Shown: positions 1-49,788 of the stretch, one piece after another
How the letters are laid out: each line of letters opens with the position of its first letter
Position numbering within the stretch: position 1 is the stretch's first letter
Source: a virus
Taxonomy: Duplodnaviria > Heunggongvirae > Uroviricota > Caudoviricetes
Strand: one strand, 5' to 3'
Length of the DNA: 49,788 nt
Virus record (IMG/VR): IMGVR_UViG_2718217868_000004
Span: 1-49,788 of that record
The notes under the pieces: generated by a model
What the model was told of the DNA's origin: nothing
The model's input: the letters and a program-made list of their open reading frames with translations, nothing else
Database searches by the model: none
Position numbers and translations under genes: made by a program

Positions 1-558
1 TCAGCTAGCTGGAAACTTTTTATACAGAGTTGAGAGCCCTACTCCATACGTTTTTGATACGCTTTGTCGTGATTCACCGGTTGCCATCCGCTCCCCCATT
101 TCCCGCCATTGCTCATCCGTGAACTTAGGCCTGCGACCACCAACTCGCCATTTTGCCCTGGCTACGGCCAGCCCTGCTAAGGTACGTTCGCTATTAAGAT
201 CAGATTCATACTGCGCAGCAGAAAGAATATTACGGAAATTATAGCGACCACTTGCTGTTTTCAGGTCTACGCCATCTGTAATACTCCGAAAATTAACACC
301 TTTTTCGTGCAGATTTTGAAACATCAACAGCGCATGCAGAACGTTGCGGCCTATCCTGTCCAGCTTCCAGACCACCAGTTCATCCCCCTCATTTAATGCC
401 TTGAGAAGCTTTTTTAGTGCTGGCCGGTTTGCTACCGTTCCGCTCATTTTTTCTTCGAAAATTTGTTCACATCCTGCGCGTTCGAGCGCTTGCCGCTGAA
501 GATCCGTATTTTGGTCATTTGTTGACACCCTTACATAGCCAATTTGTATATTTTTCAC
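1..558 (-). CDS. Serine recombinase, DNA invertase of the Hin/Gin/Cin/Pin family
   Basis: 185-aa ORF with N-terminal GYVRVSTNDQ catalytic-serine motif and C-terminal HTH; close resemblance to e14 Pin / Mu Gin as remembered; lies next to an inverted-repeat-flanked tail fiber segment. Confidence 0.9.
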   Translation of the reverse strand: MKNIQIGYVRVSTNDQNTDLQRQALERAGCEQIFEEKMSGTVANRPALKKLLKALNEGDELVVWKLDRIGRNVLHALLMFQNLHEKGVNFRSITDGVDLKTASGRYNFRNILSAAQYESDLNSERTLAGLAVARAKWRVGGRRPKFTDEQWREMGERMATGESRQSVSKTYGVGLSTLYKKFPAS

Positions 559-583
559 CCAGTTATTTCTGCAAAAAAATCAG

Positions 584-1447
584 GTGAAGTTATCGGCCAG
601 GCCGGCCCGTGGCAATCTATTAAACGTCGGTTTGGGAGATACAGTTACACCCAACTTCGGCAGCCTTGAAATCGGAGCCAAAAAGCCCTCTTCAGCCAGC
701 TTCGTTGACTTCCATTTTCTTGGCTCGAATGACTATGACGCGCGCATCCTTTGCGGTGGCAATTCCAATGGAGCTAATGGCAAAGGGGACTTTACATTTT
801 ATGCAGGAAAATACGTGTTTATCGGAGACAGTTTCGAGTTCCGTAATCCAATTAACTGCCAAAACAGCATCAGCGCCGATGGCACACTAAGAGCAACCAC
901 GTCGTCAAACATATGGGCTTCCAGCGATACGCAGAATGCGCACCTGTGGTTTTACGGGGTCGGTGGGAATGCATCGCGCGGGGTAATCTATGCACCTAAG
1001 GACGGTATGATCCTACTCAGACCGGACAGCAACGATAACGGTGGCGCGAATGGCTATAATTTTTCGTTTGAATCATCTGGCCGGTTCACCTGTATTTCGG
1101 TAAACCAGACCTCTGACGAACGAGTTAAGTTTGACAAAGAGCCCGTCAGTAACGCTCTGGAGAAGATTTGTACCCTGACGGGCTACACATTCGGCATTCA
1201 GCTCACCGAATCAGCGACGGTACGAAGCGCAGGCATTATCGCCCAGGAACTGGAGCAGGTTCTGCCGGTTGCTGTGAGTTCTGACGGCACCGGCACAACA
1301 CCTGCTGGAGAAGAAATTACCGCTCTCAAAACCGTGGACTACAGTGCAATGAGTGCCCTGTATGTGGAGGCGATAAAGGAGCTTGCCGAGCGTGTCAGAA
1401 GCTTAGAAAGAGAACTGCGTGAACTTTGCAGCCCATCGGCTACCTAA
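584..1447 (+). CDS. Alternative tail fiber distal module A with C-terminal intramolecular-chaperone (peptidase S74-like) domain; probably the silent copy in this orientation
   Basis: C-terminus SDERVK...AGIIAQELEQVLP...VDYSAMSALYVEAIKEL matches the endosialidase-chaperone domain pattern; reading frame crosses the left crossover site encoding VGLG; converges tail-to-tail with module B. Confidence 0.6.
   Translation: MKLSARPARGNLLNVGLGDTVTPNFGSLEIGAKKPSSASFVDFHFLGSNDYDARILCGGNSNGANGKGDFTFYAGKYVFIGDSFEFRNPINCQNSISADGTLRATTSSNIWASSDTQNAHLWFYGVGGNASRGVIYAPKDGMILLRPDSNDNGGANGYNFSFESSGRFTCISVNQTSDERVKFDKEPVSNALEKICTLTGYTFGIQLTESATVRSAGIIAQELEQVLPVAVSSDGTGTTPAGEEITALKTVDYSAMSALYVEAIKELAERVRSLERELRELCSPSAT
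615..640. repeat. Left crossover site of invertible segment (gix/hix-like, 26 bp, core TC near 627-628)
   Basis: ATCTATTAAACG-TC-GGTTTGGGAGAT is an imperfect palindrome and matches the reverse complement of the site at 2038-2063 in its core (AAAsGTCGGTTTrGGA); 57 bp from the invertase start. Confidence 0.55.
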
Positions 1448-1998
1448 TCCACCACCCGTTTCTCTAGTCCCTTCACACGGATTGTCAGCGCTTTGATTGC
1501 CGCCAGCGCATCGAGCACAAGAGGGTTGAGGTCTAGGGTCATTTTCCCCGACTCCTCAGCCGAGTGAACATATTGCGGATCTATCTTTTCCAGTTCCTGA
1601 GCAACAACACCTCGGCGTATCGTTTTCTCTTCATCAGCAAGGTAGTAGAAGGTCTTAAAATCCATTGCCACGATGTTGGCCAGAGACACTTCTAAATTAA
1701 GTTCTCCAGTAACCTTCTTGAAATTTATGTCCGATGTACCTGCAGACTGCAGCTGCGCCCACGGCGCTGATGATTTTGGTGTTTGAGGGTCAGTGGTTGT
1801 TAGAAAACGGCTGAATACCGCACTACCGTAAGTAATCCACAGCTGCGCAATTCGCTGCCCGGTGTAGGAACTCTGAAACCCACAGCCATTCGTAGGAGCC
1901 CACAGAGTATTGCCATCAGCATCACTGATGAAGGATGAACTGGCATCTGTGGGCTTATTTTGGAGAACAGCACCAACCCCAAAAGCTCCCACCTGCAT
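1444..1998 (-). CDS. Alternative tail fiber distal module B with C-terminal intramolecular-chaperone (S74-like) domain; copy currently facing the constant fiber gene
   Basis: C-terminus RRGVVAQELEKIDPQYV...LVLDALAAIKAL resembles the S74 chaperone domain; ATG at 1998 with AGGGA RBS; frame is open upstream through the right crossover site (IKVGLG). Confidence 0.6.
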   Translation of the reverse strand: MQVGAFGVGAVLQNKPTDASSSFISDADGNTLWAPTNGCGFQSSYTGQRIAQLWITYGSAVFSRFLTTTDPQTPKSSAPWAQLQSAGTSDINFKKVTGELNLEVSLANIVAMDFKTFYYLADEEKTIRRGVVAQELEKIDPQYVHSAEESGKMTLDLNPLVLDALAAIKALTIRVKGLEKRVVD

Positions 1999-2037
1999 AA
2001 CATTCCCTGCCGCAGTTCCGACATCCTTTGTCGCACT

Positions 2038-2063
2038 ACTTCCTAAACCGACCTTTATTCACC
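2038..2063. repeat. Right crossover site of invertible segment (gix-like, core GA near 2050-2051)
   Basis: ACTTCCTAAACC-GA-CCTTTATTCACC; TTCCT..AAACCGA..TTT resembles the Mu gix site as remembered; inverted relative to the 615-640 site; contains the stop codon of the upstream fiber gene. Confidence 0.55.
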
Positions 2064-3413
2064 TTCATCGTCAGTCATGGAGAGCTCAGTAGCTCTCATT
2101 CTATGGTTGTATAAAGAATCGGCAGGCATTTCGACACGCACGGACACAAACTGGTCACGGGGGATATCGACCGGGTCGCCATCATTGATACCCTGTAGCT
2201 CGTTCCTGGCGAACGCCGGTGCTTCCGGGTGTGTACGGTGATAGGTTTTCACCAGCACAGAACCGTCCGCATTAACTTCGTAATCCAGCCAGATGAGCGG
2301 CTGCTTGTTGCGGTCGGTGGGGATATCAAAACCGCCATCGATGCCGCCCCAGGCTGCGTCTGAGTTCATTCCCTCACATCCTTCAACCAGATATTCACCG
2401 ACGGCAAGACGGGTTACAGTGCAGCCTTCTGATTCATCGTTAGTCTGGTATGTACCATCCGAAAACATCTTTAACACCGGCGATGCGGCTTTTAGAGTGC
2501 CATCGCTGGCACGAGTTGTATTGATGGTGGTATAGACTGCAAACCAATCGGAATAATTGCCAGCTGCATATTTAGTTCGCCCTGCGATTCCCTTTTGAGT
2601 GATTACGCATTGGGCATTGAACAACCCAGCCCCAACATTCAATGCCACTCCATAATAGTTAATTAGCGATTCCCCTATGCTTTTCGAAGGTGAGCCTTCC
2701 CCCGCACCATTTCCGTCATCAAACTGGCGGCCATAGATGCCAGAACCACCGTAGTTGGGAGAGGCATCAGGCATATCAGTGGTGCTATTCCAGTTTTTGT
2801 TATTGGTTGTCCCAGTAAAAACTTGCTCAACTATTTGCAGGCTATTCCTTGCATCTTTAGCTGAGTTGGCACCCGTCCCACCTAAGCTGACAGGTACCAC
2901 ACCTTTGCTATCTACCAAACCGAGGTTTGTGCGAGCGTCTGCTGCAGTCGTTGCCCCGGTCCCGCCGTCTGCAACAGCAAGCGCACCGTTGCTCCCTTTC
3001 TGCGCAAGTTTACCGATGCCTGGGATGGTTACGGCGGTGCCGTTGATGGTAACTGTGATGCTTTGGTTTGCTGAGGTGGTGGCGAACGTCTCCCACGCGC
3101 CAATATTCTCGTCATATTCTTTGATGAGCTGCGACATTGCCTGGGCCAGTCCGTCGACGGAGATAATGTCTGACACCAGAATGGCGTATTTCTGGCCGCT
3201 CAGCGCCGGAGAAGCTGCAGGCGTAATCGTCATTGACGTGGCGCTGTTCACGGATGAAATCTGGAACAGCTGCACCGGGTTAGACATCACGATAATTGTC
3301 TGCCCAGCGCGAACCTGGCTGGCCGGTGCCGTCCAGTTTGTGCCCGTCCCGGTGGCGGTATTTCCATTAATGGCGATGGTGCCGGTGTTATAAAGCATAT
3401 TTTCTCCAGGCAA
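2055..3413 (-). CDS. Side tail fiber protein (Stf-like, constant part); probable true start at ATG 3398
   Basis: Gly/Thr-rich N-terminus and repeated GGTGA..DARxNLGL phage tail fiber repeats; GGAG RBS before the ATG at 3398; stop codon sits inside the right crossover site. Confidence 0.8.
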   Translation of the reverse strand: MPGENMLYNTGTIAINGNTATGTGTNWTAPASQVRAGQTIIVMSNPVQLFQISSVNSATSMTITPAASPALSGQKYAILVSDIISVDGLAQAMSQLIKEYDENIGAWETFATTSANQSITVTINGTAVTIPGIGKLAQKGSNGALAVADGGTGATTAADARTNLGLVDSKGVVPVSLGGTGANSAKDARNSLQIVEQVFTGTTNNKNWNSTTDMPDASPNYGGSGIYGRQFDDGNGAGEGSPSKSIGESLINYYGVALNVGAGLFNAQCVITQKGIAGRTKYAAGNYSDWFAVYTTINTTRASDGTLKAASPVLKMFSDGTYQTNDESEGCTVTRLAVGEYLVEGCEGMNSDAAWGGIDGGFDIPTDRNKQPLIWLDYEVNADGSVLVKTYHRTHPEAPAFARNELQGINDGDPVDIPRDQFVSVRVEMPADSLYNHRMRATELSMTDDEGE

Positions 3414-3437
3414 TAAAAAAACCCCGCCGGAGCGAGG
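3414..3437 (-). terminator. Intrinsic terminator-like hairpin plus U-run on the minus strand, immediately upstream of the tail fiber RBS
   Basis: Minus-strand CCTCGC-tccg-GCGGGG stem followed by TTTTTTT; member of the GCCCCGC/GCGAGGC hairpin family seen four times in the window. Confidence 0.5.
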
Positions 3438-3458
3438 TTTATGTTTAAGCGTAGTGGG

Positions 3459-3692
3459 TTATTTGCAGGTTGTTTCGGTAAATGTATTCGCACTTACCCA
3501 GCGCCAGCTGAAAGGATATCCAGCCCGGTACTGCGTCTGGTTGTTTTGTTTACGCACACCGTAAATCTGAACCGTAGTTTCCTGACCGCCAACGATTGCA
3601 GTGCCGCTGCAAACTGGTTCCTGTTTCTCAATTACGCCAGCGCATCCTGTAAGCATGACAGCGCCTGCCATGCAGATAATCAGTTTTCTCAT
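3459..3692 (-). CDS. Small outer-membrane lipoprotein, possible Llp/Cor-type superinfection-exclusion factor
   Basis: 77-aa ORF with signal peptide and lipobox LTGC; mature part about 61 aa with two further Cys; located between the J-proximal genes and the side tail fiber; the function is inference from size and position. Confidence 0.6.
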   Translation of the reverse strand: MRKLIICMAGAVMLTGCAGVIEKQEPVCSGTAIVGGQETTVQIYGVRKQNNQTQYRAGYPFSWRWVSANTFTETTCK

Positions 3693-3759
3693 TTTGATAG
3701 TATCCAGAGGAATTCAGTATCTTAGACGATACCAATACAATTCTGGTGGGTATAATTGA

Positions 3760-3803
3760 TTGGATAGATCAATATTATGTTATTGATCGCTAAAAACGAT
3801 CAA
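3760..3803. promoter_or_regulatory. AT-rich promoter region with three clustered GATC sites and an 8-bp inverted repeat upstream of the lipoprotein gene
   Basis: GATC near 3767, 3785 and 3798; ATTGATCG-N7-CGATCAAT inverted repeat; minus-strand TTGATC / CATAAT promoter-like hexamers. Confidence 0.3.
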
Positions 3804-4478
3804 TCAATCATAGGCCGCTGTATTTATGGCGGTTAATGAAATGCCAGTATTCGTTCCCCCTCCAGGTGAACCTGCCCCAGTGGAGGTCCCCCCTGCGTTT
3901 ATCCTCGTATTGGCCCCGTCAAACCTGCATGAAGAATAAGCATTTATCGTGTAGATAGTCGGAGGCTGGGTTGAATTATTCACAATGATGGTCTGACCCA
4001 ACTGAGCAGGTGCAACGGCCCATGACCCGCTCAGCGTCTGGTCAATATTTATCCCGCCGTTTGCACCAGGCGTGCCAACCGTCTGCAGGTCTGATAGCAC
4101 ACGGGACTCATTAGTTAACACAAGCTTTCCGCTCGCATCCCATATTGCCAAACCCCATTTCGGTAATATCTGCGGGAATATGGCAAAAACGTACGCCGTT
4201 AAAGTGAAACTTTGGTTGTAGGGATTAACACCAGCAACATACACATTACCGCCGTTCCTGTAAGACATAACCGGAGTGGGCTGTGCTGTATTGGTGGTTT
4301 TGATAAAAACCATCACTGGGTAATCAGCGTTTAAAGCGATATTTTGAGCAACCTGCTGAGAACTGCCATTCGCGGATGAATTGAAGGTATACTTCCCGTA
4401 AAGACAGAAAGGCGTTGATTGTGGCGTTACAAAGGGATTCCCGTTATCCATTAATATCATCGCGCCAAATTCGGCCAT
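3804..4478 (-). CDS. Hypothetical tail-associated protein downstream of J
   Basis: 224-aa ORF, Gly/Thr/Asn-rich, abuts the next gene; position after J. Confidence 0.5.
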   Translation of the reverse strand: MAEFGAMILMDNGNPFVTPQSTPFCLYGKYTFNSSANGSSQQVAQNIALNADYPVMVFIKTTNTAQPTPVMSYRNGGNVYVAGVNPYNQSFTLTAYVFAIFPQILPKWGLAIWDASGKLVLTNESRVLSDLQTVGTPGANGGINIDQTLSGSWAVAPAQLGQTIIVNNSTQPPTIYTINAYSSCRFDGANTRINAGGTSTGAGSPGGGTNTGISLTAINTAAYD

Positions 4479-4780
4479 TATGCTTTCTCCATGAAAACGA
4501 CCACCTCACATTTAGAGGCCGGGTAATTACCCAGGCCCACAGAAGAGGCTGCGGTTACGGTTATTGTGTTCCCTGACGCGACAATGCTCCTCCCTACGCT
4601 GTTACCTCCTTCATCAAGTGAGAGCGCAAAACCGACCTTCATTCCTGAGGGTACAGTGAAAGACCAGCTGCCGGAGTTTTGTCCGGCGGCAAGTTGTATA
4701 CGTCCAACAACGGAAACGGGCTTGATTCCGTAGTTGTTGGGGTTTCCCGAAGCATCCCAGGTCTGTATTCCATAAGCCAT
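4478..4780 (-). CDS. Hypothetical tail-associated protein downstream of J
   Basis: 100-aa ORF immediately after the J stop; start overlaps the stop of the next gene. Confidence 0.5.
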   Translation of the reverse strand: MAYGIQTWDASGNPNNYGIKPVSVVGRIQLAAGQNSGSWSFTVPSGMKVGFALSLDEGGNSVGRSIVASGNTITVTAASSVGLGNYPASKCEVVVFMEKA

Positions 4781-4781
4781 A

Positions 4782-7700
4782 TCAGAACACCCCCGTTAAT
4801 CGGCCAACCTGCACTCTCAGAACGTTGTTGCCATCCTTGACGCTGATTGTCTGGTTGGTCTGCTTCATGGCTCCCTCCCCAGCTGTCGAACCGTAGTTCT
4901 CAAACGTCCCGGACTTATCCAGTTTCCAGCCAACAGAGCCGGCAACATAATTGTTCGACTGGATGTAATTGCCAATTTTTGCATTGCTTATGGTCCCGTC
5001 GCCAATGACTGTATCCCTGATAATGGCCTGGCCATTCTGGATAACGAACGGCAGTGTTACAGTCCCGCCGACCATAGTAGTCACGGCGAAACGGTCTGCC
5101 AGGAAGATTACCTGTGACTGCATGCCGGAGGGTGTATTTTGAACCCCAATACCCATCCCGGCAGCGTAATACTGCCCGTTACTGGACACCCCCACCTTGA
5201 TGTTATACATCGCGCTGAGGTTACCGTTTACATCTGCTATAGCCTGTGCGTTGACGTTTATCGCTGCACTGTTTTCGCCTGATTTAACAGTCAGAGTGTT
5301 GATTTTTGTTGCCGAAGCCTGGGTGAAATCAGCAAGAGTTTCTGTCAGGTCCGTTGAGTTAGAGATATTGCCACCAGCTTCTGCATCCAGTGTGACCAGC
5401 GCGCGTGCGACCGCCTGGCTGGTATCGGCAATCGTAGTATCCACTCTGTCTATACTGGCACTGTTCCCGGCGTTCGTGGCGGTCTGCGAGCGACGGCTTA
5501 CCACCTGCGCCAGCCCATTCTGAATAATCGCGATTGCCGAGTTCTTCACTCCTCCCGTCATGCCGTCCATCGACACAGAAATCTCGTCGATCTTCACTTC
5601 GGCCTGAGCCAGCCCGTCAGCGTTCTCCAGGATGTCTTTCGCCTGCTGCTCGAGTTCGTCGGCATGGTTTTTAATTTCGTCAGCCATGCCAGCAATTTTT
5701 TCGTTGCTGTCCACCGCGTTCTCGATCAGATCTTTGAACGTATCGGAGCCTTTCATGTCCTCCAGGATTGCATCGGTGATATCGGAAACATCGATGCTGG
5801 CCTGCCCGCGCACCCAGTCTGTCCAGTCGCTCTGATTCCCGATGCGGTCAACCAGCCGTGCCCGGTACCAGAATTCCTGCCCTGCCTTCAGCCCCATCTG
5901 CTGATAGAGTTTCTGAGGATACGGCACCGACGCCAAAAGCATTGGATTTGCCCCATCGACTGAAGCGCTGTATTGCAGTTCCGTGCTCAGGGTGTCGGCG
6001 GTATCTGCGGGGAAACCCCATGTAATGTTGATCCCAAATACAACATCCTCTGTTGCTGTTAGTCCGACAGGTTTGGGCACTTCACCGGTGCGGCCGGTAA
6101 GATGGGTCAACGCAGACGTGGCCCAAAGGCTGGACGCTCCCCCAGAGTTAATCGCACGGACGCGCACAAGGTAATCGCCCTCGAAAATGCCAGGCACTTC
6201 GATATTTCGTAACCCGGTTTCAGGCACGTTTACCCATTCGTTATTTCCGCGCTTCCACTGTGCCCGGTACGCTATTACGTCCGACTGCAGTTTGCCGTCT
6301 TTATCAATTGGCGCATCCCACGAGGCGGTTAGCGTGGCCACGCGTTGCCCCTGGCGAACCGCATCATAGCTCGATACCACGATGTTGGTCGGCTGGTTAA
6401 CTAGCCCGGTCGGAATCAGGCTTATCGGAGGAGTATCGAGGCGAGCGTTGTTATCAACGGCGTCGTATTTCGACGCGTTATACTCCGCACCGGTAATGGT
6501 GAAGGTGTTTTCCTCATCATCAAATTTTAGGTTCGTTACCCGGAAATACTGCAGGCGCAGCTGACCAGCATCAATGACGAATACGGCATTAGGTAATGGC
6601 GCCGCCGTGAACGGCGTGGACAGGATCAGCTGCGTGCCATTTACGGCCTGTATCACCCGGCTTTCAACGGTACCGCCCTGGGTGCGAATCATCAGCGTAT
6701 CGCCCGCCACCGCACTGGTGCCCCGGTCAATGGTCACGGCCTTAAGACCAGCGTTATACCCGGTGATACGCCCGCCGTAAACGCGCCCTGACAGGCGTTC
6801 ATCTGCAAACGCAAATACGGTGCCCGGCACGAATACAAAGCCATCAAGTCCAGTCTGAAGCGTGATAATGCGGTCAAGGGAGTTGGAATACACCGCCCAC
6901 CCGCCACGCCGCTGCGCCTCGCTCTCACGCGTACAACCGATCGCAGTGATTTGTGTCTGCTTAAACTTGAACTGCCTTACCAGTTCCGGAAACATCACTG
7001 CCGTGGTGCGGTCCTGGTAGTGGTTATCCGGATCGCTGAAGTTAATCAGCGCGCTGGAGAATCGGTTTTTCTCACTGCCACTCGAGTACACCGGCTTACC
7101 CACCACTGATGCGCGAGTGAGGATCTGCAACTTCGTAGTGTCCGCCGGCATGTCAGAGACAACATTGAACATGTTGTTGCCCCAGAAAGTCATTCCGTTG
7201 AAGCCCGCGGCAATATCTTTAATCACCTGCCAGGCATCAGCCTGGGACTGGATGTAAACGTCAAACATGAAGCGTGGCTCGGTACCGCTTCCGCCTTTCC
7301 CGTCGGGTACCTTCTGGTCGCAGCGCTGGGCGATGCGATAGAGCTCCCACTTATCGAGCATTTCTGGCGTCACGCGGCGCCCAAGGCCGAAGCGCGGCTC
7401 AGTCAGAACATCGAACCAAATCCACGCCGGGTTATTCGTCCAGCCCCATTTAAACGTCCCGTCCCATGTTCCGCTATAAGTCCGCGCTATTGGATCATAG
7501 TTCGAAGGGATTCGGATGATGCGCCCCTTCGGCATGCAGGAAATCTTAGGGATGTTGTTGAATGACTTTGCGTTAAAGGACACGTACAGCAGCGCTGTGT
7601 GTGGATATCGCAGGCGAGCATCGATCACTTCAGTAATCGCTTGCACCTGCGTTTTGTTCTGCAGCATCTGGCTGGTGCTGTCATCGGTGTCACGCACCAC

Positions 7701-8261
7701 TCGAATTTGCCAGCCAGTGCTGGCTTTGGGAAGATTAATACGGTGGGTTAGTTCATAGAGCGAGCTGAGCTTCTCTGTGACGGTTTTCGTCATGACTGTC
7801 GAGTAAGCGCCACCGTCCACCGCCAGATCAATATGGTACTGAACCGTAGTGCCGACAATATCCCCATCGTTTTCCTGCTGCTGTAACCCAGGGATGCCAA
7901 TACGAACCAGCACCGCGTCAATCTGGGTGTTACTCAGTGCGCGGGTCCATGGTGTGGCCTTTGTCAGCGATACCCCAACCGTAGTTTCATTCTCGACTGC
8001 AGGGAATCCCGGTATTGGTGTCTGGGTCTGTGTGCCAGGCCGGAAATCCCATGACACATTTTCAAAATTCATCGTTCCGTCGGGGTTTCCCAACGGCGTA
8101 CCGTCCAGGAATATCCGGGTCGCATCCAGGCCACCAGCAAACTCCCCCTCCCCGAGCGCCAGCAGCATGCGGCAGCGCGCCATTGACTGAGCCGAATCGG
8201 GCTGTTCTACAGGTGTGTGCTGCTTCTGGCTGCCACCCTTTGCACCAGTGATCGCTTCCAT
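4782..8261 (-). CDS. Central tail fiber / tip attachment protein J (host specificity protein)
   Basis: 1159 aa; N-terminus and overall organisation resemble lambda J as remembered; follows tail assembly genes I, K, L, M. Confidence 0.9.
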   Translation of the reverse strand: MEAITGAKGGSQKQHTPVEQPDSAQSMARCRMLLALGEGEFAGGLDATRIFLDGTPLGNPDGTMNFENVSWDFRPGTQTQTPIPGFPAVENETTVGVSLTKATPWTRALSNTQIDAVLVRIGIPGLQQQENDGDIVGTTVQYHIDLAVDGGAYSTVMTKTVTEKLSSLYELTHRINLPKASTGWQIRVVRDTDDSTSQMLQNKTQVQAITEVIDARLRYPHTALLYVSFNAKSFNNIPKISCMPKGRIIRIPSNYDPIARTYSGTWDGTFKWGWTNNPAWIWFDVLTEPRFGLGRRVTPEMLDKWELYRIAQRCDQKVPDGKGGSGTEPRFMFDVYIQSQADAWQVIKDIAAGFNGMTFWGNNMFNVVSDMPADTTKLQILTRASVVGKPVYSSGSEKNRFSSALINFSDPDNHYQDRTTAVMFPELVRQFKFKQTQITAIGCTRESEAQRRGGWAVYSNSLDRIITLQTGLDGFVFVPGTVFAFADERLSGRVYGGRITGYNAGLKAVTIDRGTSAVAGDTLMIRTQGGTVESRVIQAVNGTQLILSTPFTAAPLPNAVFVIDAGQLRLQYFRVTNLKFDDEENTFTITGAEYNASKYDAVDNNARLDTPPISLIPTGLVNQPTNIVVSSYDAVRQGQRVATLTASWDAPIDKDGKLQSDVIAYRAQWKRGNNEWVNVPETGLRNIEVPGIFEGDYLVRVRAINSGGASSLWATSALTHLTGRTGEVPKPVGLTATEDVVFGINITWGFPADTADTLSTELQYSASVDGANPMLLASVPYPQKLYQQMGLKAGQEFWYRARLVDRIGNQSDWTDWVRGQASIDVSDITDAILEDMKGSDTFKDLIENAVDSNEKIAGMADEIKNHADELEQQAKDILENADGLAQAEVKIDEISVSMDGMTGGVKNSAIAIIQNGLAQVVSRRSQTATNAGNSASIDRVDTTIADTSQAVARALVTLDAEAGGNISNSTDLTETLADFTQASATKINTLTVKSGENSAAINVNAQAIADVNGNLSAMYNIKVGVSSNGQYYAAGMGIGVQNTPSGMQSQVIFLADRFAVTTMVGGTVTLPFVIQNGQAIIRDTVIGDGTISNAKIGNYIQSNNYVAGSVGWKLDKSGTFENYGSTAGEGAMKQTNQTISVKDGNNVLRVQVGRLTGVF

Positions 8262-8315
8262 ATTACATCCATAAAAAAAGCACCCAATTGGGTGCTTGAT
8301 ATTCAGAAAGGAGTT

Positions 8316-8909
8316 TTAGATGTCTTCTGCGACTATGCCGGCACTGATGATGGCGCCGCCAATCTCGCGCTCACCATAAAGAAGCGCGACCGGGTTACCC
8401 ATCGCAAGGGTATTCACCGAGCCACCGAAGGCATATGATGGTTTATTGTCAGGATCGTCTCGCCCCTGTAGTCCTTTGGGCTGGGGCGAAAGCATCTGGT
8501 AAATTCCTCCAGCCATCATTCCGATACCAGCGGAGACCATTCCCGCGCCAATGACACCTGCTGAAAAGAACGTCATGCCCGTGACGACGATGCCCGCCAC
8601 AACCATGACAGCACCCAATATCGTCTGGAACAAACCAGCTTTTTTTGCCCCTTCCATCACTGGTGCTATGCGAATATCGGTGCTTCCGGCCAGGTTCTTA
8701 AAATCATCCGCGCCAATGTTGCGCCTGCCGCGAAACACCGCGAACGTCATGCCATTCTTTTTGGCGTTCAGAAGATAGCTTTCCAGCCCGTCCAGGTTGA
8801 TGCAAAGCGCCTTTACCGCCTCAGCTGATGTCTGCACCGCCAGCCTGTGAACACGGCCAAACCGGGCTCCCAGCACACCGTACAATCGAATCGTGGTTAA
8901 ACGCGCCAT
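8316..8909 (-). CDS. Tail assembly protein I
   Basis: 197 aa with Gly-rich hydrophobic C-terminal half; positioned between K and J. Confidence 0.8.
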   Translation of the reverse strand: MARLTTIRLYGVLGARFGRVHRLAVQTSAEAVKALCINLDGLESYLLNAKKNGMTFAVFRGRRNIGADDFKNLAGSTDIRIAPVMEGAKKAGLFQTILGAVMVVAGIVVTGMTFFSAGVIGAGMVSAGIGMMAGGIYQMLSPQPKGLQGRDDPDNKPSYAFGGSVNTLAMGNPVALLYGEREIGGAIISAGIVAEDI

Positions 8910-9628
8910 GGCTGAATCTCCTGCGGTAGCTCTTTGTGACGGACGCAGATCATCGTCCTGTCTTTGAAATAACCGCGCGCATACGGCGTGATGCAGGATG
9001 GCTGCCCGTACAGATGGTGAAGCAGTTCACCTTCCTCGGTAATGATCCCCGCGTGGTTCCACTTACTGGATTCAACCTGCATGATGACCATACAGCCTGG
9101 CGACGGGTCGCATTCGACAAACCCTTCCCGCTCCCAGTTGTCGAAATACAGGTTGTCCGGGTACTGGCTTTCCCACCATGGGTAATCGACGCGGAAATCG
9201 TTAAGCTTCACGCCTTGGGTGGCATGCCAATCCATTACCAGTCCCCAGCAGTCATTTGAGCCCAGGATAAACGGACGCCCGATAAGGGGTACCGCCTCCG
9301 GCATTATCTCAGCGTATTCGTCGCTATCCGGCGCGTAAATACCCCAGACCACGCCGGAGTTGTTGCATTGCTGGCGATCCAGATCGGATGGAATCGGCCT
9401 TGCTCCATCGCCAGGATGGGAATGGATGACGCGCACAATCGTCCCGATATCTTCGGCGTTCGCCCAATGCTCGCCATCGATGCGGAAATGCTCTGTTGGA
9501 TTTTCGTGAGTGTTTGGTACAGGAATATAGCGCTGGCGACGGCCAGACTGAATAACGAATCCGCAGCTCTCGCGCGGGGATTCATCCAGTGCATGCGCCC
9601 GGATAGCTGCCATTATGGTTTTATTCAT
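8897..9628 (-). CDS. Tail assembly protein K (JAB/MPN plus NlpC/P60 domains)
   Basis: HSHPGDG metalloprotease-like motif and NlpC/P60-like Cys region (SNDCWGLV); lambda K position. Confidence 0.85.
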   Translation of the reverse strand: MNKTIMAAIRAHALDESPRESCGFVIQSGRRQRYIPVPNTHENPTEHFRIDGEHWANAEDIGTIVRVIHSHPGDGARPIPSDLDRQQCNNSGVVWGIYAPDSDEYAEIMPEAVPLIGRPFILGSNDCWGLVMDWHATQGVKLNDFRVDYPWWESQYPDNLYFDNWEREGFVECDPSPGCMVIMQVESSKWNHAGIITEEGELLHHLYGQPSCITPYARGYFKDRTMICVRHKELPQEIQPWRV

Positions 9629-9640
9629 TGGTACGTCCGG

Positions 9641-10411
9641 TTATCTGGAAAAAAGCACGGTGGCTGGATAGCCCCCAAAATCAAGGGTCGCGGTATTAGG
9701 CTCTGCCAGCCCGGCACCAAACCGCTTACGGCAGTCACTCAGGCAGCCGCCGCACACATCCAGCGCCGGGTCAGCGACAGGATTACCCTTCGCATCAAAA
9801 TACGCCGTGCCGTTGTAGGTGCATCCATCGCCGCTCCGGTACTGCCCGCGTAGCGCCCATTCGCAGAGCGAGGTGATTTGTCTGGTTGGGATAACAAGCC
9901 CCTGCAAGTCTGCGGGGCTACTGAGTGACCAGGTAACTACCTCGTCGTCTTCGGAGGTTTTGGTGTCAAGCCAGAAGGTCTGAAGTGTGAACATTGACGA
10001 ATCAGCTGTAGGGTTTGCGCCACCAGGGTAATTCACAGCATCGAGATAGACCGCATAGGTATCGATAATGCTCACCCTGGCGTTAACCATGTCCTTAAAT
10101 TGGAGGCACAGCGCCGTGATATGACCGTCGAGGTTTGAGACGCTGAGAGACGGCTCCGCCGCCTGGTCTGTTGAAAGCTCCAGGCCTGCTACCTGAAACG
10201 GCCAAAAATCGTAGGTATTGCCACCGAATACGATTGGCTTTGGTCCGAGCTTTTCTTCATCACCATTGGCAGCGTCGATCTCTTCCGGTGTATGGGGGAA
10301 AGGTGCGTAGTGGAAACGGTGAATACCGCCACTGAACTCTGAGGCGTCAACTTCAACCAGGCGTACTCTGCCACCCGGTGCCAGCATCGCCGCCTGATCG
10401 ACTAATGCCAT
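9641..10411 (-). CDS. Minor tail protein L
   Basis: 256 aa, lambda L position with C-terminal Cys cluster. Confidence 0.8.
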   Translation of the reverse strand: MALVDQAAMLAPGGRVRLVEVDASEFSGGIHRFHYAPFPHTPEEIDAANGDEEKLGPKPIVFGGNTYDFWPFQVAGLELSTDQAAEPSLSVSNLDGHITALCLQFKDMVNARVSIIDTYAVYLDAVNYPGGANPTADSSMFTLQTFWLDTKTSEDDEVVTWSLSSPADLQGLVIPTRQITSLCEWALRGQYRSGDGCTYNGTAYFDAKGNPVADPALDVCGGCLSDCRKRFGAGLAEPNTATLDFGGYPATVLFSR

Positions 10412-10761
10412 TATGCATACACTCCGTAAGCCCGTTTGATGGTGAACGTCAATTCAGCAAACTTGCTGCTGATCTGATTTTTCCGTACGGAATCGGCGAC
10501 TACCCGATAAAGCCCCTTCTCTTCTCCCGGCGGCGTGATGATGAAGGCCTTCACGGTATGAGCCAGGAGGAAGTCGCGCACTGCGTTTACCTCAGACTCA
10601 CTGCCAACGTGTTTCATTGGCACCTGGATCGCCGTGGAGTTGATGCCGTTCTCGGCCACCTGCTCATAGCCATCACCGAACTGCGCAGCGCGCACCGTTT
10701 GACTATATTCAATCGCCCCAGCACCGAGCTGCGAGCGCCAGCTGTATGTTTCAACTGCCAT
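10411..10761 (-). CDS. Minor tail protein M
   Basis: 116 aa, lambda M position; preceded by hairpin, T-run, RBS, ATG arrangement. Confidence 0.75.
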   Translation of the reverse strand: MAVETYSWRSQLGAGAIEYSQTVRAAQFGDGYEQVAENGINSTAIQVPMKHVGSESEVNAVRDFLLAHTVKAFIITPPGEEKGLYRVVADSVRKNQISSKFAELTFTIKRAYGVYA

Positions 10762-10924
10762 ATTTGCTCCATAAAAAAAGCCACCCGAAGGTGGCTACTG
10801 TCTGAATATCAGGATGTTACAAATCAAAATACCTGGTTATGTTGTGGATTCAGCCCGCCAGTGGTGGGCACTGGCGCATTAATTGCCGACGGTGCGGCTG
10901 ATGGCCTCGGTATAACAGGAGTTT

Positions 10925-11155
10925 ATGATGAGCTTTAACAAAGAAGACCAGCAGGATGAAGCCTTAGCGTTTTTATTAGCTGTTGCCACTGTCGAATCAG
11001 GTGATGCTGGAGCTTTTCGCAAGCGCGTTACTGAGTATATGACGAAGGCCTACGGTGGAGATACATCAAAAATGACGATGCAAGAGCAAGGTCGTGCCGA
11101 GGCGGTATCCAAATTGTACGCCAGGGCTGATAACATCTACCATCGCATCAAATAA
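10925..11155 (+). CDS. Hypothetical small protein on the opposite strand inside the tail operon, followed by its own terminator
   Basis: 76-aa ORF; strong plus-strand hairpin CCCCGG-ttaag-CCGGGG plus TTTT right after the stop. Confidence 0.5.
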   Translation: MMSFNKEDQQDEALAFLLAVATVESGDAGAFRKRVTEYMTKAYGGDTSKMTMQEQGRAEAVSKLYARADNIYHRIK

Positions 11156-11161
11156 TGCTTT

Positions 11162-11182
11162 GCCCCGGTTAAGCCGGGGTTT
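11162..11182 (+). terminator. Rho-independent terminator for the 10925-11155 gene
   Basis: Perfect 6-bp GC stem followed by a T-run. Confidence 0.55.
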
Positions 11183-11426
11183 TCAATCCGGCAATTGCCT
11201 TACTGGCATATTCTTTGGCGCGTGCTTCGACTTCGGCAAAAGAGCTGCCTGGATTGAAATCCTCCTGATAGATAAACACCAGTTCATGAGGCGCATTGAT
11301 TTGCTCCAGCTTGCAAACTGTAATTTTGGTTCTGACAGTCTTTATCATTTTAATTTCTAAATCGGGATCGAAGCTTACAGATTCAAATCGCGAACCCATT
11401 TCAGGGAATCCTACAGTCATTTCCAT
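11169..11426 (-). CDS. Hypothetical protein (cassette between tape measure and M)
   Basis: 85-aa ORF with AGGAGAA RBS 5 nt upstream of the ATG. Confidence 0.5.
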   Translation of the reverse strand: MEMTVGFPEMGSRFESVSFDPDLEIKMIKTVRTKITVCKLEQINAPHELVFIYQEDFNPGSSFAEVEARAKEYASKAIAGLKTPA

Positions 11427-11456
11427 AACGTTCTCCTGCCTCTCGGCTACAGATAT

Positions 11457-11480
11457 AAAAAAGCCCCGCGTATGCGAGGC
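11457..11480 (-). terminator. Intrinsic terminator, GCCCCGC-N4-GCGAGGC family
   Basis: Minus-strand stem GCCUCGC/GCGGGGC with one G-U pair followed by a U-run; near-identical copies near 28887 and 30758. Confidence 0.5.
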
Positions 11481-11529
11481 TTAATATTGGTTGAAAGCAT
11501 GGGAGGGAAGGTCATCAAACCATTTTGGT

Positions 11530-11979
11530 TTAACTTCCATTCATTTCTTCAAGGCGGTAATCAGTCTTCCCATTTTTATCTTCGATGCATATAGCTCTGA
11601 ATTTCTGCTCAAGCCCAAATTTGTTCTTGGCACTAAATTCCTGAGTTGCGTAGAACTTCCCGTCATTACTCTGCCACCTTTTTGCGCCAAACACAGACAT
11701 ATCCAGAGTGCTTTTGTTGATGACCGACATTCTAACGTAGGCCTCACACGCCCCCCGAAGTTCATCCAGTTTCTTGTCAGATAACTCTTTGGCTTCCTTT
11801 TGTTTCTTTTCCGCCTCAGTTGGCTTATTAACTACAGCAGCAATGCCGACCACAACGATAAGAAGAATAAGCATCCCGATGGTTTTGAGAATCTTCTTCA
11901 ATATCTTTTTAAGCATTATCATCCCCTGATCACTATGGTTTTCCTCATAATAACCAGGGGATGTGAGAATGTAACGCAA
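11530..11979 (-). CDS. Hypothetical membrane-anchored protein; probable true start near 11922
   Basis: N-terminal TM helix (IGMLILLIVVVGIAAVV) then a Lys/Glu-rich domain; AT-rich DNA; the track start is TTG, an internal ATG with GGGGA RBS is more likely. Confidence 0.5.
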   Translation of the reverse strand: MRYILTSPGYYEENHSDQGMIMLKKILKKILKTIGMLILLIVVVGIAAVVNKPTEAEKKQKEAKELSDKKLDELRGACEAYVRMSVINKSTLDMSVFGAKRWQSNDGKFYATQEFSAKNKFGLEQKFRAICIEDKNGKTDYRLEEMNGS

Positions 11980-11989
11980 CTCTATGATA

Positions 11990-14900
11990 TTACTTTTTCA
12001 CAAAGCGGCCACCAATCGCTCCATCATCTCTGATTGCTCTGACGATGCCTTCTTGGACATACTGCTTCACACGATCAGCCAGCGCGCGAGCAGCCGCGTC
12101 ACCACCACCGCTGGTATTTGCAGTCGCGTTACCTTTGTTATCGACATAAATATCAACGTTGATTTGATGTCCGGAACCACCAGCGCCTTGGGCACGCACA
12201 CCCAACCGCCCTGCTGAATCTTTAGCTAACGGCATAATAGCTTCCGGCCCTGCCTCTCCAAAGACGCCGCCCTTGGCAAACTTAGAGGCCCCCTGGAAGG
12301 AGAAGTATTGCGGGGAATCATAGACACCGTTCACATACTGGTGAAGGCCCGCTGATTCGTAGACACCACCCTTAGCATTCCTGACTGGCCCGACGAAATC
12401 TGGACTGCCGATACCGCCACCTTGAGGATTTGAAGAGCCACTTATCCACCCCATTGCCGCCTGCACCGCATAGGCCACCATGAGGCGGTTCGTCACATCA
12501 AGGATCATCTTGAGCATGGATTTGCCAAACTCTTTAACCGACGCAGTGCCGGTTGTCATGAGTTCGGTTAGCATGTCGGACAATCCTGTCAAAGTGGAGC
12601 TGGCAACGTTCTTAACGGCGTCGTATGTATTGGTAGCAGCGTCGAGATATTCATTCCAGCCACTTACCGCACCTGCTTTCCAGTCGCCCCGTAATTTGTC
12701 CTCTTCGGCATAATATTTCCTGAGAGCCGCCAGTTCTTTTTTATAACCGGCATCGTCAAGCTTACCGCCACCGTTGAGCCAGCCCTGGCGAAGCTGCGCC
12801 TCTTCCATCATGCGCTGCGTTTGCCGACTGCTGAGACCTGCACTATCACGCAATGCATCGGTTTTTTCCGACATCTGCGTGACGTATTTATTCGCCTGCT
12901 GCGCCAGGCCGTTAATCTTCTGCTGCGCCTCTACTTCCTTGTTCTTCTGATCCACCACCTTGGCGGCGTTCAGAATGGCCTCACGGCTCGACAGTAGAGA
13001 TTTCTCCTGGGCGGTCAGCGCGCGTGTTTTGGCAGCCTCATCCAATTCAGCAAAGCGAGATTGCTGTTTGCTGAATTCGGTATATCTGACCTGAGTCTCC
13101 CCAGTCTTGCGCAACGTTTCGAGTGTTTCAGTTAACGTTCTGGCCTGGGCGCGGTAGTTCTCAAGAGTGCGATCGCCAGCATCCAGCGTGGCTTTTGCCT
13201 CTTTGGTCTTTTTGGCTGAGTCTTGTGCAAGCTTCGAGACTGCGTCTCTTGATTCTCGACTTGTTCCTCCATCACCTTTTACGTTAGACCCTCGCGCTTC
13301 AGCCTCATAGTTTGCCTGTGCGTTAGGCGCAGTGACGCGCTTCCAAAGCTCGTTATAGCGTTTTTTGTTCGCCTCAATCTCTTTGTCCGCCTCCGCTCCA
13401 GCCTTTTTCATTGCCTCAACGTCCATGCCGAGGAAATTAGCCAGCGCACCGCCACCCGGGATTTTGTCTGCCCAGCCAGCGATGGTGCTGGTGAACTTGG
13501 CGTCCAGAGAGGTGATATTGAGGAACAAGTCTTTGATCGAGGATTTAACCAGTTCGAAAATATCAATGATCTGGTTTCCCCATGCGCGCACGGTAATACC
13601 TATATCGCCAAAGGTGTCAGAAGCGCTCTTTTTAAGGTTTTCCCACGTTTGACCGATATTATCGGTCGCTTTGTTGGTCTCCTCTGCGCGCTTTGCCATG
13701 ACGCCTGCAAACAGCTCAATAGCTTCGGTAACAGCCGCCTGCTCACCCTTCTGCTTACGTAGCTGGATAATGTGCTTGATCATGGCTTCATCAACGAAAC
13801 CATATTGTTCATTGAGGCTGGCAAGCCCTTTAACCGGATCGCTGACAATCTTTCCGAAGTCGCTTATTGCCGCTTTGGTATCATTTCCGGCCTTACCCAT
13901 GAGGGTGATGGTCGTTGCGACCTGCTTCATCTGGCTTGCGGTATATTTGCCAGTATCATTCAACGTAACCAGCGTATCGACGGTGGAGCTAATCGATGTA
14001 TTCGTCTTGCCAGCCACTTCCTCAGCGGCCTGGTTGAGCTGCTGCATTGAGGAGAAGCCAGCCCCACCCATCATGATGACAGAGCGTGCCACCTGCTCAA
14101 ATTGCTCCGAGGAGTTATACGCTGCGGCAGCCAGCAGGCCGATCGTGCCAATCAGCCCACCAAGTGCGATTGTGGTAGGGTTAATCATCCCAGCCATGCT
14201 GCGGATGTATTCGCCGACGCCGGACAGCGCCCCCTGAACCGAGCCGAACTGGTCTTTAATCTGCCCGCCCTGTTGCAGCAGAATCAGGAACGGCGACTGA
14301 CCGCCAGCCAGCTGCGTGGCGATATCGGTGAATTGCGCCGGAAGCGTGCGCATTGCTGCGCTGTACTGACCAACGGAGATTCCAGCGCGCCGGGCAGCAG
14401 CTTCCTGCCGGGATAGCGCCTCTGGTAGTACGTCAGCGACACCAGAGAGGCGCTCACGCGTCTGGTTAAGGATTGTGTTGAAGTGCTCGAACTGAGCACC
14501 GTTAATGCGCCCAGCTTCGAAATGTGCCACCAGCTGTGCGTGCTGTTCATCCAACGAATTGAACGCGCGGATAGTCGGGTCGATGGATCCAAGAAGGTTC
14601 TTTAACGCTGCGGACTGCTTCTCTGCCGCCTGGGTAGCGGCTAATTCGGCCTGAGCACGCGCCGCGGCTTCTCCGGTGTCGGTCAGCTTGAGGCGGGTGT
14701 CATCCAGGATTTTGTTGTATGCCTGAAAGGTATCGGTATCCAGGAAACCTTTGGCCTGGAATTTCCGCAGCGATTCTTGCTGCTCATCCAGGCGGTTTAA
14801 GGCCTTGGTAACCGGGTCGATATTCTCCAGCAGCCCTTTGAGCGCGTTCTGCTGCTCCTTGAGTCCTTCGCTGCCTTGCTTCGCAGATTCAGCGCCAGCG

Positions 14901-15037
14901 CGAAACACGCTATTCAGATCATCTGCTTTATCTACAGCACCGGCCGCCGCCTGGCCGAGTTTATCCAGTTCGTTGCTGGCTGTTTTCAGGTCAGAAACAT
15001 CGGCCCGCAAAGTAATCGAGGCGATCTGGTCTGTCAT
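11990..15037 (-). CDS. Tail tape measure protein
   Basis: 1015 aa, Ala/Gln/Lys-rich coiled-coil-like sequence with Gly-rich C-terminus; follows the G/GT chaperones. Confidence 0.9.
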   Translation of the reverse strand: MTDQIASITLRADVSDLKTASNELDKLGQAAAGAVDKADDLNSVFRAGAESAKQGSEGLKEQQNALKGLLENIDPVTKALNRLDEQQESLRKFQAKGFLDTDTFQAYNKILDDTRLKLTDTGEAAARAQAELAATQAAEKQSAALKNLLGSIDPTIRAFNSLDEQHAQLVAHFEAGRINGAQFEHFNTILNQTRERLSGVADVLPEALSRQEAAARRAGISVGQYSAAMRTLPAQFTDIATQLAGGQSPFLILLQQGGQIKDQFGSVQGALSGVGEYIRSMAGMINPTTIALGGLIGTIGLLAAAAYNSSEQFEQVARSVIMMGGAGFSSMQQLNQAAEEVAGKTNTSISSTVDTLVTLNDTGKYTASQMKQVATTITLMGKAGNDTKAAISDFGKIVSDPVKGLASLNEQYGFVDEAMIKHIIQLRKQKGEQAAVTEAIELFAGVMAKRAEETNKATDNIGQTWENLKKSASDTFGDIGITVRAWGNQIIDIFELVKSSIKDLFLNITSLDAKFTSTIAGWADKIPGGGALANFLGMDVEAMKKAGAEADKEIEANKKRYNELWKRVTAPNAQANYEAEARGSNVKGDGGTSRESRDAVSKLAQDSAKKTKEAKATLDAGDRTLENYRAQARTLTETLETLRKTGETQVRYTEFSKQQSRFAELDEAAKTRALTAQEKSLLSSREAILNAAKVVDQKNKEVEAQQKINGLAQQANKYVTQMSEKTDALRDSAGLSSRQTQRMMEEAQLRQGWLNGGGKLDDAGYKKELAALRKYYAEEDKLRGDWKAGAVSGWNEYLDAATNTYDAVKNVASSTLTGLSDMLTELMTTGTASVKEFGKSMLKMILDVTNRLMVAYAVQAAMGWISGSSNPQGGGIGSPDFVGPVRNAKGGVYESAGLHQYVNGVYDSPQYFSFQGASKFAKGGVFGEAGPEAIMPLAKDSAGRLGVRAQGAGGSGHQINVDIYVDNKGNATANTSGGGDAAARALADRVKQYVQEGIVRAIRDDGAIGGRFVKK

Positions 15038-15324
15038 TATTTCGTCTCCTTATGCATTACCTTGAGAGCCTCGCTTTCCATAATTTGAAGGTCAGCCATG
15101 CAGGCCGCCGCATCCTCAACCCCGTGTAACTCGAACATCCAGGGGAGAACGTTGTAATCAAGGCCGGTCGCCCCGCTCGCGCCGACTCGCCACTGGGTCG
15201 CCAGGGAAGAGAAGATGGTGAAGGACCTCCACACCGAGGGCAGGATCCCCACCTCTTCCTCCACGTCCTCAGGCGTCAAACCAAAAGCGCTCAGCTCCGC
15301 GAGCGTCGGTCCCGGCGTATACAA
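15037..15324 (-). CDS. Tail assembly chaperone frameshift extension (T-like part of a G-T fusion)
   Basis: ORF is in the -1 frame relative to G and stays open across the A-AAA-AAC heptamer at the end of G. Confidence 0.65.
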   Translation of the reverse strand: MYTPGPTLAELSAFGLTPEDVEEEVGILPSVWRSFTIFSSLATQWRVGASGATGLDYNVLPWMFELHGVEDAAACMADLQIMESEALKVMHKETK

Positions 15325-15341
15325 TGCTGCGGCGACCTGCC

Positions 15342-15680
15342 TCAGTTTTTTTCGCGGATACCCATCAGCTCTTTGGTGTATGCCAGACCGATGCTGTCGA
15401 ACGCGCGCGGGTAGTTCTGAAGAAGGACAATAACGTTGTCGCGGGTGAACTCGTCAGGTAGTGCCCACCCCTCGACAATTTCCATGAGGTAGTCGGCCTG
15501 CGGCTCGATAGCAGCCTTTTTACCTTCAGCCGACTTTTGCAGCTTTTCATCCATAGAGCGCAGCTCTTCCAGCGTCTTATGGCGGAAAGTGAACGTCAGC
15601 TTGCCGTCTTCGGCACCAGCGCGTGGAATGTTCGCGGTCACAGAAAAAGTTGGGTTGGGGATCAGAGAAAATTTGGTCAT
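15342..15680 (-). CDS. Tail assembly chaperone G
   Basis: 112-aa acidic protein directly upstream of the frameshift site and tape measure gene; AAGGAA RBS. Confidence 0.75.
   Translation of the reverse strand: MTKFSLIPNPTFSVTANIPRAGAEDGKLTFTFRHKTLEELRSMDEKLQKSAEGKKAAIEPQADYLMEIVEGWALPDEFTRDNVIVLLQNYPRAFDSIGLAYTKELMGIREKN
15345..15351 (-). other. Programmed -1 ribosomal frameshift slippery heptamer A-AAA-AAC
   Basis: Heptamer is the last codons of G (GAA AAA AAC TGA); the -1 frame continues into the 15037-15324 ORF. Confidence 0.6.
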
Positions 15681-15745
15681 TTCGGTTCCTTAGAAAAGAA
15701 AAACCCGCCGTAGCGGGTTGAATATTCGAGTGCGTGATGGGGGTG

Positions 15746-16612
15746 TTATCGTTTGTACAGCAGACCGCCTGGCTTCAGCGCATTGAGGAGAGCATCGTTC
15801 ACCGCTTCGTGTATCGCCTGTTGCAAGCCAACTACTGAAGCTGTTTGCGCATCAATCTTTGCCTGGAGGGCTGCGAACAAATCGCTTTCGCGTACGGCGG
15901 AGATAATGGCTTCGCACATCTCATCATTGAGGCTGGTTTTGGTGGCATTATTGCCATCAGCGGGATTAGCTCCATCATGACTAATTGCCCCAGGGAAACC
16001 ACCAAAAGCCAGACCATCATTGAAGGCCGTCTCTTCATTATTGCTGGCTGATTGAGCGGCTTCATTCAGCTTAAAGCGGTCAGCCTCAAACACGACCTTG
16101 CGCTGGTCACCTTCAATGCAGACGGCCATGCCAGCAACGTGCAGTTTGCCGCCGTGGTTCACGTTCATCTTTACGCTATAGTTGGCAGACACTGCGGCAT
16201 CACCAATCATCGTATCGGTAATATGCACCTGACAGTGAATCGGCGTTCCGTTTATCAACTTTTCAAATGCTTTGCTGCTGCGAATCTCTTCACAAATTTC
16301 ATCGAGCGCCTTTTGAGCGCATTCAAGCTCAACCCCGAGCGGGGAGTAGTATTCCTGCTTCACCGTCTCACCAAAGCGCGTATTGACCAGGTGCTTAATA
16401 GCAAACTCCTGCCCTTCAGCAGTCAGGAACGTAAAATGATTTACCTTCCCATAGGCTGTTGCTGTGAGTCGGGTTTCAGCCAACCCCAGCTCGCGAAGCT
16501 GTGCTGCACCAGATTTAGATGGCAGCTCGCCACTTTGCAGCGCACCACGGAAAAACAGCGCATACAGAACATCAGTCGCCGCACCGGACAACGTAATAAT
16601 TTTCTGACCCAT
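15746..16612 (-). CDS. Hypothetical protein between major tail gene and G (atypical position)
   Basis: 288-aa ORF with AAGGAAA RBS; flanked by terminator-like hairpins; preceded by a structured intergenic leader of about 120 nt. Confidence 0.55.
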   Translation of the reverse strand: MGQKIITLSGAATDVLYALFFRGALQSGELPSKSGAAQLRELGLAETRLTATAYGKVNHFTFLTAEGQEFAIKHLVNTRFGETVKQEYYSPLGVELECAQKALDEICEEIRSSKAFEKLINGTPIHCQVHITDTMIGDAAVSANYSVKMNVNHGGKLHVAGMAVCIEGDQRKVVFEADRFKLNEAAQSASNNEETAFNDGLAFGGFPGAISHDGANPADGNNATKTSLNDEMCEAIISAVRESDLFAALQAKIDAQTASVVGLQQAIHEAVNDALLNALKPGGLLYKR

Positions 16613-16733
16613 GATTTATTTCCTTTTAGGCGTGAGCCTGTCGCACGGCAATGCCGCCGAAAGTTAACGGTTTGCCCAGGCTCACAGCTGAAAGACTTTC
16701 TTCGATGTGCGCGTGCGATGCGCAGATGTGTTA

Positions 16734-17069
16734 TTACCAGGAAGCTTCGTATGCGATGTTCGTCAGCTCATCTGACAGTTCGCTGATGGAGTAAGCGATA
16801 GCCATCTTCTGTTCCCTGCTGAACGACGGCCAAAGTTGACGCAAAGATTCAGTGAGTTGATGTTGCCAGTGTCCATCACCGCTTAGATCTTCCCATCCAT
16901 CAGGCAGGAGACAGAGCCCACGACCGTAAAGCTCCTCTTCCGGGGTAAGGGGCGGCCGAGCGGCTGCCGTATTTACTGGGCCATCACCCCAATTGCCGAT
17001 AACTATTTTCCCGCCACCAGCCATATTGACTGTCATCCCAACCTCACTGATCTCAATTGTTCCGCTCAT
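16734..17069 (-). CDS. Hypothetical protein between major tail gene and G
   Basis: 111-aa ORF; GGAG RBS; preceded by hairpin GCCCGG-ctta-CCGGGC plus T-run. Confidence 0.5.
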   Translation of the reverse strand: MSGTIEISEVGMTVNMAGGGKIVIGNWGDGPVNTAAARPPLTPEEELYGRGLCLLPDGWEDLSGDGHWQHQLTESLRQLWPSFSREQKMAIAYSISELSDELTNIAYEASW

Positions 17070-17111
17070 GGGTTACTCCAAAAAAAAGCCCGGCTTACCG
17101 GGCCTGATTGG

Positions 17112-18044
17112 TTAGCTGACCGTGACAGTACACGCAGCCGAGGTGATGGTTTTGCCCGCGGCGTCGGTGACTTCACAGGTGTAAACGCCAGCATCACCGG
17201 ATGCGACAGACGAAATGTTGAACGTCGATGCGGTTTTGCCCGGAATAGCGGTGCTGCCTTTCTTCCAAACGTAGGTGTAAGGTGCTGAGCCGCCCTTCAT
17301 TACCACTGCCAGATCCAGCGCTGCGCCTGTGGCAACGGACTTGGTGGCCGGCAGGTCGGTCAGGAACGCCAACGGCGTCACAGATGAATCGGCGATCGGG
17401 TAAATCTGCATGTCCGATTCGAAGTTCATACGCGCTTCGTTGCTTTCTACGGCGTTGATTTCGGTCTTTGGTACCTTCTGGAATGAGACTTTCGCAGAAT
17501 AGTAACGGTCTGCCTTACCGCGCTGGTTGTGGAACCAGATTGCCGTCGTATCGCTCGACTCATCCAGCTCGATCAGACGTTTGTAGATAGCCAGCAGCGG
17601 GTCATGTGCGAAGGTGTAGACCTGAACCACTGCGTTTTTGAATGTTGGAATAGTACGGGCCTTATCATCCTCAAGGAACTGCACGCTGATGGTCTGCTGG
17701 TCACCGCCTTCGGTGGACAAGGTCATGACCTGCGGCATGGTGATCCATGAGTCTATTTTGCGCAGCGTGCCCGCGCCGGTACCAGCAGGAAACTTCGTAG
17801 TATCTGTGGTATCGAAGGATTCCAGTACAATTTTGGTGGTGGTGACTGATTTAACGCGCAGCACCATGTTATCGAGCTTTAGCCAACCAGAATTCACCTG
17901 AACCACGTCGCCCGCCAGTAAGCCAGCAGCCGAGGCAGTGGTCAGTTCACATTCCGTTGCATTGGAGGCTGCAGTAAAGGTAATTGGGGCCTGATATGCC
18001 CTGGCCACGTTCACACGTGAACCATTAGGGATTGCGAATGCCAT
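17112..18044 (-). CDS. Major tail protein with C-terminal Ig-like domain (track start 18248 is over-extended)
   Basis: Internal ATG at 18044 with AGGAGAG RBS; C-terminal segment looks like a bacterial Ig-like domain; position before the chaperones. Confidence 0.7.
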   Translation of the reverse strand: MAFAIPNGSRVNVARAYQAPITFTAASNATECELTTASAAGLLAGDVVQVNSGWLKLDNMVLRVKSVTTTKIVLESFDTTDTTKFPAGTGAGTLRKIDSWITMPQVMTLSTEGGDQQTISVQFLEDDKARTIPTFKNAVVQVYTFAHDPLLAIYKRLIELDESSDTTAIWFHNQRGKADRYYSAKVSFQKVPKTEINAVESNEARMNFESDMQIYPIADSSVTPLAFLTDLPATKSVATGAALDLAVVMKGGSAPYTYVWKKGSTAIPGKTASTFNISSVASGDAGVYTCEVTDAAGKTITSAACTVTVS

Positions 18045-18090
18045 AGCACTCTCCTGAAAAAAGATAATAAAAAACCCACCAGGTGGCGGG

Positions 18091-18507
18091 TCAGTAATCA
18101 GATCGGTACTGCATGCTGACTGGATGCGTAATATCGATATCACTCTGTATTGGCTGGCGTACCTGCGGCGGGCCATTGATGTAAACCGCCAGGTCTCCAT
18201 CCACCAGCGGGAGCCCCTCGGGGAAAGCATCGGCAATGGATTTGGCAAGCCCTCTGGCCTGGGTTACGCCGCTACCCGCAGGTGCAATGATATTGAGCTG
18301 GAGAATGCCCTGGTATGTACACAACTGACCTTCCAGGTCCTGCCCCACGGTTTGCGCTGGTAAGACATAAACGCGCCCATAAGGGGCATCATCAGGCGGG
18401 GTAAAAGCGATGTTAGGCCAGGCGATCGGCAATCCGAGCGACTCAGCGATAATCGCCACCCGGCTCTCCAGCAATTCAGCAATTCGCATGGACTGGTCAC
18501 CGGCCAT
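18091..18507 (-). CDS. Tail terminator / tail completion protein (assignment by position)
   Basis: 138-aa ORF immediately upstream of the major tail gene. Confidence 0.45.
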   Translation of the reverse strand: MAGDQSMRIAELLESRVAIIAESLGLPIAWPNIAFTPPDDAPYGRVYVLPAQTVGQDLEGQLCTYQGILQLNIIAPAGSGVTQARGLAKSIADAFPEGLPLVDGDLAVYINGPPQVRQPIQSDIDITHPVSMQYRSDY

Positions 18508-19096
18508 TGCGCACCTCGTTCATTGCCTCGCGGAAATATTGGGCTGCATCCAATGCGGTCAACCCGACCATACCGCCGGGCGCCTGGTTTGAATGTCCGT
18601 TCTCCAGAGCCTGGGCATATGGTAGGTTGTTAGTGAAGTAAATCGTGCTCACTTGCCCTACTCTGAACACCTCAAGCACCGCCAGACCGCGGGAGTTTGA
18701 ACCCTGCCCCGAAGCGTCCGGGGTATCGTTCGTCTCTGTTGGCTGGCTATCGAACCCAACATACCAGTTGTTCTTGAACCGACCACCGACATAACCCTCA
18801 GGCTTTTTGATGTCCATCGAGTCGTTTACACGCAAACCGCGCTTTAGTCGTCCCGATTTGGTCAGGTTGGCAGGATCATCGCGAAGGGCAGCATTATGTT
18901 CACGCACTGCAGTATTATAAGCAGAGGCCGTTTGGTTCACTTGCCAGGTCTCCGGCTGCCCGACTGGTGACATCTCCACCAATCTACCCAGGATTTTGAT
19001 ACCCGTCCGGCGCACCGCCTCGTCAATCTCCTGCTTTGAGCCATCAACGAACAGCTGAATAGCAGCCAGGAACGGCTGATTAGCAGAACTTGCCAT
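18497..19096 (-). CDS. Head-tail joining (neck) protein (assignment by position)
   Basis: 199-aa ORF in the head-tail connector block. Confidence 0.45.
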   Translation of the reverse strand: MASSANQPFLAAIQLFVDGSKQEIDEAVRRTGIKILGRLVEMSPVGQPETWQVNQTASAYNTAVREHNAALRDDPANLTKSGRLKRGLRVNDSMDIKKPEGYVGGRFKNNWYVGFDSQPTETNDTPDASGQGSNSRGLAVLEVFRVGQVSTIYFTNNLPYAQALENGHSNQAPGGMVGLTALDAAQYFREAMNEVRNGR

Positions 19097-19098
19097 AG

Positions 19099-19452
19099 TT
19101 ACGCCCTCAGTTGGATGTTGTAGGAAATCAGCACATCGGCAGGCTTAACCGGATTCGGCTGCACCACGCGCCATTTTTTGCCGTCGATTTCGATGCGGTC
19201 ATCGATGCGCACTTCCGTCTCGAAAGTGGCCGCCAGCTTCTTGTCGCCGGTGGCGATCAGGGAACCGTCGATTTCGCGGGAGGAGTATTCGGTGATAACA
19301 CCGGTTACGGTCGCGGTAATGGCCGGGGTGGTGACCTCTTTGCCGAACTGGTCACGGATGGTGCCGCCGCCGCGGGTAAGCTGATATGCCTTCCCGTTCT
19401 CGGTCAGCAGTCGGGTCACGGTCGCGCGCATGCGGCGGTAGTCGATTGGCAT
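19099..19452 (-). CDS. Head closure / head-tail adaptor protein (assignment by position)
   Basis: 117-aa ORF in the connector block between capsid and tail genes. Confidence 0.4.
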   Translation of the reverse strand: MPIDYRRMRATVTRLLTENGKAYQLTRGGGTIRDQFGKEVTTPAITATVTGVITEYSSREIDGSLIATGDKKLAATFETEVRIDDRIEIDGKKWRVVQPNPVKPADVLISYNIQLRA

Positions 19453-19453
19453 G

Positions 19454-19936
19454 TCACCCCCTTTCGATGCGGATCTGATTGCCGCCCACCACTAGCCCAC
19501 GCAGCGAGGAATAGAACCAGGGGAATGACGGCGAGGCCTTATTGGTTCCCGGCTCGTACTGCACGGTCACCGCGCCCTCTACGCGCTCCATCGTCACCGC
19601 CCCGCCACCAGCAACCGAAGGCGTGAGGTCAATCTCCTGCGATTCGATAGCCAGGCGACATTGAGCATCAACCACGCGCTGTGGAATAGCATCATCCGGC
19701 AGGTTAACACCATCAAAACGAACGCCAGAGCGAGGCCAGGATAGCGGCTGTGCAGCAACGCTGCGCTGCCCGCGCCAGGCCTTCCCTTCCAGAAAGTCCA
19801 TTGCCTGCATCAGCATCTGGCCGCACTCATCATCATCTGCAGGAATGCTATATCCGCGCCCGACGGCAAATGCCCGCAGGTCTGACACGCTTGCGTAGCT
19901 GTTGAAGCCTGGAGAGTTGGGATCGGCGTCCAGCAT
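19454..19936 (-). CDS. Head-tail connector protein (assignment by position)
   Basis: 160-aa ORF downstream of the capsid gene. Confidence 0.4.
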   Translation of the reverse strand: MLDADPNSPGFNSYASVSDLRAFAVGRGYSIPADDDECGQMLMQAMDFLEGKAWRGQRSVAAQPLSWPRSGVRFDGVNLPDDAIPQRVVDAQCRLAIESQEIDLTPSVAGGGAVTMERVEGAVTVQYEPGTNKASPSFPWFYSSLRGLVVGGNQIRIERG

Positions 19937-19938
19937 GT

Positions 19939-20172
19939 TTATTCCTCCAGACGCCAGTCCAGCGCCAGCCAGTTATCCACTTCATCAGGATGAACATCTG
20001 CGCGCAGCGGGCCGCCAGGGAATTCTGGGGTGTCACGTACCATGACCACCAGCTCAATACCCTGCTGTTCCTGCTGCTGTTCCTGCTGGGCAGGAGCATG
20101 TTCAGCGCCGTTCTTCGCCGCAAGCTTTTCAGCCTCACGCTGCGCGCGCTGCTCTTTGGTCAATCCGGCCAT
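19939..20172 (-). CDS. Small Gln/Glu-rich protein after the capsid gene
   Basis: Internal ATG at 20172 with AGGAGG RBS; preceded by hairpin GGGGC-cgaa-GCCCC plus U-run after the capsid stop. Confidence 0.4.
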   Translation of the reverse strand: MAGLTKEQRAQREAEKLAAKNGAEHAPAQQEQQQEQQGIELVVMVRDTPEFPGGPLRADVHPDEVDNWLALDWRLEE

Positions 20173-20210
20173 TGGGCCTCCTGAAAAACAAAGGGGCCGA
20201 AGCCCCTGGG

Positions 20211-21350
20211 TTAACCCATGATGATGGCGGAATGACGTGGCGCCACAGCAGCCACACCCCATGCCAGACCCACTTCATAACGCACCTGGCGGTACTGGCG
20301 GTACAACGCCACCTGGAAGGTGATGCCAGATACCGGGTCGGTCACATTCATGACGTCATCAGCAGTATCGCCACCTTCAGGCATCGCCGGGGTACGGCTT
20401 GCCAGCAGGAATGCTCCACGGTCAAACGCCATGTTCGGTACGAATTCGCTCAACACGGTAACATCAGCCTGATCTGCCAGATCCTGACGGAGGCCCGGCG
20501 CGCTAATGGTGATTGTGGAAGACGTAGCCGCAACGACCAGATACTGATTGTCATCACCGGCGAACTTCACCGCAGTACCTGCAGCAATACCGCCGGTGCC
20601 AGCAGAGATAGCGATGATGATATCGCCCTCTTTCTTCGCGCCATTGACCTTATAGCCAGCAGCGGCGCTTTTCGCGGTACGCTTGATGCTGAAGGATTCG
20701 TGGAGGTTGAAGCCCATGATGCGACCGATAACACCTTCACGCAGCAGCTGGTCGGTTCCCGCTTCGTTCGCTTTGAAGAGGACAGCCTGTTTACCACGGA
20801 TGGATGCCATCGCTTCACCACCCAGCACCATACGCAAATCGGTAGTCGGTGCACCGTTATCGGTCAGGATTTGACGCGCCAACGCAGCATCAGTCAGATC
20901 GTCTTTGATGCTGAACGGAGTATTCTTCGGCGCGCCAACAGCACGGGAGGAGTTGAGGTACAGCGCAGCGAGGTCTGCATCCACTTCGTTCGCCAGTGCG
21001 CGGAAAGCCTGCTTGAACTGGTCAGCAAGGATAGTGTTGTAGGTACCAGCCGGGCCCAGAGCCAATTGCTCTTCACCATTCCATTTCACCGGGGCCATCT
21101 TGGATTTGGTGATCTTGACATCCACACCACCGATGGTCTGGTCGCCAGAATTAGGCGCTGACGGACCAGGGACAATATCTTCAGTGGTGGCTGCAGGTGC
21201 GACTGGCGCACGTACGGTCTGGTCTTTAGCAGCAGCATCCGCTTTCGCGTCACGCGCCACCGCAGGAATAAAACCAGTTTGCTCGCGGGACACTACGTCC
21301 AGCGCGGTATAGATGGTCGGGATCAGACCAGTAAGGGTATTGCCTGCCAT
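20211..21350 (-). CDS. Major capsid protein
   Basis: 379 aa, follows the scaffold gene and precedes connector genes; followed by a terminator-like hairpin. Confidence 0.85.
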   Translation of the reverse strand: MAGNTLTGLIPTIYTALDVVSREQTGFIPAVARDAKADAAAKDQTVRAPVAPAATTEDIVPGPSAPNSGDQTIGGVDVKITKSKMAPVKWNGEEQLALGPAGTYNTILADQFKQAFRALANEVDADLAALYLNSSRAVGAPKNTPFSIKDDLTDAALARQILTDNGAPTTDLRMVLGGEAMASIRGKQAVLFKANEAGTDQLLREGVIGRIMGFNLHESFSIKRTAKSAAAGYKVNGAKKEGDIIIAISAGTGGIAAGTAVKFAGDDNQYLVVAATSSTITISAPGLRQDLADQADVTVLSEFVPNMAFDRGAFLLASRTPAMPEGGDTADDVMNVTDPVSGITFQVALYRQYRQVRYEVGLAWGVAAVAPRHSAIIMG

Positions 21351-21367
21351 TTATGGCTCCTTTCGAT

Positions 21368-22159
21368 TTAATCGACGATGCTGACGCCGTCTTTCAGCGC
21401 TGCTTGCTTGCCAGCGTTATCCAGGGAATCAAACGCACCGCGTTTCATGGTTTTCTGCCCGGCCTGATGCTGCGACTGGTGAGAGCCACCGCCGCTGTTG
21501 CCGGACGCTTTGAGGATGTAGTCTTTCTGTGGATGCAACTCGACCAAAGATTCCAGCGCTTCATCGAAGCTGGCCAGTTCGCCGGGCTTGGTACGGGAGA
21601 ACACCTTATTGCCCTGCCCGTCGTAAGCCACGACCTTGCCATCTTCGATTTTGAAGTTCTGCCCGAAGTGGGAGCGCACGAACTCAGCCGGGATCGCCAT
21701 CTTCTCGGAGATGAATTTCGAACCACCGAAGCGGCCGCCGATCATCTCGTCGTAGAGCTGGGTTTCCAGCTGCTTCGTTTTGCCGTTCGCTTCATCCAGC
21801 TGCTGCTGGAACACCTTGGTGATTTCGGCCTTCACCTGGTCAACGGCACCAGCGTCGATCAGTTTCTTCTGGTCGATTTTGGTCATCATTTCCAGGGCTT
21901 CGAGGGCCTTGGTCGGGTCGCTGATGCCAGCGAATTTCGCGAGACTTGCTTCCGCCTGCTCCTTCGCCTCACGGTGAGTTTTGGCTTCGCCGTTCAGAGA
22001 GGTGATTTTGTTCATCGCTGCGACCGCATCGAACGGGATCTCTTTGCCGTCGTCATGAATGAATACCGGCATACCGTTTTCAACGACCACATTGCCGTTA
22101 GCATCGAGTTTGAGTTTCATTGTTTTGCTCCAGCCTTCCGGCCATTGGTAATAGGTCAT
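21368..22159 (-). CDS. Scaffolding protein (probable start near 22120)
   Basis: Charged, helical-looking protein directly upstream of the major capsid gene; GGAG RBS before the internal ATG. Confidence 0.6.
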   Translation of the reverse strand: MTYYQWPEGWSKTMKLKLDANGNVVVENGMPVFIHDDGKEIPFDAVAAMNKITSLNGEAKTHREAKEQAEASLAKFAGISDPTKALEALEMMTKIDQKKLIDAGAVDQVKAEITKVFQQQLDEANGKTKQLETQLYDEMIGGRFGGSKFISEKMAIPAEFVRSHFGQNFKIEDGKVVAYDGQGNKVFSRTKPGELASFDEALESLVELHPQKDYILKASGNSGGGSHQSQHQAGQKTMKRGAFDSLDNAGKQAALKDGVSIVD

Positions 22160-22226
22160 CCGACCCGGTCACCGCGTCGCATCCGCTCAGCGGCAGGCAT
22201 AAAAAAGGCCACCCGGAGGAAGCCTG

Positions 22227-22454
22227 TTAGATAAATTCGACGGTTACTACGCCGCGCAGTTTGCGGGAATAGACCTCATCCCGCTTGCGCTTGTGGACCC
22301 GGAGTGGATATGGATAGAAGCATGCGATTCCTCGCTTAACATCCGCCCATATGCAGCGTTTGACCTCGTTGCCGTTAACGAACACTCGGCGCTTACCGCG
22401 GCCATCGCCCACATGGTGAAAATCGTCATCTCGCATAGACCACCCCCCAAGCAA
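22227..22454 (-). CDS. Small basic hypothetical protein (probable start near 22436)
   Basis: About 69 aa, Arg/Lys-rich; an overlapping alternative-frame ORF looks less protein-like. Confidence 0.3.
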   Translation of the reverse strand: MLGGWSMRDDDFHHVGDGRGKRRVFVNGNEVKRCIWADVKRGIACFYPYPLRVHKRKRDEVYSRKLRGVVTVEFI

Positions 22455-22459
22455 CTGGT

Positions 22460-22924
22460 TTAGAGAATTTGCCAGTCATCAGCCAAGACGTCGGTTTGGC
22501 TTGGTGCCCAAGGCACGCGAGCGCCATTTGGGTATGGCATAGCACCATTGCCCGGCACCGGATAAATTAAACGAATGTACGGCAGGTCCACAGATGGCGA
22601 CTGCTGGACCAGCTCAAGCCACAGGCCCTTGCCGTTCCAGCCTGCGCGGGTGACACGCTTGCCTGATTTCAGGGCTTCGACAGCCAGTCCGAAGCTAAGC
22701 CCCGCCACTGGTCGGTAGGCTTTGTCGAACACATCTTTCGGACTCCAGCTCACATACCCGTTGAAGCGATCGGTATTTGGCTTTCCGCCATCCAGATACT
22801 CGACGAGATAACCTTCATCACTTCCGTTTTCGTCACTTGGTAACTCCCAACCACGAAAGTCGTTATATGCCAGACGGGTCATCGGGTAAGCATTGATGAG
22901 CTTCACGCCAATATGTTGAGTCAT
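22460..22924 (-). CDS. DUF2829-like phage protein
   Basis: C-terminal half (ALKSGKRVTRAGWNGKG...VPWAPSQTDVLADDWQIL) matches the remembered DUF2829 pattern. Confidence 0.45.
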   Translation of the reverse strand: MTQHIGVKLINAYPMTRLAYNDFRGWELPSDENGSDEGYLVEYLDGGKPNTDRFNGYVSWSPKDVFDKAYRPVAGLSFGLAVEALKSGKRVTRAGWNGKGLWLELVQQSPSVDLPYIRLIYPVPGNGAMPYPNGARVPWAPSQTDVLADDWQIL

Positions 22925-22944
22925 TGTTTTATTACCTTATTCAG

Positions 22945-24048
22945 TTATTCAAAAGCCGATGCATCCACGCGGCGCAGTTCGTCCAGGGTCAGGAACTCCC
23001 CGGCATCGTTGAACATCTCCGGCACGGTGATTTTGCCGTCCCGAAGCATCATGGCGCGGGTAACGCCCAGCACCTGCTCCTGCCGCGCGTATGGCTGCCG
23101 GGTGAGCCAATCGGCGTAGCTGGTATGCGCTGGTACTTGGCCGTCCATTGAGGCGCGTGTGGCGCTACTCAGCTCGCCTGACGCTATCTGCAATTCTTCC
23201 CACGACTTCGTGAGCAGGATTTCGCAGGACCTGCATAGAAAATGGATTTTTCCCGGCCCGCGTAGGTAGGGAATTTCATGCCCCAGCGGCTTGCCATCGA
23301 GCGTATAGAGTTTGCGGTCGCGGATGATGCACCACTGGCTGGTATGCGTATCCAGGGTTGAGGACCACTGTTTGGCCTTCACGATATCGCTATTTGCCTG
23401 GGCGAATTCCTGACGCGCCGTGGCGGCCATGTGATTCACCGCGGTGCGGGTCACCACCGCCAGGTCGCGACGGGATGTGTTGATCACCCCGTCCTCGCGA
23501 TTTCTCTGCGGCGTACCCGCTACGCGCCGGACAATCTGCTCTACCGTTTCGCCCTGGAGGAAACCGGAGCGTACAGCGTTGGTGATTTTGTCCAGCCGAT
23601 CCAATTCAAGCTTCTGACTCCACTCTTTCAGCAACCGCCCCTGAAAGGGCTGCGCCACTGCTGAGGCGTAAACCTGTTCTGCCGCAATGCTCTGGAGCGG
23701 CACATGCTTGAGGATCTGTTTAGGGATGATGCTGCTGAACAGGTCCAGCTGATACCCGGTCTCATATTCAACGTAGCGCGTCAGTTCGCGCGTCAGCGCA
23801 GCATTAACCGGTTCATAGGCCTGCTGATTCAGGTCGCGCACGCCAGCCAGCAGCGATGCCAGACGACGGGCGCTATAGGTATCAGCGCGCTTTCCGTCCA
23901 GCAGCACCAGCAGTTTTGCGGCCAGGTCAGCATCCATCCTATTCAGCAACGCGACCATGCGCCGGGCGACGCCGGTGCCGTAGCGCGTCACATAAAGGCC
24001 ATGCGCTATGGTCTCGTCCTGCAGGCGGTCATTGACGGTGCGTGCCAT
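22945..24048 (-). CDS. Head morphogenesis / minor capsid protein (SPP1 gp7, Mu F-like)
   Basis: 367 aa directly downstream of portal; characteristic position and composition. Confidence 0.75.
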   Translation of the reverse strand: MARTVNDRLQDETIAHGLYVTRYGTGVARRMVALLNRMDADLAAKLLVLLDGKRADTYSARRLASLLAGVRDLNQQAYEPVNAALTRELTRYVEYETGYQLDLFSSIIPKQILKHVPLQSIAAEQVYASAVAQPFQGRLLKEWSQKLELDRLDKITNAVRSGFLQGETVEQIVRRVAGTPQRNREDGVINTSRRDLAVVTRTAVNHMAATARQEFAQANSDIVKAKQWSSTLDTHTSQWCIIRDRKLYTLDGKPLGHEIPYLRGPGKIHFLCRSCEILLTKSWEELQIASGELSSATRASMDGQVPAHTSYADWLTRQPYARQEQVLGVTRAMMLRDGKITVPEMFNDAGEFLTLDELRRVDASAFE

Positions 24049-24049
24049 A

Positions 24050-25453
24050 TCACACCTCGCCTATCGTTCTGGTATCCAGCGAGGAGGATTCAGCCAATAA
24101 CTCGTCCAGGACCTTTTCTGGGTCTGCGTCTGCATCAATCAGGTTAAGCTTCTGCAGCGCTTTAATCGCATCTATGCGGCGAAGGTCACCGCCCTGACGT
24201 AGCGACTGAATGGCCAGTGCAGCAGGAGGATTGAACTCTTTCGACTCGACATCCAGCTCGGTGCGGACATCGACGTTACCACCTTCGGATTCACCGATGT
24301 ACTCAGCCATAATCTGCAGGATATTGTCGATCGCATCCTCTAGGCTGGTTGCCATGGTGTAGAGCGGTGACTGCTCCTGCATCTTCTCTTCTGAGGTCTG
24401 GTCAACAGACTTGGTTGAGGTGTTGTCAGTGCGCAGCAGTTTCGCGCCTGCCTGGCGCATCTGCTCCACCAGGTCGGTTAGCGACTCTTTACCGGCACTA
24501 ATTGAGGTTCCAGTATGCTCGACATATTCCAATCCCTGTTTCTGTCGATCGGAGAACTGAGTTGCAGACGAAGAGCCAATTACCAGTTCCTGCCCATCCT
24601 CTAGCCCGAATACCGTGAGCAGAGGGACGCGCGCGACGTGCAGAATGTTGTCCTGCTCGCTCTGGCTCTGCCAGTGCTTCACATTCAACAGCGCCATGTT
24701 CAACAGCGGCGGAGAACCGCACATAAACCCAGTGCGCTTGGTGTAGAGCGTAACCAGGGTAATATCCCTGCGGGATGTTTGCCATTCCTCGTGCAGCGTC
24801 CAGTTCGCCTGGCCGTCGGCACCAGTGGCCTTGCGGTAAATCTGCACCTGCCCGGGCGTCAGCAGTCGAATCTGCTCGACCTTTGTTTGCCCGAAATCAT
24901 CGCCGTCTTCGACTACCACCTCTTTGATGCGCAGTTCGGTGAGCACCACCTTGCCGCCGGTTATCTTTGACTTCCAGCCGATCACCTGACGGGGATTTAG
25001 CATGGTGACGTACGGCCGCGCGCCGATAGCCTTTTCATCCGCCTTGGTCTTCACCTTTTCGGCGTCCACCCGGGGATAATCCACCAGAGCGTGCGAAAGG
25101 CCATACTGCATTGCCAGGCTGAAGAACGCCTGCGACCAGACATCGAGGCGACTGCCTTCCAGGTCAACGTTCTTCGAGAACTCGCGCAGCGCATCCGGGA
25201 CGTTCTCGCCCAGTTGGATCGGCTCAGCGAATACGCGGCCAACGTTCTGGTTGATGGTCTCTTCGTAGGCAGGAAGAAGCGTGGCCACAGCCAGGCGCTT
25301 TTTGTAATCCTCTTTGTCCTCTTTTGGCCAGCGCGGCAGATAAGCCTCACCAAGCTGGCGCATGTACAGCGTGCCGCCCATCAGGGCGTCGTTGATGTCC
25401 CACGCCTGCACCATGTTCCCATAGTCCAGATTGGGGGTTGAAATATCAGGCAT
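24050..25453 (-). CDS. Portal protein
   Basis: 467 aa immediately downstream of the terminase large subunit. Confidence 0.85.
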   Translation of the reverse strand: MPDISTPNLDYGNMVQAWDINDALMGGTLYMRQLGEAYLPRWPKEDKEDYKKRLAVATLLPAYEETINQNVGRVFAEPIQLGENVPDALREFSKNVDLEGSRLDVWSQAFFSLAMQYGLSHALVDYPRVDAEKVKTKADEKAIGARPYVTMLNPRQVIGWKSKITGGKVVLTELRIKEVVVEDGDDFGQTKVEQIRLLTPGQVQIYRKATGADGQANWTLHEEWQTSRRDITLVTLYTKRTGFMCGSPPLLNMALLNVKHWQSQSEQDNILHVARVPLLTVFGLEDGQELVIGSSSATQFSDRQKQGLEYVEHTGTSISAGKESLTDLVEQMRQAGAKLLRTDNTSTKSVDQTSEEKMQEQSPLYTMATSLEDAIDNILQIMAEYIGESEGGNVDVRTELDVESKEFNPPAALAIQSLRQGGDLRRIDAIKALQKLNLIDADADPEKVLDELLAESSSLDTRTIGEV

Positions 25454-25457
25454 GGGT

Positions 25458-27029
25458 TTAGAGCCTCAGGCTGGTGACTTTGCCGACTTTCTTCGGCGGT
25501 GAATGTAGGACGGCATAGCGCGTGCCATCCCAATCGTGATCTTCCTGCTGTGTGTCTACATCGTCAGGGTTCTTACTGTCGCGAACGAGAACCGGAACAC
25601 GGCTAATCCAGCCCCGGCAGTAGTCAAACACGTAGAATGCTGGTTTCTCTGGCATACCTGATTCCAGCTTCTTGCCCTCAATGACGGCCTCCAGCATGTC
25701 AGCAAACAGTGCCGCGCCGTTCACGCGTGAACCCGGCTTCTTGTTGGATGGCACCCATTTAACGCCCTGGGATTCCATTTTCTGGGCAATAGATAATTCG
25801 TCATCACCGGTGTTGTAGATAGCCCCGTCAGCAGGTCCGGGAACAACCTTCTTGCAGATACCGGGCATGATGTTCAGCTGCCCCTGCGTCACCCCGTTGA
25901 GTTTTATCTCCTCAGGCTCAGCAAGCTCCTCTCCCACCAGACGCTTATCAATCCACGCCACGCCCTTAGCAACGTTGGTGGATGACATATTCAGCCCTTT
26001 GTTCAGCTCATCAGGCGGGCAGCCGTACCACTCGCCAATGAGGATCAGCGACCCGGCAGGCGGGCAGAACTGGCGACCATCAGGCAGCTCAGCGGCAGTA
26101 CCGTCAGCCCGCGCCCACCAGAGGTTGGAGAACGGCTTCGATTCTCCCCAGTCATGAGAGCGGTCAACCGTCCAGCTATCGGGAATGCGGAACGGCTTAA
26201 TCACGTGATGCGAGGCATTCCACAGATGGTCAAAGCGACCACCGCTGGTGACATCCCATGAACCCTCAACCCATGCTTTTCGCCGGTTCGGGTCTTTAAT
26301 CGCCATCAACGTTGCAATGTACTGCGGGTCGAGGTACGGGTTCTCTTTAAACGAGCCATGAATAGCCACTCGCGTCAGCGTCACGTCCTCTTCTCGCTCG
26401 GTCTGAGGGTTAAACACCTTTTGTGTTTCGCGAATGATGGTGCCGCGCGGCGCAGGTTCGATGAAACGCTTCTTCACCCAGGTATGGCCGATACCGAATG
26501 GGTTGGTCGTGCTGAATGTTTCGAGCGGGATTGGCTTCAACAGACCGCCGTTAGCCAGCGGGTAGTTCTCCGGCCGGAACGATGAGCGCCGGCAGGAGAA
26601 CATCATTTCGTAGAACTCAGCAGACTGCTGCTTTGTCAGCTCGTTAAAGCCGATGAACGGGAACTCCTGACCGTGGTAATCCCAGTAATCCCCCTCTTCC
26701 TTCCCAAAGCGGAACAGCAACTCTTCGCCAGTCGGCCATACCCAGCGCAATTCAGATGCTGACGCCAGATAGCGTGCACCGTCATTAAACAGGCGATACA
26801 TACGCTTTGACTGGGTAATGATGTCGGTGAGGTTTTTATACTCGGTATCGAAAATGACGCCACGCCAGAACGAGCCATAGCCCAGACCAACCAGGCGACG
26901 AAAGCGCGCCAGTTGCGCGGCGGTTTTACCGGGGCCTCGCGTACCTTCGTAGAGGATTTCGTTACACGGGCAACTCAGGGAGAGCGATTGCGATCCCGGC
27001 AAAGGTTTCCAGACGGCTTTGTAATTCAT
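25458..27029 (-). CDS. Terminase large subunit
   Basis: 523 aa, Walker A-like GTRGPGKT near the N-terminus; overlaps the small-subunit stop. Confidence 0.9.
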   Translation of the reverse strand: MNYKAVWKPLPGSQSLSLSCPCNEILYEGTRGPGKTAAQLARFRRLVGLGYGSFWRGVIFDTEYKNLTDIITQSKRMYRLFNDGARYLASASELRWVWPTGEELLFRFGKEEGDYWDYHGQEFPFIGFNELTKQQSAEFYEMMFSCRRSSFRPENYPLANGGLLKPIPLETFSTTNPFGIGHTWVKKRFIEPAPRGTIIRETQKVFNPQTEREEDVTLTRVAIHGSFKENPYLDPQYIATLMAIKDPNRRKAWVEGSWDVTSGGRFDHLWNASHHVIKPFRIPDSWTVDRSHDWGESKPFSNLWWARADGTAAELPDGRQFCPPAGSLILIGEWYGCPPDELNKGLNMSSTNVAKGVAWIDKRLVGEELAEPEEIKLNGVTQGQLNIMPGICKKVVPGPADGAIYNTGDDELSIAQKMESQGVKWVPSNKKPGSRVNGAALFADMLEAVIEGKKLESGMPEKPAFYVFDYCRGWISRVPVLVRDSKNPDDVDTQQEDHDWDGTRYAVLHSPPKKVGKVTSLRL

Positions 27030-27514
27030 CCACCAAGAACCTCGCTCTGCTGTTTCTGTGCTGCTGCTTCCCAGTCGTCGACGTTATCGCAGGACGGGAC
27101 CGGCATAACGTTATGGGTGGCAACAACGCTTTGCTCAACCTTCTGTTTGTTGGTGTAGACATCCCCAACTTCTTTTGCTGCCTGTTCGAGAAGCTGAGCT
27201 GTCATGCCGAGGTTTTTCATGTTCTCTGCGGTCACAGACATTCGTTGCAGTACGCGAAGCCGATAAGCCTTATTAGCGATCGGGATTTCTGCAATTTCCG
27301 TCTGGAAGCGCTCGCGGGTTTCGTTGAACATCTCGACCCATTTTTTCGCCAGACCTTTGCCGTTTGCTTTCGTCGGGTCGTGAGATTCAACCTGCTGACG
27401 GGGGATCGTGATGCCAAATTCTTTTTTGACGGCATCGACCACTTGCGACGGCGTGTCGAAGCATGCAAGCGATTGAACGATAAACGCTTTCACCTCTCCC
27501 TTTAATGCAGCCAT
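27026..27514 (-). CDS. Terminase small subunit
   Basis: 162 aa directly upstream of and overlapping the terminase large subunit. Confidence 0.7.
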   Translation of the reverse strand: MAALKGEVKAFIVQSLACFDTPSQVVDAVKKEFGITIPRQQVESHDPTKANGKGLAKKWVEMFNETRERFQTEIAEIPIANKAYRLRVLQRMSVTAENMKNLGMTAQLLEQAAKEVGDVYTNKQKVEQSVVATHNVMPVPSCDNVDDWEAAAQKQQSEVLGG

Positions 27515-27545
27515 CGCTTACCGCCTGTCATAATCAGTCAAAAAT

Positions 27546-28184
27546 TCACGCCAGTCTCAGCATGCACGTCCCGCACGCTCTGGCGATGTTAAGTTTTGCC
27601 ACCTCTGCAGGTTGATTGGCTGCGTCCACCAGTTCTTGCACTTCAGTGCTCGCCCCGTATCTACGCACAACACCGACAAATTCTTCGACGTCGTGGCCGC
27701 GCAATGTCAGTACCGGTTGCCCGGTCTCTTTGTTGAACTTAGGTGCGCCGAAATCATCGGTGGCCTGGGCAATGTGGTAAAGCTCATGCTCTACCAGGGC
27801 GCAGAATTCAAGGTCGCTGCATTGTGAGCAGTAGTCGGCTGCCAGCGTGATGATGAACTTCGGGATGCGTCCGAACCATTCATACATCTGCTGTTCCATT
27901 CTGGCCTTCTGCCAACCACCTGCGCGGAGCATTACCTGTTCGGCCTGTCCGAGAACGTAGCGCCCTTTCTTCGCGAATGAGTCAGAAGCCCACATAAAAC
28001 ACAAATCAGCTTCCATTAAATGGGCGTGGTCTGGGTTATGGATGCTTCCGCTATCGCTGAGGATTTGATGGCTTATCCAGTCAAGCACTTCATTGGCGGG
28101 AATCAATCTGGTGTAGGGCTGCCAGTTATCAGGGCCAATGAAATTAACTGGTGGAAGTGGCCTGCGCTCGTCTTCGTTCACCAT
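27546..28184 (-). CDS. Zincin-like protein with HExxH motif (putative metallopeptidase)
   Basis: ALVEHELYHI motif; adjacent paralog-like HExxH protein; upstream of terminase in the late operon. Confidence 0.5.
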   Translation of the reverse strand: MVNEDERRPLPPVNFIGPDNWQPYTRLIPANEVLDWISHQILSDSGSIHNPDHAHLMEADLCFMWASDSFAKKGRYVLGQAEQVMLRAGGWQKARMEQQMYEWFGRIPKFIITLAADYCSQCSDLEFCALVEHELYHIAQATDDFGAPKFNKETGQPVLTLRGHDVEEFVGVVRRYGASTEVQELVDAANQPAEVAKLNIARACGTCMLRLA

Positions 28185-28187
28185 GAG

Positions 28188-28574
28188 TTAATCCTGTTTT
28201 ATATACGGCAAAAATGCCGAAAACATTCTGTCGAGCAGATAGCAGTAGGTTTCGTTTGCGTCTTCCGGCTTGGTCGTTACGCCCACATCAGAGCAGACGT
28301 AAAAACATACGTGAGCGCATTCGTGAACGAGAGTTGATATCTGCTGATCGAATACTCCAATCAGGTAAACTCGCTCTCCCGTATCGGTGTTTTCATAGTT
28401 GTTTGCCAGTCCACAGTTGAATGGCCTTTCCTCTCCGCTACCACCAAGGAATTTATCAGCGTGCTGAAACTGTTCTCTGGTTGTTGCGAGGTAGACATGC
28501 GCACTTTGAAACAGCGGAATGGTGAATGCCGGAAGTCTGTGCCATTTGGCTTTTGCCATCTGTTGCTCCGTCAT
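28188..28574 (-). CDS. Zincin-like protein with HExxH motif (putative metallopeptidase)
   Basis: TLVHECAHV motif in the same hydrophobic-LV-HExxH context as the neighbour. Confidence 0.5.
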   Translation of the reverse strand: MTEQQMAKAKWHRLPAFTIPLFQSAHVYLATTREQFQHADKFLGGSGEERPFNCGLANNYENTDTGERVYLIGVFDQQISTLVHECAHVCFYVCSDVGVTTKPEDANETYCYLLDRMFSAFLPYIKQD

Positions 28575-28658
28575 TATCCGTTGCAGGGGTTATTTTTGAT
28601 TTATCCGCTCAGGGGGATATCCATTATCAAGCCCACCAGCAGGTGAGCTTTGGAATGG

Positions 28659-28859
28659 CTACTGGCGGTCATTATGCTCGTAACGAGATACCGTCTTCCC
28701 GTTCTGGTTCATCACGTAGGCGACCTCGCCAGGTTTCAGGAATACATTTTTGTCCATTCCCGATACCGCGATGCTCTGCTGCCCCGGATTGAACCCTACA
28801 CTCAACCCGCAATGAATCTCTTCGCCGCCACCAGGCGACATTACTTTTACTGTTAACAT
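28659..28859 (-). CDS. Hypothetical small protein
   Basis: 66-aa ORF with AGGAGAAG RBS, just downstream of a terminator. Confidence 0.45.
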   Translation of the reverse strand: MLTVKVMSPGGGEEIHCGLSVGFNPGQQSIAVSGMDKNVFLKPGEVAYVMNQNGKTVSRYEHNDRQ

Positions 28860-28886
28860 ACTTCTTCTCCTGCTTCTTCTGGTCGT

Positions 28887-28910
28887 AAAAAAGCCCCGCT
28901 AATGCGAGGC
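28887..28910 (-). terminator. Intrinsic terminator, GCCCCGC-N4-GCGAGGC family
   Basis: Same stem sequence as the copies near 11457 and 30758, with a U-run on the minus strand. Confidence 0.5.
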
Positions 28911-28938
28911 TAGCTTTCTTTCTGCTTCGGTAACGCCA

Positions 28939-29103
28939 TCAGGCATCGCTTGCAAGCTCAACCAAATCTTTGAAGTCCTGGCACATATCCAGTCGATGAC
29001 CATGATCATCGACAAAGTTATAACTTTTGAATAGCTCTACGATTTCCTCGGGACTCTTCCCATTCAAACGAGGAAACTGCTTTGATTCGTCAACCTGTTT
29101 CAT
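28939..29103 (-). CDS. Hypothetical small protein (track ORF extends to 29199)
   Basis: Internal ATG with GGAGA RBS; overlaps the start of the plus-strand KTSC gene only slightly. Confidence 0.35.
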   Translation of the reverse strand: MKQVDESKQFPRLNGKSPEEIVELFKSYNFVDDHGHRLDMCQDFKDLVELASDA

Positions 29104-29297
29104 CTTCAAATCTCCAATCAGTAGGTTATGACCAGGCCACTTCGACGCTGGAAATTGCATTCCATAGCAGTGGCATTTATCAATACTCTCGGGTTCCATC
29201 TACCGTGTACACGGCACTAATGAATGCGTCGTCAAAAGGCCAGTATTTTGATGCCCACATCAAAAAAGCTGGCTACCCTTATCGCAAAGTTGGCTAA
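29082..29297 (+). CDS. KTSC domain-containing protein
   Basis: 71 aa; VSSSNLQSVGYD...LEIAFHSSGIYQYSRVP matches the remembered KTSC domain pattern; opposite strand to the late operon. Confidence 0.55.
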   Translation: MIRQPVSSSNLQSVGYDQATSTLEIAFHSSGIYQYSRVPSTVYTALMNASSKGQYFDAHIKKAGYPYRKVG

Positions 29298-29300
29298 CAG

Positions 29301-29867
29301 CTAGCGGGGATTCGTCCCCGCTTTTTGCCAGATCCCGTTATTTGACTCTCTCACCGAGTCGTAAACGCGCTCACACGTCATTCCTGCCCGGTAGCGTTCG
29401 TCAGCGATTCCAGCATATCGTTTAGCTTCTGCTGCAATATCTCCGAGCATGTCGGCAAGCAATCCTGCGTTGGTGTCGGTTGTTTTGCTTCGGACGGTAG
29501 CGGCAAGATCTGCGGTGTGCTTTGCGGCATCCAGGTGGATGGCAAGTTTTGTTGCTTCGGTGCGCAGCTGGCTAACAGTGGCAGACAGACCAGCAGCATT
29601 CGCAGCTGCTTTTGCAGCCTGTTCTTGTGCATTTTTAACAGCCTCATCGCGAGCAATTACACGCCCTTGTTCAATCATACGGGCAACCGTTTGAGCGTTC
29701 TCTGCCTGAGAGGACTCCTCACTATTACGATCTGCCCATTTCTTTTCCCATGCTCGTTCCGTCCACACACTACCTGCGGCGAATGAGGCAATGAGAAGCG
29801 CTGAAACCGTGGCGGCTTTCCACCAGGTCTTAACAGACTCGCTGATCATTGGTCTAACCCCCAGCAC
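29301..29867 (-). CDS. Rz-like i-spanin
   Basis: 188 aa with N-terminal TM and Ala/Gln-rich coiled-coil; overlaps the endolysin stop; contains an embedded lipoprotein ORF. Confidence 0.75.
29378..29632 (-). CDS. Rz1-like o-spanin embedded in Rz in another frame
   Basis: Embedded ORF with signal peptide, lipobox LLASC and Pro-rich mature region. Confidence 0.6.
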
Positions 29868-30394
29868 GCCAGCGCGCTTTCCTGGTCCCGTCGCTCAACC
29901 TGACCATAGCAGCCATTCTTCTGGCCTTTGGTTAGACGGCAATCACGGCCACCGTCTTTAATCCACCAGCGGATTGCCTCGCATGCACCGATGCGGTCAC
30001 CTGCGTTGATGCGCTTATAGAAGGTCGATGGGAAGCATTTACCGGGGCCGATGTTATACGGGCAGAAGGATGCAATACCCACCTTCTGTGGTTCGGTCAG
30101 TGGTACTTTGATATTTCGGTCAACCCACGCCAGCGCCTTGTCGCGTTCAATGGCGTTTACCTGGGCGCATTTCTCAGCTGACAGCTTCATGCCCTGTACT
30201 ACTGGCTTGCCATCAACCATTGTTGCACCACGGCAAATGGTCCAGAGTCCGCCGCCGTCGCGATATGCTGTCAAGCTGTTACCCTCTTTCTCATCCAGAA
30301 ACTGATCGAGAATCACGGGTGCGGAAGCCCCGGCAAGAATCAAACCAACGACCGCTGCGCTCAATTTATTCTTCAGCTTTAGAGACATAGCCAT
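29846..30394 (-). CDS. SAR endolysin (T4 lysozyme-like, GH24)
   Basis: N-terminal signal-anchor-release helix followed by E-8aa-D-5aa-T catalytic motif ([16 protein letters not shown]). Confidence 0.85.
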
Positions 30395-30644
30395 TGCGCC
30401 GATCCTCCCGTTCTTTCCAGCGGAAATACCAGTTCACTGCACAGGTGATTACCGTGCATGCGATACCGACAATAATTGCCCAGTCGCTCAGGCTTAACCC
30501 TGCAATTCTGTCGGCCAACATCCAGGACACCTCTTTTGCTGTTTTTGCTGTTTCGGCATATGCCTTCGCTGATACACCGCAGCCGGTCAGCGTGGTGCCT
30601 GTTCCATATGAAAGTCTGCTGTAAATGGTGCTCATTCTGGTCAT
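30366..30644 (-). CDS. Holin (likely pinholin partner of the SAR endolysin)
   Basis: Small membrane protein with TM segments immediately upstream of and overlapping the endolysin. Confidence 0.65.
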   Translation of the reverse strand: MTRMSTIYSRLSYGTGTTLTGCGVSAKAYAETAKTAKEVSWMLADRIAGLSLSDWAIIVGIACTVITCAVNWYFRWKEREDRRNGYVSKAEE

Positions 30645-30757
30645 AGCCTCACCTCCGATTCTTCGGATGGCGCTGTGTGTGTATGAAAAGGGTCAGGCTT
30701 CACGGGCTGGATTTATCAACAAAGCACGTAGCGGATGATTCCCGTGAGGCCTGAAAT

Positions 30758-30781
30758 AGAAAAGCCCCGCATAAGCGAGGC
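30758..30781 (-). terminator. tR'-like terminator between Q and the lysis genes
   Basis: GCCCCGC-ataa-GCGAGGC hairpin plus U-run on the minus strand, roughly 370 nt downstream of the Q stop. Confidence 0.55.
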
Positions 30782-31148
30782 TATAAATTCTTTGCCACTT
30801 CCCGGAGTGGCCACGCTCATGCCCTTGAGGTGCTGTCGCGTCATCGCCGCTGATAACCGGTGCGTATCTGGCATTCACGCTGCTTTACCGGAGCTTATTT
30901 TGATCTATGAACCCTTACCCATCACTACACAGGCTCGCCATTACGCGACTCGGGGCAGCATCATGACTGCTGCAGTGCCTTTCGACTGCGGTCTGTCCGT
31001 TCTACCCGTGCATTTTCTTACCCTCCAGAAACGCAAAAGCCCCACGGTGTTATCCGCGGGGCTTGAAACGAAGGCATTAACCCATCGTTGGGATAAAATT
31101 AACACAGATTCGGGAAAAGTAAATAGCTGGAATTAACTTCCATAGCCG

Positions 31149-31964
31149 TTATCGTGTTATTTGTTTCAGTTGGTTTTCTGCCCATGCCTCTTCAATATCG
31201 AATTTCGTAATCAGCTGATCATAGAACGGTTTAACGGACTTCTTCCACGTATCCAGGCTGATTACATCCGTAATCTGGCAAACAGCTGCGTGGGCCTCAG
31301 TTGAAGGAATGCGTTCATATCCACGCCCGCCGCAGCGCTTGCAGTCAGTCATAACCGGCACACCCTGTTTCTTCGTTTCCTTCTGGTCTACGGCTTTCCC
31401 ACGTCCCCGGCAATCATTGCAGGCACAACTGACAACCTTCTTCCCCTTGCAGTTCGAGCACAGCACTCGAACCACCTCTCGAACCTGTCGTTTAACCTCG
31501 AAATCACTCGGTGACTGACCAAGCTCTTTCGCCCATTGAGGAATCCTCATTGAATAATGAGATTTCATTGTGAACACGTCGGCCTCAATAAATCCCTGCC
31601 CGCTGCAACAATCACACTGCTTAACGCTCGCAGCGCTGCGGGAGTAATCTTCAAAAGCGAAGGTGGCCAACTGGTGCATCACCTTAGGCTTAACCCCGGA
31701 ATCCAACTTACGCAGTGCGGCAACCTTGTCACATTTGGTCATCGCATACTCAGCCAGCAGTCCGATCGCCCGCTCCCGGTCGTTATTACTTATACCCATC
31801 TTGCCGAGGAAAGCACTGTACCCCATGGCAGCGCGTTCCTGAGTCATGCCCATTGCCGCCATGATGTCGGTGCAAGTCAGTGAATCAGAGGCGGTAGCAC
31901 GCGGAGAATCGCTAATCAGAGTGGATTTTGCAAAGTGGTATTTCACTGTGTTTTCGAGGTTCAT
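31149..31964 (-). CDS. Late-gene antiterminator Q
   Basis: 271 aa with C-terminal Cys-rich zinc-binding motifs (CxxC repeats); positioned upstream of the lysis cassette. Confidence 0.8.
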   Translation of the reverse strand: MNLENTVKYHFAKSTLISDSPRATASDSLTCTDIMAAMGMTQERAAMGYSAFLGKMGISNNDRERAIGLLAEYAMTKCDKVAALRKLDSGVKPKVMHQLATFAFEDYSRSAASVKQCDCCSGQGFIEADVFTMKSHYSMRIPQWAKELGQSPSDFEVKRQVREVVRVLCSNCKGKKVVSCACNDCRGRGKAVDQKETKKQGVPVMTDCKRCGGRGYERIPSTEAHAAVCQITDVISLDTWKKSVKPFYDQLITKFDIEEAWAENQLKQITR

Positions 31965-32097
31965 AGCGCTTCTCCAGCATAAGTTTTCACGTAATTCTTC
32001 AGTATTCGGTAGTCCGTCAGCACAGAGCCGGGAAAGTGGTATAAGCGAAGCCGCTGCCAGCGAACGCGGAGGTGATCGGAAAAACAGGATTCAAATG

Positions 32098-32523
32098 TCA
32101 TACGGCCTCCAGCCCGGTGATTGTCAGTTCCAGCTTTCCACCTTTGGTAACGGGCATCTTCACAACGCGATAATCAACGACCTGAGCATCGTCCAGCCAG
32201 AAACCTGCTTTGGTGAGTGCGTCAAAAGCGGCCTTTTGCAGATTATCCAGGTCACGGCGACGGCGATCCGGCATGTGGCACTCAATGCGGATTTTCACAG
32301 GCATAGCCAGACCGATATCCAGCATTGCGTTTTTAATGATTCGGGCGACGTTATCGCGGTATGCCTGCCCTTCTGCGCTGATGTGCGTGCGCCCGCGATT
32401 ATGGCGGTAGTAGCGGTTATTGCTCGGCGGCCAGGGCAATGTGATGTTGTAAGTATTCACGCCTTGATTACCCCCTCTTTCAGCCAGATAACCTGCGTTC
32501 TCGCCATACCTTCCAGCGCGCAT
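32098..32523 (-). CDS. rusA: Holliday junction resolvase RusA
   Basis: 141 aa, strong resemblance to RusA as remembered; nin-region position upstream of Q. Confidence 0.85.
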
Positions 32524-32774
32524 TCTTTAGCATACTCAGCATCGACAAAATGTGTACGGCGGTCGATCTCGTCGTGACAGGCAGAGCATGCAATGGTGGC
32601 AATCAGATCAGGCGGTTTGATTCCGGTGCCACATAACCCGGCCAGGCGAATGTGCGCCAGTACAGACGTTTCCGGGTTACCGTTGCAGACGCCGGGAATT
32701 CGAACCTGACAATCACGACCACGAGCCTCTTTGCGTAAATTTGCCATGCTCACCCCCACGCCTTGCTTTGCCAT
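32457..32774 (-). CDS. DUF1364-like phage protein with Cys cluster
   Basis: [20 protein letters not shown]...CSACHDEID pattern typical of small nin-region proteins next to rusA. Confidence 0.45.
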
Positions 32775-32959
32775 ACCCGGCTCGGGCGAGGCGCGTTATC
32801 GCCTTCCGGCAATTGCGCGCTGACGGTCCAGGTGATGTTGTCGCGATTCAGGCTGCGCTCTGTCTTTACACCGCGCGCCCGGTATTTCTCCACCAGCTCG
32901 TCGGCCTGATCGGTTGTGCATTCGTGATGGTGGAACCAGGAATATTTCATCGCCATCAC
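32750..32959 (-). CDS. Hypothetical small protein
   Basis: 69-aa ORF overlapping its neighbours in an operon-like arrangement. Confidence 0.35.
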   Translation of the reverse strand: MMAMKYSWFHHHECTTDQADELVEKYRARGVKTERSLNRDNITWTVSAQLPEGDNAPRPSRVWQSKAWG

Positions 32960-33555
32960 CCCGCAAAGCTCATGAGCTGCGATGCGGCGTTTTCCGCTTC
33001 ACGCTGGTCTTTGAATGCCCGGGACAATACCCAGCGCCACAGAACATCGAGCGCGGCTTTGTACAGCTGCTGGAACTCGGTTTCGTCCATGTTGGCGAAG
33101 GCAATGCTGCGGGGGTGTTTGCGAAGGGTGCCGTCGGGAAGCTGAATGGCGTCGTAGTGACCAGACTCGATGATCACCCATGCACGATAAGCATCATAGG
33201 ATTTGCAGATGCTAATGCTACCGGCTCGCTTATCAGCGATACGCTCCAGATATTGCTCAGCTGCATCCAGGAGTGCAGCTTCACTTCCCGCGAATGAGGC
33301 AAGGAATTTGGCGTAGCCGGTTACCAGTTTGCGCTCGTTGGAGGAGATCGCCCCTCCAGTAGGTTCCCAGTATTCAAACCCGAGATTCAGGAGCGCAAAA
33401 AAACGGCGATGGAATGCGGGATTCCTCACCTGACGAAATTCGGCTACCAGCACGGCGCCGAGTTTGATTTTTGATTGCAGAATATCGCTGGTCTCCGGCG
33501 TAGCGGGGATCAGGATTCCTGATGATTGCTTAATGAGTTGTAGTTCGTGCGCCAT
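32956..33555 (-). CDS. Nin-region protein (DUF1367-like)
   Basis: 199-aa ORF in the lambdoid nin-like block; family call is from memory. Confidence 0.4.
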   Translation of the reverse strand: MAHELQLIKQSSGILIPATPETSDILQSKIKLGAVLVAEFRQVRNPAFHRRFFALLNLGFEYWEPTGGAISSNERKLVTGYAKFLASFAGSEAALLDAAEQYLERIADKRAGSISICKSYDAYRAWVIIESGHYDAIQLPDGTLRKHPRSIAFANMDETEFQQLYKAALDVLWRWVLSRAFKDQREAENAASQLMSFAG

Positions 33556-33656
33556 GGTACTCTCCGTGGCGCATCAAGTTGTCAGTTGTTCAGGCTGACA
33601 CTGACATTATGTACAGCTGATAATGGAAAATCAAATGTTGCTTTTAGCTGAACTGA

Positions 33657-33911
33657 TTAATATTTGTAGCGGTTTTCCGGGAGAAACGCGTATTCGTATG
33701 TGAAGTTGAATGCCTCGTTTTCAGTGTTAAATCGGCGTTCGGTGATATCACTCCAGCGTCCTCCCCTGAAATACTTCTGAGCAACCCACTTTCCCTCAAA
33801 CGGGAATACGGCATATGCACCGACATACCGATTATCATTATGCGGATCGGGATATGAGTCACCTTCTGCCAGAACGTAAAACTTGATTCCGCTTACAATG
33901 AGGCAGCCCAT
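33657..33911 (-). CDS. Hypothetical protein in low-GC island
   Basis: 84-aa ORF; start/stop abuts the next gene; AT-rich surrounding DNA. Confidence 0.45.
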   Translation of the reverse strand: MGCLIVSGIKFYVLAEGDSYPDPHNDNRYVGAYAVFPFEGKWVAQKYFRGGRWSDITERRFNTENEAFNFTYEYAFLPENRYKY

Positions 33912-34168
33912 TACTTCTTCTCATTCTGCGCAGCCATATCCAGATAACGCGAATCGGATGCTTTCGGCAGCGTCAGGCTCTGCTCGCGGTAGTAACGAAC
34001 GCGCTCCATGAAGTATTCGCGAAGATTCTCTGGCTGCTCGCGGGCCACCTGCTCAGCGATAACTGGCATGTTTAGGCGTTCTTTGTACGCCACACCAGAA
34101 GCAGCAAGGTCAACGTTCACCTTGTCCTGTTCTTCTTTTGATTTTGCTGCGATGTTATGGCTAGACAT
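33911..34168 (-). CDS. Hypothetical protein in low-GC island
   Basis: 85-aa ORF co-oriented and contiguous with its neighbour. Confidence 0.45.
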
Positions 34169-34260
34169 GATGAATCCCCCTCAATGCTTTGAGAAGGATT
34201 ATACAAAGAAAAACCGCCGAAGCGGTTTTGTAGTTTTCAAATATTCATCTCAATATCTGG

Positions 34261-34527
34261 CTAGTTGATATCAAATGCCAGTGGATTTGGGCGAACAGCG
34301 TTTATTTGTCCAATGACCCATTGATGATTGTAGGCGGTTCCTACAGGTAGAAGATACCCGTAAGTACCATCTTTAAGCGTCACATGCATACACAAATGGT
34401 CTCCACCATCTATATCGTAAATTGAGCCTTGAGGAATAAATTCCTCAGTTTTAATCAGTGTTATGCCGTTATTGCGTGGAAATATATAGTGATGCATTTT
34501 ATAGCTCCTTTGTCGATTGGAGCCCAA
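34261..34527 (-). CDS. Hypothetical protein in low-GC island
   Basis: 88-aa ORF directly downstream of the methyltransferase. Confidence 0.45.
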   Translation of the reverse strand: MGSNRQRSYKMHHYIFPRNNGITLIKTEEFIPQGSIYDIDGGDHLCMHVTLKDGTYGYLLPVGTAYNHQWVIGQINAVRPNPLAFDIN

Positions 34528-34596
34528 TTATATCAAGTTTAAATCTACGTCATTGAAGTAGCAGGATTTGTTACGTCCTGCCCTGAAACTCAGACT

Positions 34597-36585
34597 CTAA
34601 GCCGCTATTTGTTTCGATTGGCATAGTTCCGGCAAATTAGCACGCACCAGCGCTTCAGCGAACGGCGGTGGCACCGCGTTACCGCAGCGGGCAACCTGTT
34701 TATCCTTCGCGTACTTCTTGCCCCGGTAGTCCTGGTCGATGATGTACCAGTCCGGGAAGCCCTGCGCCCGGTACAGTTCGCGCGGCTGTAACATGCGCAT
34801 ACCAATATCAACAATGCGATACGTCACGCCATCGATCACCACCAACCCGGTACAATCCTCACCACAGTATTTGCGCAGGAACGCCAGCGTTTGTTGCGCG
34901 CGTTCTTCGTCGTACTCATCTACGGCAAGATGAGTTTCAACGTTCCCTACATGCAGGCCACCAGCCGTGACAGTCGGCATTGGCGCGTCGGTGCGTTGTC
35001 CATCCCGGCAGGTTCCGCGCAATTTAACCAGGTGAGAAGCAACCACAGCATGGTGATCGACGGTGGTCACAGAATGCATCGGCTCATCCATCCCCACTCC
35101 GGCGCCCTGGTAATTCCCGCCGTAATGTTTAATGAGATGTGCAGCGGCAACCGCAAATTTATTACCGCCAGCGGTGACCGTGCCAAGCGGGCTATCAAGT
35201 TTCAGCACACGCGGCTCTTGCCCTGGACGTTCGCCATAACCCATCTGAATCAGCGTTGGCGTCACCAGCTGTGATTTACCGCCACCGCCCGCGGTGATAG
35301 TTGCGCTCGGTTCGTCTGCCCGGTGGCCGATACTGGCACCAAACTGCCGGGCAATAACCGGAGCCACCAGGCAACTGCGCGATTGCTTCAGAATAGTGTG
35401 AGCGGGTTTATTTAGTGGGCGCGGCTTCGCCTGATATTCACTGCCCCCATTGCCAGCCAGGAACGGAGTGATCGCCGCCTCAACCAACCCAAGAGCATGA
35501 CCATTGCCGCCCGGGCGCACCGACGTCCCAGCTGTGACAGTGGGCACAGGTTCGGTAACGGGCTGCCCGGTTGCGCCAGTACGGAACTTTGTCAGGTGTG
35601 GAACGGCTAACGCGTAGCCGTGGGTTTTCGTAATGGTCTGCAGAGGCTCTCTCAGCGCCTGCCCACGGAAACAGTCGTATTTCCCTTTGGTCGTCGTGTG
35701 GTTGCACTTGACGATGAACGGCGACGCGCTCTCGATCACAAACCGCTGGATGCCACGAGCGATGCGTTTGAGCGTATTTTCAGCCAGTGGCTTTTTGCGG
35801 TCGAATATCGACGGTGCCGGAATGGTCCAGTCGATACACTCCGCAGCTGTACGCCATGGCGCCAACTTTCCACTCTGCACAGCTGGAGATTTCGGGTCGC
35901 CGTGGGTCGGGTCCGGCCAGGTCACCGGCATACCATCGCAACGCATTACCATGAAGAAACGCTTCCTGATGGTCGGTGCGCCAAAGTCGCAGGCGCGCAG
36001 CTCACGATGATCAACAGCGTAACCCAGCCCGGCCACCAGTTGCTGCGCCAGTTCGCCGTCGGCAGTAATACCCAGGAACTCGCAGCACTCCGCCAGCGCC
36101 GGATGACCGGCAGGAATACCACCGGATAGCATGCCGCAGAAAGCCTCGAAGGTCTCACCAGTACGCAGGGGATTTGGACGTAACCCACCATCAGCAGATT
36201 CGATAAGCGGCCCCCAGGTGCGGAACTCTTCAACGTTCTCCAGCATCATCACACGGGGACGTACCGCCAGCGCCCAGCGAATGACAATCCACGCCAAACC
36301 ACGAATCTCTTTCTCTACCGGCTTTGAACCTTTAGCCTTTGAGAAGTGACGGCAATCAGGGGAAAACCATGCCAGCCCCACCGGGCGGCCAGCGGTCGCT
36401 ACGATGGGATCGACATCAAACACCGATTCGCAGTAGTGCAGTGTATCCGGGTGGTTCGTAGTGTGCATCGCAACAGCGTTCGGGTCGTGGTTAATCGCAA
36501 TATCCACACTACGACCGATCGCCAGCTCAATGCCCGTGCTCGCCCCGCCGCCGCCGGCAAAGTTATCAACGATGATTTCTCTCAC
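34597..36585 (-). CDS. Orphan DNA cytosine-5 methyltransferase; start at GTG overlapping the upstream stop
   Basis: Motif I FAGGGG, PC-type catalytic motif (SPDC) and ENV motif (LENV); GGAGAAA RBS before a GTG that overlaps the upstream TGA; no restriction endonuclease gene nearby. Confidence 0.8.
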   Translation of the reverse strand: MREIIVDNFAGGGGASTGIELAIGRSVDIAINHDPNAVAMHTTNHPDTLHYCESVFDVDPIVATAGRPVGLAWFSPDCRHFSKAKGSKPVEKEIRGLAWIVIRWALAVRPRVMMLENVEEFRTWGPLIESADGGLRPNPLRTGETFEAFCGMLSGGIPAGHPALAECCEFLGITADGELAQQLVAGLGYAVDHRELRACDFGAPTIRKRFFMVMRCDGMPVTWPDPTHGDPKSPAVQSGKLAPWRTAAECIDWTIPAPSIFDRKKPLAENTLKRIARGIQRFVIESASPFIVKCNHTTTKGKYDCFRGQALREPLQTITKTHGYALAVPHLTKFRTGATGQPVTEPVPTVTAGTSVRPGGNGHALGLVEAAITPFLAGNGGSEYQAKPRPLNKPAHTILKQSRSCLVAPVIARQFGASIGHRADEPSATITAGGGGKSQLVTPTLIQMGYGERPGQEPRVLKLDSPLGTVTAGGNKFAVAAAHLIKHYGGNYQGAGVGMDEPMHSVTTVDHHAVVASHLVKLRGTCRDGQRTDAPMPTVTAGGLHVGNVETHLAVDEYDEERAQQTLAFLRKYCGEDCTGLVVIDGVTYRIVDIGMRMLQPRELYRAQGFPDWYIIDQDYRGKKYAKDKQVARCGNAVPPPFAEALVRANLPELCQSKQIAA

Positions 36586-36839
36586 GCGTATTTCTCCATA
36601 GCGGTGGCCAGTGACTGGGCGGCGTTTACGATGGCTGGTACCGGCATTTTCTCCAGCCACATACGGTTGATGTGATGCTTCAGGCGGCGCTGGTGATGCG
36701 CCGGGAGATCCCCGGCACTTTCAATCTGGCTATATACCATTCCCACCTCAGCAGGCCAGACGGTTTCGGTCACATCCACCAGCAGCAGGTTTTCCAGTTC
36801 GACGATGCGTTTCGTGGCGTATTCCAGTTGAGGTTCCAT
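36582..36839 (-). CDS. Hypothetical protein translationally coupled to the methyltransferase
   Basis: 85-aa ORF whose stop TGA overlaps the methyltransferase GTG start. Confidence 0.45.
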   Translation of the reverse strand: MEPQLEYATKRIVELENLLLVDVTETVWPAEVGMVYSQIESAGDLPAHHQRRLKHHINRMWLEKMPVPAIVNAAQSLATAMEKYA

Positions 36840-37165
36840 CAGTCCTCCTTAAATCTGACGCCCGCCACTCGCAGGGCATGCTCAACGTCGAAACGCGAAA
36901 GCCATTGGCCGTTATCTTTGGGGATCATTACGCCGCGCTCTGATTCGTTAATTGGATGCCCAGGTCGGACGTTGTACCCTGCCGGCAGCTTCACGGTTTC
37001 AGCGCGCGCCGCCAGCACTTCATCAATCACCTTCACAGCATCAGCCATTGCGTAGCCGAGATTACCGCCGTCGCTTTGTGCTGCTGCGTTGCTGAGTATT
37101 TCGCTTATCTGGTGCAGGCGATCGAGTGATACAGGACCGTGCGCCGGGTGGTTGTTAGTTGTCAT
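36839..37165 (-). CDS. Hypothetical protein
   Basis: 108-aa ORF in operon-like tight spacing. Confidence 0.45.
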   Translation of the reverse strand: MTTNNHPAHGPVSLDRLHQISEILSNAAAQSDGGNLGYAMADAVKVIDEVLAARAETVKLPAGYNVRPGHPINESERGVMIPKDNGQWLSRFDVEHALRVAGVRFKED

Positions 37166-37168
37166 GGG

Positions 37169-37387
37169 TTAGTCCTCCCTGTACGGATTTAATTTGTTGT
37201 GCAGTTTGTTAAATGGCCCCCATACGATGGAGCTATACCACTCAGCTATCTTTTCTGCCTGTTCTCCTGCTAACCAGATGAGGACTATCGGTGATATTGG
37301 AATCATTAAAATAAGAAAGAGAAGGAAAAATAGAGCCTCTTTAACACGGCTTTGGCGCGGATAATTCTTCAGGAATATTTTGGTCAC
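37169..37387 (-). CDS. Small membrane protein
   Basis: 72 aa with a central hydrophobic helix (FFLLFLILMIPISPIVLIWLA). Confidence 0.4.
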   Translation of the reverse strand: MTKIFLKNYPRQSRVKEALFFLLFLILMIPISPIVLIWLAGEQAEKIAEWYSSIVWGPFNKLHNKLNPYRED

Positions 37388-37761
37388 AAGTTATCCCCCT
37401 CTTGATACCGCTCGAACCAGAACACAACTGGTGCGTTAGTCTGTTTAACCAGGCCAAATGATTCCGCTGTGCGGTAACTTCTTGACGCACGGCGAGTTAC
37501 ATCAACCTGAGTGGCTATGCGGCTGCGAAAGTCTTCTACTGTGCTGCACATTTTGAACAAGTTGCATGGAATGCATGCTGGAACCATGTTGCTGACCGTG
37601 TCATTTTCTGGCCTGTCCATTGCGTAGCCGTTGCTGATATTTCTTCGTACCGCTTCTACATGGTCTGCATGCCACTTATCGCCAAGTTCACAGCCGCAAT
37701 AAGCACAGCGACCGCCAAACTTCATGCGCAGTTCTGCACGCTGTTTTTTCGTCAGTGCCAT
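37384..37761 (-). CDS. HNH endonuclease
   Basis: CAYCGC...HADHV...N...PACIPCN zinc-binding HNH motif. Confidence 0.7.
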   Translation of the reverse strand: MALTKKQRAELRMKFGGRCAYCGCELGDKWHADHVEAVRRNISNGYAMDRPENDTVSNMVPACIPCNLFKMCSTVEDFRSRIATQVDVTRRASRSYRTAESFGLVKQTNAPVVFWFERYQEGDNL

Positions 37762-37762
37762 C

Positions 37763-38308
37763 TCATTCCCCCTTCACGCCAATGCCAGCGGCGCGGTCAA
37801 TGCGTTCAATTTCTGCCAGAATAAGAGCGCCAGCTTTTACCAAGTCGCAGCGTGCTCCTGATTGCTTCCACCAATCAGGCGACCACGGCCAATGTGCTGG
37901 AGTGGAGAAACCTTGGTTGTGCGCATGAATTGCGTAACAAGCCGCTGCATCTGCTAATTCGCTATTTTGATATGCGTTGTCATGTTCAGGAGTCCATCCT
38001 TCAACCGACTGTTGCCGCTGACGTTCGGCTACCACATCCAGAATTGCTGGATTGAATGAACGCGCCTCCAGTTCTGCTATGCGCTTCTCTGCGGCTTCCA
38101 GCTCATCAAGCAGCGCCAGCACGGTGGCGGGGTTGGCTGCGGCGATAAATGCAGCATCACGCGCTTCGTTTTCACTGAATACCATGGCTATTTGCTCATG
38201 GTTCACGCCGTCAGTGGAGTAAATCTCATCGTCGAACTCAACAGCCCACCGGCCTTTCGTCGCCTTCTCCTCTGCTTCCCGTAATCCACGTTTGTCGATG
38301 TTGCTCAT
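37763..38308 (-). CDS. Ead/Ea22-like protein with DUF550-like C-terminal domain
   Basis: N-terminal pattern ...NPATVLALLDELEAAEKRIAELE and C-terminal WTPEHDNAY...; family call from memory. Confidence 0.45.
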   Translation of the reverse strand: MSNIDKRGLREAEEKATKGRWAVEFDDEIYSTDGVNHEQIAMVFSENEARDAAFIAAANPATVLALLDELEAAEKRIAELEARSFNPAILDVVAERQRQQSVEGWTPEHDNAYQNSELADAAACYAIHAHNQGFSTPAHWPWSPDWWKQSGARCDLVKAGALILAEIERIDRAAGIGVKGE

Positions 38309-38559
38309 TGGGCGGCCTCCTCCATGGCTGGGTCTGCTGGTAAAGTCATGTGCGGCACTTCAATCAGTTCTGCCCGAGCATCAGCCGTGTTAAGCGCCAT
38401 TAATGCGACGATCCGCTTCTGCTCAGCATCCATTCGTAACGCTACTGTCTTGCCGTTCATATTGAAGAACACCGCAACGTTTTTGATATCTTCGATTTTC
38501 ATACCCCTACCCTCCCCCAAACCATCAATACCCTTCTCATCGCCGCGCTGTTGCGGCAC
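38305..38559 (-). CDS. Hypothetical small protein (probable start at 38502, overlapping the Ren-like stop)
   Basis: Internal ATG overlapping the upstream stop in an ATGA arrangement. Confidence 0.4.
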   Translation of the reverse strand: MPQQRGDEKGIDGLGEGRGMKIEDIKNVAVFFNMNGKTVALRMDAEQKRIVALMALNTADARAELIEVPHMTLPADPAMEEAAQ

Positions 38560-39026
38560 TCCTGGCAGATCACGTTTGTGTCCGTCCGCTGAATTAACTT
38601 CGACTTACCCTGCTTCATGCCAGGTATCGTGTCAGGGGCGAAGCGCATTCCGTAGCTGGTCAGGCTGTAAAGGCGCTGGCCGTATTTTCCTTCGCAGCGG
38701 ATCAGGCCGTCTGCCAGCAGCGTGCTCACCGTTCCGGATATCTTTTTGGTGTCCATGCCGATAAGCCCTGCCAGTTTGGCGTTGTTCAACCCTGGGTTGT
38801 TGCGCAGGGCTGCCAGCACCTGCTCACGGATTGTTATGTTCATGTCACACCATCCCGTTCGACTTGTTGCGGTTGTACTTGGCCAGCAGCAGCTGGATCG
38901 GCGTCGGCCCTTGCTCGGCAGCTGGTGCGGCAATAGCCCGGCGTACCGGCGGCACTGGCTTACCCTCGGTGACGCGCCTTTCCCACATGTCCAGCAGATC
39001 GCCTGCCTCGCGTGCCAGTTCACCAT
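38499..39026 (-). CDS. Ren-like protein (probable start at 38843, just after the P stop)
   Basis: C-terminus ...ECRNSAAMRRVLMVWG resembles lambda Ren as remembered; position immediately after P. Confidence 0.55.
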   Translation of the reverse strand: MVNWHARQAICWTCGKGASPRVSQCRRYAGLLPHQLPSKGRRRSSCCWPSTTATSRTGWCDMNITIREQVLAALRNNPGLNNAKLAGLIGMDTKKISGTVSTLLADGLIRCEGKYGQRLYSLTSYGMRFAPDTIPGMKQGKSKLIQRTDTNVICQECRNSAAMRRVLMVWGRVGV

Positions 39027-39534
39027 GCGTTAACTGGCGCTCGGTGCTGCGGTGGCGCAATTCTACGCAAATGTGGTACATGACCGGCTGCGACCATGGA
39101 AATTGCTCGCTGGAGATGAATTCGAACGAGCGGTTACGCCAGTCCCAGTATTCGGCGATCACCTGGTCAACGTTGACGCCCAGCGCGCCGCCGCTCTGCT
39201 TGCACCAGGCGACGAACTGGCCCGGCGACGGCAGGAATGGGCGCTCCTGGCGGCGGGCAATGCGCATGCCGGCATCGACCTGAGCCATGGTGTGGATCCC
39301 GTTCTCCTGAAACGCCAGCAGCCACTGACGGCGGAATTCGTTCAGGTCTTCCTGGGTGCGGAAGTTCGCCATGCTGGCCGGGAACGCGGCGCGCAGCTCG
39401 TTGAACAGCTTGTTGAATACCTGCGCCACCTGCTCGACCGGCGCGCACTCCTGGTACTGCTCTGGCAGGTTATGGGCCATGCGGCTCATCTGCTCGCGGT
39501 CGTGGTTACGCATCTGCTCTGCAAGAGATTTCAT
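38845..39534 (-). CDS. Replication protein P (helicase loader)
   Basis: Strong resemblance to lambda P as remembered (e.g. ...RRQERPFLPSPGQFVAWC...); follows O. Confidence 0.85.
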   Translation of the reverse strand: MKSLAEQMRNHDREQMSRMAHNLPEQYQECAPVEQVAQVFNKLFNELRAAFPASMANFRTQEDLNEFRRQWLLAFQENGIHTMAQVDAGMRIARRQERPFLPSPGQFVAWCKQSGGALGVNVDQVIAEYWDWRNRSFEFISSEQFPWSQPVMYHICVELRHRSTERQLTHGELAREAGDLLDMWERRVTEGKPVPPVRRAIAAPAAEQGPTPIQLLLAKYNRNKSNGMV

Positions 39535-40472
39535 CGGATCACCCCATAGGCCCAGTCAGTGTTGTTGAAGTCCAGATCTGGCTTGACAGCGCGCTGCTCA
39601 CCTCCGGCGTTACGCTGCATTGTCAGCTTGTCCCACTGCTTACGCAGGCTTTCGGGACTCAGGATGTTGGTCTGCCAGAAGTGGTGTTTGCTAGCCCAGT
39701 CATACAGCGCGCAGATGTCCTGGTGCGACCGGTTGTCTATCTGGCGCATCAGGCGAACAGTGTTAGACCAGGAGGTCATGTCCGGGGCTTTGCAGGTTGG
39801 GTTAATCAGCTTCACCCTGGAGGAAATCCACTTAGCTGTCTCGAGGTCTTCAGCAGAGCCCCACTTCGCACCGGATGGTGTGTAGACCGCAGCTTCAGGA
39901 TGAGTTGATAAAAATTTCTTCAGACGTGCGTCAGAGGATTCGTCAGAATTCTCGGACGAAGATCTTTTAATACTGTTCTTGTTCTTGTATTGGGTGTCTA
40001 CCGTTTTCGGGAAGGTTATTCCTGATTTCGGGAAGGATTTTCCCGTTTTCGGGAATTTTCTTCCCGTTTCCGGTTTGTCTAAAATCCATGCTGAAAGGTC
40101 AGTGTTTACACCGACGATTTTCATCATGCCCTGCTTCTGTGAAAAGATGATTTTGCGTTCTGCGAGAGACTTAAGCGCGTCCGATACATGCGTATCGCTC
40201 AGGCCCGTAAGCTCGGCAATAACCGTATTTGTCACGCGGTCCTGTTTCTTGTTCCAGCCGTAGGTAAGCCAGATCACCGCCTCAAAACATTGCCATTCCC
40301 GGCCTGACAGTCTCAGGCGAGGCTTAAGCTGTTGGATCTCGTTAGCGACCTTGGTATACCCGTTCGACAGGTCGGCCATACGACCTCCCGGTTGTTCGGT
40401 TTTATTTGGGAAATTGATTATTTCAGCGGTGTTTGACATACTGTTCTCCGCAATTACGCACTGTTTTTGCAC
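39531..40472 (-). CDS. Replication initiator O (probable start at ATG 40439)
   Basis: N-terminus MSNTAEIINF... resembles lambda O; ori iterons lie within the coding sequence. Confidence 0.85.
   Translation of the reverse strand: MQKQCVIAENSMSNTAEIINFPNKTEQPGGRMADLSNGYTKVANEIQQLKPRLRLSGREWQCFEAVIWLTYGWNKKQDRVTNTVIAELTGLSDTHVSDALKSLAERKIIFSQKQGMMKIVGVNTDLSAWILDKPETGRKFPKTGKSFPKSGITFPKTVDTQYKNKNSIKRSSSENSDESSDARLKKFLSTHPEAAVYTPSGAKWGSAEDLETAKWISSRVKLINPTCKAPDMTSWSNTVRLMRQIDNRSHQDICALYDWASKHHFWQTNILSPESLRKQWDKLTMQRNAGGEQRAVKPDLDFNNTDWAYGVIR
40001..40078. repeat. Origin of replication iterons (about four TTTCGGGAAGG-like repeats at roughly 21-bp spacing) inside O
   Basis: Directly visible tandem repeats followed by an AT-rich stretch; the same arrangement as lambda ori. 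Confidence 0.7.
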
Positions 40473-40523
40473 CTGAAAGCCGTTGGTGTTCGCGCACCGC
40501 GGCTTTCGCCATTTTTGAACCGG

Positions 40524-41063
40524 TCATATAGCCCCCAGCATCATCTGCACCATCTCCATCAGTGGACCGGTTAACCCAGGGTCAACGCGATACATCTCCA
40601 CGATCCCCTCGCTCAACTCTTTCAGCTTTTGATGGCGTGGCGCATCCATTGCGACGGCAATCTTCGCTTCGCTGGTTTCTTTCTCCAGCCGAGCCAGGCG
40701 GGCCATAACGTTGTCTTCTGGTAGCAGACGGTTGCGGTATTCAATCGGCAGGACCGCCAGGATTGCCGGAGTCAGCTGGCGAACGTTCTCACGGTACCGT
40801 TCGCTGTTGAAATGGTTATCCAGGAAGCGGAAAAGCTTCTGCCGCTTTCGGCAGAGATCGTCAGGGAAAGTGATGTCATAACCACCCTGCGCCCGGTACT
40901 CTTCGACGATCAGAGCAGAAACGACATCCTGACCATCTACACCCGCCCATGAACGAACGGCATTTCGAATATCTTCGTGACACGGCCCCTTATAGGTTTG
41001 AGCGCGATTTATCACCGCTTGTTGCGGTACTCCTGTATCCTGGTAAAACGTAAGTGATTGCAT
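40524..41063 (-). CDS. YdaT-like protein (CII-analog family of Rac-type immunity regions)
   Basis: Segments EEYRAQGGYDITF and TPAILAVLPIEYRNRL resemble E. coli Rac YdaT as remembered; located right after the Cro-like gene. Confidence 0.55.
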   Translation of the reverse strand: MQSLTFYQDTGVPQQAVINRAQTYKGPCHEDIRNAVRSWAGVDGQDVVSALIVEEYRAQGGYDITFPDDLCRKRQKLFRFLDNHFNSERYRENVRQLTPAILAVLPIEYRNRLLPEDNVMARLARLEKETSEAKIAVAMDAPRHQKLKELSEGIVEMYRVDPGLTGPLMEMVQMMLGAI

Positions 41064-41094
41064 AGTGCTTTCCCTTTCGTGGTTAAAGCGCCGG

Positions 41095-41322
41095 TCAGGC
41101 TACTTTTGGTTTGCTGATTTCAAGAATTTGGGTGGTGGTAAAGCGACCACCTGAGGCCTCAGCAATTTTCGATGCATAAGCTGTCTCACCGGTGTAATCA
41201 GTACGTGGCAAGCACCCACTATTGATCCACTTGTAAATTGCTCGCGGAGTCCGCTCGCATGCTTTGGCCACCACGGGTACGCGAATCAATTTGATGATTT
41301 CGCCAAGGCTTGTTGGTTGCAT
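41095..41322 (-). CDS. Cro/YdaS-like HTH regulator
   Basis: 75 aa with HTH (ERTPRAIYKWINSGCLP), divergent from the cI-like repressor. Confidence 0.7.
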   Translation of the reverse strand: MQPTSLGEIIKLIRVPVVAKACERTPRAIYKWINSGCLPRTDYTGETAYASKIAEASGGRFTTTQILEISKPKVA

Positions 41323-41337
41323 TTTTTAACCCTCAAT

Positions 41338-41376
41338 ATGAACTGTAAGTACATATTATGTCGGAACTGATAGTTC
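41338..41376. promoter_or_regulatory. OR-like operator region: two imperfect palindromes (ATGAACT-N3-AGTACAT and GAACT-N3-AGTTC) between cro and cI
   Basis: Directly visible palindromes; the same 17-bp motif recurs near 43331-43347. Confidence 0.5.
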
Positions 41377-42113
41377 ACGCAAGAGATATTATGATTGAAC
41401 CTATGGTTCAGGAAGAAAAAGCGCGAAAAGACTTTTCCCATAGGCTAGCGCTGGCCTGCGATAAAGCTGGTTTGCCGGTTCATGGTCGTCAGGCTGAGAT
41501 AGCCAAAAAGATGAAGTTGACACCAAAGGCCGTAAGCAAATGGTTTAACGGGGAATCAATTCCAAGACGCGGGAAGCTGCAAGAGCTTGCTGCGAGTATT
41601 GGTACAACTTCAACTTACCTGTTAGGTGACAGCGAGGTTGATGGAATATCTGAGGGACGCTTGCAGAAATCGACAGAAATATTTCGCATAGATGTGCTCA
41701 ATGTATCTGTCAGTGCAGGCCCGGGCGTGATCAATAGCGAGTTCGTGGAGGTGCTTCGCTCTGTGGAATACTCAGTTGAAGATGCGCGCCAAATGTTCAA
41801 CGGACGAAAGCAGGAACAAATCCGCATCATCAACGTCCGCGGAGACAGCATGTCTGGCACGATAGAGCCGGGTGATCTGCTTTTTGTCGATATCAGCATC
41901 CAACACTTTGATGGTGATGGAATTTACGCTTTCCTGTACGACGAAACAGCTCATGTTAAGCGACTTCAGAAGATGAAAGACAAACTACTGGTAATCTCAG
42001 ACAACCAGACCTATCGCCCGTGGGAGCCAATTGAGAAGGAAGAGATGAACAAGATTTTCGTCTTCGGAAAGGTGATCGGCAGCATGCCGCAGACCTACAG
42101 GAAGCATGGTTAG
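41358..42113 (+). CDS. CI-like repressor with HTH and S24 (LexA-like) autopeptidase domain; probable start at ATG 41391
   Basis: HTH (GRQAEIAKKMKLTPKAVSKW), S24 catalytic Ser (GDSM) and Lys (HVKRLQK); AAGAGA RBS before 41391. Confidence 0.9.
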   Translation: MSELIVHARDIMIEPMVQEEKARKDFSHRLALACDKAGLPVHGRQAEIAKKMKLTPKAVSKWFNGESIPRRGKLQELAASIGTTSTYLLGDSEVDGISEGRLQKSTEIFRIDVLNVSVSAGPGVINSEFVEVLRSVEYSVEDARQMFNGRKQEQIRIINVRGDSMSGTIEPGDLLFVDISIQHFDGDGIYAFLYDETAHVKRLQKMKDKLLVISDNQTYRPWEPIEKEEMNKIFVFGKVIGSMPQTYRKHG

Positions 42114-42181
42114 CAAACTAACAGTGGCCAGATGATACGTTTGGGTGATTATTTTTATTTTTCACAGCAATAGGATGATTT

Positions 42182-42523
42182 ATGACACAGTTTCAACTTG
42201 CGTTAATCGCCAGAGAAGTTGATGGAGAAGTCATCCATCTTCGCACCAAAGACGGATACATCAATGCCACATCAATGTGCAAGTCTGCAGGGAAGCTACT
42301 TGCCGACTATACACGACTAAAAACAACACAAGATTTTTTTGATGAATTATCACGCGATATGGGGATTCCCATATCGGAGTTAATTCAATCATTTAAAGGC
42401 GGAAGAGCAGAGAATCAAGGGACTTGGGTTCATCCAGACATCGCAATTAATTTAGCTCAGTGGCTATCTCCAAAATTTGCAGTGCAAGTATCGAGATGGG
42501 TGCGTGAGTGGATGTCAGGCTAA
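42182..42523 (+). CDS. KilA-N domain protein (standalone)
   Basis: 113 aa with KilA-N pattern (DGYINATSMCKSAGK...GTWVHPDIAINLAQWLSPKF); RBS AGGATGA; no terminator between cI and this gene. Confidence 0.75.
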   Translation: MTQFQLALIAREVDGEVIHLRTKDGYINATSMCKSAGKLLADYTRLKTTQDFFDELSRDMGIPISELIQSFKGGRAENQGTWVHPDIAINLAQWLSPKFAVQVSRWVREWMSG

Positions 42524-42562
42524 AGAGCGCCTGCCGAACTCCCTATCCACCTTAAGCGGTAT

Positions 42563-42943
42563 ATGACAAACCGAGGCAGGGCTCCTCATACGCACTTTTC
42601 TATGCTTAATGAACTGACGTTTAACTTGGTTGCGCCACTTGAACAAGCCGGATATACGCTGCCTGAAAAAATGGTTCCTGATATTTCAGAAGGTAGGGTT
42701 TTCTCGCAATGGCTCCGTGACAACCGGGGTATTGAGCCGAAGACATTCCCAACATATAACCATGAGTACCCAGATGGCCGGACATTCCCGGTACGTCTAT
42801 ACCCAAACGAATATCTTGCAGATTTCAAACAGCACTTCAACGAAGTGTGGCTGCCTCAGTACGCTCCTAAATATTTTGCTGAACGAGACCAAAGGGCATT
42901 GACGTTGATTGAGAAAATCATGCTGCCTGACCTTGATTCCTAA
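42563..42943 (+). CDS. Hypothetical protein, last gene of the cI operon
   Basis: 126-aa ORF followed within 10 bp by a strong terminator. Confidence 0.5.
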   Translation: MTNRGRAPHTHFSMLNELTFNLVAPLEQAGYTLPEKMVPDISEGRVFSQWLRDNRGIEPKTFPTYNHEYPDGRTFPVRLYPNEYLADFKQHFNEVWLPQYAPKYFAERDQRALTLIEKIMLPDLDS

Positions 42944-42952
42944 ATGCCACAG

Positions 42953-42978
42953 CCCGGCCACCGCGCCGGGTTTTTATT
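42953..42978 (+). terminator. Rho-independent terminator ending the cI - KilA-N - orf126 operon
   Basis: CCCGGC-caccgc-GCCGGG stem followed by TTTTTATT. Confidence 0.65.
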
Positions 42979-43198
42979 GCCCTTTCCTCACGAACTCCGC
43001 CGCATCCCGCAATACACCTTTGTGAATCATATTGCCCACGGTTTTTCGCTTCGCTTCCAGTCGATCGACAATAGCCTCACAGTCAATCACCACACCGTCG
43101 ATTATCAACTCAACAACCGCCCCACCAATCTCACCAGCTATGAAAGCTGCGCGATCTTCCAGCAATTCATCACGTGACATATCCATACCTAAGCCCAT
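42974..43198 (-). CDS. Hypothetical small acidic protein convergent with the cI operon
   Basis: 74-aa ORF; weak RBS; real start may be the internal ATG near 43186. Confidence 0.35.
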   Translation of the reverse strand: MGLGMDMSRDELLEDRAAFIAGEIGGAVVELIIDGVVIDCEAIVDRLEAKRKTVGNMIHKGVLRDAAEFVRKGQ

Positions 43199-43259
43199 AG
43201 CAATACCCTGTTTGGTGTTTTTTTGAGCATAGCAAGACTAGAGAAAAAAATAAATAATC

Positions 43260-43350
43260 TTAAAGTTCATATTGTTATGCGTTTATGAACTTGCCACACC
43301 ACTTAAATGTACTATTGGTACTTTACTTCAATGAACTTATAGTACATTAT
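43260..43350 (+). promoter_or_regulatory. OL/PL-like region: operator copy ATGAACT-TAT-AGTACAT plus additional AGTTCAT/ATGAACT half-sites and promoter-like hexamers
   Basis: Same 17-bp motif as at OR; TTTACT and TACATT hexamers flank it; upstream of the recE operon. Confidence 0.45.
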
Positions 43351-43525
43351 CATCCCATCGCGAAACACTAAGCGCATCAAGTTCAAACGTTCCGCCAGCC
43401 TGGCGACAAGGGCAAACACAGAAGTGAGCTTCGCGGTGGTGAATTGCAGAGTTAAAACGCTCAACCGTGAAGATCAGCGCCGCGGCACCACCAGCGAAGT
43501 TCACTCAGAAAAACTGGAGAACATC

Positions 43526-43732
43526 ATGGTTCATCAGCACTACGGTACACAGACAGTAAACCGCGGCGCAGTTCAGCCGGGGATGCTCGTCAAACACAAA
43601 GACTCAACCTGGACGGCATCAGCTAACGCTCGCGGACGTTTGTATCTGCATCGCGGCGTAGAAATGACTTACACCAAGGATTTGCTGGTTGAAGTTTATC
43701 TGAACGGTCTGGGGCATGGACTCAGCCACTAG
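43526..43732 (+). CDS. Hypothetical small protein, first gene of the early-left operon (track ORF starts at 43424)
   Basis: Internal ATG with GGAGA RBS 6 nt upstream. Confidence 0.4.
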   Translation: MVHQHYGTQTVNRGAVQPGMLVKHKDSTWTASANARGRLYLHRGVEMTYTKDLLVEVYLNGLGHGLSH

Positions 43733-43743
43733 CGGAGGATGTC

Positions 43744-43905
43744 ATGTTAGACAAGAAATGCGGATATTGCGGCAAGCCGGTTAAAACGGAGGAAGTAATC
43801 AAGAGCACCCTTCTCTATCGCAACGGCTCACAGCTGGCGCGCAAAGAAAAAGAGTATTGCTCCAAACGTTGCGCTTCGCACGACCAGATGGCTCACGAAG
43901 GCTAA
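43744..43905 (+). CDS. Small zinc-ribbon protein (not in the ORF track, below 60 aa)
   Basis: 53-aa ORF with GGAGGA RBS and CGYCG...CSKRCAS Cys pairs; similar position to the small Zn-binding protein near recE in Rac. Confidence 0.45.
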   Translation: MLDKKCGYCGKPVKTEEVIKSTLLYRNGSQLARKEKEYCSKRCASHDQMAHEG

Positions 43906-44044
43906 CGTAAAACCCGCGCAAGGCGGGATCTACGTCCGGTGGTACCGACCAAAGTTACACCGGAAACAACATTAAAACCAAAGTTAACCCAATGGGCGCT
44001 ATCAATGGTCCGGGGATTCTAACACCCAAAAAAGAGGATCTCAC

Positions 44045-46954
44045 ATGGAATTTTTCCATCTGATAAAAGCCAGTCAGAAGTCTGGCAAGAAAGATGCAGT
44101 GATTTGGTTCACTGCGAAAAGTGTAGCGCGCGCCAATCTCCAACTCGATGTGGCACTGGAAGAAGCCGGAATTGAAGAAACTGGCCGCGGTAAAGATTAT
44201 GCCAAACCAATCCGCACCGATTTCCCGGTATATGACGACCTGCCGGAAGAAGGCGCAGTGGATTACACCTGGTGCGAACGCTACGAACTGCAGAACGATG
44301 ACCGCACCTGGCTGCCAAAAGTCACAGCTGAAAACTCTGACGAGAAAACGGCTCAGACCGTTGATAGTCACATAACTACTGAGTCAACGCTGCCAGAAAC
44401 CGCTGGCATCACGCTGGACGAACACGACGACGACTCAACCCTCTACCCGGTAGTGCAGATGCCGTTTCGTAAGCAACTGCTTTCCCAGTTCACCGCCGAC
44501 GAACTGCGCCACCACGTAACCCACGAAGAGTACGAAGCTATCGGCGCGCTGGAGATGGACACTGATAACAGTTACGTCCAGAACTTGCTGTTAGCTGCTG
44601 AGAACTGCCCGGAAGTGAAGGGTTACGACACCAAAGACCTGTGGCGCTACACCGATGCCATTCGCAAAGTGTTCAGCCAGGACAAGCGTCACGAACTCGC
44701 GCTGGTACTCCGTTTCACCAGAATGTGGGCGGCGACTGATTACATTGACCGTGGCATCCTGGCGCGTGAATGGGCCGCCGGTAATCGCATCAGTAGTGTG
44801 CAGCGTACTGATTCCGGCACTAATGCCGACGGCGGTTACGTCACTGACCGTGGACCTGACGCACACCACACACTGGACACTCTCGATTTAGAGATTGCGT
44901 GTGCCCTTCTGCCTATGGACTTCAACCACTTCGAGATCCCGGGCAGCATTCTTCGTCGCGCTAAAGAAATCGTGACCAAAAAAGAAGAACCATGGAAATC
45001 ATGGAGCAACATCCTGCGCAATCAGCCAGGCGTTCTGGGTGTTAACCGCACGGCTATTTTTAACCTGGTACGTATCGCACCGGAAAATATTCATTTAACT
45101 CCTGTCGCTCACCTGGAATTTGTTAACCAGACCATGACAGCCGCGTTCAATTCCGCGGTCGAGTTATTGCCGTTGCATGAGGCTGAACCCGCAGCACAGG
45201 AAATTCCCCAACCTGAAGGTAAGGAGTCTCCGCGCAAATCCTTCTGCACTCACGAAGAGAACCTGCAACGCGTGCGTGAAGAAGGAGCACGCCGCCGCGC
45301 AGAGGAAGCGGCAGCACAACCGCAGAAAGTCGAACAAGAACTGGTTAAAAATGTCGGCAACGGAATATTCGACGTTACGGCTTTGCTGCAGAACTCAGCA
45401 ACTCATGGCACGAAAAAGGCTACGGAGACCACCAGCAATGTGCAGGTTCAAGAAACTGTCAGTGATGAAAAACAAGCTGGTGATGAAGTACAGCCAGGCG
45501 AAAGCAGTCTGGAGTCTGGTGAAGAGTCAGATACCAGCCAGAAGGACGATGTAGACCAGAATACGGATTCTGTCGCCAAAAATAGCGATTCTGTAAGCCA
45601 AACCGAACCAGTTGCAGCACAAACCGAGCCAGAAGCGCAATCTGACGAACCAGCTGTTGTTTATCCCGCTTATTTCGAGCCAGGCCGCTATGAAGGGCTG
45701 CCAAACGAGGTTTACCACGCCGCCAACGGCATCAGCTCAACCCAGGTGAAAGATGCGCGCGTTTCGCTGATGTACTTCAATGCGCGCCACGTAGAGAAAA
45801 CCATCGTCAAAGAGCGCTCAGCGGTGCTGGACATGGGCAACTTGGTGCATGCGCTGGCGTTGCAGCCAGAACAGCTCGATGAAGAATTTAGCGTTGAACC
45901 CGTAATTCCGGAAGGTGCATTTACCACCACGGCAACGATCCGCGCGTTTATTGATGAGTACAACGCCAGCCTGCCAGCGCAACTGAGCGCAGACGATATC
46001 AAAGCTTTGCTGGATGAATACAACGCCACCCTGCCAGCGCTGGTGCCGCTGGGCGCTAGCCTGGATGAAACGGCGCAGAACTATATGGCGCTGCCAGCTG
46101 AATTCCAACGTATCGATGCAGATCAGAAGAAGACAGCAACAGCAATGAAGGCGTGCATCAAAGAGTACAACGCCACCCTGCCAGCGCAGATTAAAACCAG
46201 CGGCAGCCGCGACGTACTACTCGAACAACTTGCGATTATCAATCCTGACCTGGTCGCGCAGGAAGCTCAGAAGCTGCAACCGCTGAAAGTCTCTGGCACG
46301 AAGGCCGATCTGATTCAGGCCGTGAAGGCAGTCAAACCAGATGCAGTGTTCGCCGACGAGCTGCTCGATGCTTGGCGCAACAACCCGGAAGGGAAAGTGC
46401 TGGTTACCCACCAGCAACTTGCCACCGCGCAGGCAATTCAGTCAGCACTGCTCTCGCACCCGACCGCCGGCATGCTGCTGACCCACCCTAGCCGAGCCGT
46501 TGAGGTGAGCTACTTTGGTTTTGACGAGGAGACGGGCTTGGAAGTTCGTGTGCGCCCTGACCTTGAGATCGACCTGGATGGCGTGCGTATAGGTGCAGAC
46601 CTGAAAACCATCAGCATGTGGAATGTTAAGCAGGAAAGCCTGCGCGCCAGGCTACACCGGGAAATTATTGAACGTGATTATCACCTGAGCGCGGCTATGT
46701 ACTGCGAAACCGCAGCGCTGGATCAGTTCTTCTGGATTTTCGTCAACAAAGACGAGAACTACCACTGGATCGCCATCATCGAGGCATCCGCTGAACTACT
46801 GGAGCTGGGTATGCTCGAGTACCGCAAAGCGATGCGCAATATCGCAACCGGATTCGACACAGGTGAATGGCCAGCGCCAATCACTGCTGACTACACCGAC
46901 GAACTGAACGACTTCGACCTGCGCCGCCTTGAAGCGCTGCGTACTCAGGCATAA
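44045..46954 (+). CDS. recE: Exodeoxyribonuclease VIII (RecE-like)
   Basis: 969 aa; several N-terminal blocks resemble E. coli Rac RecE as remembered (e.g. DFPVYDDLPEEGAVDYTWCERYELQ, ATDYIDRGILAREWAAGNRISS); C-terminal nuclease-like domain. Confidence 0.8.
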   Translation: MEFFHLIKASQKSGKKDAVIWFTAKSVARANLQLDVALEEAGIEETGRGKDYAKPIRTDFPVYDDLPEEGAVDYTWCERYELQNDDRTWLPKVTAENSDEKTAQTVDSHITTESTLPETAGITLDEHDDDSTLYPVVQMPFRKQLLSQFTADELRHHVTHEEYEAIGALEMDTDNSYVQNLLLAAENCPEVKGYDTKDLWRYTDAIRKVFSQDKRHELALVLRFTRMWAATDYIDRGILAREWAAGNRISSVQRTDSGTNADGGYVTDRGPDAHHTLDTLDLEIACALLPMDFNHFEIPGSILRRAKEIVTKKEEPWKSWSNILRNQPGVLGVNRTAIFNLVRIAPENIHLTPVAHLEFVNQTMTAAFNSAVELLPLHEAEPAAQEIPQPEGKESPRKSFCTHEENLQRVREEGARRRAEEAAAQPQKVEQELVKNVGNGIFDVTALLQNSATHGTKKATETTSNVQVQETVSDEKQAGDEVQPGESSLESGEESDTSQKDDVDQNTDSVAKNSDSVSQTEPVAAQTEPEAQSDEPAVVYPAYFEPGRYEGLPNEVYHAANGISSTQVKDARVSLMYFNARHVEKTIVKERSAVLDMGNLVHALALQPEQLDEEFSVEPVIPEGAFTTTATIRAFIDEYNASLPAQLSADDIKALLDEYNATLPALVPLGASLDETAQNYMALPAEFQRIDADQKKTATAMKACIKEYNATLPAQIKTSGSRDVLLEQLAIINPDLVAQEAQKLQPLKVSGTKADLIQAVKAVKPDAVFADELLDAWRNNPEGKVLVTHQQLATAQAIQSALLSHPTAGMLLTHPSRAVEVSYFGFDEETGLEVRVRPDLEIDLDGVRIGADLKTISMWNVKQESLRARLHREIIERDYHLSAAMYCETAALDQFFWIFVNKDENYHWIAIIEASAELLELGMLEYRKAMRNIATGFDTGEWPAPITADYTDELNDFDLRRLEALRTQA

Positions 46955-46959
46955 GGGGA

Positions 46960-48078
46960 ATGATGATGGAAAACACGAATATCGTAACCGCTGAACAGCA
47001 GACTCCAAACACGATCTCAGCCAGCAATGCCATTTTCAACGTGCAGGCTTTAACCCAGCTTCAGTCTGTCGCCGGGTTGATGGCACAGGCAGCCGTAACG
47101 GTGCCTGAGCACCTCCGCGGCAATCCGGCAGACTGCATGGCCATCATCATGCAGGCGATGCAGTGGGGTATGAACCCTTACGCCGTGGCGCAAAAGACGC
47201 ACCTGGTTAACGGTGTCCTGGGATACGAAGCGCAACTGGTTAATGCGGTAATCTCCAGCTCAAACGCCATCGTTGGCCGCTTTCACTATGAGTACGAGGG
47301 CGACTGGTCGAAATGTGCCAGCAGCCGCGAGATAACCGTTAAAAAGCCTGCGAAAGGTGGCGGGACGTACGACAAGAAAGAAATGGTACGCGGTTGGGAA
47401 AGTGCTGATGAACAAGGACTGTCGGTACGGGTAGGTGCCGTTATTCGCGGTGAAAGTGATATCACCTGGGGAGAGCCTGTTTTCCTCTCCAGCGTAATCA
47501 CACGTAATTCTCCACTTTGGGTATCAAACCCGAAACAGCAGATCGCTTATCTGGCACTCAAATACTGGGCGCGCCTGTATTGCCCTGCAGTTGTTCTTGG
47601 TGTGTACACCCCTGATGAGATTGAACAGCGCACAGAAAAAGAGATCAACCCAACGCCGCAACGCGTTAGCCTGGCTGATATCTCAGGTGACACCGTCACA
47701 ACCACGCAAAGCGCACAGGAATCGTCGGTAAATGTCGACTCTCTTGCCGATGATTTCCGCGAACGCATCGAATCTGCTCAGGACGTGGATAGCGCCAAAT
47801 CGCTGCGTGCCGACATTGAAACGGCGAAAGCTACGCTGGGATCCGCACTATTCACCGAGCTGAAAAACAAAGCCGTAAAGCGTTATTACCTAGTGGATGC
47901 ACGCAACAAGGTTGAGGAGGCTATTAAATCCCTGCCCCAGCCCGACGAGCCGCATGCAGCCGAACGGTTCGCTGAAGCCGAGCGCATGCTTGCATCTTCA
48001 AAGCGTCACTTAGGCGATGAACTGCACGATCAATTCAGCATCACCCTGGCGGATATGAAACCGGAATACGTGGCCTGA
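46960..48078 (+). CDS. RecT/Bet-family single-strand annealing protein (partner of RecE)
   Basis: 372 aa immediately after recE; segment AIIMQAMQWGMNPY...NGVLGYEAQ resembles the conserved core of lambda Bet and RecT; longer than Rac RecT. Confidence 0.55.
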   Translation: MMMENTNIVTAEQQTPNTISASNAIFNVQALTQLQSVAGLMAQAAVTVPEHLRGNPADCMAIIMQAMQWGMNPYAVAQKTHLVNGVLGYEAQLVNAVISSSNAIVGRFHYEYEGDWSKCASSREITVKKPAKGGGTYDKKEMVRGWESADEQGLSVRVGAVIRGESDITWGEPVFLSSVITRNSPLWVSNPKQQIAYLALKYWARLYCPAVVLGVYTPDEIEQRTEKEINPTPQRVSLADISGDTVTTTQSAQESSVNVDSLADDFRERIESAQDVDSAKSLRADIETAKATLGSALFTELKNKAVKRYYLVDARNKVEEAIKSLPQPDEPHAAERFAEAERMLASSKRHLGDELHDQFSITLADMKPEYVA

Positions 48079-48116
48079 CGAAACCGGGAGGGGTAACCCT
48101 CCCTCAAGGAGATTAT

Positions 48117-48359
48117 ATGCGACTGATCAATCGAGGAAGTAAGCAATCACCTTTAGCTCGCCAAGCATGCGACATCGCGCTGGCAGCTCACTTGCAAACA
48201 TATGGCGACTATGGGCGAAGCAAGATGAAAGAGACTTATACGGTGAAGGTTGAAGGCGTGAAAGTCTGGGTGGAGGTGGTGAACCGAAAGGCGAGCTACG
48301 TGGCCACAGCGATGACCGGCATGCGCCGTCTCCGCTCCCTGCCCGGGCAGGTTGGTTGA
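48117..48359 (+). CDS. Hypothetical small protein
   Basis: 80-aa ORF with AAGGAG RBS after a GNRA-loop hairpin. Confidence 0.4.
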   Translation: MRLINRGSKQSPLARQACDIALAAHLQTYGDYGRSKMKETYTVKVEGVKVWVEVVNRKASYVATAMTGMRRLRSLPGQVG

Positions 48360-48400
48360 AAAAGATTTTGAATGGCCCGAACGGGCAACTGGAGAGAGCT

Positions 48401-48598
48401 ATGGATGATATTTTGGTAACGTCAGACCTGACCAGTCGCTACAAAATTTCACGCAAAACCCTTTGGTCATGGCAAAGTGCAGACACAATGCCTCGGGGCT
48501 TCGTATGCCCGTTCCCACCCCCTGACTGGCCCGGCAACCCTAACCGCTGGCGCTCTGAGTCAATCAAAGAGTGGGAGGATAAAAAGAAGATAAATTAA
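48401..48598 (+). CDS. Excisionase / AlpA-family DNA-binding protein (track ORF starts at 48356)
   Basis: 65 aa from the ATG with GGAGAGAG RBS; pattern ...[10 protein letters not shown]...[10 protein letters not shown] is typical of AlpA/Xis HTH proteins. Confidence 0.6.
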
Positions 48599-49788
48599 CT
48601 GAAGGGCTCTCCGATGATCTCTTCAAGATGGCTCTGCCAAACGCGGAGCCAGTGTTTCTGATCATCGATATAGTCATGAAGGTTGTAATGCGCCATAACC
48701 CCCACCATCTGATGCCCGAGCAGCTTTTCAATTACGTGCGGCGGGCAACCTAACTCAGAGAGATTTGTGGCTATCGTCCGCCTCATATCATGAAGCGACC
48801 ACTCTGCCATACCTGTTCCATTCCAAATAGAACGGGCGTAATTGGATGCCACAGGTGAATGAACGGGCGAATCTTTGATCCCGCCATCAATTTTACGTTG
48901 TGAAGTCACCAGGTGATTGGTGTTTATTTTCTTGAGGTGATTTCTGACCAGGTTAACGGCGGCGTCTGAGAGTCCCCTTCTAATATGTACCCGAGTTTTA
49001 TAACTGCCCGCAGGCACGACCCACTCATTATCATCCAATCGAAACCATGATCTCTCACTAAGTCGAATCTCAGCCGTACGGCATCCGGTAAGCATAATAA
49101 ATTTCACCAGGAAAACGGACTCTATCGACATATGGCTTTTCAACCACTGATAGATTTTGCGCAGATCGTCATCGTCCATCCTGCGAGTTCTCTTTTTAGG
49201 CTTTTGCCCGACATCAGATGGCAGTAATCCCTCGAGTGGGTTTGAGGCGATCACACTTCTGTTAACGCAGAACCTAAACGCCCGTTTGCACAGCGAAAGC
49301 ATGTAATGAGCCATCACCCTGCTTTCTATAGAATCGAAGACGTTGATCCAGTGCATTTTCGCTGTGTTATCGACTTTGACATTCTTCATCGGTTCGGCGA
49401 TATGTTTCTCAAACACCTGGCGATAGTAATCGACTTTAACTAGCCCGTTAGCGATACAGTGCCTTTCAATCCAGTAATTGAACGCTTCGGCAACGGACAT
49501 CGCTTCCTGTCGGGTCTGCTTATCCAGCTTCACCTGCTCTCGCGGATCCAGTCCCTCAGTTAACCAGTTTCTGAATTGTTGGCGACGCTCTCTTGCCTGG
49601 GTGATACTCATTGCAGGATAATCACCAACATTGAGTTTTACCGCTTTACCGGCCCAGCGATACCGATAGAAAAATGATATTTTTCCGGCCTGGCTGATTC
49701 TGGCGTTGAGCCCGTGCGAATCAGAAATAATCTCGATATCATCTCTTTTCTTGCCGAGCGCCTTCCTGAGCTTTGTGTCGGTGATCAT
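48595..49788 (-). CDS. Tyrosine integrase (P4-like family)
   Basis: 397 aa; N-terminal arm-binding-like region and C-terminal catalytic region with HxxR...Y signature (AHYNLHDY); gene start coincides with the window end. Confidence 0.9.

Follow-up and report, generated by a model that had tools for sequence, protein, structure and literature searches.

Genes between the lysis cassette and the terminase

The window, the whole 49,788-nucleotide stretch of DNA analysed here, contains two adjacent genes encoding HExxH proteins, which we call orfA and orfB. E. coli strains H5 and H6 have a chromosomal prophage that matches the 2.3 kb around these genes at 100% identity, and the locus is that of an E. 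coli lambdoid prophage. RefSeq annotation of the H5/H6 locus gives the minus-strand gene order as Q-like antitermination protein, holin, lysozyme and DUF2514 Rz-like protein, then three small hypothetical genes and, on the opposite strand, a KTSC-domain gene. Next come a 123-aa hypothetical protein (orfB), a 'putative metallopeptidase' (orfA), a DUF2280 protein and the terminase, followed by portal (DUF4055), minor head protein and P22-type major capsid protein. orfB and orfA are co-oriented and separated by 3 nt, with the lysis cassette on one side and the terminase genes on the other; the initial annotation had placed the pair correctly, on the minus strand. The features of the region are:

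30763-30782: terminator-like hairpin before the holin gene, nearly identical to the one at 28892-28911
30366-30644, minus strand: holin, lysis cassette
29846-30394, minus strand: lysozyme, lysis cassette
29301-29867, minus strand: Rz-like gene, lysis cassette
28892-28911, minus strand: terminator-like hairpin upstream of the orf66-orfB-orfA-terminase block
28188-28574, minus strand: orfB, 128-aa reading from the in-frame upstream ATG at 28574
28188-28559, minus strand: orfB, 123 aa, PHROG 1365 / HK620 HkcC / ST64T Orf-129 family
27546-28184, minus strand: orfA, 212 aa, PF18894 'PhageMetallopep', RefSeq WP_073464672.1 'putative metallopeptidase', PHROG 513
27515-27545, minus strand: 31-nt spacer from the orfA stop to the TerS start
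27026-27514, minus strand: TerS, probable small terminase subunit, 162 aa, its N-terminal 103 aa matching DUF2280 (PF10045)
25458-27029, minus strand: TerL, large terminase subunit, 523 aa

The true start of orfB is most likely the ATG at 28559 (MAKAKW..., 123 aa), because it is preceded by a GGAG at a distance of 6 nt, homologues start there with MAK..., and RefSeq likewise gives 123 aa; residue numbers below nevertheless follow the 128-aa reading.

No sigma-70-like promoter was found between 26900 and 30800. This, together with the two hairpins listed above and the Q-type antiterminator upstream, suggests that orfA and orfB are read within a Q-antiterminated late transcript, and fits the expression with the late operon that had been proposed for the two co-oriented genes. 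A further hairpin (27547-27564) sits where orfA ends; the region as a whole shows no excess of terminator-like sites (7, with 4.5 ± 2 expected).

Two HExxH families

Of the four HExxH strings in the window's 343 six-frame segments (60 aa or longer), those in orfA and orfB alone fall in real genes. The probability of the motif in composition-preserving shuffles was 0.015 for orfA and 0.009 for orfB. Its co-occurrence in neighbouring genes is therefore not noise, as the initial annotation had argued. The codons for the conserved residues lie at:

28311-28325, minus strand: orfB HExxH, H84-E-C-A-H88, invariant in the family
28251-28256, minus strand: orfB N107-E108, with E108 invariant and 20 residues after H88
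28020-28028, minus strand: orfA H53-A-H55, within a conserved N-P-D-H-x-H
27774-27788, minus strand: orfA HExxH, H133-E-L-Y-H137, conserved in 180/180 relatives
27681-27695, minus strand: orfA H164-D165-V-E167-E168, with H164, D165 and E168 each conserved in 180/180
27564-27575, minus strand: orfA C204-G-T-C207, a C-terminal CxxC about 99% conserved

The orfA protein contains ...CALVEHELYHIAQ..., in which HELYH is residues 133-137. It matched PF18894 over model positions 2-134 of 134 (E 4.7e-43; 146.9 bits, gathering cut-off 23.7). The family comprised 3684 clusters at 90% identity with a single-sequence query and 5416 with a profile query, with homologues in 144 phage records (Acinetobacter, Pseudomonas, Klebsiella, Vibrio, Burkholderia and Rhizobium among others). 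orfA is thus a member of a family already known and named. Literature searches for PF18894, DUF2280, COG4900, hkcC, or metallopeptidase combined with terminase returned no functional study, and the one paper to mention PF18894 gives it as an accessory gene, with no role assigned. The 'transposase' label carried by PHROG 513 and by many GenBank records for this family seems to be a propagated misnomer; nothing in the PHROG match or the phage records backs it.

Seven orfA residues (H55, H133, E134, H137, H164, D165 and E168) were present in 180/180 unique relatives and were kept in relatives only 34-59% identical; the conserved set also includes H53, an N-terminal RPxPP and the C-terminal CxxC. 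E168 opens the helix predicted to follow HExxH and is a candidate third metal ligand. These residues would suit a zinc site of gluzincin type, in which E134 would act as general base and E168 (or H164/D165) would supply the third ligand, and H53/H55 with C204/C207 may hold a second, structural metal. A Cys4 zinc site built from C119, C122, C204 and C207 was ruled out, since many relatives have other residues in place of C119 and C122. The AlphaFold model of orfA was weak (pLDDT 62.8), and a third, diverse-profile homologue search still yielded mostly sequences 70-90% identical; the nearest structural neighbours of this weak model were M48/M56 peptidases and minigluzincins. In these groups (BepA, HtpX, Ste24 and BlaR1; proabylysin, projannalysin and selecase), as by prediction in orfA and orfB, HExxH precedes a conserved Glu on the helix that follows. 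PDB searches with orfA, orfB and diverse family profiles gave nothing significant, and no solved orfA homologue was found.

The orfB protein contains ...STLVHECAHVCF..., with HECAH as residues 84-88. It belongs to PHROG 1365 (E 1.8e-36) and is 56% identical to ST64T Orf-129 and 34% identical to HK620 HkcC, all of which carry HExxH...NE and are functionally uncharacterised. An exhaustive profile search gathered 663 clusters at 50% identity, nearly all of them stand-alone proteins of 110-140 aa. Among 64 relatives 24-51% identical to orfB, only G55, H84, E85, H88 and E108 were invariant; G98 and Y112 were also conserved, Y112 lying one helical turn beyond E108, which gives the signature HExxH-x19-E-x3-Y. 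A Glu 20 residues after the second His of HExxH is the thermolysin-type spacing. E108 has this spacing and starts the next helix (108-125), and is a candidate third ligand of gluzincin type. orfB thus defines a family of minimal HExxH-x19-E proteins that has no Pfam entry.

The orfB model was confident (pLDDT 86.4, pTM 0.80). Its predicted elements run in the order beta-beta-alpha-beta-beta-alpha-alpha; HExxH lies on the sixth and E108 opens the last helix, the arrangement expected of a zincin core. Global fold searches, on the other hand, gave no match to solved zincins: Foldseek returned nothing better than E 0.099 (Spartan, E 0.5), and the orfB profile found only myroilysin in the PDB, at E 0.023. 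The description of both proteins as metallopeptidase-like is accordingly upheld by the conserved motifs and by the spacing and element order of orfB, and not by the fold searches with orfB. Nor did orfB reach any Pfam family. The closest was SprT-like (PF10263; 13.6 bits against a cut-off of 25.6, E 0.062), in a match confined to the HExxH helix and seen in 11/64 relatives at E 0.009 or worse. An NCBIfam assignment of orfB to the aKG-HExxH hydroxylases was rejected (16.4 bits, cut-off 40).

Several known families had been proposed as possible homes for the two proteins. ImmA/IrrE (M78), Lit (U49) and DUF4157 gave no Pfam match to orfA or orfB at E up to 1, and the SprT-like match was sub-threshold and restricted to orfB. 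Spartan was a low-ranking structural match for both proteins; unlike the SprT-like/Spartan/Wss1 group, both lack the third His of HExxHx5H, and orfA has no PF10263 match. PADLOC defence models, whose library holds defence rather than anti-defence proteins, returned nothing relevant for either protein.

From these patterns of conservation, with HExxH in 180/180 orfA relatives and in all 64 orfB relatives, both motifs appear real and are probably catalytic, and both proteins are plausibly zinc hydrolases. It is improbable that one or both motifs instead mark a metal-dependent nuclease or RNase on a zincin-like scaffold, or a non-catalytic metal-binding adaptor. YbeY is an RNase on such a scaffold, orfA has conserved residues (H53, H55, H164 and D165) beyond those of a mononuclear site, and orfB gives no confident zincin fold match; against this, the HExxH Glu, the general base, is kept in every member of both families, and both proteins are acidic (orfA pI 5.1).

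The initial annotation took the two genes to be probably related, on the ground that the motif stands in the same context in each. That likeness is superficial: the surroundings, LVEHELYH in orfA and LVHECAH in orfB, are in different register and the profiles do not align. BLASTP of orfA against orfB found nothing (best E 0.8), hhalign of the 64-sequence close-family profiles gave 0.3% probability over 8 columns, and hhalign of deliberately diverse profiles (A6 versus A5) gave 2.4% with the alignment off the motif. The lengths and conserved residue sets of the two families also differ. A pair of diverged paralogues acting as a two-gene metallopeptidase moron is thus largely refuted by profile comparison and distribution, and we consider it highly improbable in spite of the conserved HExxH after hydrophobic residues in both proteins, their co-orientation 3 nt apart, and the possibility that both are gluzincin-like with a Glu on the following helix. 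Nor do the genes travel as a unit. A relative of orfB was present at 13/240 viral and 2/80 genomic orfA loci (15/320); orfB relatives occur alone in P22, HK620, ST64T and N4-like phages; and orfA sequences 99% identical were paired with orfB alleles of either 60% or 100% identity. orfA and orfB are, by their sequences, members of unrelated families and not paralogues, and the supposed tandem pair of related protease morons dissolves into two members of catalogued, uncharacterised families.

orfA beside the small terminase gene

Four sets of 80 loci, three of viral contigs and one of bacterial genomes, all picked by similarity to orfA, were scanned with our own HMMs. A DUF2280 gene lay directly downstream of orfA in 80/80 of the viral contigs closest to the window protein, in 79/80 of those closest to an Acinetobacter homologue (the remaining contig has no room for one), in 79/80 of those related (49-90% identical) to a Rhizobium-phage homologue, and in 73/80 of the bacterial-genome loci, which came from alpha-, beta- and gammaproteobacteria. 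The totals are 238/240 viral, 73/80 genomic and 311/320 overall. Phages of Acinetobacter, Pseudomonas, Vibrio, Burkholderia and Rhizobium show the same order: an orfA homologue, then a roughly 155-aa protein that begins with 100 residues of DUF2280, then TerL. The gap between the matched orfA and TerS domains was 34-38 nt at enterobacterial-type and 61-65 nt at Acinetobacter-type loci.

The DUF2280 protein of the window is probably the small terminase, judging by the location of its gene, whose end overlaps the start of TerL, by a C-terminus like that of the annotated TerS of HK639, and by a match to PHROG 5334 'terminase small subunit'. The genes around the orfA-TerS pair are far less constant. 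In the viral loci, the gene upstream of orfA fell into 97 homology clusters, and the gene after TerS into two large clusters with no BLAST link joining them. The downstream TerL was assigned to Terminase_3 in one phage and Terminase_6 in two, and was unassigned in the window, so that orfA holds its terminase-associated position across unrelated terminase types. By genus, the phage records with orfA (144) and with a DUF2280 TerS (326, or 145 without 181 Salinibacter records) were near-identical. In addition, a natural in-frame fusion of orfA to DUF2280 (P0242, 374 aa) was found in 4 independent metagenome contigs.

The exceptions are of several kinds, and in most of them orfA still directly precedes terminase genes of another sort. 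At two loci (L218 and L325), the TerS position after orfA holds another small protein, of GRKxG type. Four others (L085, L255, L256 and L258) carry a short, PHB04-like orfA subfamily 0.4-2.8 kb upstream of a GpA-type TerL, an assignment confirmed by Pfam for L256; in L255 and L256 a protein of about 230 aa precedes this TerL. At the genomic locus L259, orfA has no recognisable terminase genes adjoining. Some Acinetobacter phages have orfA and an annotated endonuclease, called HNH in part of the records, side by side before TerS.

Apart from the Salinibacter phages, then, the presence of orfA is not patchy, and its position was fixed in 311/320 loci. Lying so regularly beside the small terminase gene, orfA is no moron; the moron label given to both genes holds for orfB (see below) and fails for orfA. 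We found no paper describing this near-constant position of the orfA family, and the association with the terminase is the sole result here that goes beyond existing annotation. An apparent signal that orfA is more conserved than TerS was discarded, since choosing the locus sets by orfA similarity biases that comparison.

The fixed left-hand position beside the terminase genes across Proteobacterial phages leads us to propose that orfA is an accessory hydrolase of the DNA-packaging module. Gene position is the evidence for this assignment, our best guess but one that we hold tentatively, as well short of an even chance. The protein would be translated from the Q-antiterminated late transcript just ahead of TerS, and its substrate could be a protein (or DNA-protein) acted on at or before packaging initiation. 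orfA would then correspond in genomic position, and perhaps in logic, to the HNH proteins encoded beside the terminase genes of HK97-like phages, which are described as required to cleave cos (Kala et al. 2014 PNAS, as given in PMC13595956). Like those endonucleases, orfA is small, putatively metal-dependent, directly upstream of the terminase and widespread in phages. It differs in being HExxH zincin-like, where HNH is a beta-beta-alpha-Me finger, and in the phages that bear it, which have TerS-TerL-portal-MuF-type modules whereas the HNH precedent is in HK97-like cos phages.

Alternatively, orfA might be a late protease directed against a host protein, in anti-defence or host takeover, and adjacent to the terminase through joint inheritance of the left end of the structural module. 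We regard this as possible, if doubtful. The DUF2280 TerS of the 181 Salinibacter phage records is present in the absence of orfA, and no hidden divergent orfA was found upstream of it, where the neighbour is a predicted membrane protein; that type of TerS can therefore work without orfA. Among pairs of loci with orfA at least 95% identical, 1665/4686 had TerS N-domains less than 80% identical, which indicates that orfA and TerS alleles recombine freely and thus argues against an allele-specific physical partnership. The acidity of orfA, its poor model and lack of a solved homologue, and the locus L259 likewise count against the packaging reading. An anti-host role would also suit an acidic protein in which domain searches found no evident DNA-binding domain, and the literature naming PF18894 treats it as an accessory gene. 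However, patchy occurrence and shifting positions are the norm for accessory and anti-defence genes, whereas orfA keeps its place while the gene on its other side keeps changing, stays upstream of the terminase genes though TerS and TerL families differ, and is naturally fused to TerS. The PADLOC result points the same way, within the limits of a library of defence proteins.

A role for orfA as a virion-maturation protease of head proteins (portal, MuF-like minor head protein or scaffold), rather than as a terminase partner, appears unlikely. Expression of orfA at the start of the structural operon would suit this role, as would the P22-like capsid module of this prophage, in which no recognisable prohead protease is annotated. 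Yet the usual place of a prohead protease is between portal and capsid genes, and the families involved are different ones; P22-type heads are not known to require proteolysis; and orfA accompanies different head modules.

If the packaging reading of orfA is carried over to its family, PF18894 might be an unrecognised, widespread enzymatic accessory of phage DNA-packaging machines, a zincin-like hydrolase acting with TerS at packaging initiation in the manner of the HNH proteins of HK97-like phages. This extension is speculative. So is its reach, which would take in thousands of temperate phages of Enterobacterales, Pseudomonas, Acinetobacter, Vibrio, Burkholderia and alphaproteobacteria. Were orfA part of the packaging machinery, it would represent a new enzyme class for terminase biology and would help in interpreting the unstudied DUF2280 small terminases. 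The comparative-genomics lead is a very common 'putative metallopeptidase', often misannotated as a transposase, that is tied to the terminase genes of many temperate phages in clinically important hosts.

orfB as a probable mobile accessory gene

orfB differs from orfA in its distribution. It was upstream of orfA in 13/80 of the closest loci, as alleles either about 60% or 95-100% identical. Elsewhere, its relatives occupy varying slots: the lysis-terminase gap, as in the window, for ST64T Orf-129 (between lysis gene 15 and gene 3) and for the mEp044 relative (after the lysis genes), as against the sieA-mnt / gene 16-tailspike region, from sieA/hkcB to mnt or the tailspike, in P22 and HK620 (HkcC). 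In the N4-like phage phCDa, a relative heads a cluster of small genes. The GC content of orfB is 46.8%, compared with 53.1% for the window; that of orfA is 53.7%. With its low GC, patchy presence and varying slots, orfB looks like a mobile late-operon accessory gene. Of the features expected of a moron, a promoter or terminator of its own was not seen, there being no sigma-70-like site in the interval searched and no directly flanking terminator.

orfB would thus be a facultative, horizontally mobile gene of the late operon, probably encoding a small cytoplasmic zinc peptidase directed against a host or competitor protein. Taken as a whole, the locus could be explained by phage mosaicism having placed side by side two unrelated metal-hydrolase-like genes, orfA a packaging accessory and orfB a mobile peptidase; we give this combined account about an even chance. 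One further member of the orfB family came to light in P22, which carries an intact 121-aa ORF of this kind, unannotated in both reference records examined (NC_002371.2 and BK000583).

Modularity of the DUF2280 small terminase

The probable small terminase TerS, which carries DUF2280 (PF10045) at its N-terminus and is encoded directly downstream of orfA (window 27026-27514, minus strand), is modular in the window and in the 80 viral loci closest to it in orfA (L002-L081). Across these loci, identity in the N-terminal part of TerS (~129 aa) ranged from 59 to 100%. The C-terminal part tracked the type of large terminase (TerL); only ~19 of the 80 had the same TerL as the window. At its C-terminus the window TerS is similar to its counterpart in phage HK639, a TerS that, unlike the window protein, does not belong to DUF2280.

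A DUF2280 small terminase (38% identical) also occurs in Salinibacter ruber phages (Salinibacter phage 1_1, L088, and 180 sister records), and the PF18894 gene is absent from these phages. Upstream of their TerS lies a gene whose 172-aa product contains several hydrophobic segments.

Fusion and naming of PF18894 proteins

P0242 (374 aa) is a naturally occurring fusion in which a protein of PF18894, the family to which orfA belongs, reads through in frame into the DUF2280 small terminase. An 11-residue linker, WFYTALYGRWV, replaces the stop codon and spacer, and the sequence was identical in four independent assemblies (L335-L338, ENA gut metagenome contigs).

In phage records, PF18894 genes are widely labeled 'transposase' or 'putative transposase' (e.g., JQ177065 ZF40, HQ201308 ENT47670, EU307292 Bups phi1, NC_031098 TRS1), and one record uses 'toxin'. 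PHROG 513 is likewise labeled transposase, in the category 'integration and excision'. Neither the transposase nor the toxin name has support in sequence.

Relatives of orfB in other phages

Salmonella phage P22 (NC_002371.2, ~13861-14226; L089 2513-2878) has an intact 121-aa ORF that is unannotated in the reference record and annotated as hypothetical in other P22-like records. It lies between sieA and orf59a/mnt in the same orientation as the late operon, and is homologous to orfB and HK620 HkcC, with HECAH and NE both intact. In Escherichia phage mEp044 (L253 3001-3585) the orfB relative is annotated as 195 aa, which exceeds the usual length in the family by ~70 residues and reflects either a C-terminal-extension fusion or an annotation artefact.

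Small genes and hairpins of the late region

Four further features lie between the lysis genes and the terminase or just upstream of the lysis genes:

30763-30782, minus strand: terminator-like hairpin, AGCCTCGC-loop-GCGGGGCT, then a T-run
29082-29297, plus strand: KTSC-domain gene, inside the minus-strand late operon
28939-29199, minus strand: small ORF, PHROG 18255 (54 aa per RefSeq annotation)
28892-28911, minus strand: terminator-like hairpin, near-identical to the first and likewise followed by a T-run

The KTSC-domain gene and the PHROG 18255 ORF are overlapping and convergent. The hairpin at 30763-30782 precedes the holin gene, where a terminator close to the late promoter would be expected; that at 28892-28911 follows the Rz-like gene and a small ORF and precedes the orf66-orfB-orfA-terminase block.

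What the first reader, a model, noticed from the sequence alone, without database searches (positions are those of the whole stretch)
33556..36839. Orphan C5 cytosine methyltransferase translationally coupled to an upstream ORF and followed by a low-GC cluster of three small genes
The 662-aa methyltransferase has motifs I, IV-like and VI but no neighbouring restriction endonuclease. Its most plausible start is a GTG overlapping the TGA of the upstream 85-aa ORF (GTGA), with a GGAGAAA RBS, implying coupled expression. Immediately downstream lies an AT-rich island (about 33560-34600) with three contiguous small genes of unknown function, which looks like a separately acquired module. Orphan phage methylases usually protect against host restriction; the attached small genes could be anti-defence or toxin-antitoxin cargo.
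Basis: partly seen in the sequence, partly recalled or inferred. Interest (0 to 1): 0.5.

Follow-up and report, generated by a model that had tools for sequence, protein, structure and literature searches.

The report
Prophage multi-module cytosine methylase plus cargo genes
An E. coli lambda-like prophage carries a stand-alone DNA cytosine methylase from a phage family already shown to block many restriction enzymes; its middle is a string of seven short repeated modules that differ between relatives, and one of the three small genes behind it is a known copy of a DNA polymerase III accessory subunit.

Summary
A 662-aa C5 cytosine methyltransferase (34597-36585, minus strand) starts at a GTG that overlaps the TGA of an 85-aa ORF. 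There is no restriction enzyme anywhere in the prophage. Three real small genes follow in a lower-GC stretch.

The methylase is not a new kind. It is 43% identical over its full length to ~700-aa phage m5C methylases. Paracoccus members of that family partially protected DNA from 16 of 28 restriction enzymes tested.

What I add: residues 290-555 are seven tandem ~35-aa units, each with a PxxT[VI]TAGG-type motif. Close relatives differ by exactly one unit. Among 150 distant relatives there are 141 different unit arrangements. This resembles the tandem target-recognition domains of Bacillus phage multispecific methylases, but without detectable sequence homology. That the units set specificity is inferred, not shown.

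The upstream ORF is the detached C-terminal module of a Dam-type adenine methylase (YfdM-like).

The small genes form two modules:
- A 78-aa AT-rich gene with its own promoter-like element and terminator, which travels with the methylase 3' end.
- A hot + 84-aa cassette. Hot is 80% identical to phage P1 Hot. The 84-aa gene is conserved but unannotated in RefSeq.

No evidence supports toxin-antitoxin or anti-defence cargo.

The parts
36582..36839 (-). 85-aa ORF (YfdM-like), the detached C-terminal module of a Dam-type (PF05869) adenine methylase. Its TGA overlaps the methylase GTG.
   Evidence: phrog_16025 full length, E=5e-50. It aligns to the last ~85 aa of phiNP Mtase (293 aa) and ST64B Sb44 (297 aa), whose N-terminal parts are PF05869 Dam. 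PADLOC MTase_II PDLC03332 positions 231-294 of 297. dN/dS 0.19 against Klebsiella phage 5. Strong AAGGAGGA ribosome-binding site and TGATG overlap with the preceding gene.
34597..36585 (-). Orphan C5 cytosine DNA methyltransferase, 662 aa, GTG start.
   Evidence: PF00145. PGAP annotation of the identical locus. AlphaFold core pLDDT >90, and best Foldseek matches are prophage CP-933R methylase 3G7U, DNMT1 and MET1. 42.8% identity over residues 4-650 to Paracoccus phage Pyei1_p05. dN/dS 0.10.
35719..36585 (-). Methylase residues 1-289: catalytic core with motifs I, IV (SPDCRHFS), VI (ENV) and VIII (PTIRKR).
   Evidence: Invariant residues in a 50-sequence alignment. pLDDT about 76-98 apart from the loop at 84-89.
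34921..35718 (-). Methylase residues 290-555: seven tandem ~35-40-aa units. Consensus: hLxKxxGxxxGQ..(D/E)PxxT[VI]TAGG..AhVxA. These are candidate target-recognition modules.
   Evidence: Unit alignment. A unit HMM finds 1-12 units in 150 distant relatives and none in shuffled sequences. Whole-unit indels separate 86-94% identical homologues. pLDDT <50 for units 1-6.
34597..34920 (-). Methylase residues 556-662: a degenerate last unit (AFLRKYCGEDC..TGLVVI, lacking the PxxT motif), then motifs IX (RMLQPRELYRAQGFPD) and X (GNAVPP).
34527..34535 (-). TGATATAAT, a perfect extended -10 element upstream of small gene 1. Read by eye; the consensus scanner did not report it.
   Evidence: Sequence. mEp237 annotators marked a promoter at the equivalent place. 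The scanner found none here.
34261..34497 (-). Small gene 1, 78 aa, AT-rich (40% GC, GC3 34%), function unknown, with moron-like layout.
   Evidence: phrog_30079 full length. Only 3 homologue clusters, plus mEp237_047 at 42% identity in the same position. Found about 100 nt downstream of the methylase in other prophages.
34210..34229 (-). Intrinsic-terminator-like hairpin AAAACCGCTTCGGCGGTTTT followed by a T-run, between small gene 1 and hot.
33911..34168 (-). hot: homologue of DNA polymerase III theta subunit, 85 aa.
   Evidence: PF06440 E=5e-35 and NF008207 above cut-off. 80% identity to P1 Hot. PDB 1SE7/2IDO E=2e-34.
33657..33911 (-). Small gene 3, 84 aa. Its start overlaps the hot stop (TAATG). 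It is a conserved partner of hot and is not annotated in RefSeq H6.

Best explanation
The locus is part of the early-right (replication-to-Q) region of a lambda-like prophage.

The methylase is a solitary, probably active C5 cytosine methyltransferase of the widespread ~500-800-aa phage family whose tested members have relaxed, multi-site specificity. Its most likely role is to methylate replicating phage DNA during lytic growth, so that progeny resist many m5C-sensitive restriction enzymes in the next host.

The broad specificity is most likely produced by the seven tandem ~35-aa units between motifs VIII and IX. Each unit carries the Gly-rich / PxxT[VI]T motif that ordinary C5 methylases have once in their variable region. 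These would act as alternative target-recognition modules on one catalytic core, as in Bacillus phage multispecific methylases.

The methylase is translated in tandem with an 85-aa protein derived from the C-terminal module of a Dam-type methylase; its function is unknown.

Downstream lie two independent cargo modules. One is a 78-aa AT-rich gene with its own extended -10 element and terminator. The other is a hot + 84-aa cassette. Hot probably binds and stabilises the host proofreading subunit epsilon, as P1 Hot does.

Shown here: gene structures, homologies, the unit architecture and its variation. Taken from the literature on relatives: the relaxed specificity. Inferred: that individual units determine individual targets, the timing of expression, and what the two unknown small proteins and the 85-aa protein do.

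The confidence of 0.75 is for the identity of the parts and the anti-restriction role. The step 'one unit = one target' on its own I put at about 0.4-0.5.
For: Identity and integrity of the methylase.

Family membership: the family occurs in 122 phage records, and 2576 50%-identity cluster representatives match at E<1e-30. The query is 42.8% identical over nearly its full length to Pyei1_p05. Pyei1_p05 is ~69% identical to JCM7686_0772/_2655 (PMC6536676). Those two enzymes partially protected plasmid DNA against 16 of 28 restriction enzymes. Protected sites included AGCT, GGCC, CCGG, CCWGG, GCGC and ACGT; CGCG, GATC, CATG and CCATGG were not protected (PMC3925955). PMC5537653 names Rhizobium phage RR1-A, my hit H107, as a homologue and says such ~700-aa proteins also occur in Gammaproteobacteria.

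Modular centre: seven units in the query; 8 in Pyei1_p05 and 9 in RR1-A. The 627/~660/~694-aa close homologues have 6/7/8 units and differ by exact unit indels. There are 141 architectures among 150 representatives. Well-defined unit types were duplicated within one protein 28 times, against 63.8±4.9 in label shuffles. The unit core aligns to DKPSPTITTQ, 22 aa before motif IX, in an ordinary C5 methylase.

Orphan status and position between P and Q. Overlap with orf85 conserved. Hot: plus PMC2528190 and PMC7556043. Cassette behaviour of the small genes.
Against: No methylation data exist for this enzyme or any enterobacterial member that I could find.

The unit profile has no significant similarity to the TRDs of the Bacillus phage enzymes SPR, rho11s, H2 and phi3T, to M.HhaI, or to any PDB chain. 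The TRD reading therefore rests on architecture and a short motif.

AlphaFold gives no confident structure for units 1-6.

Protection by the Paracoccus enzymes was only partial. Their authors describe it as relaxed specificity around a CC motif, not as several discrete specificities.

A Sinorhizobium homologue was inactive in E. coli.

The near-universal last unit type is degenerate in this enterobacterial clade.

Broad unit types 0 and 1 are often duplicated within one protein.

The promoter calls for the small genes are by eye.
Confidence: 0.75

Rival explanations
1. The methylase has one low-stringency specificity (for example a short CC-containing context). The repeated units are not separate recognition modules. 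They form a single extended beta-rich DNA-binding scaffold that loosens or lengthens DNA contacts.
For: The authors of the Paracoccus and Sinorhizobium work describe 'relaxed specificity' and modification of a C in a CC motif, with only partial protection. There is no detectable homology of the units to proven TRDs. First and last unit positions are strongly conserved in type (first is type 1 or 5; last is type 2 in 125 of 150), as expected of a structural array. Broad types 0 and 1 are often duplicated.
Against: Protected sites include AGCT, GCGC and ACGT, which contain no CC, while CCATGG and CCWWGG were not protected. Near-identical proteins lose or gain exactly one unit. There are 141 architectures in 150 proteins, and depleted duplication of the well-defined types argues for non-redundant modules. 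A stable repeat fold would usually be modelled confidently, and it was not.
Confidence: 0.28
2. The methylase in this prophage is a decaying or silent gene with no current function.
For: Its last unit lacks the PxxT motif. The prophage has a disrupted tape-measure gene. The full locus occurs in only 2 of 5426 complete E. coli genomes. Other prophages keep only 3' remnants of the gene. A homologue was inactive in E. coli.
Against: All catalytic motif residues are intact. dN/dS is 0.10 against a 74% identical phage copy. The degenerate last unit is shared by the whole enterobacterial clade, which has many full-length members.
Confidence: 0.08
3. One reading: the small genes are anti-defence or toxin-antitoxin genes attached to the methylase.
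For: Small gene 1 has a moron-like layout: AT-rich, with its own -10 element and terminator. Small genes 1 and 3 have no known function. The slot holds alternative cassettes in different phages, as anti-defence loci often do.
Against: The middle gene is Hot. There is no PADLOC, Pfam or NCBIfam hit for the other two. The alternative cassette encodes DinI, another DNA-metabolism modulator and not a toxin. Small gene 3 is always paired with hot, which suggests a replication-related role. Its fold resembles DHHA1 domains only weakly.
Confidence: 0.12
4. The methylase acts mainly as an epigenetic regulator of the lysogen or of phage replication, not as anti-restriction protection.
For: Decewicz et al. 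speculate that the location next to replication modules points to a role in replication. Prophage methylases that alter host transcription are known (titles).
Against: The gene lies between P and Q with no promoter-like site upstream in the scan. It would therefore be repressed in the lysogen. Multi-site methylation is poorly suited to specific regulation.
Confidence: 0.1

Closest known systems
Relaxed-specificity prophage m5C methyltransferases of Alphaproteobacteria and Aeromonas: P. aminophilus JCM7686_0772/_2655, Paracoccus phage Pyei1_p05, Rhizobium phage RR1-A gp60, Aeromonas ARM81 phage enzymes.
   Same: Full-length homology: 42.8% identity to Pyei1_p05 and 38% to RR1-A. Same size class, same orphan status, same location near the phage replication module. 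Same tandem-unit centre, with 8 and 9 units.
   Different: Different host clade (Enterobacteriaceae, lambda-like prophage). Different unit complement and order; only some unit types are shared, such as the TLIQxGYGERxGQ type. The last unit is degenerate. It is coupled to a Dam-derived 85-aa ORF. Its specificity is untested.
Multispecific C5 methyltransferases of Bacillus phages SPR, phi3T, rho11s, H2 and SPbeta.
   Same: One catalytic core with several short modules in tandem between motifs VIII and IX. Each module carries a T[LIV][TSN][TA]-type motif. Modules are gained and lost between related enzymes. Orphan phage enzymes that protect against several restriction systems.
   Different: No significant sequence similarity of the units to Bacillus TRDs. 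Units are shorter (~35 aa) and more numerous (up to 12). The core belongs to a different subfamily: motif IV is P-D-C and motif VIII is PTIRKR. That each unit confers one target has not been shown.
[quoted passage not shown]
   Same: 80% identity to P1 Hot over 75 residues. PF06440 and NF008207 above their cut-offs.
   Different: It sits in the nin-like region of a lambda-like prophage and is paired with a conserved 84-aa gene. That gene has no homologue in any record of the phage collection, which includes P1 and the other hot-carrying phages.
E. coli K-12 YfdM / C-terminal extension of phage Dam-family methylases (ST64B Sb44, phiNP Mtase).
   Same: 35-36% identity to the last ~85 residues of those proteins. 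Same position immediately upstream of, and overlapping, the C5 methylase gene in phiNP.
   Different: It lacks the whole PF05869 catalytic domain. It is a free-standing 85-aa protein with its own ribosome-binding site.

Membership tests
C5 cytosine DNA methyltransferase (PF00145) | Motif I (FxGxG AdoMet site), motif IV Pro-Cys nucleophile, motif VI ENV, motif VIII RxR, and motifs IX and X (GNAV), in canonical order. | tested here: met
   PF00145 E=7e-21. All motif residues are invariant in 50 homologues; motif IV is the variant P-D-C. The fold matches 3G7U, DNMT1 and MET1.
C5 cytosine DNA methyltransferase (PF00145) | Makes 5-methylcytosine in DNA. | not testable with these tools
   Needs methylome sequencing or a protection assay.
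~700-aa phage relaxed-specificity m5C methylases (Paracoccus / RR1-A / ARM81 type) | Full-length sequence homology to characterised members. | tested here: met
   42.8% identity over residues 4-650 to Pyei1_p05, E=7e-171. 38% identity over 100% of the query to RR1-A. Pyei1_p05 is ~69% identical to the tested enzymes according to PMC6536676.
~700-aa phage relaxed-specificity m5C methylases (Paracoccus / RR1-A / ARM81 type) | Long variable region made of tandem PxxT[VI]T units. | tested here: met
   7 units in the query, 8 in Pyei1_p05 and 9 in RR1-A.
~700-aa phage relaxed-specificity m5C methylases (Paracoccus / RR1-A / ARM81 type) | Protection of DNA against many unrelated m5C-sensitive restriction enzymes. 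| not testable with these tools
   Shown only for Paracoccus relatives.
Bacillus phage multispecific C5 methylases | Several target-recognising modules in tandem between motifs VIII and IX of a single core. | tested here: inconclusive
   The tandem-module architecture is present. That the modules recognise targets has not been shown.
Bacillus phage multispecific C5 methylases | Sequence homology of the modules to known TRDs. | tested here: not met
   The unit HMM scores below zero on SPR, rho11s, H2 and phi3T. Only the short (E)PxxT motif aligns.
Type II restriction-modification system | A cognate restriction endonuclease gene next to the methylase. | tested here: not met
   None is annotated in the whole prophage. 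The neighbours are an 85-aa Dam-tail ORF and a 78-aa ORF. The HNH gene three genes upstream is a generic 125-aa HNH and is absent from other contexts of the methylase.
DNA polymerase III theta / Hot (PF06440) | Family-model score above the curated cut-off, and close similarity to P1 Hot. | tested here: met
   119.5 bits against a cut-off of 34.6. 106.1 against 97 for NF008207. 80% identity to P1 Hot. 1SE7 E=2e-34.
DNA polymerase III theta / Hot (PF06440) | Binds and stabilises the epsilon proofreading subunit. | not testable with these tools
   Known for P1 Hot (PMC2528190).
Dam-family N6-adenine methylase (PF05869), considered for the 85-aa ORF | Presence of the Dam catalytic domain. | tested here: not met
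   No Pfam hit even at E up to 5. The ORF aligns only to residues ~210-297 of Sb44 and the phiNP Mtase, beyond their PF05869 domain.
Toxin-antitoxin or anti-defence cargo, considered for small genes 1 and 3 | Similarity to a known toxin, antitoxin or defence-related family. | tested here: not met
   No hits in Pfam, NCBIfam or PADLOC. These libraries do not cover anti-defence proteins well.

The most novel reading that the evidence does not exclude
The centre of this methylase family is a combinatorial array of autonomous ~35-aa target-recognition modules: about ten recurrent types, 1-12 per enzyme, and 141 arrangements in 150 representatives. Each module would add one short target to a shared catalytic core. 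That would make the family a pan-bacterial, non-homologous counterpart of the Bacillus phage multispecific methylases. The methylation spectrum could then be read from, and reprogrammed through, the order of modules. The natural 6-, 7- and 8-unit alleles in Enterobacteriaceae would be ready-made test cases.
Probability: 0.4. Interest if true: 0.7.

Novelty: new member of a known kind. Interest (0 to 1): 0.45.

Why it matters
Broad-spectrum self-methylation is one of the main ways temperate phages escape restriction. It also affects cloning, phage therapy host range, and the reading of 5mC signals in bacterial methylomes.

The enzyme here belongs to a very large but little-studied family: 2576 50%-identity clusters at E<1e-30, present in 122 phage records from hosts as distant as cyanobacteria, Bacteroidota, Firmicutes and a haloarchaeon. 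Only a few alphaproteobacterial and Aeromonas members have been tested.

If the repeated units are individual recognition modules, specificity could be predicted from sequence and engineered. The near-identical enterobacterial alleles that differ by one unit would allow a clean experiment.

The rest of the finding is ordinary lambdoid mosaic cargo: Hot, an unannotated partner gene, and a moron.

Tried and rejected
- A BLASTP self-comparison of the central region found no internal repeats. The repeats appear only through motif-anchored alignment and an HMM.
- The unit profile against all PDB sequences gave only chance hits to herpesvirus UL34.
- The unit HMM against the Bacillus phage multispecific methylases was not significant.
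- The unit HMM against M.HhaI gave no hit at all, so my by-eye likeness to its two Gly-rich recognition loops is not supported.
- AlphaFold of the whole enzyme gave no usable model for units 1-6.
- Single-linkage clustering of units merged almost everything, so Louvain communities were used instead. The resulting types are approximate, and types 0 and 1 are broad.
- DNA repeats inside the gene are limited to ~19 nt at the PTVTAG codons, so recent duplication or slippage is rejected.
- Five literature searches for a description of this family as multispecific found none. The relevant experimental papers surfaced by chance through a Serratia phage paper cited for Hot.
- tblastn of small gene 3 against phage genomes found nothing.
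- The afdb50 library was unavailable.
- The older EMBO J papers on TRD sizes were not held.
- I considered the HNH gene as a possible restriction partner and rejected it.
- I considered a link between the methylase and PAPS-reductase genes, seen next to it in RR1-A, and did not pursue it. The 'PAPS reductase' label on ST64B Sb44-type proteins is a misnomer for a Dam-family protein.


Full report
**Where the locus lies.** The window is 100% identical to a lambda-like prophage in the chromosome of E. coli strains H6 and H5. The whole window is that prophage: integrase, RecE/RecT, repressor region, O and P replication genes, a nin-like region, Q, lysis, head and tail genes. The genes of the finding are on the minus strand, between P and Q. 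The order is: Ead/Ea22-like, HNH, DUF4014, a 108-aa ORF, an 85-aa ORF, the methylase, three small genes, DUF1367 (NinB-position), YbcO, RusA, YlcG, Q. The full 3.3-kb stretch occurs in only 2 of 5426 complete E. coli genomes. Parts of it occur in 45.

**Check of the observation.**
- PGAP uses it.
- Homologues start MREIIVDNF there.
- GGAG lies 8 nt upstream.
- The GTG overlaps the TGA of the 85-aa ORF, as GTGA.

The overlap is conserved. It is GTGA in Klebsiella phage 5 LV-2017 and ATGCGTGA in Citrobacter phage phiNP. A 4-nt overlap is seen in five E. coli and Salmonella prophage contexts. Translational coupling is thus a reasonable inference, but it is not shown.

Motifs I, IV, VI, VIII, IX and X are all present, and their key residues are invariant in 50 homologues. 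Motif IV reads S-P-D-C-R-H-F-S, with an Asp between the Pro and the catalytic Cys.

No restriction endonuclease is annotated in the prophage.

The three small genes are real. GC content is 58.4% for the methylase, 40.1% for small gene 1, 51.2% for the middle gene, 46.3% for small gene 3, and 38-43% for the spacers, against 53.1% for the window. The stretch is lower in GC, but it is not uniform.

**What the methylase is.** It matches PF00145 only at its N- and C-terminal parts. The AlphaFold model has a confident catalytic core. Its best structural matches are the CP-933R prophage methylase 3G7U and the DNMT1/MET1 catalytic domains.

The family is very large:
- More than 8000 close hits.
- 2576 representatives of 50%-identity clusters at E<1e-30, with lengths of about 470 to over 1100 aa.
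- 122 phage genomes, including Pseudomonas F116, Pectobacterium ZF40, Rhodobacter RcapNL, Rhizobium RR1-A, Paracoccus Pyei1, and Vibrio, Aeromonas, Burkholderia, Nostoc, Roseburia and Halobacterium phages.

Members have been tested. Dziewit et al. expressed two Paracoccus aminophilus prophage enzymes (JCM7686_0772 and _2655) in E. coli. They found 'relaxed substrate specificity', with partial protection against 16 of 28 enzymes.
- Protected against: AluI (AGCT), BsuRI (GGCC), HpaII/MspI (CCGG), EcoRII (CCWGG), Hin6I (GCGC), TaiI (ACGT) and PvuII, among others.
- Not protected at: CGCG, GATC, CATG or CCATGG sites (PMC3925955).

Later papers from the same group make three further points. Pyei1_p05 is ~69% identical to those enzymes. 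Such ~700-aa phage proteins are widespread, for example in RR1-A and also in Gammaproteobacteria. Aeromonas ARM81 phage homologues are likewise relaxed (PMC6536676 and PMC5537653).

The window's enzyme is 42.8% identical to Pyei1_p05 over residues 4-650. It is therefore a new, untested enterobacterial member of a known kind.

**The modular centre.** This is the part I did not find described.

Residues 290-555 consist of seven head-to-tail units of 33-42 residues. Their common pattern is hLxKxxGxxxGQ..(D/E)PxxT[VI]TAGG..AhVxA. An HMM built from these units finds a mean of 4.5 units in 150 independent cluster representatives and none in shuffled copies. A broader unit HMM finds 1-12 units per protein, with a mode of 7 and 933 units in all.

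Among the 120 closest homologues (81-94% identical) the length classes 627, ~660 and ~694 aa hold 6, 7 and 8 units. The alignment shows clean whole-unit differences. The common E. coli 627-aa form lacks unit 3. The 694-aa forms have an extra 32-aa unit between units 6 and 7.

Units fall into about ten recurrent types that are recognisable across phyla.
- The first unit is usually type 1 or 5.
- The last unit is type 2 in 125 of 150 proteins, usually preceded by type 0.
- The middle units vary in presence and order, giving 141 distinct arrangements in 150 proteins.
- The well-defined types were duplicated within one protein 28 times, against 63.8±4.9 (minimum 49) in 1000 label shuffles.

The Paracoccus-type Pyei1_p05 has 8 units and RR1-A has 9. 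Some of their types are shared with the E. coli enzyme. At the DNA level the units share only ~19 nt around the PTVTAG codons, so they are old and not recent duplications.

**How far the TRD reading goes.** Bacillus phage multispecific methylases carry several target-recognising domains in tandem. Two papers I read, a 2022 research paper and a 2025 review, cite only Bacillus phages for this design.

I fetched SPR, rho11s, H2 and phi3T and scanned them with the unit HMM. Nothing was significant. Only the short (E)PxxT[VIL] motif lined up. M.HhaI gave no hit, and neither did any other PDB sequence. In an ordinary C5 methylase from PMC11954522 the unit core aligns to DKPSPTITTQ, 22 residues before motif IX, at E=0.0015 for that single sequence. 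Each unit thus repeats a motif that ordinary enzymes have once in their variable region. AlphaFold models units 1-6 at pLDDT <50 and unit 7 at 62-77.

The architecture, the unit-wise variation and the non-redundancy of types favour autonomous recognition modules. So does the set of discrete, unrelated sites protected by the Paracoccus enzymes. But homology to proven TRDs fails, and there is no functional test. I put this reading at about 0.4-0.5. The alternative, a single relaxed specificity with the units as a DNA-binding scaffold, I put at about 0.3.

**The upstream 85-aa ORF.** It has a full-length PHROG family labelled 'DNA methyltransferase' but no Pfam domain. It aligns at 35-36% identity to the last ~85 residues of phiNP Mtase and ST64B Sb44. 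The first ~200 residues of those proteins are the PF05869 Dam domain. PADLOC gives the same answer.

In phiNP the full Dam gene overlaps the start of the C5 methylase. Here, in Klebsiella phage 5, and in many E. coli and Salmonella prophages, only the tail survives as a free gene. It has a strong ribosome-binding site and dN/dS of 0.19. The ST64B record likens Sb44 to E. coli K-12 b2356 and to the 10.3-kDa protein P76509, which from memory is yfdM. Its function is unknown. A role as a partner of the C5 methylase is a guess.

**The small genes form two modules.**

Small gene 1 (78 aa) is preceded by TGATATAAT, a perfect extended -10 element read by eye, and by an AAAGGAG ribosome-binding site. 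It is followed by a clear hairpin-plus-T-run terminator. It has very few relatives. It stays with the methylase 3' end, even in prophages that keep only a methylase remnant: E. coli MSB1_9D and phage mEp237.

The second module is hot plus an 84-aa gene. Hot is 80% identical to phage P1 Hot and matches its solved structures. P1 Hot can replace theta and stabilise epsilon, and it is reported to be expressed in lysogeny and in lytic growth (PMC2528190 and PMC7556043).

In other prophages the same slot holds a dinI-type gene plus an ~80-aa ORF instead. No toxin-antitoxin or defence-related similarity was found.

**Verdict.** The finding as written is ordinary: a known kind of phage methylase, a known hot gene, and lambdoid mosaic cargo. 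The unit-by-unit modular centre of the methylase family is the one feature that deserves an experiment.

Noticed in passing
[not shown]
   Followed up: yes
window 1-2000: A small serine-type 'recombinase family protein' gene lies next to two oppositely oriented tail-fibre-domain genes (locus L018 25-573, 608-1471 on the plus strand, 1468-2022 on the minus strand). This looks like a Gin/Cin/Pin-type invertible tail-fibre switch.
   Followed up: no
window about 11990-14420: The tape-measure gene is annotated as one shortened CDS plus an adjoining internal pseudogene fragment. The prophage may be defective, or the assembly collapsed a repeat.
   Followed up: no
window 37384-37761 (-) and 37169-37387 (-): A 125-aa HNH endonuclease gene (weak PtuB-like HNH hits only) overlaps a DUF4014 gene by 4 nt. 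Both sit in a chain of genes separated by overlaps or a few nucleotides that runs down to the methylase. Neither gene was called upstream of the methylase in the five other prophage contexts examined.
   Followed up: partly
L007 2627-5228 (Citrobacter phage phiNP); L005 2302-3195 (ST64B): Proteins labelled 'phosphoadenosine phosphosulfate reductase' in RefSeq phage records (ST64B Sb44 and relatives) are in fact PF05869 Dam-family methylases with a ~90-aa C-terminal extension. The label appears to be an annotation error that has spread.
   Followed up: partly
L008 3552-6853 (Rhizobium phage RR1-A); L014 831-2703 (Salmonella prophage): True PF01507 PAPS-reductase-like genes sit next to the C5 methylase in RR1-A. 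In a Salmonella prophage one sits next to a dATP/dGTP pyrophosphohydrolase gene just upstream of the hot cassette. This may be a larger DNA-modification or nucleotide-metabolism gene neighbourhood.
   Followed up: no
window 34597-34920 (-), methylase residues 556-590: The unit type that ends the array in 125 of 150 family representatives (FLxKYYG...HTVTtKDRfGLV) is reduced here and in all close enterobacterial homologues to AFLRKYCGEDC..TGLVVI, with its PxxT motif deleted.
   Followed up: partly
window 36348-36371 (-), methylase residues 72-79: Motif IV reads P-D-C (SPDCRHFS) instead of the usual P-C-Q. P76 and C78 are invariant and D77 is conserved in at least 90% of the 50 aligned family members.
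   Followed up: partly
[not shown]
   Followed up: no

Follow-up and report, generated by a model that had tools for sequence, protein, structure and literature searches.

Several lambdoid phages and prophages resemble parts of the locus described here. Phages mEp237 (NC_019704) and HK225 (NC_019717) share with it the order kil-ydaE-recE-recT-DUF4060-xis/int at 97.9–98.9% nucleotide identity, replication genes at 98.5% identity and the att80 site; mEp237 also shares its leader-to-kil junction, with no gene in the N position. The immunity block of mEp237 is unrelated to positions 41089–43381 of our locus and has two HTH regulators plus gp34–37, and HK225 differs in its cI, which is of phi80 type, in carrying three extra genes, in a longer RecE, and in an intrinsic terminator placed before kil. 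Phage phi80 (NC_021190) matches the locus in Int, Xis and gp15 (100%), gp14 (99.6%), the DUF4060 protein (92.5%) and the type of cII (58%), and likewise has convergent xis and int genes overlapping by 4 bp, an M3/oop-like RNA position, iterons inside O, and att80. In contrast to our locus, an N gene and nutL are annotated in phi80, its recombination module is of the Exo/Bet/Gam type rather than RecE/RecT, and its cI is only 22% identical.

HK022 and HK75 are similar in cI (54%), Cro (49%), the PL/OL region (about 73%) and the three-operator layout, but they have putL right after PL, putR downstream of cro, and a Nun gene, all three of which our locus lacks. The Rac and Gifsy-1/2 prophages share the order kil, ydaE, recE, recT, xis/int and, right of the switch, a regulator with a YdaT domain. 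In Salmonella, the sRNA genes isrB-1 and isrB-2 adjoin sbcA (recE) in Gifsy-2 and Gifsy-1 (PMC2330248), the position that a candidate IsrB-like gene takes here, and the C-terminal domain of the Gifsy RecT is 64% identical to ours. Rac is more distant: its RecE, KilR, YdaE and YdaT are only 22–40% identical and its RecT gave no BLAST match, while RacR/YdaS homologues, racC and ralR are all missing from our locus, whose integrase and attachment site also differ. With lambda there is agreement in the divergent PR/PRM promoters, a PL with three operators and the Q family, but our locus lacks N and boxA/boxB, and its kil follows PL with no intervening gene.

Prophage boundaries and module map

The window, by which we mean the whole stretch of DNA analyzed (IMGVR_UViG_2718217868_000004, 49,788 nucleotides), is a complete prophage, which E. 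coli H6 and H5 carry at 100% identity throughout. It is flanked by yciI on one side and kch on the other, the phi80 attachment site, and a 17-bp att80 repeat is present at both ends. One att80 core was found at L001 15449–15468, 184–203 bp past the window end on the int side, and the second copy at L003 2288–2304, within the yciI 3′ end. The initial annotation had proposed a search of the flanks for att repeats and a tRNA target; the repeats are there, but the target is att80 in the 3′ end of yciI rather than a tRNA gene. With Int and Xis at 100% amino acid identity to those of phi80, and an element bounded by att80 between yciI and kch, site-specific recombination is of the phi80 kind. The prophage may be defective: its bstA gene has a nonsense codon and its tape-measure gene is annotated as broken.

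Positions 40524–49788 very probably represent the immunity region of a lambdoid prophage of phi80/mEp237 type at att80, together with its leftward early operon, transcribed from PL. Nucleotide comparison divided the early region and its surroundings into modules, listed with their best relatives:

38242–40963, mEp237, 98.5% identity
41089–42114, Klebsiella phage 76%, HK75 70%
42122–42981, PhiR5_2, 96%
43243–43359, HK75 and Klebsiella phage, 73–76%
43382–49788, mEp237, 97.9%
48123–49788, phi80, 99.2%

All modules are at least 96% identical to a sequenced relative except the cI/cro/OL-PL block, at 70–76% (Klebsiella and HK75 phages). The region had been described as a mosaic, and the matches of its modules to different sequenced phages bear this out; the parentage given for it, Rac and lambda, is contradicted by nucleotide comparison with both, which gave no similarity at all. 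In all likelihood the region was built by ordinary modular exchange among lambdoid phages, from modules already sequenced in other phages. Such mosaicism is textbook lambdoid biology, and the region is unremarkable save for the absence of a recognisable early antiterminator. The practical value of the comparison is a corrected annotation: a phi80/mEp237-type prophage at att80 with HK022-type immunity and Gifsy-type RecET, together with a broken BstA defence gene and an IsrB-like sRNA gene.

Immunity region

The features between the cII analogue and PL are as follows:

40524–41063, minus strand: cII analogue with a YdaT domain, 179 aa (Pfam YdaT_toxin PF06254, 88.5 bits; phrog_163, 'CII-like activator')
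41095–41322, minus strand: Cro analogue, 75 aa (phrog_35; 49% identical to HK75 (HK022-type) Cro)
41338–41410, no strand assigned: OR region with three 15–17-bp operators (41338–41354, 41362–41378, 41394–41410), overlapping divergent PR and PRM
41403–42113, plus strand: cI-type SOS-cleavable repressor, 236 aa (Pfam HTH_3 and Peptidase_S24; ATG at 41403, PGAP start at 41391)
42182–42943, plus strand: BstA-family defence gene, interrupted by an in-frame TAA at 42521–42523
42951–42972, plus strand: intrinsic terminator closing the cI–bstA unit (8-bp GC-rich stem, then TTTATTG)
42974–43198, minus strand: small conserved gene behind PL, 68–74 aa (phrog_3975, E = 4.9e-36)
43254–43348, plus strand: OL operators (43254–43270, 43307–43323, 43331–43347) and PL promoter (promoter-like hexamers 43315–43343)

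The repressor carries HTH_3 (30.9 bits) and Peptidase_S24 (63.7 bits) domains, and its translation shows an Ala-Gly cleavage site (VSAGPG) and the GDSM and HVKRL (VKRL) motifs. With this HTH, S24 domain, cleavage site and predicted Ser/Lys dyad it fits the LexA/cI family of S24 autocleaving repressors. Its 54% identity to HK75 cI extends over an alignment that begins at the Met encoded at 41403. The predicted operator consensus, ATGWACTnnnAGTWCAT, occurs at OR and OL only; the initial annotation had pointed to a PL-like region, and a PL-like promoter is indeed there, its operators repeating those of OR. The OL/PL region is 73–76% identical to the annotated PL/OL region of HK75 and to that of a Klebsiella phage. 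As judged by these comparisons, the cI/Cro pair together with OR and OL/PL is of HK022/HK75 type, not Rac type. An immunity described initially as Rac-like is thus not what we find: the repressor gave no BLAST match to RacR, and the Cro analogue gave none to Rac YdaS and no match to the YdaS Pfam (PF15943) at E ≤ 10, a family that the Cro analogues of related loci L012–L017 do have. With no RacR or YdaS match, no PF15943 and no nucleotide similarity to Rac, Rac-type immunity is contradicted for the immunity genes. Of the 'YdaS/YdaT-like regulators' named earlier, the YdaT half stands, in the cII analogue, but the Cro analogue is not YdaS-like. YdaT has been described as a functional equivalent of CII (PMC9986795); the cII analogue is 84% identical to mEp237 cII, 58% to phi80 cII and 33% to Rac YdaT, and is separated from cro by a gap of only 31 nt.

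Three extra genes between cI and PL went undescribed in the initial annotation. The bstA gene lies just downstream of the prophage repressor and has both the KilA-N N-terminal and the BstA C-terminal domains; both halves match phrog_6287 BstA, and the C-terminal half also matches PADLOC BstA (67 bits). Its TAA at 42521 cuts the reading frame, so that bstA does not encode one protein and is either a pseudogene or a split gene; the intact 253-aa homologue in PhiR5_2 has GAA at that codon. The gene at 42974–43198 has homologues at the equivalent position in HK225 and LT883142.

The leftward operon

Transcription from PL would run through the following features, some of them on the opposite strand:

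43350–43525, plus strand: PL leader, with the invariant motif AACGTTCCGCCAGCC at 43386–43400 and an 81-nt hairpin at 43424–43504
43526–43732, plus strand: kil, first PL gene, 68-aa homologue of an FtsZ inhibitor (phrog_294; NCBIfam FtsZ inhibitor, 60 bits)
43744–43905, plus strand: YdaE-family zinc-ribbon protein, 53 aa (NCBIfam YdaE, 94 bits, cut-off 35)
43907–44003, minus strand: candidate IsrB-like sRNA gene upstream of recE, with its own promoter (44044–44016) and terminator (43927–43913)
44045–46954, plus strand: RecE-family exonuclease VIII, 969 aa (Pfam Exonuc_VIII, 78 bits; DUF3799 PD-(D/E)XK, 44 bits)
46960–48078, plus strand: RecT-family single-strand annealing protein, 372 aa (Pfam RecT PF03837, 125.5 bits, cut-off 24, residues 39–228)
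48117–48359, plus strand: DUF4060 protein, 80 aa (Pfam, 118.5 bits; 92.5% identical to the phi80 homologue)
48401–48598, plus strand: phi80 excisionase Xis, 65 aa (100% amino acid identity to phi80 and mEp237 Xis)
48595–49788, minus strand: phi80 tyrosine integrase (Pfam Arm-DNA-bind_3 and Phage_integrase; 100% identical to phi80/mEp237 Int over 397 aa)

The first gene after PL had been noted as a 68-aa protein without an arginine-rich motif; this is right, and we identify it as a Kil homologue, 100% identical to mEp237 Kil and 34% to Rac KilR. The small zinc-ribbon protein also noted then belongs to the YdaE family and is 40% identical to Rac YdaE. The IsrB-like gene, missing from the RefSeq record, scores 28.6 bits against Rfam isrB (RF01386), below the gathering score of 35; a syntenic isrB copy in HK225 scores 38.2 bits and is near-identical to the window over its first ~108 nt, with a different terminator hairpin.

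The RecE protein has PF06630 at residues 4–181 (N-terminal) and PF12684 at residues 784–944 (C-terminal nuclease). It is 96.5% identical to mEp237 RecE and 22–29% to Rac RecE, and its NCBIfam exonuclease VIII score of 464 bits lies below the equivalog cut-off of 1269, making it a member of the RecE family rather than a Rac RecE orthologue. Immediately 3′ of this candidate cognate 5′–3′ exonuclease gene, which ends at 46954, recT starts at 46960, or at 46966 by the PGAP call (370 aa). RecT is 100% identical to mEp237 RecT and matches phrog_561 (E = 2.6e-165); BLAST gave no match to Rac RecT. The annealing role first assigned to the 372-aa protein is upheld at the level of family membership, predicted from its score above the Pfam gathering threshold, but its length, noted as exceeding that of Rac RecT, is standard for the subfamily and no anomaly: in Gifsy-1/2, Klebsiella phages and Rac-SA53 the C-terminal 144 aa invariably belong to RecT. 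By these sequence relationships the putative RecET pair is of Gifsy/mEp237 type. The resemblance to Rac seen earlier in RecE and the zinc-ribbon protein holds for the gene order kil-ydaE-recE-recT, but is remote for RecE, and for RecT there is none by BLAST.

The xis gene runs to 48598 and the stop codon of int begins at 48595, so that the two are convergent with a 4-bp overlap, as first reported and exactly as in phi80. The AlpA-type label given to the excisionase is unsupported: Xis had no Pfam Phage_AlpA (PF05930) match at E ≤ 10, and its sole family match was a weak one to NCBIfam Xis_Gifsy_1 (18.8 bits, cut-off 60). The xis gene is unannotated in the RefSeq record. The annotated phi80 and mEp237 integrases are 402 and 416 aa, and the ATG at which the window ends is either internal to int or an alternative start.

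Early transcription without recognisable N, nut or put

The initial annotation saw no N antiterminator and no convincing nut sites, and protein, motif, fold and Rfam searches agree, extending the absence to put. Searches by tblastn with lambda N, phi80 N, HK75 Nun and an 89-aa protein considered below found nothing in the window (for lambda and phi80 N, nothing below E = 1). The PL leader (43350–43525) has no ORF with an Arg-rich motif, no boxA/boxB and no put fold, and all ORFs of the PR operon have at most 4 Arg per 10-residue window. No boxA (CGCTCTTA-like) with a boxB hairpin was found downstream of PL or PR; the only YGCTCTTWA match falls within bstA on the minus strand, which places it ahead of PR and on the strand opposite to that of PL, and a short PL-leader hairpin has no counterpart downstream of PR. 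For put we looked for a two-stem-loop RNA of about 65–70 nt directly downstream of both promoters. The put core GGAUGA...CAAUG had no match near PL or PR, and the leader folds only weakly over its first 76 nt (−10.9 kcal/mol, z = +0.3), whereas HK75 putL forms two stems at −23.7 kcal/mol. The Rfam search found no antitermination element.

Gene identities, operators and synteny suggest the following program. In the lysogen the HK022-type S24 cI, bound to three OR and three OL operators, would shut off PR and PL; cI itself is probably translated from a leaderless PRM transcript. The PR unit under its control would comprise cro, the YdaT-type cII and phi80 O/P, and continue onward to Q. SOS induction would presumably lead to cI self-cleavage and release of both promoters, with PL then expressing kil, ydaE, recE, recT, DUF4060 and xis as a putative single unit, and int would be expressed from its own opposite-strand promoter, as in phi80. 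RecE, as a 5′–3′ exonuclease, and RecT, as an annealing protein, would form the phage recombination pair. A scan of the plus strand over 43350–48600, covering intrinsic terminators and not Rho-dependent ones, predicted no terminator-like site from PL to the end of xis, indicating that PL transcription probably needs no antiterminator. We conclude that leftward early expression is most likely independent of any processive antiterminator.

Lambdoid phages without an N homologue have been noted before (PMC12315714), and the N-less arrangement here recurs in about 80 E. coli prophages and in mEp237, a viable phage that forms plaques; the same leader-to-kil junction occurs in mEp237 and in about 60 of 84 leader-matching E. 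coli genomes. A point against the preferred reading is the Nus dependence ascribed to the mEp phage collection (PMC11893012), a hint that mEp237 has an N-like function somewhere.

It is unlikely that an N analogue was once present and then lost, leaving antitermination impaired or read-through in use. The candidate comes from related YdaS/YdaT-RecE prophages, where the first PL gene encodes a conserved, very basic protein of 89 aa (pI 11.5). This gene and a 97-aa gene in tail-to-tail orientation form a pair, carried on ~640 bp that the window and mEp237 lack; LT883142 has the same leader as the window, followed by the 89-aa ORF. The family forms 32 clusters of constant length and 67–94% identity to the query, the gene always lies between a repressor/moron block and kil-ydaE-recE, and in 10 loci the invariant motif AACGYTCCGYNNGCC, kept in the window, is ~25 nt upstream of its ribosome-binding site. 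Yet the 89-aa protein resembles no known N and has received no family annotation, and no locus has a second, nutR-like copy of the leader motif. The pair is in only 2 of 5426 E. coli genomes, with about 80 lacking it; mEp237 is viable without it, and the event may have been either a deletion or an insertion. Were the protein a new family of early antiterminators, the window would hold only its recognition relic. More generally, it is quite unlikely that the mEp237/Gifsy-like branch runs its early program, without N, nut or put, through an undescribed mechanism, be it the leader element (AACGYTCCGYNNGCC and/or the 81-nt hairpin) or an 89-aa antiterminator.

We consider it very unlikely that the motif at 43386–43400 and/or the hairpin at 43424–43504 acts in cis as a leader RNA, either on RNA polymerase, as HK022 put does, or on the toxic kil mRNA, setting its translation or stability. 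From 43382 on, the leader is 94–98% conserved among prophages with differing immunity regions, its hairpin is strong (−38 kcal/mol; whole-leader fold z-score −2.6), Rac has a comparable leader RNA in the annotated sRNA kilS upstream of kilR, and HK022, which the PL/OL DNA resembles, has putL at this position. However, neither sequence nor fold resembles putL/putR, the element has no counterpart downstream of PR, and the hairpin is missing in more distant relatives; where present it shows zero two-sided compensatory changes and a covariation score not above that of shuffled controls.

On the right arm the evidence points the other way: the PR operon has a strong hairpin terminator (34229–34210, minus strand) ahead of the nin-like genes and Q, which argues for a need there of some antitermination or else of a regulated promoter that went unrecognised. 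The O, P, Ren-like, RusA and Q genes lie at 31149–40439, outside the segment to which the initial annotation assigned them. It called them lambda-like, which fits Q (33% identity to lambda Q; Pfam Antiterm, 162 bits), and RusA was confirmed, but O and P are phi80 genes, gp15 (100% amino acid identity) and gp14 (99.6%), with 39–47% identity to lambda O and P.

That Rac-type immunity and recombination genes were joined to lambda-type replication genes and Q is highly improbable: the YdaT domain of the cII analogue, the Rac-like kil-to-recT order, and the Phage_rep_O, Phage_lambda_P and Antiterm matches (33–47% identity to lambda O, P and Q) speak for it, but there is no nucleotide similarity to either parent, the repressor and Cro are HK022-type without RacR or YdaS matches, RecT does not match Rac RecT, and for each module a much closer relative has been sequenced, namely mEp237, HK225, phi80 or PhiR5_2.

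One further feature lies beside the cII analogue:

40470–40520, plus strand: terminator of an oop/M3-like antisense RNA, between the cII analogue and the O gene (hairpin 40474–40508, −23.4 kcal/mol, then UUUUUG)

Its sequence is not conserved with phi80, in which M3 RNA is annotated at the equivalent position.

Prophage identity and nucleotide relatives

The prophage is of the phi80/mEp237/HK225 type, combining HK022-type cI/cro, phi80 replication and integration genes, and Gifsy-type RecET. In NZ_CP010170 the whole window spans 2805924-2855711, the prophage lying there between yciI and kch, and the 9265-bp region studied here (40524-49788) is matched at 100% identity in E. coli H6 and H5. Both window edges coincide with annotated gene boundaries: the left edge is the stop codon of the invertase gene and the right edge an int ATG. 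A flank search for att repeats located the 17-bp phi80 attP core 184–203 bp past the right end; its direct repeat, also 17 bp, was found ∼120 bp outside the left end, where yciI has its 3' end. The prophage therefore occupies att80, and not a tRNA gene as the initial annotation had proposed.

The best matches to the query in the phage collection were mEp237 (97.5% over 74%) and HK225 (96.8% over 63%), and phi80 matched at 99.5% over int-xis-DUF4060. A literature search on the name mEp237 returned only unrelated text matches.

Segment map of the window by local blastn, best matches
38242-40963: mEp237, 98.5%
38803-41100: phi80, 89.7%
41089-42114 (cro, cI): Klebsiella phage ST15-VIM1phi2.1, 75.7%; HK75, 70%
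42122-42981: PhiR5_2, 96%
43243-43359 (OL/PL): HK75 and the Klebsiella phage, 73–76%
43382-49788: mEp237, 97.9%
44724-49788: HK225, 98.9%
48123-49788: phi80, 99.2%

Neither Rac nor lambda gave a nucleotide match at E < 1e-8. The initial annotation described a mosaic early region without N, built from Rac-like immunity and recombination genes and lambda-like replication genes and Q; the mosaicism and the lack of N stand, but the Rac and lambda parentage does not, and the replication genes are those of phi80. Inside the O gene, at 40001-40073, a 21-bp iteron (TTTTCGGGAAGGNTTTTCCYG) is repeated in tandem at least three times, the position being that of the annotated gp15-binding origin repeats of phi80. 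Judged by nucleotide identity, every module has a sequenced relative, cI/cro/OL-PL being the most divergent at 70–76% and all others reaching at least 96%. Of 5426 complete E. coli genomes, only two, H5 and H6, carry the exact module combination, and ∼80 share the left operon. Lambdoid mosaicism of this sort is already familiar (PMC12315714).

Two observations concern the far side of the window. The tape-measure gene (∼11990-14420, minus strand) is annotated by RefSeq in two pieces, one flagged incomplete, followed by a ∼600-bp unannotated gap; this may mean a defective prophage or a frameshift in the assembly. At 1-1998 a serine invertase of the phi80 pinL type adjoins two oppositely oriented tail-fibre C-terminal segments, which suggests an invertible host-range switch.

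Immunity region and the genes between cI and PL

Features from the O gene boundary to PL
40470-40520, plus strand: terminator (hairpin and U-run) between cII analogue and O, antisense to PR transcription
40524-41063, minus strand: cII analogue, Pfam YdaT domain (88.5 bits)
41095-41322, minus strand: Cro analogue
42182-42523, plus strand: bstA 5' ORF, BstA PHROG match, stop codon at 42521-42523
42563-42943, plus strand: bstA 3' ORF, BstA PHROG and PADLOC BstA model matches
42951-42972, plus strand: intrinsic terminator downstream of bstA
42974-43198, minus strand: small gene (phrog_3975, 68–74 aa) directly behind PL, transcribed away from PL toward cI

Immunity proved to be of the HK75 (HK022) type and not Rac-like: the repressor is 54% identical to HK75 cI and the Cro analogue 49% identical to HK75 Cro, the latter giving no YdaS match in either BLAST against the Rac protein or Pfam at E<=10. 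The repressor has HTH_3 and Peptidase_S24 domains, and its translation contains the Ala-Gly site (VSAGPG), the GDSM serine and the VKRL lysine. The HK75 cI alignment begins at the Met encoded at 41403. With a PRM-like -10 at 41390-41395, transcription would start at the cI ATG, so that the cI message is likely leaderless, as in lambda. Predicted operators (consensus ATGWACTnnnAGTWCAT) number three at OR (41338-41410) and three at OL (43254-43347), with no further copies in the window, and the PL DNA can be aligned with PL/OL as annotated in HK75.

The cII analogue shares 84% identity with mEp237 cII, 58% with phi80 cII and 33% with Rac YdaT; members of the YdaT family have been documented as equivalent to CII in function (PMC9986795, PMC5917428). 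At the position of the antisense terminator phi80 has its annotated M3/oop RNA; the window hairpin is thus a positional counterpart of phi80 M3 and lambda oop, although its sequence is not conserved with phi80.

The two bstA ORFs share one reading frame directly downstream of cI. In PhiR5_2 an intact 253-aa bstA directly follows cI, with GAA where the window has TAA. This comparison indicates that a BstA-family gene, of an abortive-infection family (PMC8585504), has been disabled or divided by a nonsense mutation, GAA to TAA; in RefSeq each half is annotated as a gene of its own. Homologs of the phrog_3975 gene occupy the same place in HK225 (70% nucleotide identity) and in LT883142, an E. coli relative, where an internal stop makes the copy a pseudogene. 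All three of these genes between cI and PL were missing from the initial annotation.

The leftward operon

Leader and first genes of the PL operon
43424-43504: 81-nt leader hairpin (-38 kcal/mol), upstream of the kil ribosome-binding site
43526-43732, plus strand: kil, 68 aa, phrog_294, 34% identical to KilR
43907-44003, minus strand: IsrB-like sRNA gene, unannotated, between ydaE and recE and antisense to the PL transcript

A leader of 175 nt separates PL from kil. Across seven E. coli variants its 81-nt hairpin is kept, with 97% of cells paired, but there were no two-sided compensatory changes and the covariation score was not above shuffled controls; more distant relatives lack it. The hairpin could be a processing site, or could exert translational control of the toxic kil, putatively comparable to the arrangement in Rac, where kilS lies upstream of kilR.

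YdaE (NCBIfam, 94 bits) comes next after kil. The IsrB-like gene that follows has a promoter at 44044-44016 and a terminator at 43927-43913. Its Rfam isrB score is 28.6 bits in the window, below threshold, and 38.2 bits in the syntenic HK225 copy, which passes. In Salmonella, isrB-1 and isrB-2 are likewise found here, beside sbcA of Gifsy-2 and Gifsy-1 (PMC2330248).

RecE (969 aa, Exonuc_VIII and PD-(D/E)XK domains) is 96.5% identical to that of mEp237 and only 22–29% identical to that of Rac. Its partner, RecT (370–372 aa), belongs to the annealing-protein family as first supposed, matching Pfam RecT with 125.5 bits over residues 39–228. BLAST gave no match with Rac RecT, lambda Bet or the phi80 annealing protein, and a PDB sequence search with RecT gave none. 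Its length, singled out in the initial annotation as exceeding that of Rac RecT, is not an anomaly. Among matched phage records, which include Gifsy-1 and Gifsy-2 (64% identity), Klebsiella phages and Rac-SA53, the C-terminal 144 aa fall, wherever there is annotation, within a gene labelled RecT, annealing protein or 'enterohemolysin', the remaining records carrying none; 372 aa is thus normal for this Gifsy-type subfamily. Judging from other annealing proteins, the C-terminal extension probably mediates partner binding.

The last genes of the region encode DUF4060, Xis and Int, the latter two 100% identical to phi80 at the amino acid level. The convergent xis and int overlap by 4 bp, as already reported, and this is the phi80 arrangement. 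Xis, taken for an AlpA-type excisionase, had no AlpA Pfam match; its gene (48401-48598) is unannotated in the RefSeq record. Read from the window-end ATG (49788), int encodes 397 aa versus the annotated 402 (phi80) and 416 (mEp237), so its true start may lie beyond the window end.

Antitermination and termination

The lack of N and nut sites held under all tests run. The stretch from PL to kil holds no ORF, the sole alternative being an in-frame upstream GTG extension of kil without a Shine-Dalgarno sequence. In tblastn against the window, lambda N, phi80 N, HK75 Nun and the LT883142 89-aa and 97-aa proteins (see below) found nothing below E = 1, and a screen of all PR-operon proteins for Arg/Lys clusters revealed no Arg-rich cluster and nothing N-like. 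The only consensus boxA match was inside bstA, on the minus strand, upstream of PR and off the PL strand. Neither the leader hairpin nor the leader motif has a second copy, and the 31-nt cro-cII gap holds only a ribosome-binding site. Matches to the put core motif (GGATGANNNNCAATG) were at chance level with none near PL or PR, and the leader fold does not resemble putL or putR. Although the PL/OL of the window is HK022-like, its sequence departs from HK75 immediately past the -10 region, without a put core motif or put-like fold. Rfam scans by E-value (36000-49788) and at gathering threshold (window plus seven comparison loci) detected no antiterminator, nut or put family, isrB being the sole detection. 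Other lambdoid phages without N homologues have been noted before (PMC12315714).

Because no terminator-like site was found on the plus strand from PL to the end of xis, we infer that the leftward operon is N-independent as regards intrinsic terminators, Rho-dependent sites being outside the scan. PL transcription would run through to xis without an antiterminator. The next plus-strand site, 48629-48651, corresponds to the annotated 'putative leftward terminator' of phi80.

Terminator of the rightward operon
34210-34229, both strands: strong bidirectional hairpin terminator, AAAACCGCTTCGGCGGTTTT, inside the PR operon

This terminator precedes the theta-subunit moron, nin-like genes and Q. Directly after it come a perfect TATAAT and the DNA polymerase III theta-subunit moron (33911-34168); no cI operator was found near this promoter-like site. 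A third repressor-controlled promoter for Q was rejected, there being no extra cI operators in the window. The mEp phage collection has been described as Nus-dependent (PMC11893012).

A candidate N analogue was found in relatives of the prophage. In LT883142 (locus L009) the same leader, 93% identical, runs directly into an extremely basic 89-aa ORF (pI 11.5, 22 Arg+Lys), and the kil-proximal sequence resumes after it and a second gene.

Gene pair in LT883142, overlapping tail to tail
3617-3886, plus strand: 89-aa ORF
3867-4160, minus strand: 97-aa zinc-finger-like gene

Loci L012-L017 also have it, at 3001-3282; in YdaS/YdaT-RecE prophages of several Enterobacteriaceae the pair takes the N position, and the window lacks it. 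In other Enterobacteriaceae the 89-aa gene is always first after the repressor/moron block, preceding kil-ydaE-recE, and the prophages carrying it have YdaS/YdaT switches. It is by this position only that the 89-aa protein is a candidate N analogue. Against this reading, none of the known N proteins matches it, no second, nutR-like site was found, the gene occurs in only 2 of 5426 E. coli genomes, and mEp237 forms plaques without it. The family comprises 32 clusters at 67–94% identity to the query, nearly all of 89 aa and all unnamed. The protein did not align with phi80 N in BLAST, had no tblastn match in the phage collection and no Pfam or PADLOC match, and matched in PHROGs only a family without assigned function.

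The leader motif AACGYTCCGYNNGCC is invariant in all 10 loci examined, one copy per locus (the window, L002, L007, L009 and L012-L017), ∼25 nt ahead of the ribosome-binding site that serves the first PL gene; in a Klebsiella phage it stands ahead of a different, 53-aa Arg-rich ORF. The window and mEp237 keep the motif fused to the kil leader, so that ∼640 bp are absent relative to LT883142, and the window copy (43386-43400) is a putative relic.

Follow-up and report, generated by a model that had tools for sequence, protein, structure and literature searches.

An operator set of HK022 type predicted at the lambdoid immunity switch of an E. coli prophage

A well-studied relative of the switch considered here is that of phage HK022, whose immunity region was described by Oberto et al. 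(1989) and Carlson & Little (1993), as cited in PMC6256539 and PMC8053113. According to PMC8053113, HK022 CI binds cooperatively to adjacent operators, with an extra downstream operator and OL-OR looping; the same paper gives "53 bp between OL2 and OL3" and, shortly before the cI ATG, sets a "PM-10" label beside the HK022 sequence. An HK022-like set (oR1-3, oL1-3, pR, pL) is annotated in the GenBank record of HK75. With regard to the 933W repressor, PMC3317979 describes 15-bp operators, reports no cooperative binding to adjacent sites, and assigns to recognition-helix residues K42 and K46 the reading of positions 2-4 of a CGAACT-type half-site.

The window analyzed here, i.e., the whole 49,788-nucleotide stretch of IMG/VR record IMGVR_UViG_2718217868_000004, carries a 17-bp imperfect palindrome both between cro and cI and upstream of the recE operon. 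The first-pass annotation read it as the binding site of the repressor. We consider it very probable that this motif represents the operator in a lambdoid immunity switch of HK022 type carried by an E. coli prophage, with the functional parts of this reading carried over from HK022, 933W, and lambda. The elements on the OR side are the following (operators carry no strand):

41095-41322, minus strand: cro-like gene (75 aa, phrog_35) at the head of the PR operon; its product shares 55% identity with HK022 Cro (E 6e-31)
41338-41354: predicted OR1, ATGAACTGTAAGTACAT, an exact match to the pattern that covers the predicted PR start site and aligns with HK75 oR1 (21.0 bits with a matrix built from HK75 only)
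41353-41358, minus strand: predicted PR -10, TAATAT, in position and sequence the -10 of the HK75-annotated pR (TTGACT-18-TAATAT)
41362-41378: predicted OR2, CGGAACTGATAGTTCAC, filling the PR spacer, 24 bp from OR1 (centre to centre), aligned with HK75 oR2 CGGAACTGATAGTACAG (16.1 bits)
41377-41382, minus strand: predicted PR -35, TTGCGT, 18 nt from the -10 and homologous in position to the HK75 pR -35 TTGACT
41390-41395, plus strand: candidate -10 of PM, the maintenance promoter, TATGAT, from a promoter scan, with CTGATA (41367-41372) as the -35 candidate
41391-42113, plus strand: repressor gene cI, encoding 240 aa if it starts at 41391 or 236 aa if at 41403, with an N-terminal HTH and a C-terminal S24 autocleavage domain
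41395-41411: predicted OR3, TTGAACCTATGGTTCAG, centred on ATG 41403 inside the 5' end of cI, 33 bp from OR2, aligned with HK75 oR3 (18.9 bits)

The elements on the OL side, about 2 kb away, are these:

43243-43358, plus strand: the portable OL/PL module of ~116 bp, a blastn block with HK75 3716-3831 (73%) between unrelated flanks
43254-43270: far OL site, ATAATCTTAAAGTTCAT, 53 bp from OL2, in the same block in HK022 and HK75 (14.2 bits)
43285-43301: middle OL site, ATGAACTTGCCACACCA, at the position of the HK75-annotated oL3, with OL2 22 bp and the far site 31 bp away, spacings as in HK75
43307-43323: predicted OL2, ATGTACTATTGGTACTT, abutting and overlapping the PL -35, 24 bp from OL1, aligned with HK75 oL2 ATGTACTACTGGTACTT and kept in relatives (19.3 bits)
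43322-43350, plus strand: predicted PL, with -35 TTTACT (43322-27), 17 nt, and -10 CATTAT (43345-50), starting near a conserved CAT (43356-58)
43331-43347: predicted OL1, ATGAACTTATAGTACAT, an exact match filling the PL spacer, aligned with HK022 OL1 ATGAACTTTAAGTACAT and ranked first by the HK75-only matrix (23.1 bits)

The two exact copies lie where the first-pass annotation had placed them, and the window contains no other exact match; 100 dinucleotide shuffles gave a mean of 0.00. A motif scan of the whole window, which that annotation had suggested, added only 43254-43270 and 43307-43323 when up to three mismatches were allowed, both in the OL region; all weaker copies are confined to the two intergenic control regions that carry the exact ones. 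The additional GAACT/AGTTC half-sites were likewise found: 41364-41376 (GAACTGATAGTTC) is a perfect palindrome, and the broad interval 43263-43292 resolves into AGTTCAT at 43264-43270 and ATGAACT at 43285-43291. The third OR site had been overlooked. It is one of three exact matches in the window to the looser pattern TGWAC-N5-GTWCA, for which 0.18 would be expected, and it brings the inventory to three sites at OR and three to four at OL. A literature search found no paper containing either 17-mer exactly or the core of OR2; the system was identified via homology.

In both control regions (OR, 41300-41430; OL, 43243-43358), each site has its aligned counterpart in HK022 and HK75. The site centres (41346, 41370, and 41403 at OR; 43339, 43315, and 43262 at OL) correspond to 2956, 2980, and 3013 and to 3812, 3788, and 3735 in HK75, and the spacings between centres are identical: 24 and 33 bp at OR, and 24, 22, and 31 bp at OL. 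A weight matrix trained solely on HK75 oR1-3, oL1-2, and OFR ranked six window sites first to sixth, with 23.1 to 14.2 bits, and scored the window sites on a par with HK75's own. Five of the six exceed every one of 30 mononucleotide shuffles, whose top scores had a mean of 13.0 and a maximum of 15.8. HK022 OL1, in turn, fits the window pattern at 14/14 specified positions. Similarity to HK022, and also to HK75 and O276, covers homologous CI and Cro proteins (55% identity each), the TGWAC-N5-GTWCA core, the order and spacing of the sites, an OR3 placed on the cI ATG, a far site in OL (53 bp from OL2), and promoter hexamers in homologous positions; in the DNA itself, homology is limited to the OR and OL blocks.

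The promoters follow the same correspondence. The first-pass annotation had put each copy between a -35 and a -10 hexamer, which holds for the OL copy (TTTACT-17-CATTAT), whereas the OR copy sits on the start site, immediately downstream of the PR -10, as follows from the homology of PR to the pR annotated in HK75. The PL hexamers are homologous to the HK75-annotated pL (TTTACA-17-CATCAT). Two other candidates were discarded: a PL-like PR with CATATT as -10 (41340-41335), whose transcript would begin on the downstream side of cro's conserved ribosome site (GAGGG), and TTGGTA-17-TATAGT from the promoter scan as PL, which is not conserved (e.g., loci L020/L021; -10 variants ATTAGT/CATGGT), whereas TTTACT-17-CATTAT matches HK75 pL.

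The cro-like gene is annotated as hypothetical by PGAP. As for the repressor, its Pfam domains are HTH_3 and Peptidase_S24 (E 1.4e-17), and BLASTP aligns it with HK022 CI at 55% identity over 237 aa (E 2e-98). Residues S108-A109-G110, G151-D152-S153-M154, and K190 are invariant in an alignment of six CI homologues, so that the protein shows the Ala-Gly cleavage site and the Ser/Lys dyad predicted for a self-cleaving repressor of the LexA/CI type. A search of PDB sequences gave only remote LexA/UmuD matches for CI and none for Cro. The presumed recognition helix TPKA(V/I)SKWFNGE is common to CI and HK022 CI (TPKAVSKWFNGE versus TPKAISKWFNGE), its DNA-contacting residues being those suggested by the 933W model (PMC3317979); the equivalents of K42 and K46 are residues 46 and 50 in PGAP numbering, i.e., 42 and 46 counted from the Met at 41403. 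From the same helix residues and the fit of HK022 OL1, CI most likely has the operator specificity of HK022, and we infer that it binds the predicted sites.

The identity to HK022 CI is only 55%, with differences in helix 2 and in the surfaces for dimer formation and cooperativity, so that the affinity order and the cooperativity may differ from HK022. Could the architecture then be shared while the immunity is not? A repressor heteroimmune to HK022, through differences outside the recognition helix or in cooperativity, would define a separate group. Cro has diverged to the same extent, helix 2 reads AEIAKKMK here and ADLAVRLK in HK022, and the sites differ in detail (AGTACAT versus GGTTCAT in OR1, GTTCAC versus GTACAG in OR2). 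Against these differences stand a presumed recognition helix that is the same but for V/I, the 14/14 fit, the HK75-trained matrix that makes no difference between the two sets of sites, and spacings that are all identical; we regard heteroimmunity as unlikely. It is far less probable that the palindromes are read mainly by a protein other than CI, such as a host factor, a YdaT/CII-like regulator, or Cro alone. Conservation of the sites does extend to Cro, and the middle and far OL sites each keep a single half-site, which is unusual for the site of a dimeric repressor; yet in HK022 and 933W, whose systems are homologous, CI sites have been annotated or measured at these same positions, and the sites travel with cI in more than 80 loci despite differing genes in the cII position.

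The remaining reading, a similarity due to chance or to AT-rich promoter DNA with no operator function, may be put aside almost entirely. The sites do overlap promoter hexamers and are AT-rich, and a simple promoter scan gave no excess of promoter-like sites in the region, but no exact matches are expected by chance, and promoter function alone does not explain the dyad symmetry, the homology to annotated operators, or cores that are conserved around variable centres in 83 loci.

The operator reading is supported by the distribution among relatives. The same OR and the ~116-bp OL module occur in 80 IMG/VR loci and in several Klebsiella phages. The comparison covered 83 loci with cI at 62-100% identity, and OL was counted in the 81 whose DNA reaches far enough. 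OR1 and OR2 keep a fixed distance from cI in 83/83 loci, OR1, whose centre and outer bases vary, standing 53 nt before the cI ATG, and OR2 retaining an invariant 15-bp core; the half-site cores are kept while centres and flanks vary. The TAnnnT register of the PR -10 is retained across all OR variants, TTGCnT is kept at the PR -35, and the PL hexamers persist in 57 distinct OL modules. Conservation of the far OL site is limited to its right half (AGTTCAT), and that of the middle site to its left half (ATGAACT). The OL module, which also aligns with HK022 and the Klebsiella phages, is found 0.9-4.2 kb downstream of OR2 (81 loci), with constant internal spacing. In the Klebsiella phages, conservation is higher in OR than in the coding DNA around it, and the sequences that flank OL are unrelated. 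The sites accompany cI irrespective of which gene occupies the cII position (a YdaT-like one here, CII in the Klebsiella phages). Together with the HK022/HK75 alignment, the HK75-only matrix, and the homology of cI and cro, these loci identify the two exact copies as the probable OR1 and OL1 of a lambdoid immunity region.

Where does cI start? The first-pass annotation had preferred 41391 to a start only about 35 bp from that of cro. ATG 41358 is not the start because it is AAG in many relatives, and PGAP also begins the gene at 41391; the ATG homologous to the start in HK022/HK75 and in phi24B (933W type) is 41403, which is the likely start here. The ribosome-binding site invoked for 41391 adds little, as AAGAGA becomes AAGTGA in relatives. 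Use of ATG 41391 would give four N-terminal codons that HK022 CI lacks. HK75 oR3 straddles the cI start in the same way as OR3 here. The OR3 core codons ATT, GAA, and GTT show zero synonymous variation among 46 distinct sequences, a suggestive constraint, with the neighbouring codons 8, 9, and 11 equally invariant. The equivalents of the candidate PM -10 stand 7 nt before the cI ATG and read TATAGT in HK022/HK75 and TAGTAT in phi24B.

With CTGATA as the PM -35, OR2-bound CI would cover that hexamer (centre at -33), a misfit with lambda-style activation from OR2, for which the activating position is -42. A more speculative picture, to which as a whole we give clearly less than even credence, combines three points. 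cI may be expressed from a leaderless PM transcript that starts at ATG 41403, in the exact centre of OR3; the invariant OR2 centre CTGATA may serve as the PM -35 as well, in which case, unlike in lambda, one site would repress PR and also gate the repressor's own promoter; and repressors at 55% identity (this prophage, many Klebsiella/Citrobacter prophages, and HK022) may still obey a single operator code and show cross-immunity, as a functional "supergroup" of immunity hidden from protein clustering.

By analogy with HK022 and lambda, CI dimers would bind OR1 and OR2 cooperatively, switching off PR and with it cro, the ydaT-like gene, and the O/P replication genes, and would bind OL1 and OL2 in the same manner, switching off PL (kil, ydaE-like, recE, recT); the spacing of adjacent sites permits such cooperativity. 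OR3, on the cI start codon and beside the PM -10, may provide negative autoregulation, and the far OL site and OL-OR looping may add further cooperativity. RecA-stimulated cleavage at Ala109-Gly110 would induce the prophage, and Cro would be expected to act on the same sites.

Resemblance to the other known switches is partial. With 933W/phi24B, the locus shares a CI N-terminal domain (47% identical), a half-site core of the form xG(A/T)ACT, the helix lysines K42 and K46, and an OR3 lying across the cI ATG, which a -10-like hexamer precedes by 7 nt, whereas the 933W/phi24B helix begins SSKG instead of TPKA, the outer operator base is usually C instead of T, and only two OL sites are annotated. 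With lambda, it shares divergent cI and cro, 17-bp pseudo-palindromes at a distance of 24 bp, an autocleavage domain of the S24 type for SOS induction, and an OL ~2 kb off and oriented like cI, but the operator sequence is unrelated and OR3 here sits 33 bp from OR2, inside the cI start.

The locus is not a complete HK022 immunity region, as equivalents of OFR, put, and nun are absent from it. No OFR-like site scored above background downstream of cro (40500-41300), and blastn-short gave no similarity to HK022 putL/putR or nun; an Rfam search of 40000-45000 returned nothing above gathering score, an isrB-like match and a spurious snoRNA match both lying below it. OFR, an antivirulence element, is an accessory HK022 feature and does not belong to the operator family. 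With no put homologues, the operator module is shared on its own, apart from the remainder of HK022's early region. The distance from cI to OL is ~2 kb here, with a bstA-like gene and a small ORF inserted, versus ~700 bp in HK022 according to PMC8053113; the bstA-like defence gene is disrupted in this prophage. The gene in the cII position is YdaT-like here and PL drives kil-recE-recT, both unlike HK022.

The novelty implied for the motif does not survive this comparison: its sites match the HK022 operator set one for one, in a system already well studied. It is an ordinary HK022-type immunity switch, with no new regulatory principle. What it offers is a precise annotation of operators, promoters, and the likely true cI start for this prophage and for many Klebsiella, Citrobacter, and E. 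coli relatives, and it predicts superinfection immunity towards HK022-type phages. In these genomes, OR and the ~116-bp OL cassette move with cI as a functional unit, with unrelated genes slotted between them.

The first-pass annotation had described a 17-bp motif shared by the cro-cI intergenic region (OR) and the DNA upstream of the recE operon (OL). The repeat is confirmed: ATGAACTGTAAGTACAT lies exactly at 41338-41354 and ATGAACTTATAGTACAT exactly at 43331-43347. It is far beyond chance, with no exact match in 100 dinucleotide shuffles. Allowing three mismatches or fewer adds just two matches across the 49.8 kb, 43254-43270 and 43307-43323, which both fall within the OL region. The half-sites at 41364-41376 form a perfect palindrome, GAACTGATAGTTC.

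E. coli strains H6 and H5 carry the surrounding DNA (40500-44000) in their chromosomes at 100% identity, and the gene order of this DNA is the lambdoid arrangement:

40524-41063, minus strand: YdaT/CII-like gene
41095-41322, minus strand: cro-like gene, 75 aa
41391 (PGAP start)-42113, plus strand: cI-like repressor gene, HTH_3 and Peptidase_S24 domains
42182-42943, plus strand: KilA-N/BstA-like gene, in two pieces
42951-42972: terminator-like hairpin
42974-43198, minus strand: 74-aa ORF, PHROG 3975 (unknown function)
about 43243-43358: AT-rich control region
thereafter, plus strand: kil, a ydaE-like gene, recE and recT, in that order

cI and the "left" operon are co-oriented, and cro is divergent from cI. 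The bstA-like abortive-infection gene lies between cI and OL, the described bstA position in other prophages. A lone in-frame TAA (42521-42523) splits it, and the PGAP annotation gives two separate CDSs; the KilA-N domain is in the N-terminal part, and matches to PHROG 6287 and PADLOC BstA are in the C-terminal part. The 74-aa ORF, which runs opposite to cI and to the predicted promoter PL, sits between the hairpin and the OL module.

To which repressors is this CI related? Phage genomes were searched at the protein level with its N-terminal domain.

Identity to the CI N-terminal domain
Citrobacter phage Omnitron: 86%
Klebsiella phages: 79%
HK022, HK75, O276: 61-62%
933W-type repressors: 47%

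HK022 CI is 55% identical to the window CI over the full length, as are the two Cro proteins to each other, and the presumed recognition helices read TPKAVSKWFNGE (window) and TPKAISKWFNGE (HK022). In the related 933W repressor, helix lysines K42 and K46 read half-site positions 2-4 (CGAACT-type), and specific binding is lost in the K46A mutant (PMC3317979); both lysines are found in the window CI. Two features of self-cleaving repressors, the Ala-Gly cleavage site and the Ser/Lys dyad, are unchanged throughout a six-sequence alignment, so that SOS induction of the prophage would be expected.

The GenBank record of HK75, which annotates HK022-like oR1, oR2, oR3, OFR, pR, oL1-3 and pL, provided the reference sites, and the predicted window operators correspond to them site by site:

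Operators of HK75/HK022 and of the window
OR1: HK75/HK022 GTGAACTTATGGTTCAT; window ATGAACTGTAAGTACAT
OR2: HK75/HK022 CGGAACTGATAGTACAG; window CGGAACTGATAGTTCAC
OR3: HK75/HK022 TTGAACTTATGGTTCAA; window TTGAACCTATGGTTCAG
OL2: HK75/HK022 ATGTACTACTGGTACTT; window ATGTACTATTGGTACTT
OL1: HK022 ATGAACTTTAAGTACAT; window ATGAACTTATAGTACAT

HK022 OL1 agrees with the pattern of the 17-mer at 14/14 specified positions, and the centre-to-centre spacings are the same (OR 24, 33 bp; OL 24, 22, 31 bp). DNA homology to HK75 is limited to two blocks, 41183-41567 (70%; cro 5' half, OR and cI N-terminal domain) and 43243-43358 (73%; OL module). When a weight matrix was trained on HK75 sites only, its six best hits were the window sites (23.1, 21.0, 19.3, 18.9, 16.1 and 14.2 bits); the best score on shuffled sequence had a mean of 13.0 and a maximum of 15.8. 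With this matrix, no equivalent of OFR, the extra HK022 operator downstream of cro, scored above background at 40500-41300, and no HK022 put RNAs or nun were found either. The label "OL3" appears to denote different sites in the HK75 annotation and in Carlson & Little, as far as the latter is quoted in PMC8053113. Between OL2 and the far site (43254-43301), only two single half-sites are kept family-wide, AGTTCAT (43264-70) and ATGAACT (43285-91), an everted pair 21 bp apart whose partner halves vary freely; conservation, HK022 included, extends to the A-rich block AAAAATAAAT immediately upstream.

By homology to HK75 pR (TTGACT-18 nt-TAATAT), the promoter PR is predicted on the minus strand as TTGCGT (41382-41377)-18 nt-TAATAT (41358-41353), so that OR2 would occupy the spacer and OR1 would overlie the start site. 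PL, by homology to HK75 pL (TTTACA-17-CATCAT), is predicted as TTTACT (43322-27)-17-CATTAT (43345-50), with OL1 inside the spacer and OL2 adjoining the -35. The proposal that a -35 and a -10 flank each copy of the motif thus holds for OL1, and not for OR1. The interpretation of the repeats as repressor operators is supported: the proteins and the sites are homologous, the geometry is the same and the promoter hexamers are conserved. The predicted PL leader (43357-43530, plus strand, about 170 nt) gives an extended hairpin on folding (MFE -54.7 kcal/mol, z -2.3) and is followed by kil (43526-43732) and the ydaE-like gene; no N-like ORF, HK022 put homologue or Rfam hit was found. Phage mEp237 is 99% identical to 43385-44000. 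Between the ydaE-like gene and recE, 43907-44003 (minus strand) matches the Hfq-binding Salmonella sRNA isrB below the Rfam threshold (28.6 bits, E 0.032; gathering score, 35).

The comparison was extended to 83 loci: 80 IMG/VR loci (CI 62-100% identity), two Klebsiella phages and the H6 locus. OR1 and OR2 lie at a constant distance from cI in all of them, and the OL module, its internal spacing unchanged, is present in 81/81 loci with DNA long enough, 0.9-4.2 kb (median 2.0 kb) downstream of OR2. Half-site cores (positions 2-6, 12-16) are kept and the central triplet and outermost bases vary, as would be expected of an operator bound by a dimeric HTH protein. The OR of the Klebsiella phages is near-identical to that of the window (adjoining coding DNA, about 78%), and their OL flanks are unrelated to the window's. 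Given the fixed OR, the portable OL module and these unrelated flanks, OR with cI and the ~116-bp OL cassette behave as a single mobile functional unit, one that is rare in E. coli (9/5,426 complete genomes at megablast sensitivity).

Another question is where cI starts. ATG 41358 was rejected, as it is AAG in many relatives. The first-pass choice of 41391 is also the PGAP start; its claimed RBS, AAGAGA, is weak and reads AAGTGA in relatives. In HK022/HK75 and phi24B (933W-type), the cI ATG lies at the exact centre of OR3, equivalent to 41403 in the window, and a -10-like hexamer ends 7 nt before it (TATAGT, TAGTAT and, at 41390-95 in the window, TATGAT). The loopometer supplement places a "PM-10" label adjoining the HK022 TATAGT region (PMC8053113). 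From these features, a leaderless transcript of the maintenance promoter PM, starting at 41403, is a reasonable inference, and 41391 could be used on read-through (establishment) transcripts. Among 46 distinct sequences, the OR3 core codons ATT, GAA and GTT are free of synonymous change, as are 13% of the other degenerate codons; this is only suggestive of operator constraint because the adjoining codons are invariant too.

The 15-bp core of OR2, GGAACTGATAGTTCA (41363-41377), is invariant in 83/83 loci, its centre CTGATAG included, and HK022/HK75 share 14/15 positions, whereas the other operators have variable centres. This suggests a second constraint on the OR2 centre. Located 17 nt upstream of the candidate PM -10 (TATGAT), CTGATA may be the PM -35, which would place OR2-bound CI at -33, a difference from lambda.

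By analogy with HK022 and lambda, cooperative binding of CI dimers to OR1+OR2 and to OL1+OL2 would switch off PR and PL, OR3 would serve autoregulation, and stability would be added by the far OL site together with a ~2-kb OL-OR loop. HK022 CI is cooperative on adjacent operators and loops OL to OR (PMC8053113); its far OL site is reported 53 bp from OL2, and that of the window is likewise 53 bp away. RecA-stimulated cleavage would release repression, and Cro would then act on CI's sites.

Collectively, sequence comparison supports the switch as an additional member of the HK022-type, broadly HK022/933W-type, repressor-operator family. The family is already known, and the window operators are no new kind of element. 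The phi24B locus (L086) has annotated operators at 244-318 and 3349-3387, among them CGTACTTTCAGTACG and CGAACTATTGGTTCA; they have the core G(A/T)AC-N5-GT(A/T)C in common with HK022-type sites, and OR3 likewise straddles the cI ATG. As more modest points, the switch may be cross-immune with HK022, cI may be leaderless and OR2 may have two roles. The operator code and OR3-on-ATG layout appear ancestral to a large repressor family.

What the first reader, a model, noticed from the sequence alone, without database searches (positions are those of the whole stretch)
42114..43198. Two cargo genes (KilA-N protein and a 126-aa protein) co-transcribed with cI in the rexAB position
No terminator separates cI from the KilA-N gene (42182-42523) and the 126-aa gene (42563-42943), and a strong terminator follows directly at about 42953-42978. 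This is the layout of the lambda cI-rexA-rexB operon, which is expressed in the lysogen and confers phage exclusion. KilA-N is normally the N-terminal domain of antirepressors; a standalone KilA-N co-expressed with the repressor is unexpected, and the 126-aa partner and the convergent 74-aa ORF are unrecognised. This is the best candidate in the window for an undescribed prophage-encoded superinfection-exclusion or abortive-infection module.
Basis: partly seen in the sequence, partly recalled or inferred. Interest (0 to 1): 0.7.

Follow-up and report, generated by a model that had tools for sequence, protein, structure and literature searches.

The report
Broken BstA phage-defence gene after cI
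The two "cargo genes" behind the prophage repressor are the two halves of a single gene of the already described BstA abortive-infection family, cut in two by one premature stop codon, so this is a probably inactive copy of a known phage-defence system, not a new one.

Summary
The ORFs, the missing terminator after cI and the strong terminator at 42951-42972 are all real. But 42182-42943 is one reading frame of 253 codons with a single in-frame TAA at 42521-42523 (codon 114). Sister prophages in the same Rac-like context carry GAA there and encode one 253-aa protein. ORF1 is a KilA-N domain. ORF2 is the Pfam BstA_C domain (PF26567). Both halves hit PHROG 6287, "BstA abortive infection system". 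BstA (Owen et al. 2021) is a known defence protein encoded directly downstream of prophage repressors. The stop lies in the interdomain linker. The 13 codons between it and the next ATG encode four family-invariant residues, which neither ORF retains. The same E114* allele makes up about 30% of sampled copies, and most of those also carry a 2-nt frameshift deletion in the C-terminal half. That pattern is decay, not a maintained two-gene split. The 74-aa convergent ORF belongs to the pL region, not to this module. Interest is low.

The parts
41358..42113 (+). cI-type prophage repressor (251 aa; gene callers also use a start at 41391, giving 240 aa). The locus is probably co-transcribed with it.
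   Evidence: Pfam HTH_3 plus Peptidase_S24. PHROG 4 transcriptional repressor, E 1.4e-54. A divergent cro-like gene lies at 41095-41322 on the minus strand.
42122..42148 (+). Recombination scar: the last 8 codons and stop of a lambda-type cI gene (CAG TGG CCA GAT GAT ACG TTT GGG TGA = QWPDDTFG*), lying downstream of the resident cI stop. It marks the left edge of the imported bstA-like module.
   Evidence: in the L016/L042-type loci the same sequence is the in-frame end of a cI gene (...GKVIASQWPEETFG*). Similarity between different prophage contexts starts here. The 'terminator-like' hairpin (42128-42144) lies inside this remnant.
42172..42175 (+). Shine-Dalgarno-like AGGA, 6 nt before the ATG at 42182.
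   Evidence: Read directly from the sequence. Conserved in all alleles that are at least 95% identical.
42182..42943 (+). One bstA-family reading frame (253 codons plus terminal stop), interrupted by a single in-frame stop.
   Evidence: colinear with the intact 762-nt gene of E. coli ML35 and phage PhiR5_2, with no gaps and 97.5% nt identity. Both halves hit PHROG 6287 BstA.
42182..42523 (+). ORF1: the N-terminal KilA-N DNA-binding domain fragment (113 aa).
   Evidence: Pfam KilA-N, E 1.3e-27, residues 13-112. PHROG 6287 positions 6-121. In the AF2 model of the intact relative P0001 (86% identical), this domain matches the Mbp1/APSES DNA-binding domains.
42521..42523 (+). Premature TAA, codon 114 (GAA to TAA, Glu114 to stop), in the interdomain linker.
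   Evidence: alignment: GGC TAA here, GGT GAA or GGC GAA in intact alleles.. The linker spans residues 113-121, which have no secondary structure and a pLDDT dip.
42524..42562 (+). 13 codons (RAPAELPIHLKRY) translated in neither ORF. They encode the family-invariant residues P121, H123, R126 and Y127.
   Evidence: Invariant columns of the 38-sequence family alignment A2, and translation. No in-frame ATG, GTG or TTG occurs before 42563 (read).
42563..42943 (+). ORF2: the remnant of the BstA C-terminal domain (126 aa from Met128, a conserved internal Met; PGAP aa starting at 42602).
   Evidence: PF26567 BstA_C precomputed for this product. PADLOC BstA, E 3.3e-19. PHROG 6287 positions 164-301. 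29% identity to BstA of BTP1, E 5e-15. hhalign probability 97.8%.
42951..42977 (+). Rho-independent terminator closing the cI-bstA unit. It is also the right edge of the mobile module.
   Evidence: -14.6 kcal/mol hairpin plus T-run. The hairpin is conserved across contexts, and similarity between contexts ends just after it.

Best explanation
The region is a single gene of the BstA family of prophage abortive-infection proteins: an N-terminal KilA-N DNA-binding domain followed by a C-terminal BstA_C domain. It sits in the slot directly downstream of the prophage repressor, the position of rexAB in lambda.

It arrived as a compact module, made up of the tail of a lambda-type cI gene, a ~32-nt spacer, the gene and its terminator.

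In this prophage a G-to-T change turned codon 114 (GAA) into TAA, in the linker between the two domains. The cI transcript should therefore yield at most a 113-aa KilA-N fragment. A C-terminal fragment could start only at Met128, which has a poor ribosome-binding site. That fragment would lack four invariant residues.

By analogy with the bstA^STOP mutants of Owen et al., defence is most likely lost.

In its intact form the protein is expected to work as BstA does:
- it is made in the lysogen;
- it relocates to the replicating DNA of an incoming phage;
- it blocks phage DNA replication at the cost of the infected cell;
- it is switched off for the prophage's own replication by a short cognate DNA element (aba) at the 5' end of the locus.

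Shown here: the single frame, the nonsense codon, the domain identities, the synteny, the module borders, and the decay of sister alleles.

Inferred: co-transcription with cI, loss of function, the BstA-like mechanism for this subfamily, and the presence of any aba element.
For: One frame with one stop:
-.

Family identity:
- Both halves hit PHROG 6287 'BstA abortive infection system' (E 4.1e-28 and 4.4e-45), on adjacent parts of the profile (6-121 and 164-301 of 304).
- ORF2 is PF26567 BstA_C. That is the only Pfam family precomputed for all 120 listed relatives of BTP1 BstA.
- PADLOC BstA, E 2.5e-20.
- BLASTP to BstA-BTP1, E 5e-15.
- Profile-profile probability 97.8%, E 1.2e-12.

Synteny:
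- The order cI, bstA, terminator, small convergent ORF matches BTP1, and matches the conserved architecture described in PMC8585504.

The intact form is the norm:
- 2748 relatives at E <= 1e-5. Of the 120 listed, all but two fragments (172 and 153 aa) are single proteins of 241-311 aa, and all but one of those fragments carry both KilA-N and BstA_C.
- The intact 253-aa proteins occur on 924 and 670 contigs.
- Intact alleles 99.2-99.3% identical to the window sit in the same Rac-like context (L035, L047, L062, L063).

Loss of function:
- The invariant residues P121, H123, R126 and Y127 fall in the untranslated gap.
- All 13 full-length GGT-TAA copies in the IMG/VR and metagenome scans also carry a 2-nt deletion at gene positions 634-635.
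- Stop codons in bstA abolish defence in BTP1.

Not a sequencing error:
- The exact 113-aa product is indexed in 39 blocks of the collection, from independent samples.
Against: - No expression data exist for this strain.
- The ~253-aa KilA-N + BstA_C subfamily has not itself been shown to defend against phage. Only three ~300-aa homologues were tested.
- Its N-terminal domain did not align with that of BstA-BTP1 in hhalign.
- No aba-like element with terminal direct repeats could be recognised at the 5' end.
- In the window allele the C-terminal ORF has no second lesion, so residual function of separately made fragments cannot be excluded from sequence alone.
- The stop allele is common (about 30% of sampled copies; the 113-aa variant P0123 is on at least 1000 contigs). 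That could mean it is not simply deleterious.
Confidence: 0.85

Rival explanations
1. The truncation is selected, as an 'immunity-only' or regulatory allele. The stand-alone KilA-N fragment, and/or a retained aba-like DNA element at the 5' end, remains useful. It might, for example, protect the phage against cognate BstA made by rival prophages, or bind DNA as a regulator. Meanwhile the costly abortive-infection effector domain has been dropped.
For: - E114* is frequent: 9 of 31 IMG/VR loci and 7 of 19 metagenome loci. The 113-aa variant P0123 is on at least 1000 contigs.
- The same G-to-T change occurs on at least two haplotype backgrounds (GGC-TAA and GGT-TAA) and in two prophage contexts.
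- The stop falls exactly at the domain boundary, so a complete KilA-N domain is made.
- None of the stop-bearing copies has a lesion in the first 113 codons.
- In BTP1, aba immunity survives stop codons in bstA and maps to the 5' end of the locus.
Against: - The sample is too small to show selection. Three indel events fall in the 420-nt downstream part and none in the 339-nt upstream part, which has a probability of about 0.17 under neutrality (my calculation).
- The GGT-TAA copies share one local context, so their frequency may reflect the spread of one prophage lineage.
- Recombinant haplotypes (L012, L016) show that the stop can move by recombination, so it need not have arisen repeatedly.
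- No aba-like repeat was found.
- Many other truncations of the same gene at other positions exist (products of 69-239 aa; a stop at codon 177 in L033 and a frameshift in L066). That fits general decay.
Confidence: 0.1
2. It is a functional two-gene split. The KilA-N and BstA_C domains are made as separate polypeptides, with ORF2 translated by re-initiation at Met128. They assemble into an active defence, so the first reader's two-gene module is real.
For: - Owen et al. infer two domains with few contacts between them, and they report homologues that match only the N-terminal region or only the C-terminal region.
- The AF2 model shows two separately folded domains joined by a linker.
- ORF2 modelled alone folds confidently (pLDDT 88.8).
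- The window's ORF2 has no further lesion.
Against: - Four invariant residues (P121, H123, R126, Y127), which open the first helix of the C-domain, are lost.
- The ATG at 42563 is just the conserved internal Met128. Its Shine-Dalgarno match is poor (AAGCGG, only 3 nt from the ATG; read).
- In sister stop alleles the C-terminal ORF is frameshifted, so it is not under selection once the stop is present.
- Near-identical prophages carry the fused gene.
Confidence: 0.04
3. It is an assembly or sequencing artefact: the stop codon is not present in the real genome.
For: None beyond the general possibility. PGAP annotated two separate CDSs without flagging a pseudogene.
Against: - The sequence is identical in two complete genomes (H5, H6).
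- Eight further contigs from independent runs and assemblies carry a 762-nt gene sequence identical to the window's.
- The change is a base substitution, not a homopolymer-length error.
- The same stop is seen in many IMG/VR and metagenome contigs.
Confidence: 0.01

Closest known systems
BstA of Salmonella prophage BTP1 (ST313-td; Owen et al. 2021, PMC8585504), with its tested homologues BstA-Ec and BstA-Kp
   Same: - It shares the C-terminal BstA_C domain: PF26567; 29% identity, E 5e-15; hhalign probability 97.8%. Shared motifs include VPDIS-G, H-YPD and YP...L..F.
- It has an N-terminal KilA-N-type domain.
- It lies immediately downstream of the prophage repressor on the same strand and is closed by its own Rho-independent terminator.
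- A small convergent ORF follows, before the pL region.
   Different: - It is about 50 aa shorter (253 vs 307 aa).
- The N-domain is a canonical Pfam KilA-N, whereas in BTP1 the KilA-N likeness is seen only by remote homology. The two N-domains were not aligned by hhalign.
- No aba element with CCCGCC terminal repeats is present.
- This subfamily has not been tested experimentally.
- In this window the gene is cut by a nonsense codon.
Lambda rexA-rexB
   Same: - It occupies the same slot: directly downstream of cI and co-transcribed with it in the lysogen.
- In sister loci the gene follows a cI whose end reads ...VIASQWPEETFG, which matches the C-terminus of lambda cI as I recall it. That is the position rexA occupies in lambda.
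- RexAB is also an abortive-infection type of defence (Discussion of PMC8585504).
   Different: - No sequence relationship: no RexA or RexB family was hit in Pfam, PHROGs or PADLOC.
- It is one protein, not a sensor plus a membrane channel.
- Owen et al. state that the mechanisms are not comparable.
KilA-N antirepressors and Bro/Ant-type proteins (KilA-N N-domain with an ANT or Bro C-domain)
   Same: The N-terminal KilA-N DNA-binding domain. PHROG 129 'transcriptional regulator' is also hit by ORF1 (E 1.8e-23).
   Different: - The C-terminal partner is BstA_C, not an ANT or Bro-type domain. No such family was hit at E <= 0.1.
- It lies in the repressor operon, not in an antirepressor (immI-like) locus.

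Membership tests
BstA (prophage abortive-infection protein, Owen et al. 2021) | Conserved C-terminal domain (Pfam PF26567 BstA_C) | tested here: met
   - PF26567 is recorded for ORF2 and for all 120 listed relatives of BstA-BTP1.
- PADLOC BstA, E 3.3e-19.
- BLASTP, E 5e-15.
- hhalign probability 97.8%.
- PHROG 6287, E 4.4e-45.
BstA (prophage abortive-infection protein, Owen et al. 2021) | N-terminal KilA-N (-like) DNA-binding domain | tested here: met
   - Pfam KilA-N, E 1.3e-27.
- PHROG 6287 positions 6-121, E 4.1e-28.
- The modelled N-domain matches the Mbp1/APSES folds.
- Caveat: it did not align to the BTP1 N-domain in hhalign.
BstA (prophage abortive-infection protein, Owen et al. 2021) | Both domains on one polypeptide of about 250-310 aa | tested here: not met
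   An in-frame TAA at codon 114 (42521-42523) splits the frame. The feature is met in sister alleles (ML35, PhiR5_2, L035, L047 and others). The window therefore holds a disrupted copy of a family member, not an intact one.
BstA (prophage abortive-infection protein, Owen et al. 2021) | Encoded directly downstream of the prophage repressor on the same strand, with its own Rho-independent terminator | tested here: met
   Same order as in BTP1.
BstA (prophage abortive-infection protein, Owen et al. 2021) | Cognate anti-BstA (aba) DNA element spanning the 5' end of the locus. In BTP1 this is 29 bp upstream plus the first 34 bp of the gene, with terminal direct repeats. | tested here: inconclusive
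   - No direct repeats flank 42153-42215. Only short inverted repeats occur there.
- The only CCCGCC...CCCGCC pair in the window is at 6703-6776, in a tail gene, and is compatible with chance.
- The aba sequence is homologue-specific and is defined only for BTP1, so its absence cannot be concluded.
- The module does travel with about 60 bp of upstream sequence.
BstA (prophage abortive-infection protein, Owen et al. 2021) | Abortive-infection phenotype, with block of incoming phage DNA replication | not testable with these tools
   This needs plaque, survival and replication assays with the intact and the TAA alleles.
Lambda RexAB | Homology to RexA and RexB | tested here: not met
   No RexA or RexB family was hit by either ORF in Pfam, PHROGs or PADLOC. 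Only the genomic position is shared.
KilA-N antirepressor (Ant/Bro type) | KilA-N domain fused to an ANT or Bro-type C-terminal domain | tested here: not met
   The C-terminal half is BstA_C. No ANT or Bro family was hit at E <= 0.1.

The most novel reading that the evidence does not exclude
The E114* allele is not mere decay but a recurrent or long-lived 'cheater' form of a BstA locus. The phage keeps the 5' part of the locus, meaning a cognate aba-like immunity DNA element and/or a stand-alone KilA-N DNA-binding protein. It therefore stays immune to the BstA of related prophages, or interferes with it. At the same time it sheds the suicidal effector domain. This would explain why the same stop, placed exactly at the domain boundary, accounts for about a third of sampled copies.
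Probability: 0.1. Interest if true: 0.6.

Novelty: new member of a known kind. Interest (0 to 1): 0.2.

Why it matters
It matters little as a discovery. The family (BstA) and its preferred location behind prophage repressors were published in 2021, and Pfam, PHROGs and PADLOC already model it.

The practical value is in annotation:
- Two RefSeq CDSs (WP_249530431.1 and WP_249530430.1) are halves of one pseudogenised defence gene.
- A 'stand-alone KilA-N protein' next to cI should be checked for an in-frame stop before it is treated as a new design.

Two side points may deserve a small follow-up:
- The ~253-aa subfamily, a canonical KilA-N fused to BstA_C, is large. It has 2748 relatives at E <= 1e-5 in the searched candidates, and it is untested.
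- One nonsense allele at the domain boundary is unusually common.

Tried and rejected
1. Local Pfam scan of ORF2 found nothing. The local copy lacks PF26567. The family surfaced only through the precomputed Pfam tags.
2. NCBIfam has no model for the intact protein or for the 74-aa ORF.
3. Fold search for the effector domain gave nothing specific:
   - Foldseek of the full model against the PDB matched only the KilA-N/APSES domain.
   - A profile search of PDB sequences found nothing below E 0.3.
   - The biochemical activity of BstA_C therefore stays unknown.
4. Search for an aba-like element (direct repeats around the start codon, and the CCCGCC repeat pattern) gave nothing usable.
5. The idea that the hairpin at 42128-42144 is an attenuator or terminator between cI and the gene is rejected. 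It is weak, the spacer folds no better than its shuffles, and it is coding sequence in the module's native context.
6. The idea that the 74-aa ORF belongs to the module is rejected. It has no similarity to the small ORF after bstA in BTP1, it is absent from other contexts of the module, and in HK225 it sits next to pL with different cargo.
7. A literature search for later work linking BstA and KilA-N found none in the held library. The 2022+ papers that mention BstA were listed by title and abstract only. Most look like surveys, reviews or reports on other systems, and none was opened.
9. Rfam and tRNA scans of the window found nothing.
Full report
**What is at the coordinates**

The ORF list confirms a 113-aa ORF at 42182-42523 and a 126-aa ORF at 42563-42943. 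Both are on the same strand as a 251-aa repressor gene at 41358-42113. A 74-aa ORF lies on the opposite strand at 42974-43198.

- The repressor carries HTH_3 and Peptidase_S24 domains, and ORF1 is a KilA-N domain (E 1.3e-27).
- The terminator scan finds a strong hairpin with a T-run at 42951-42972 (8 pairs, 6 of them G-C). Its folding energy is -14.6 kcal/mol.
- Between cI and ORF1 the only hairpin is weak (42128-42144). Its centroid energy is -6.1 kcal/mol, and the spacer folds no better than its shuffles (z = 0.05).

**The two ORFs are one gene**

Both ORFs are in the same frame. Translating 42182-42943 straight through gives 253 codons with a single internal stop...REWMSG*RAPAELPIHLKRYMTNRG....

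- The window is 100% identical to E. coli strains H5 and H6. About twenty other complete E. coli genomes carry a copy about 96% identical, annotated as one 'KilA-N domain-containing protein'.
- In E. coli ML35 and phage PhiR5_2 the gene is a 762-nt CDS of exactly the same length.
- The alignment has no gaps within the gene. Codons 113-114 read GGT GAA there and GGC TAA in the window.
- The split is thus a Glu114-to-stop nonsense mutation at 42521-42523.

**Which gene it is**

- Both halves hit PHROG 6287, 'BstA abortive infection system, replication inhibitor'. ORF1 matches profile positions 6-121 (E 4.1e-28). ORF2 matches positions 164-301 of 304 (E 4.4e-45).
- The PADLOC BstA model hits the C-terminal half (E 2.5e-20 for the intact protein).
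- The precomputed Pfam tag for ORF2 is PF26567, BstA_C. That tag is the only Pfam family on all 120 listed relatives of the prototype, BstA of Salmonella prophage BTP1.
- The intact protein aligns to BstA-BTP1 over the C-domain at 29% identity, E 5e-15.
- A profile-profile comparison of 38 relatives of each type gives 97.8% probability and E 1.2e-12, again for the C-domain only.

BstA was described by Owen et al. (PMC8585504). Their main points are these:
- It is a protein with a KilA-N(-like) N-domain and a second C-terminal domain.
- It is encoded downstream of prophage repressors in many Gram-negative bacteria.
- It acts by abortive infection and inhibits phage DNA replication.
- It is neutralised for the prophage's own replication by aba, a 63-bp DNA element spanning the 5' end of the locus.

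The gene order in BTP1 is the same as here: cI, bstA, terminator, a small convergent ORF, then the pL genes.

**How this copy differs from the tested BstA proteins**

The window type is about 50 aa shorter, at 253 aa. It has a canonical Pfam KilA-N domain. In BTP1 the KilA-N likeness was detected only by remote homology, and the two N-domains were not aligned by hhalign.

The subfamily is large and uniform. There are 2748 relatives at E <= 1e-5. Of the 120 listed, all but two fragments (172 and 153 aa) are single proteins of 241-311 aa. All but one of those fragments carry both KilA-N and BstA_C.

None of this subfamily has been tested experimentally, as far as the held literature shows. I therefore file it as a member of the BstA family by domain content and synteny, with the phenotype untested.

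**Structure**

- An AlphaFold model of an 86%-identical intact relative is confident (pLDDT 90.6). It shows two domains joined by an unstructured linker at residues 113-121, so the stop falls at the start of that linker.
- The N-domain matches the Mbp1/APSES DNA-binding domains, as expected for KilA-N.
- The C-domain modelled alone is confident (pLDDT 88.8).

The biochemical activity of the effector half therefore remains unknown.

**Is the split functional?**

Three observations argue that it is not.

1. Neither ORF translates the 13 codons between the stop and the next in-frame start. They encode P121, H123, R126 and Y127, which are invariant in the family alignment and open the first helix of the C-domain. 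The ATG at 42563 is simply the conserved internal Met128. It is preceded by a poor Shine-Dalgarno match (read).
2. Sister alleles with the same stop have decayed further. Scanning IMG/VR and metagenome contigs with a pattern that tolerates any bases at the two variable positions returned 31 and 19 loci.
   - Sixteen carry TAA at codon 114: 9 in IMG/VR and 7 in metagenomes.
   - All 13 full-length copies of the GGT-TAA type also carry a 2-nt deletion at gene positions 634-635, which frameshifts the C-terminal half.
   - Two of these haplotypes carry a further indel.
3. The same Rac-like prophage context as the window also occurs with an intact allele 99.2-99.3% identical (L035, L047, L062, L063). 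The loss in the window lineage is therefore recent.

In BTP1, stop codons in bstA abolish defence.

The stop is not an assembly error:
- The exact 113-aa product is indexed in 39 blocks of the collection.
- Eight further contigs from independent samples carry a gene sequence identical to the window's.

**A point worth recording**

The nonsense allele is common.

- It makes up about 30% of the sampled copies.
- A 113-aa variant (P0123) is recorded on at least 1000 contigs. The two main intact proteins are on 924 and 670 contigs.
- The same G-to-T change is found as GGC-TAA and as GGT-TAA, in a Rac-like and a lambda-like context. Recombinant haplotypes exist (L012, L016).

This could be hitch-hiking of one or two successful prophage lineages plus recombination. 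It could instead reflect selection for an allele that keeps the 5' end of the locus. The data cannot tell these apart:
- The GGT-TAA copies share one local context.
- The excess of lesions in the downstream part is not significant (three events against none, p about 0.17 by my calculation).
- Other truncations at other positions also exist: products of 69-239 aa, a stop at codon 177 in L033, and a frameshift in L066.

I keep the selected-truncation reading as the novel case, at about 10%.

**Module borders and transcription**

Comparing the flanks of all loci shows that similarity between different prophage contexts begins at 42122 and ends just after the terminator.

The first 27 bases of the shared part (42122-42148) read QWPDDTFG-stop. 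In the lambda-like contexts the same stretch is the in-frame end of a cI gene (...GKVIASQWPEETFG-stop), which matches the C-terminus of lambda cI as I recall it. Two things follow:
- The window carries a scar of a lambda-type cI 3' end behind its own, different repressor gene.
- In the native context only about 32 nt separate the repressor stop from the bstA-like start.

That leaves no room for a terminator. It supports co-transcription with cI, as Owen et al. presume for the family, and it places the gene exactly where rexA sits in lambda.

No aba-like element could be recognised. No direct repeats flank the start codon, and the BTP1 repeat motif is absent there. Because aba elements are specific to each homologue and are defined only for BTP1, this test is inconclusive.

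**The 74-aa ORF**

- It belongs to PHROG 3975, of unknown function.
- It has no similarity to the small ORF that follows bstA in BTP1.
- It is absent from most other contexts of the module.
- It has homologues in phages HK225, phi80, HK639 and SW-37.
- In HK225 it sits next to the pL promoter, with a different cargo (HK97 gp48/gp49-like genes) behind the repressor.

It is a feature of the pL region of this phage group, not of the defence module.

**Verdict**

The claims of two genes and of novelty do not hold, and this particular copy is most likely inactive as a defence. Interest is low.

Noticed in passing
window 42122-42148: A 27-nt remnant of the 3' end of a lambda-type cI gene (QWPDDTFG-stop) lies just downstream of the resident, unrelated repressor's stop codon. 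It is a recombination scar showing that the defence module was imported from a lambda-cI-type immunity region. It also accounts for the weak 'terminator-like' hairpin reported there.
   Followed up: yes
window 42974-43198 (-): The 74-aa ORF (PGAP aa) is PHROG 3975, of unknown function. It is convergent with the cI operon and ends right at the terminator. Homologues sit beside pL in phages HK225, phi80, HK639 and SW-37, whatever cargo lies behind cI. In E. coli DY612 the ORF annotated at the same position is marked as a pseudogene with an internal stop (its homology to the 74-aa ORF was not checked).
   Followed up: partly
related loci L020-L066; protein clusters: This BstA-like gene is inactivated often, and in several independent ways, in public data. 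Lesions include E114* (about 30% of sampled copies), a 2-nt deletion at gene positions 634-635, a stop at codon 177 (L033), a 1-nt indel near codon 240 (L066), and N-terminal fragments of 69-239 aa among the 61 sequences of that cluster. This may reflect a cost of carrying the system.
   Followed up: partly
window 40524-41063 (-): A 179-aa protein with a YdaT_toxin domain (Pfam tag) occupies the cII position, between the cro-like gene and replication gene O. That is the arrangement of the Rac prophage. Its role here was not examined.
   Followed up: no
window 34597-36660 (-): A large (687-aa) phage DNA methyltransferase (PHROG 23072 and PHROG 116) lies between the replication genes and the Q antiterminator. 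It may be an anti-restriction or epigenetic cargo.
   Followed up: no
window 584-3413: The tail-fibre region has oppositely oriented ORFs: a 287-aa tail-fibre C-terminal-like ORF on the plus strand (584-1447), then a 184-aa ORF (1444-1998) and a 452-aa tail-fibre gene (2055-3413) on the minus strand. The layout resembles invertible host-range segments. No invertase or inverted repeats were looked for.
   Followed up: no
window, whole: The window is essentially one complete lambdoid prophage with a Rac-like early region. It holds an integrase (48595-49788), RecE/RecT, kil, ydaE, an immunity region, O/P replication genes, Q, terminase, portal, tape measure, J and tail fibres. There are no tRNA genes and no Rfam matches. 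The structural genes sampled give full-length family matches, so the prophage may still be inducible.
   Followed up: partly
E. coli genomes and phage vB_EcoS-673R7 (L005): A second variant of the same protein (86% aa and about 77% nt identity; the CDS in L005 is 257 aa) occurs in 117 of 5426 complete E. coli genomes. In phage vB_EcoS-673R7 it is not adjacent to a repressor gene, so the family is not confined to the slot behind cI.
   Followed up: no
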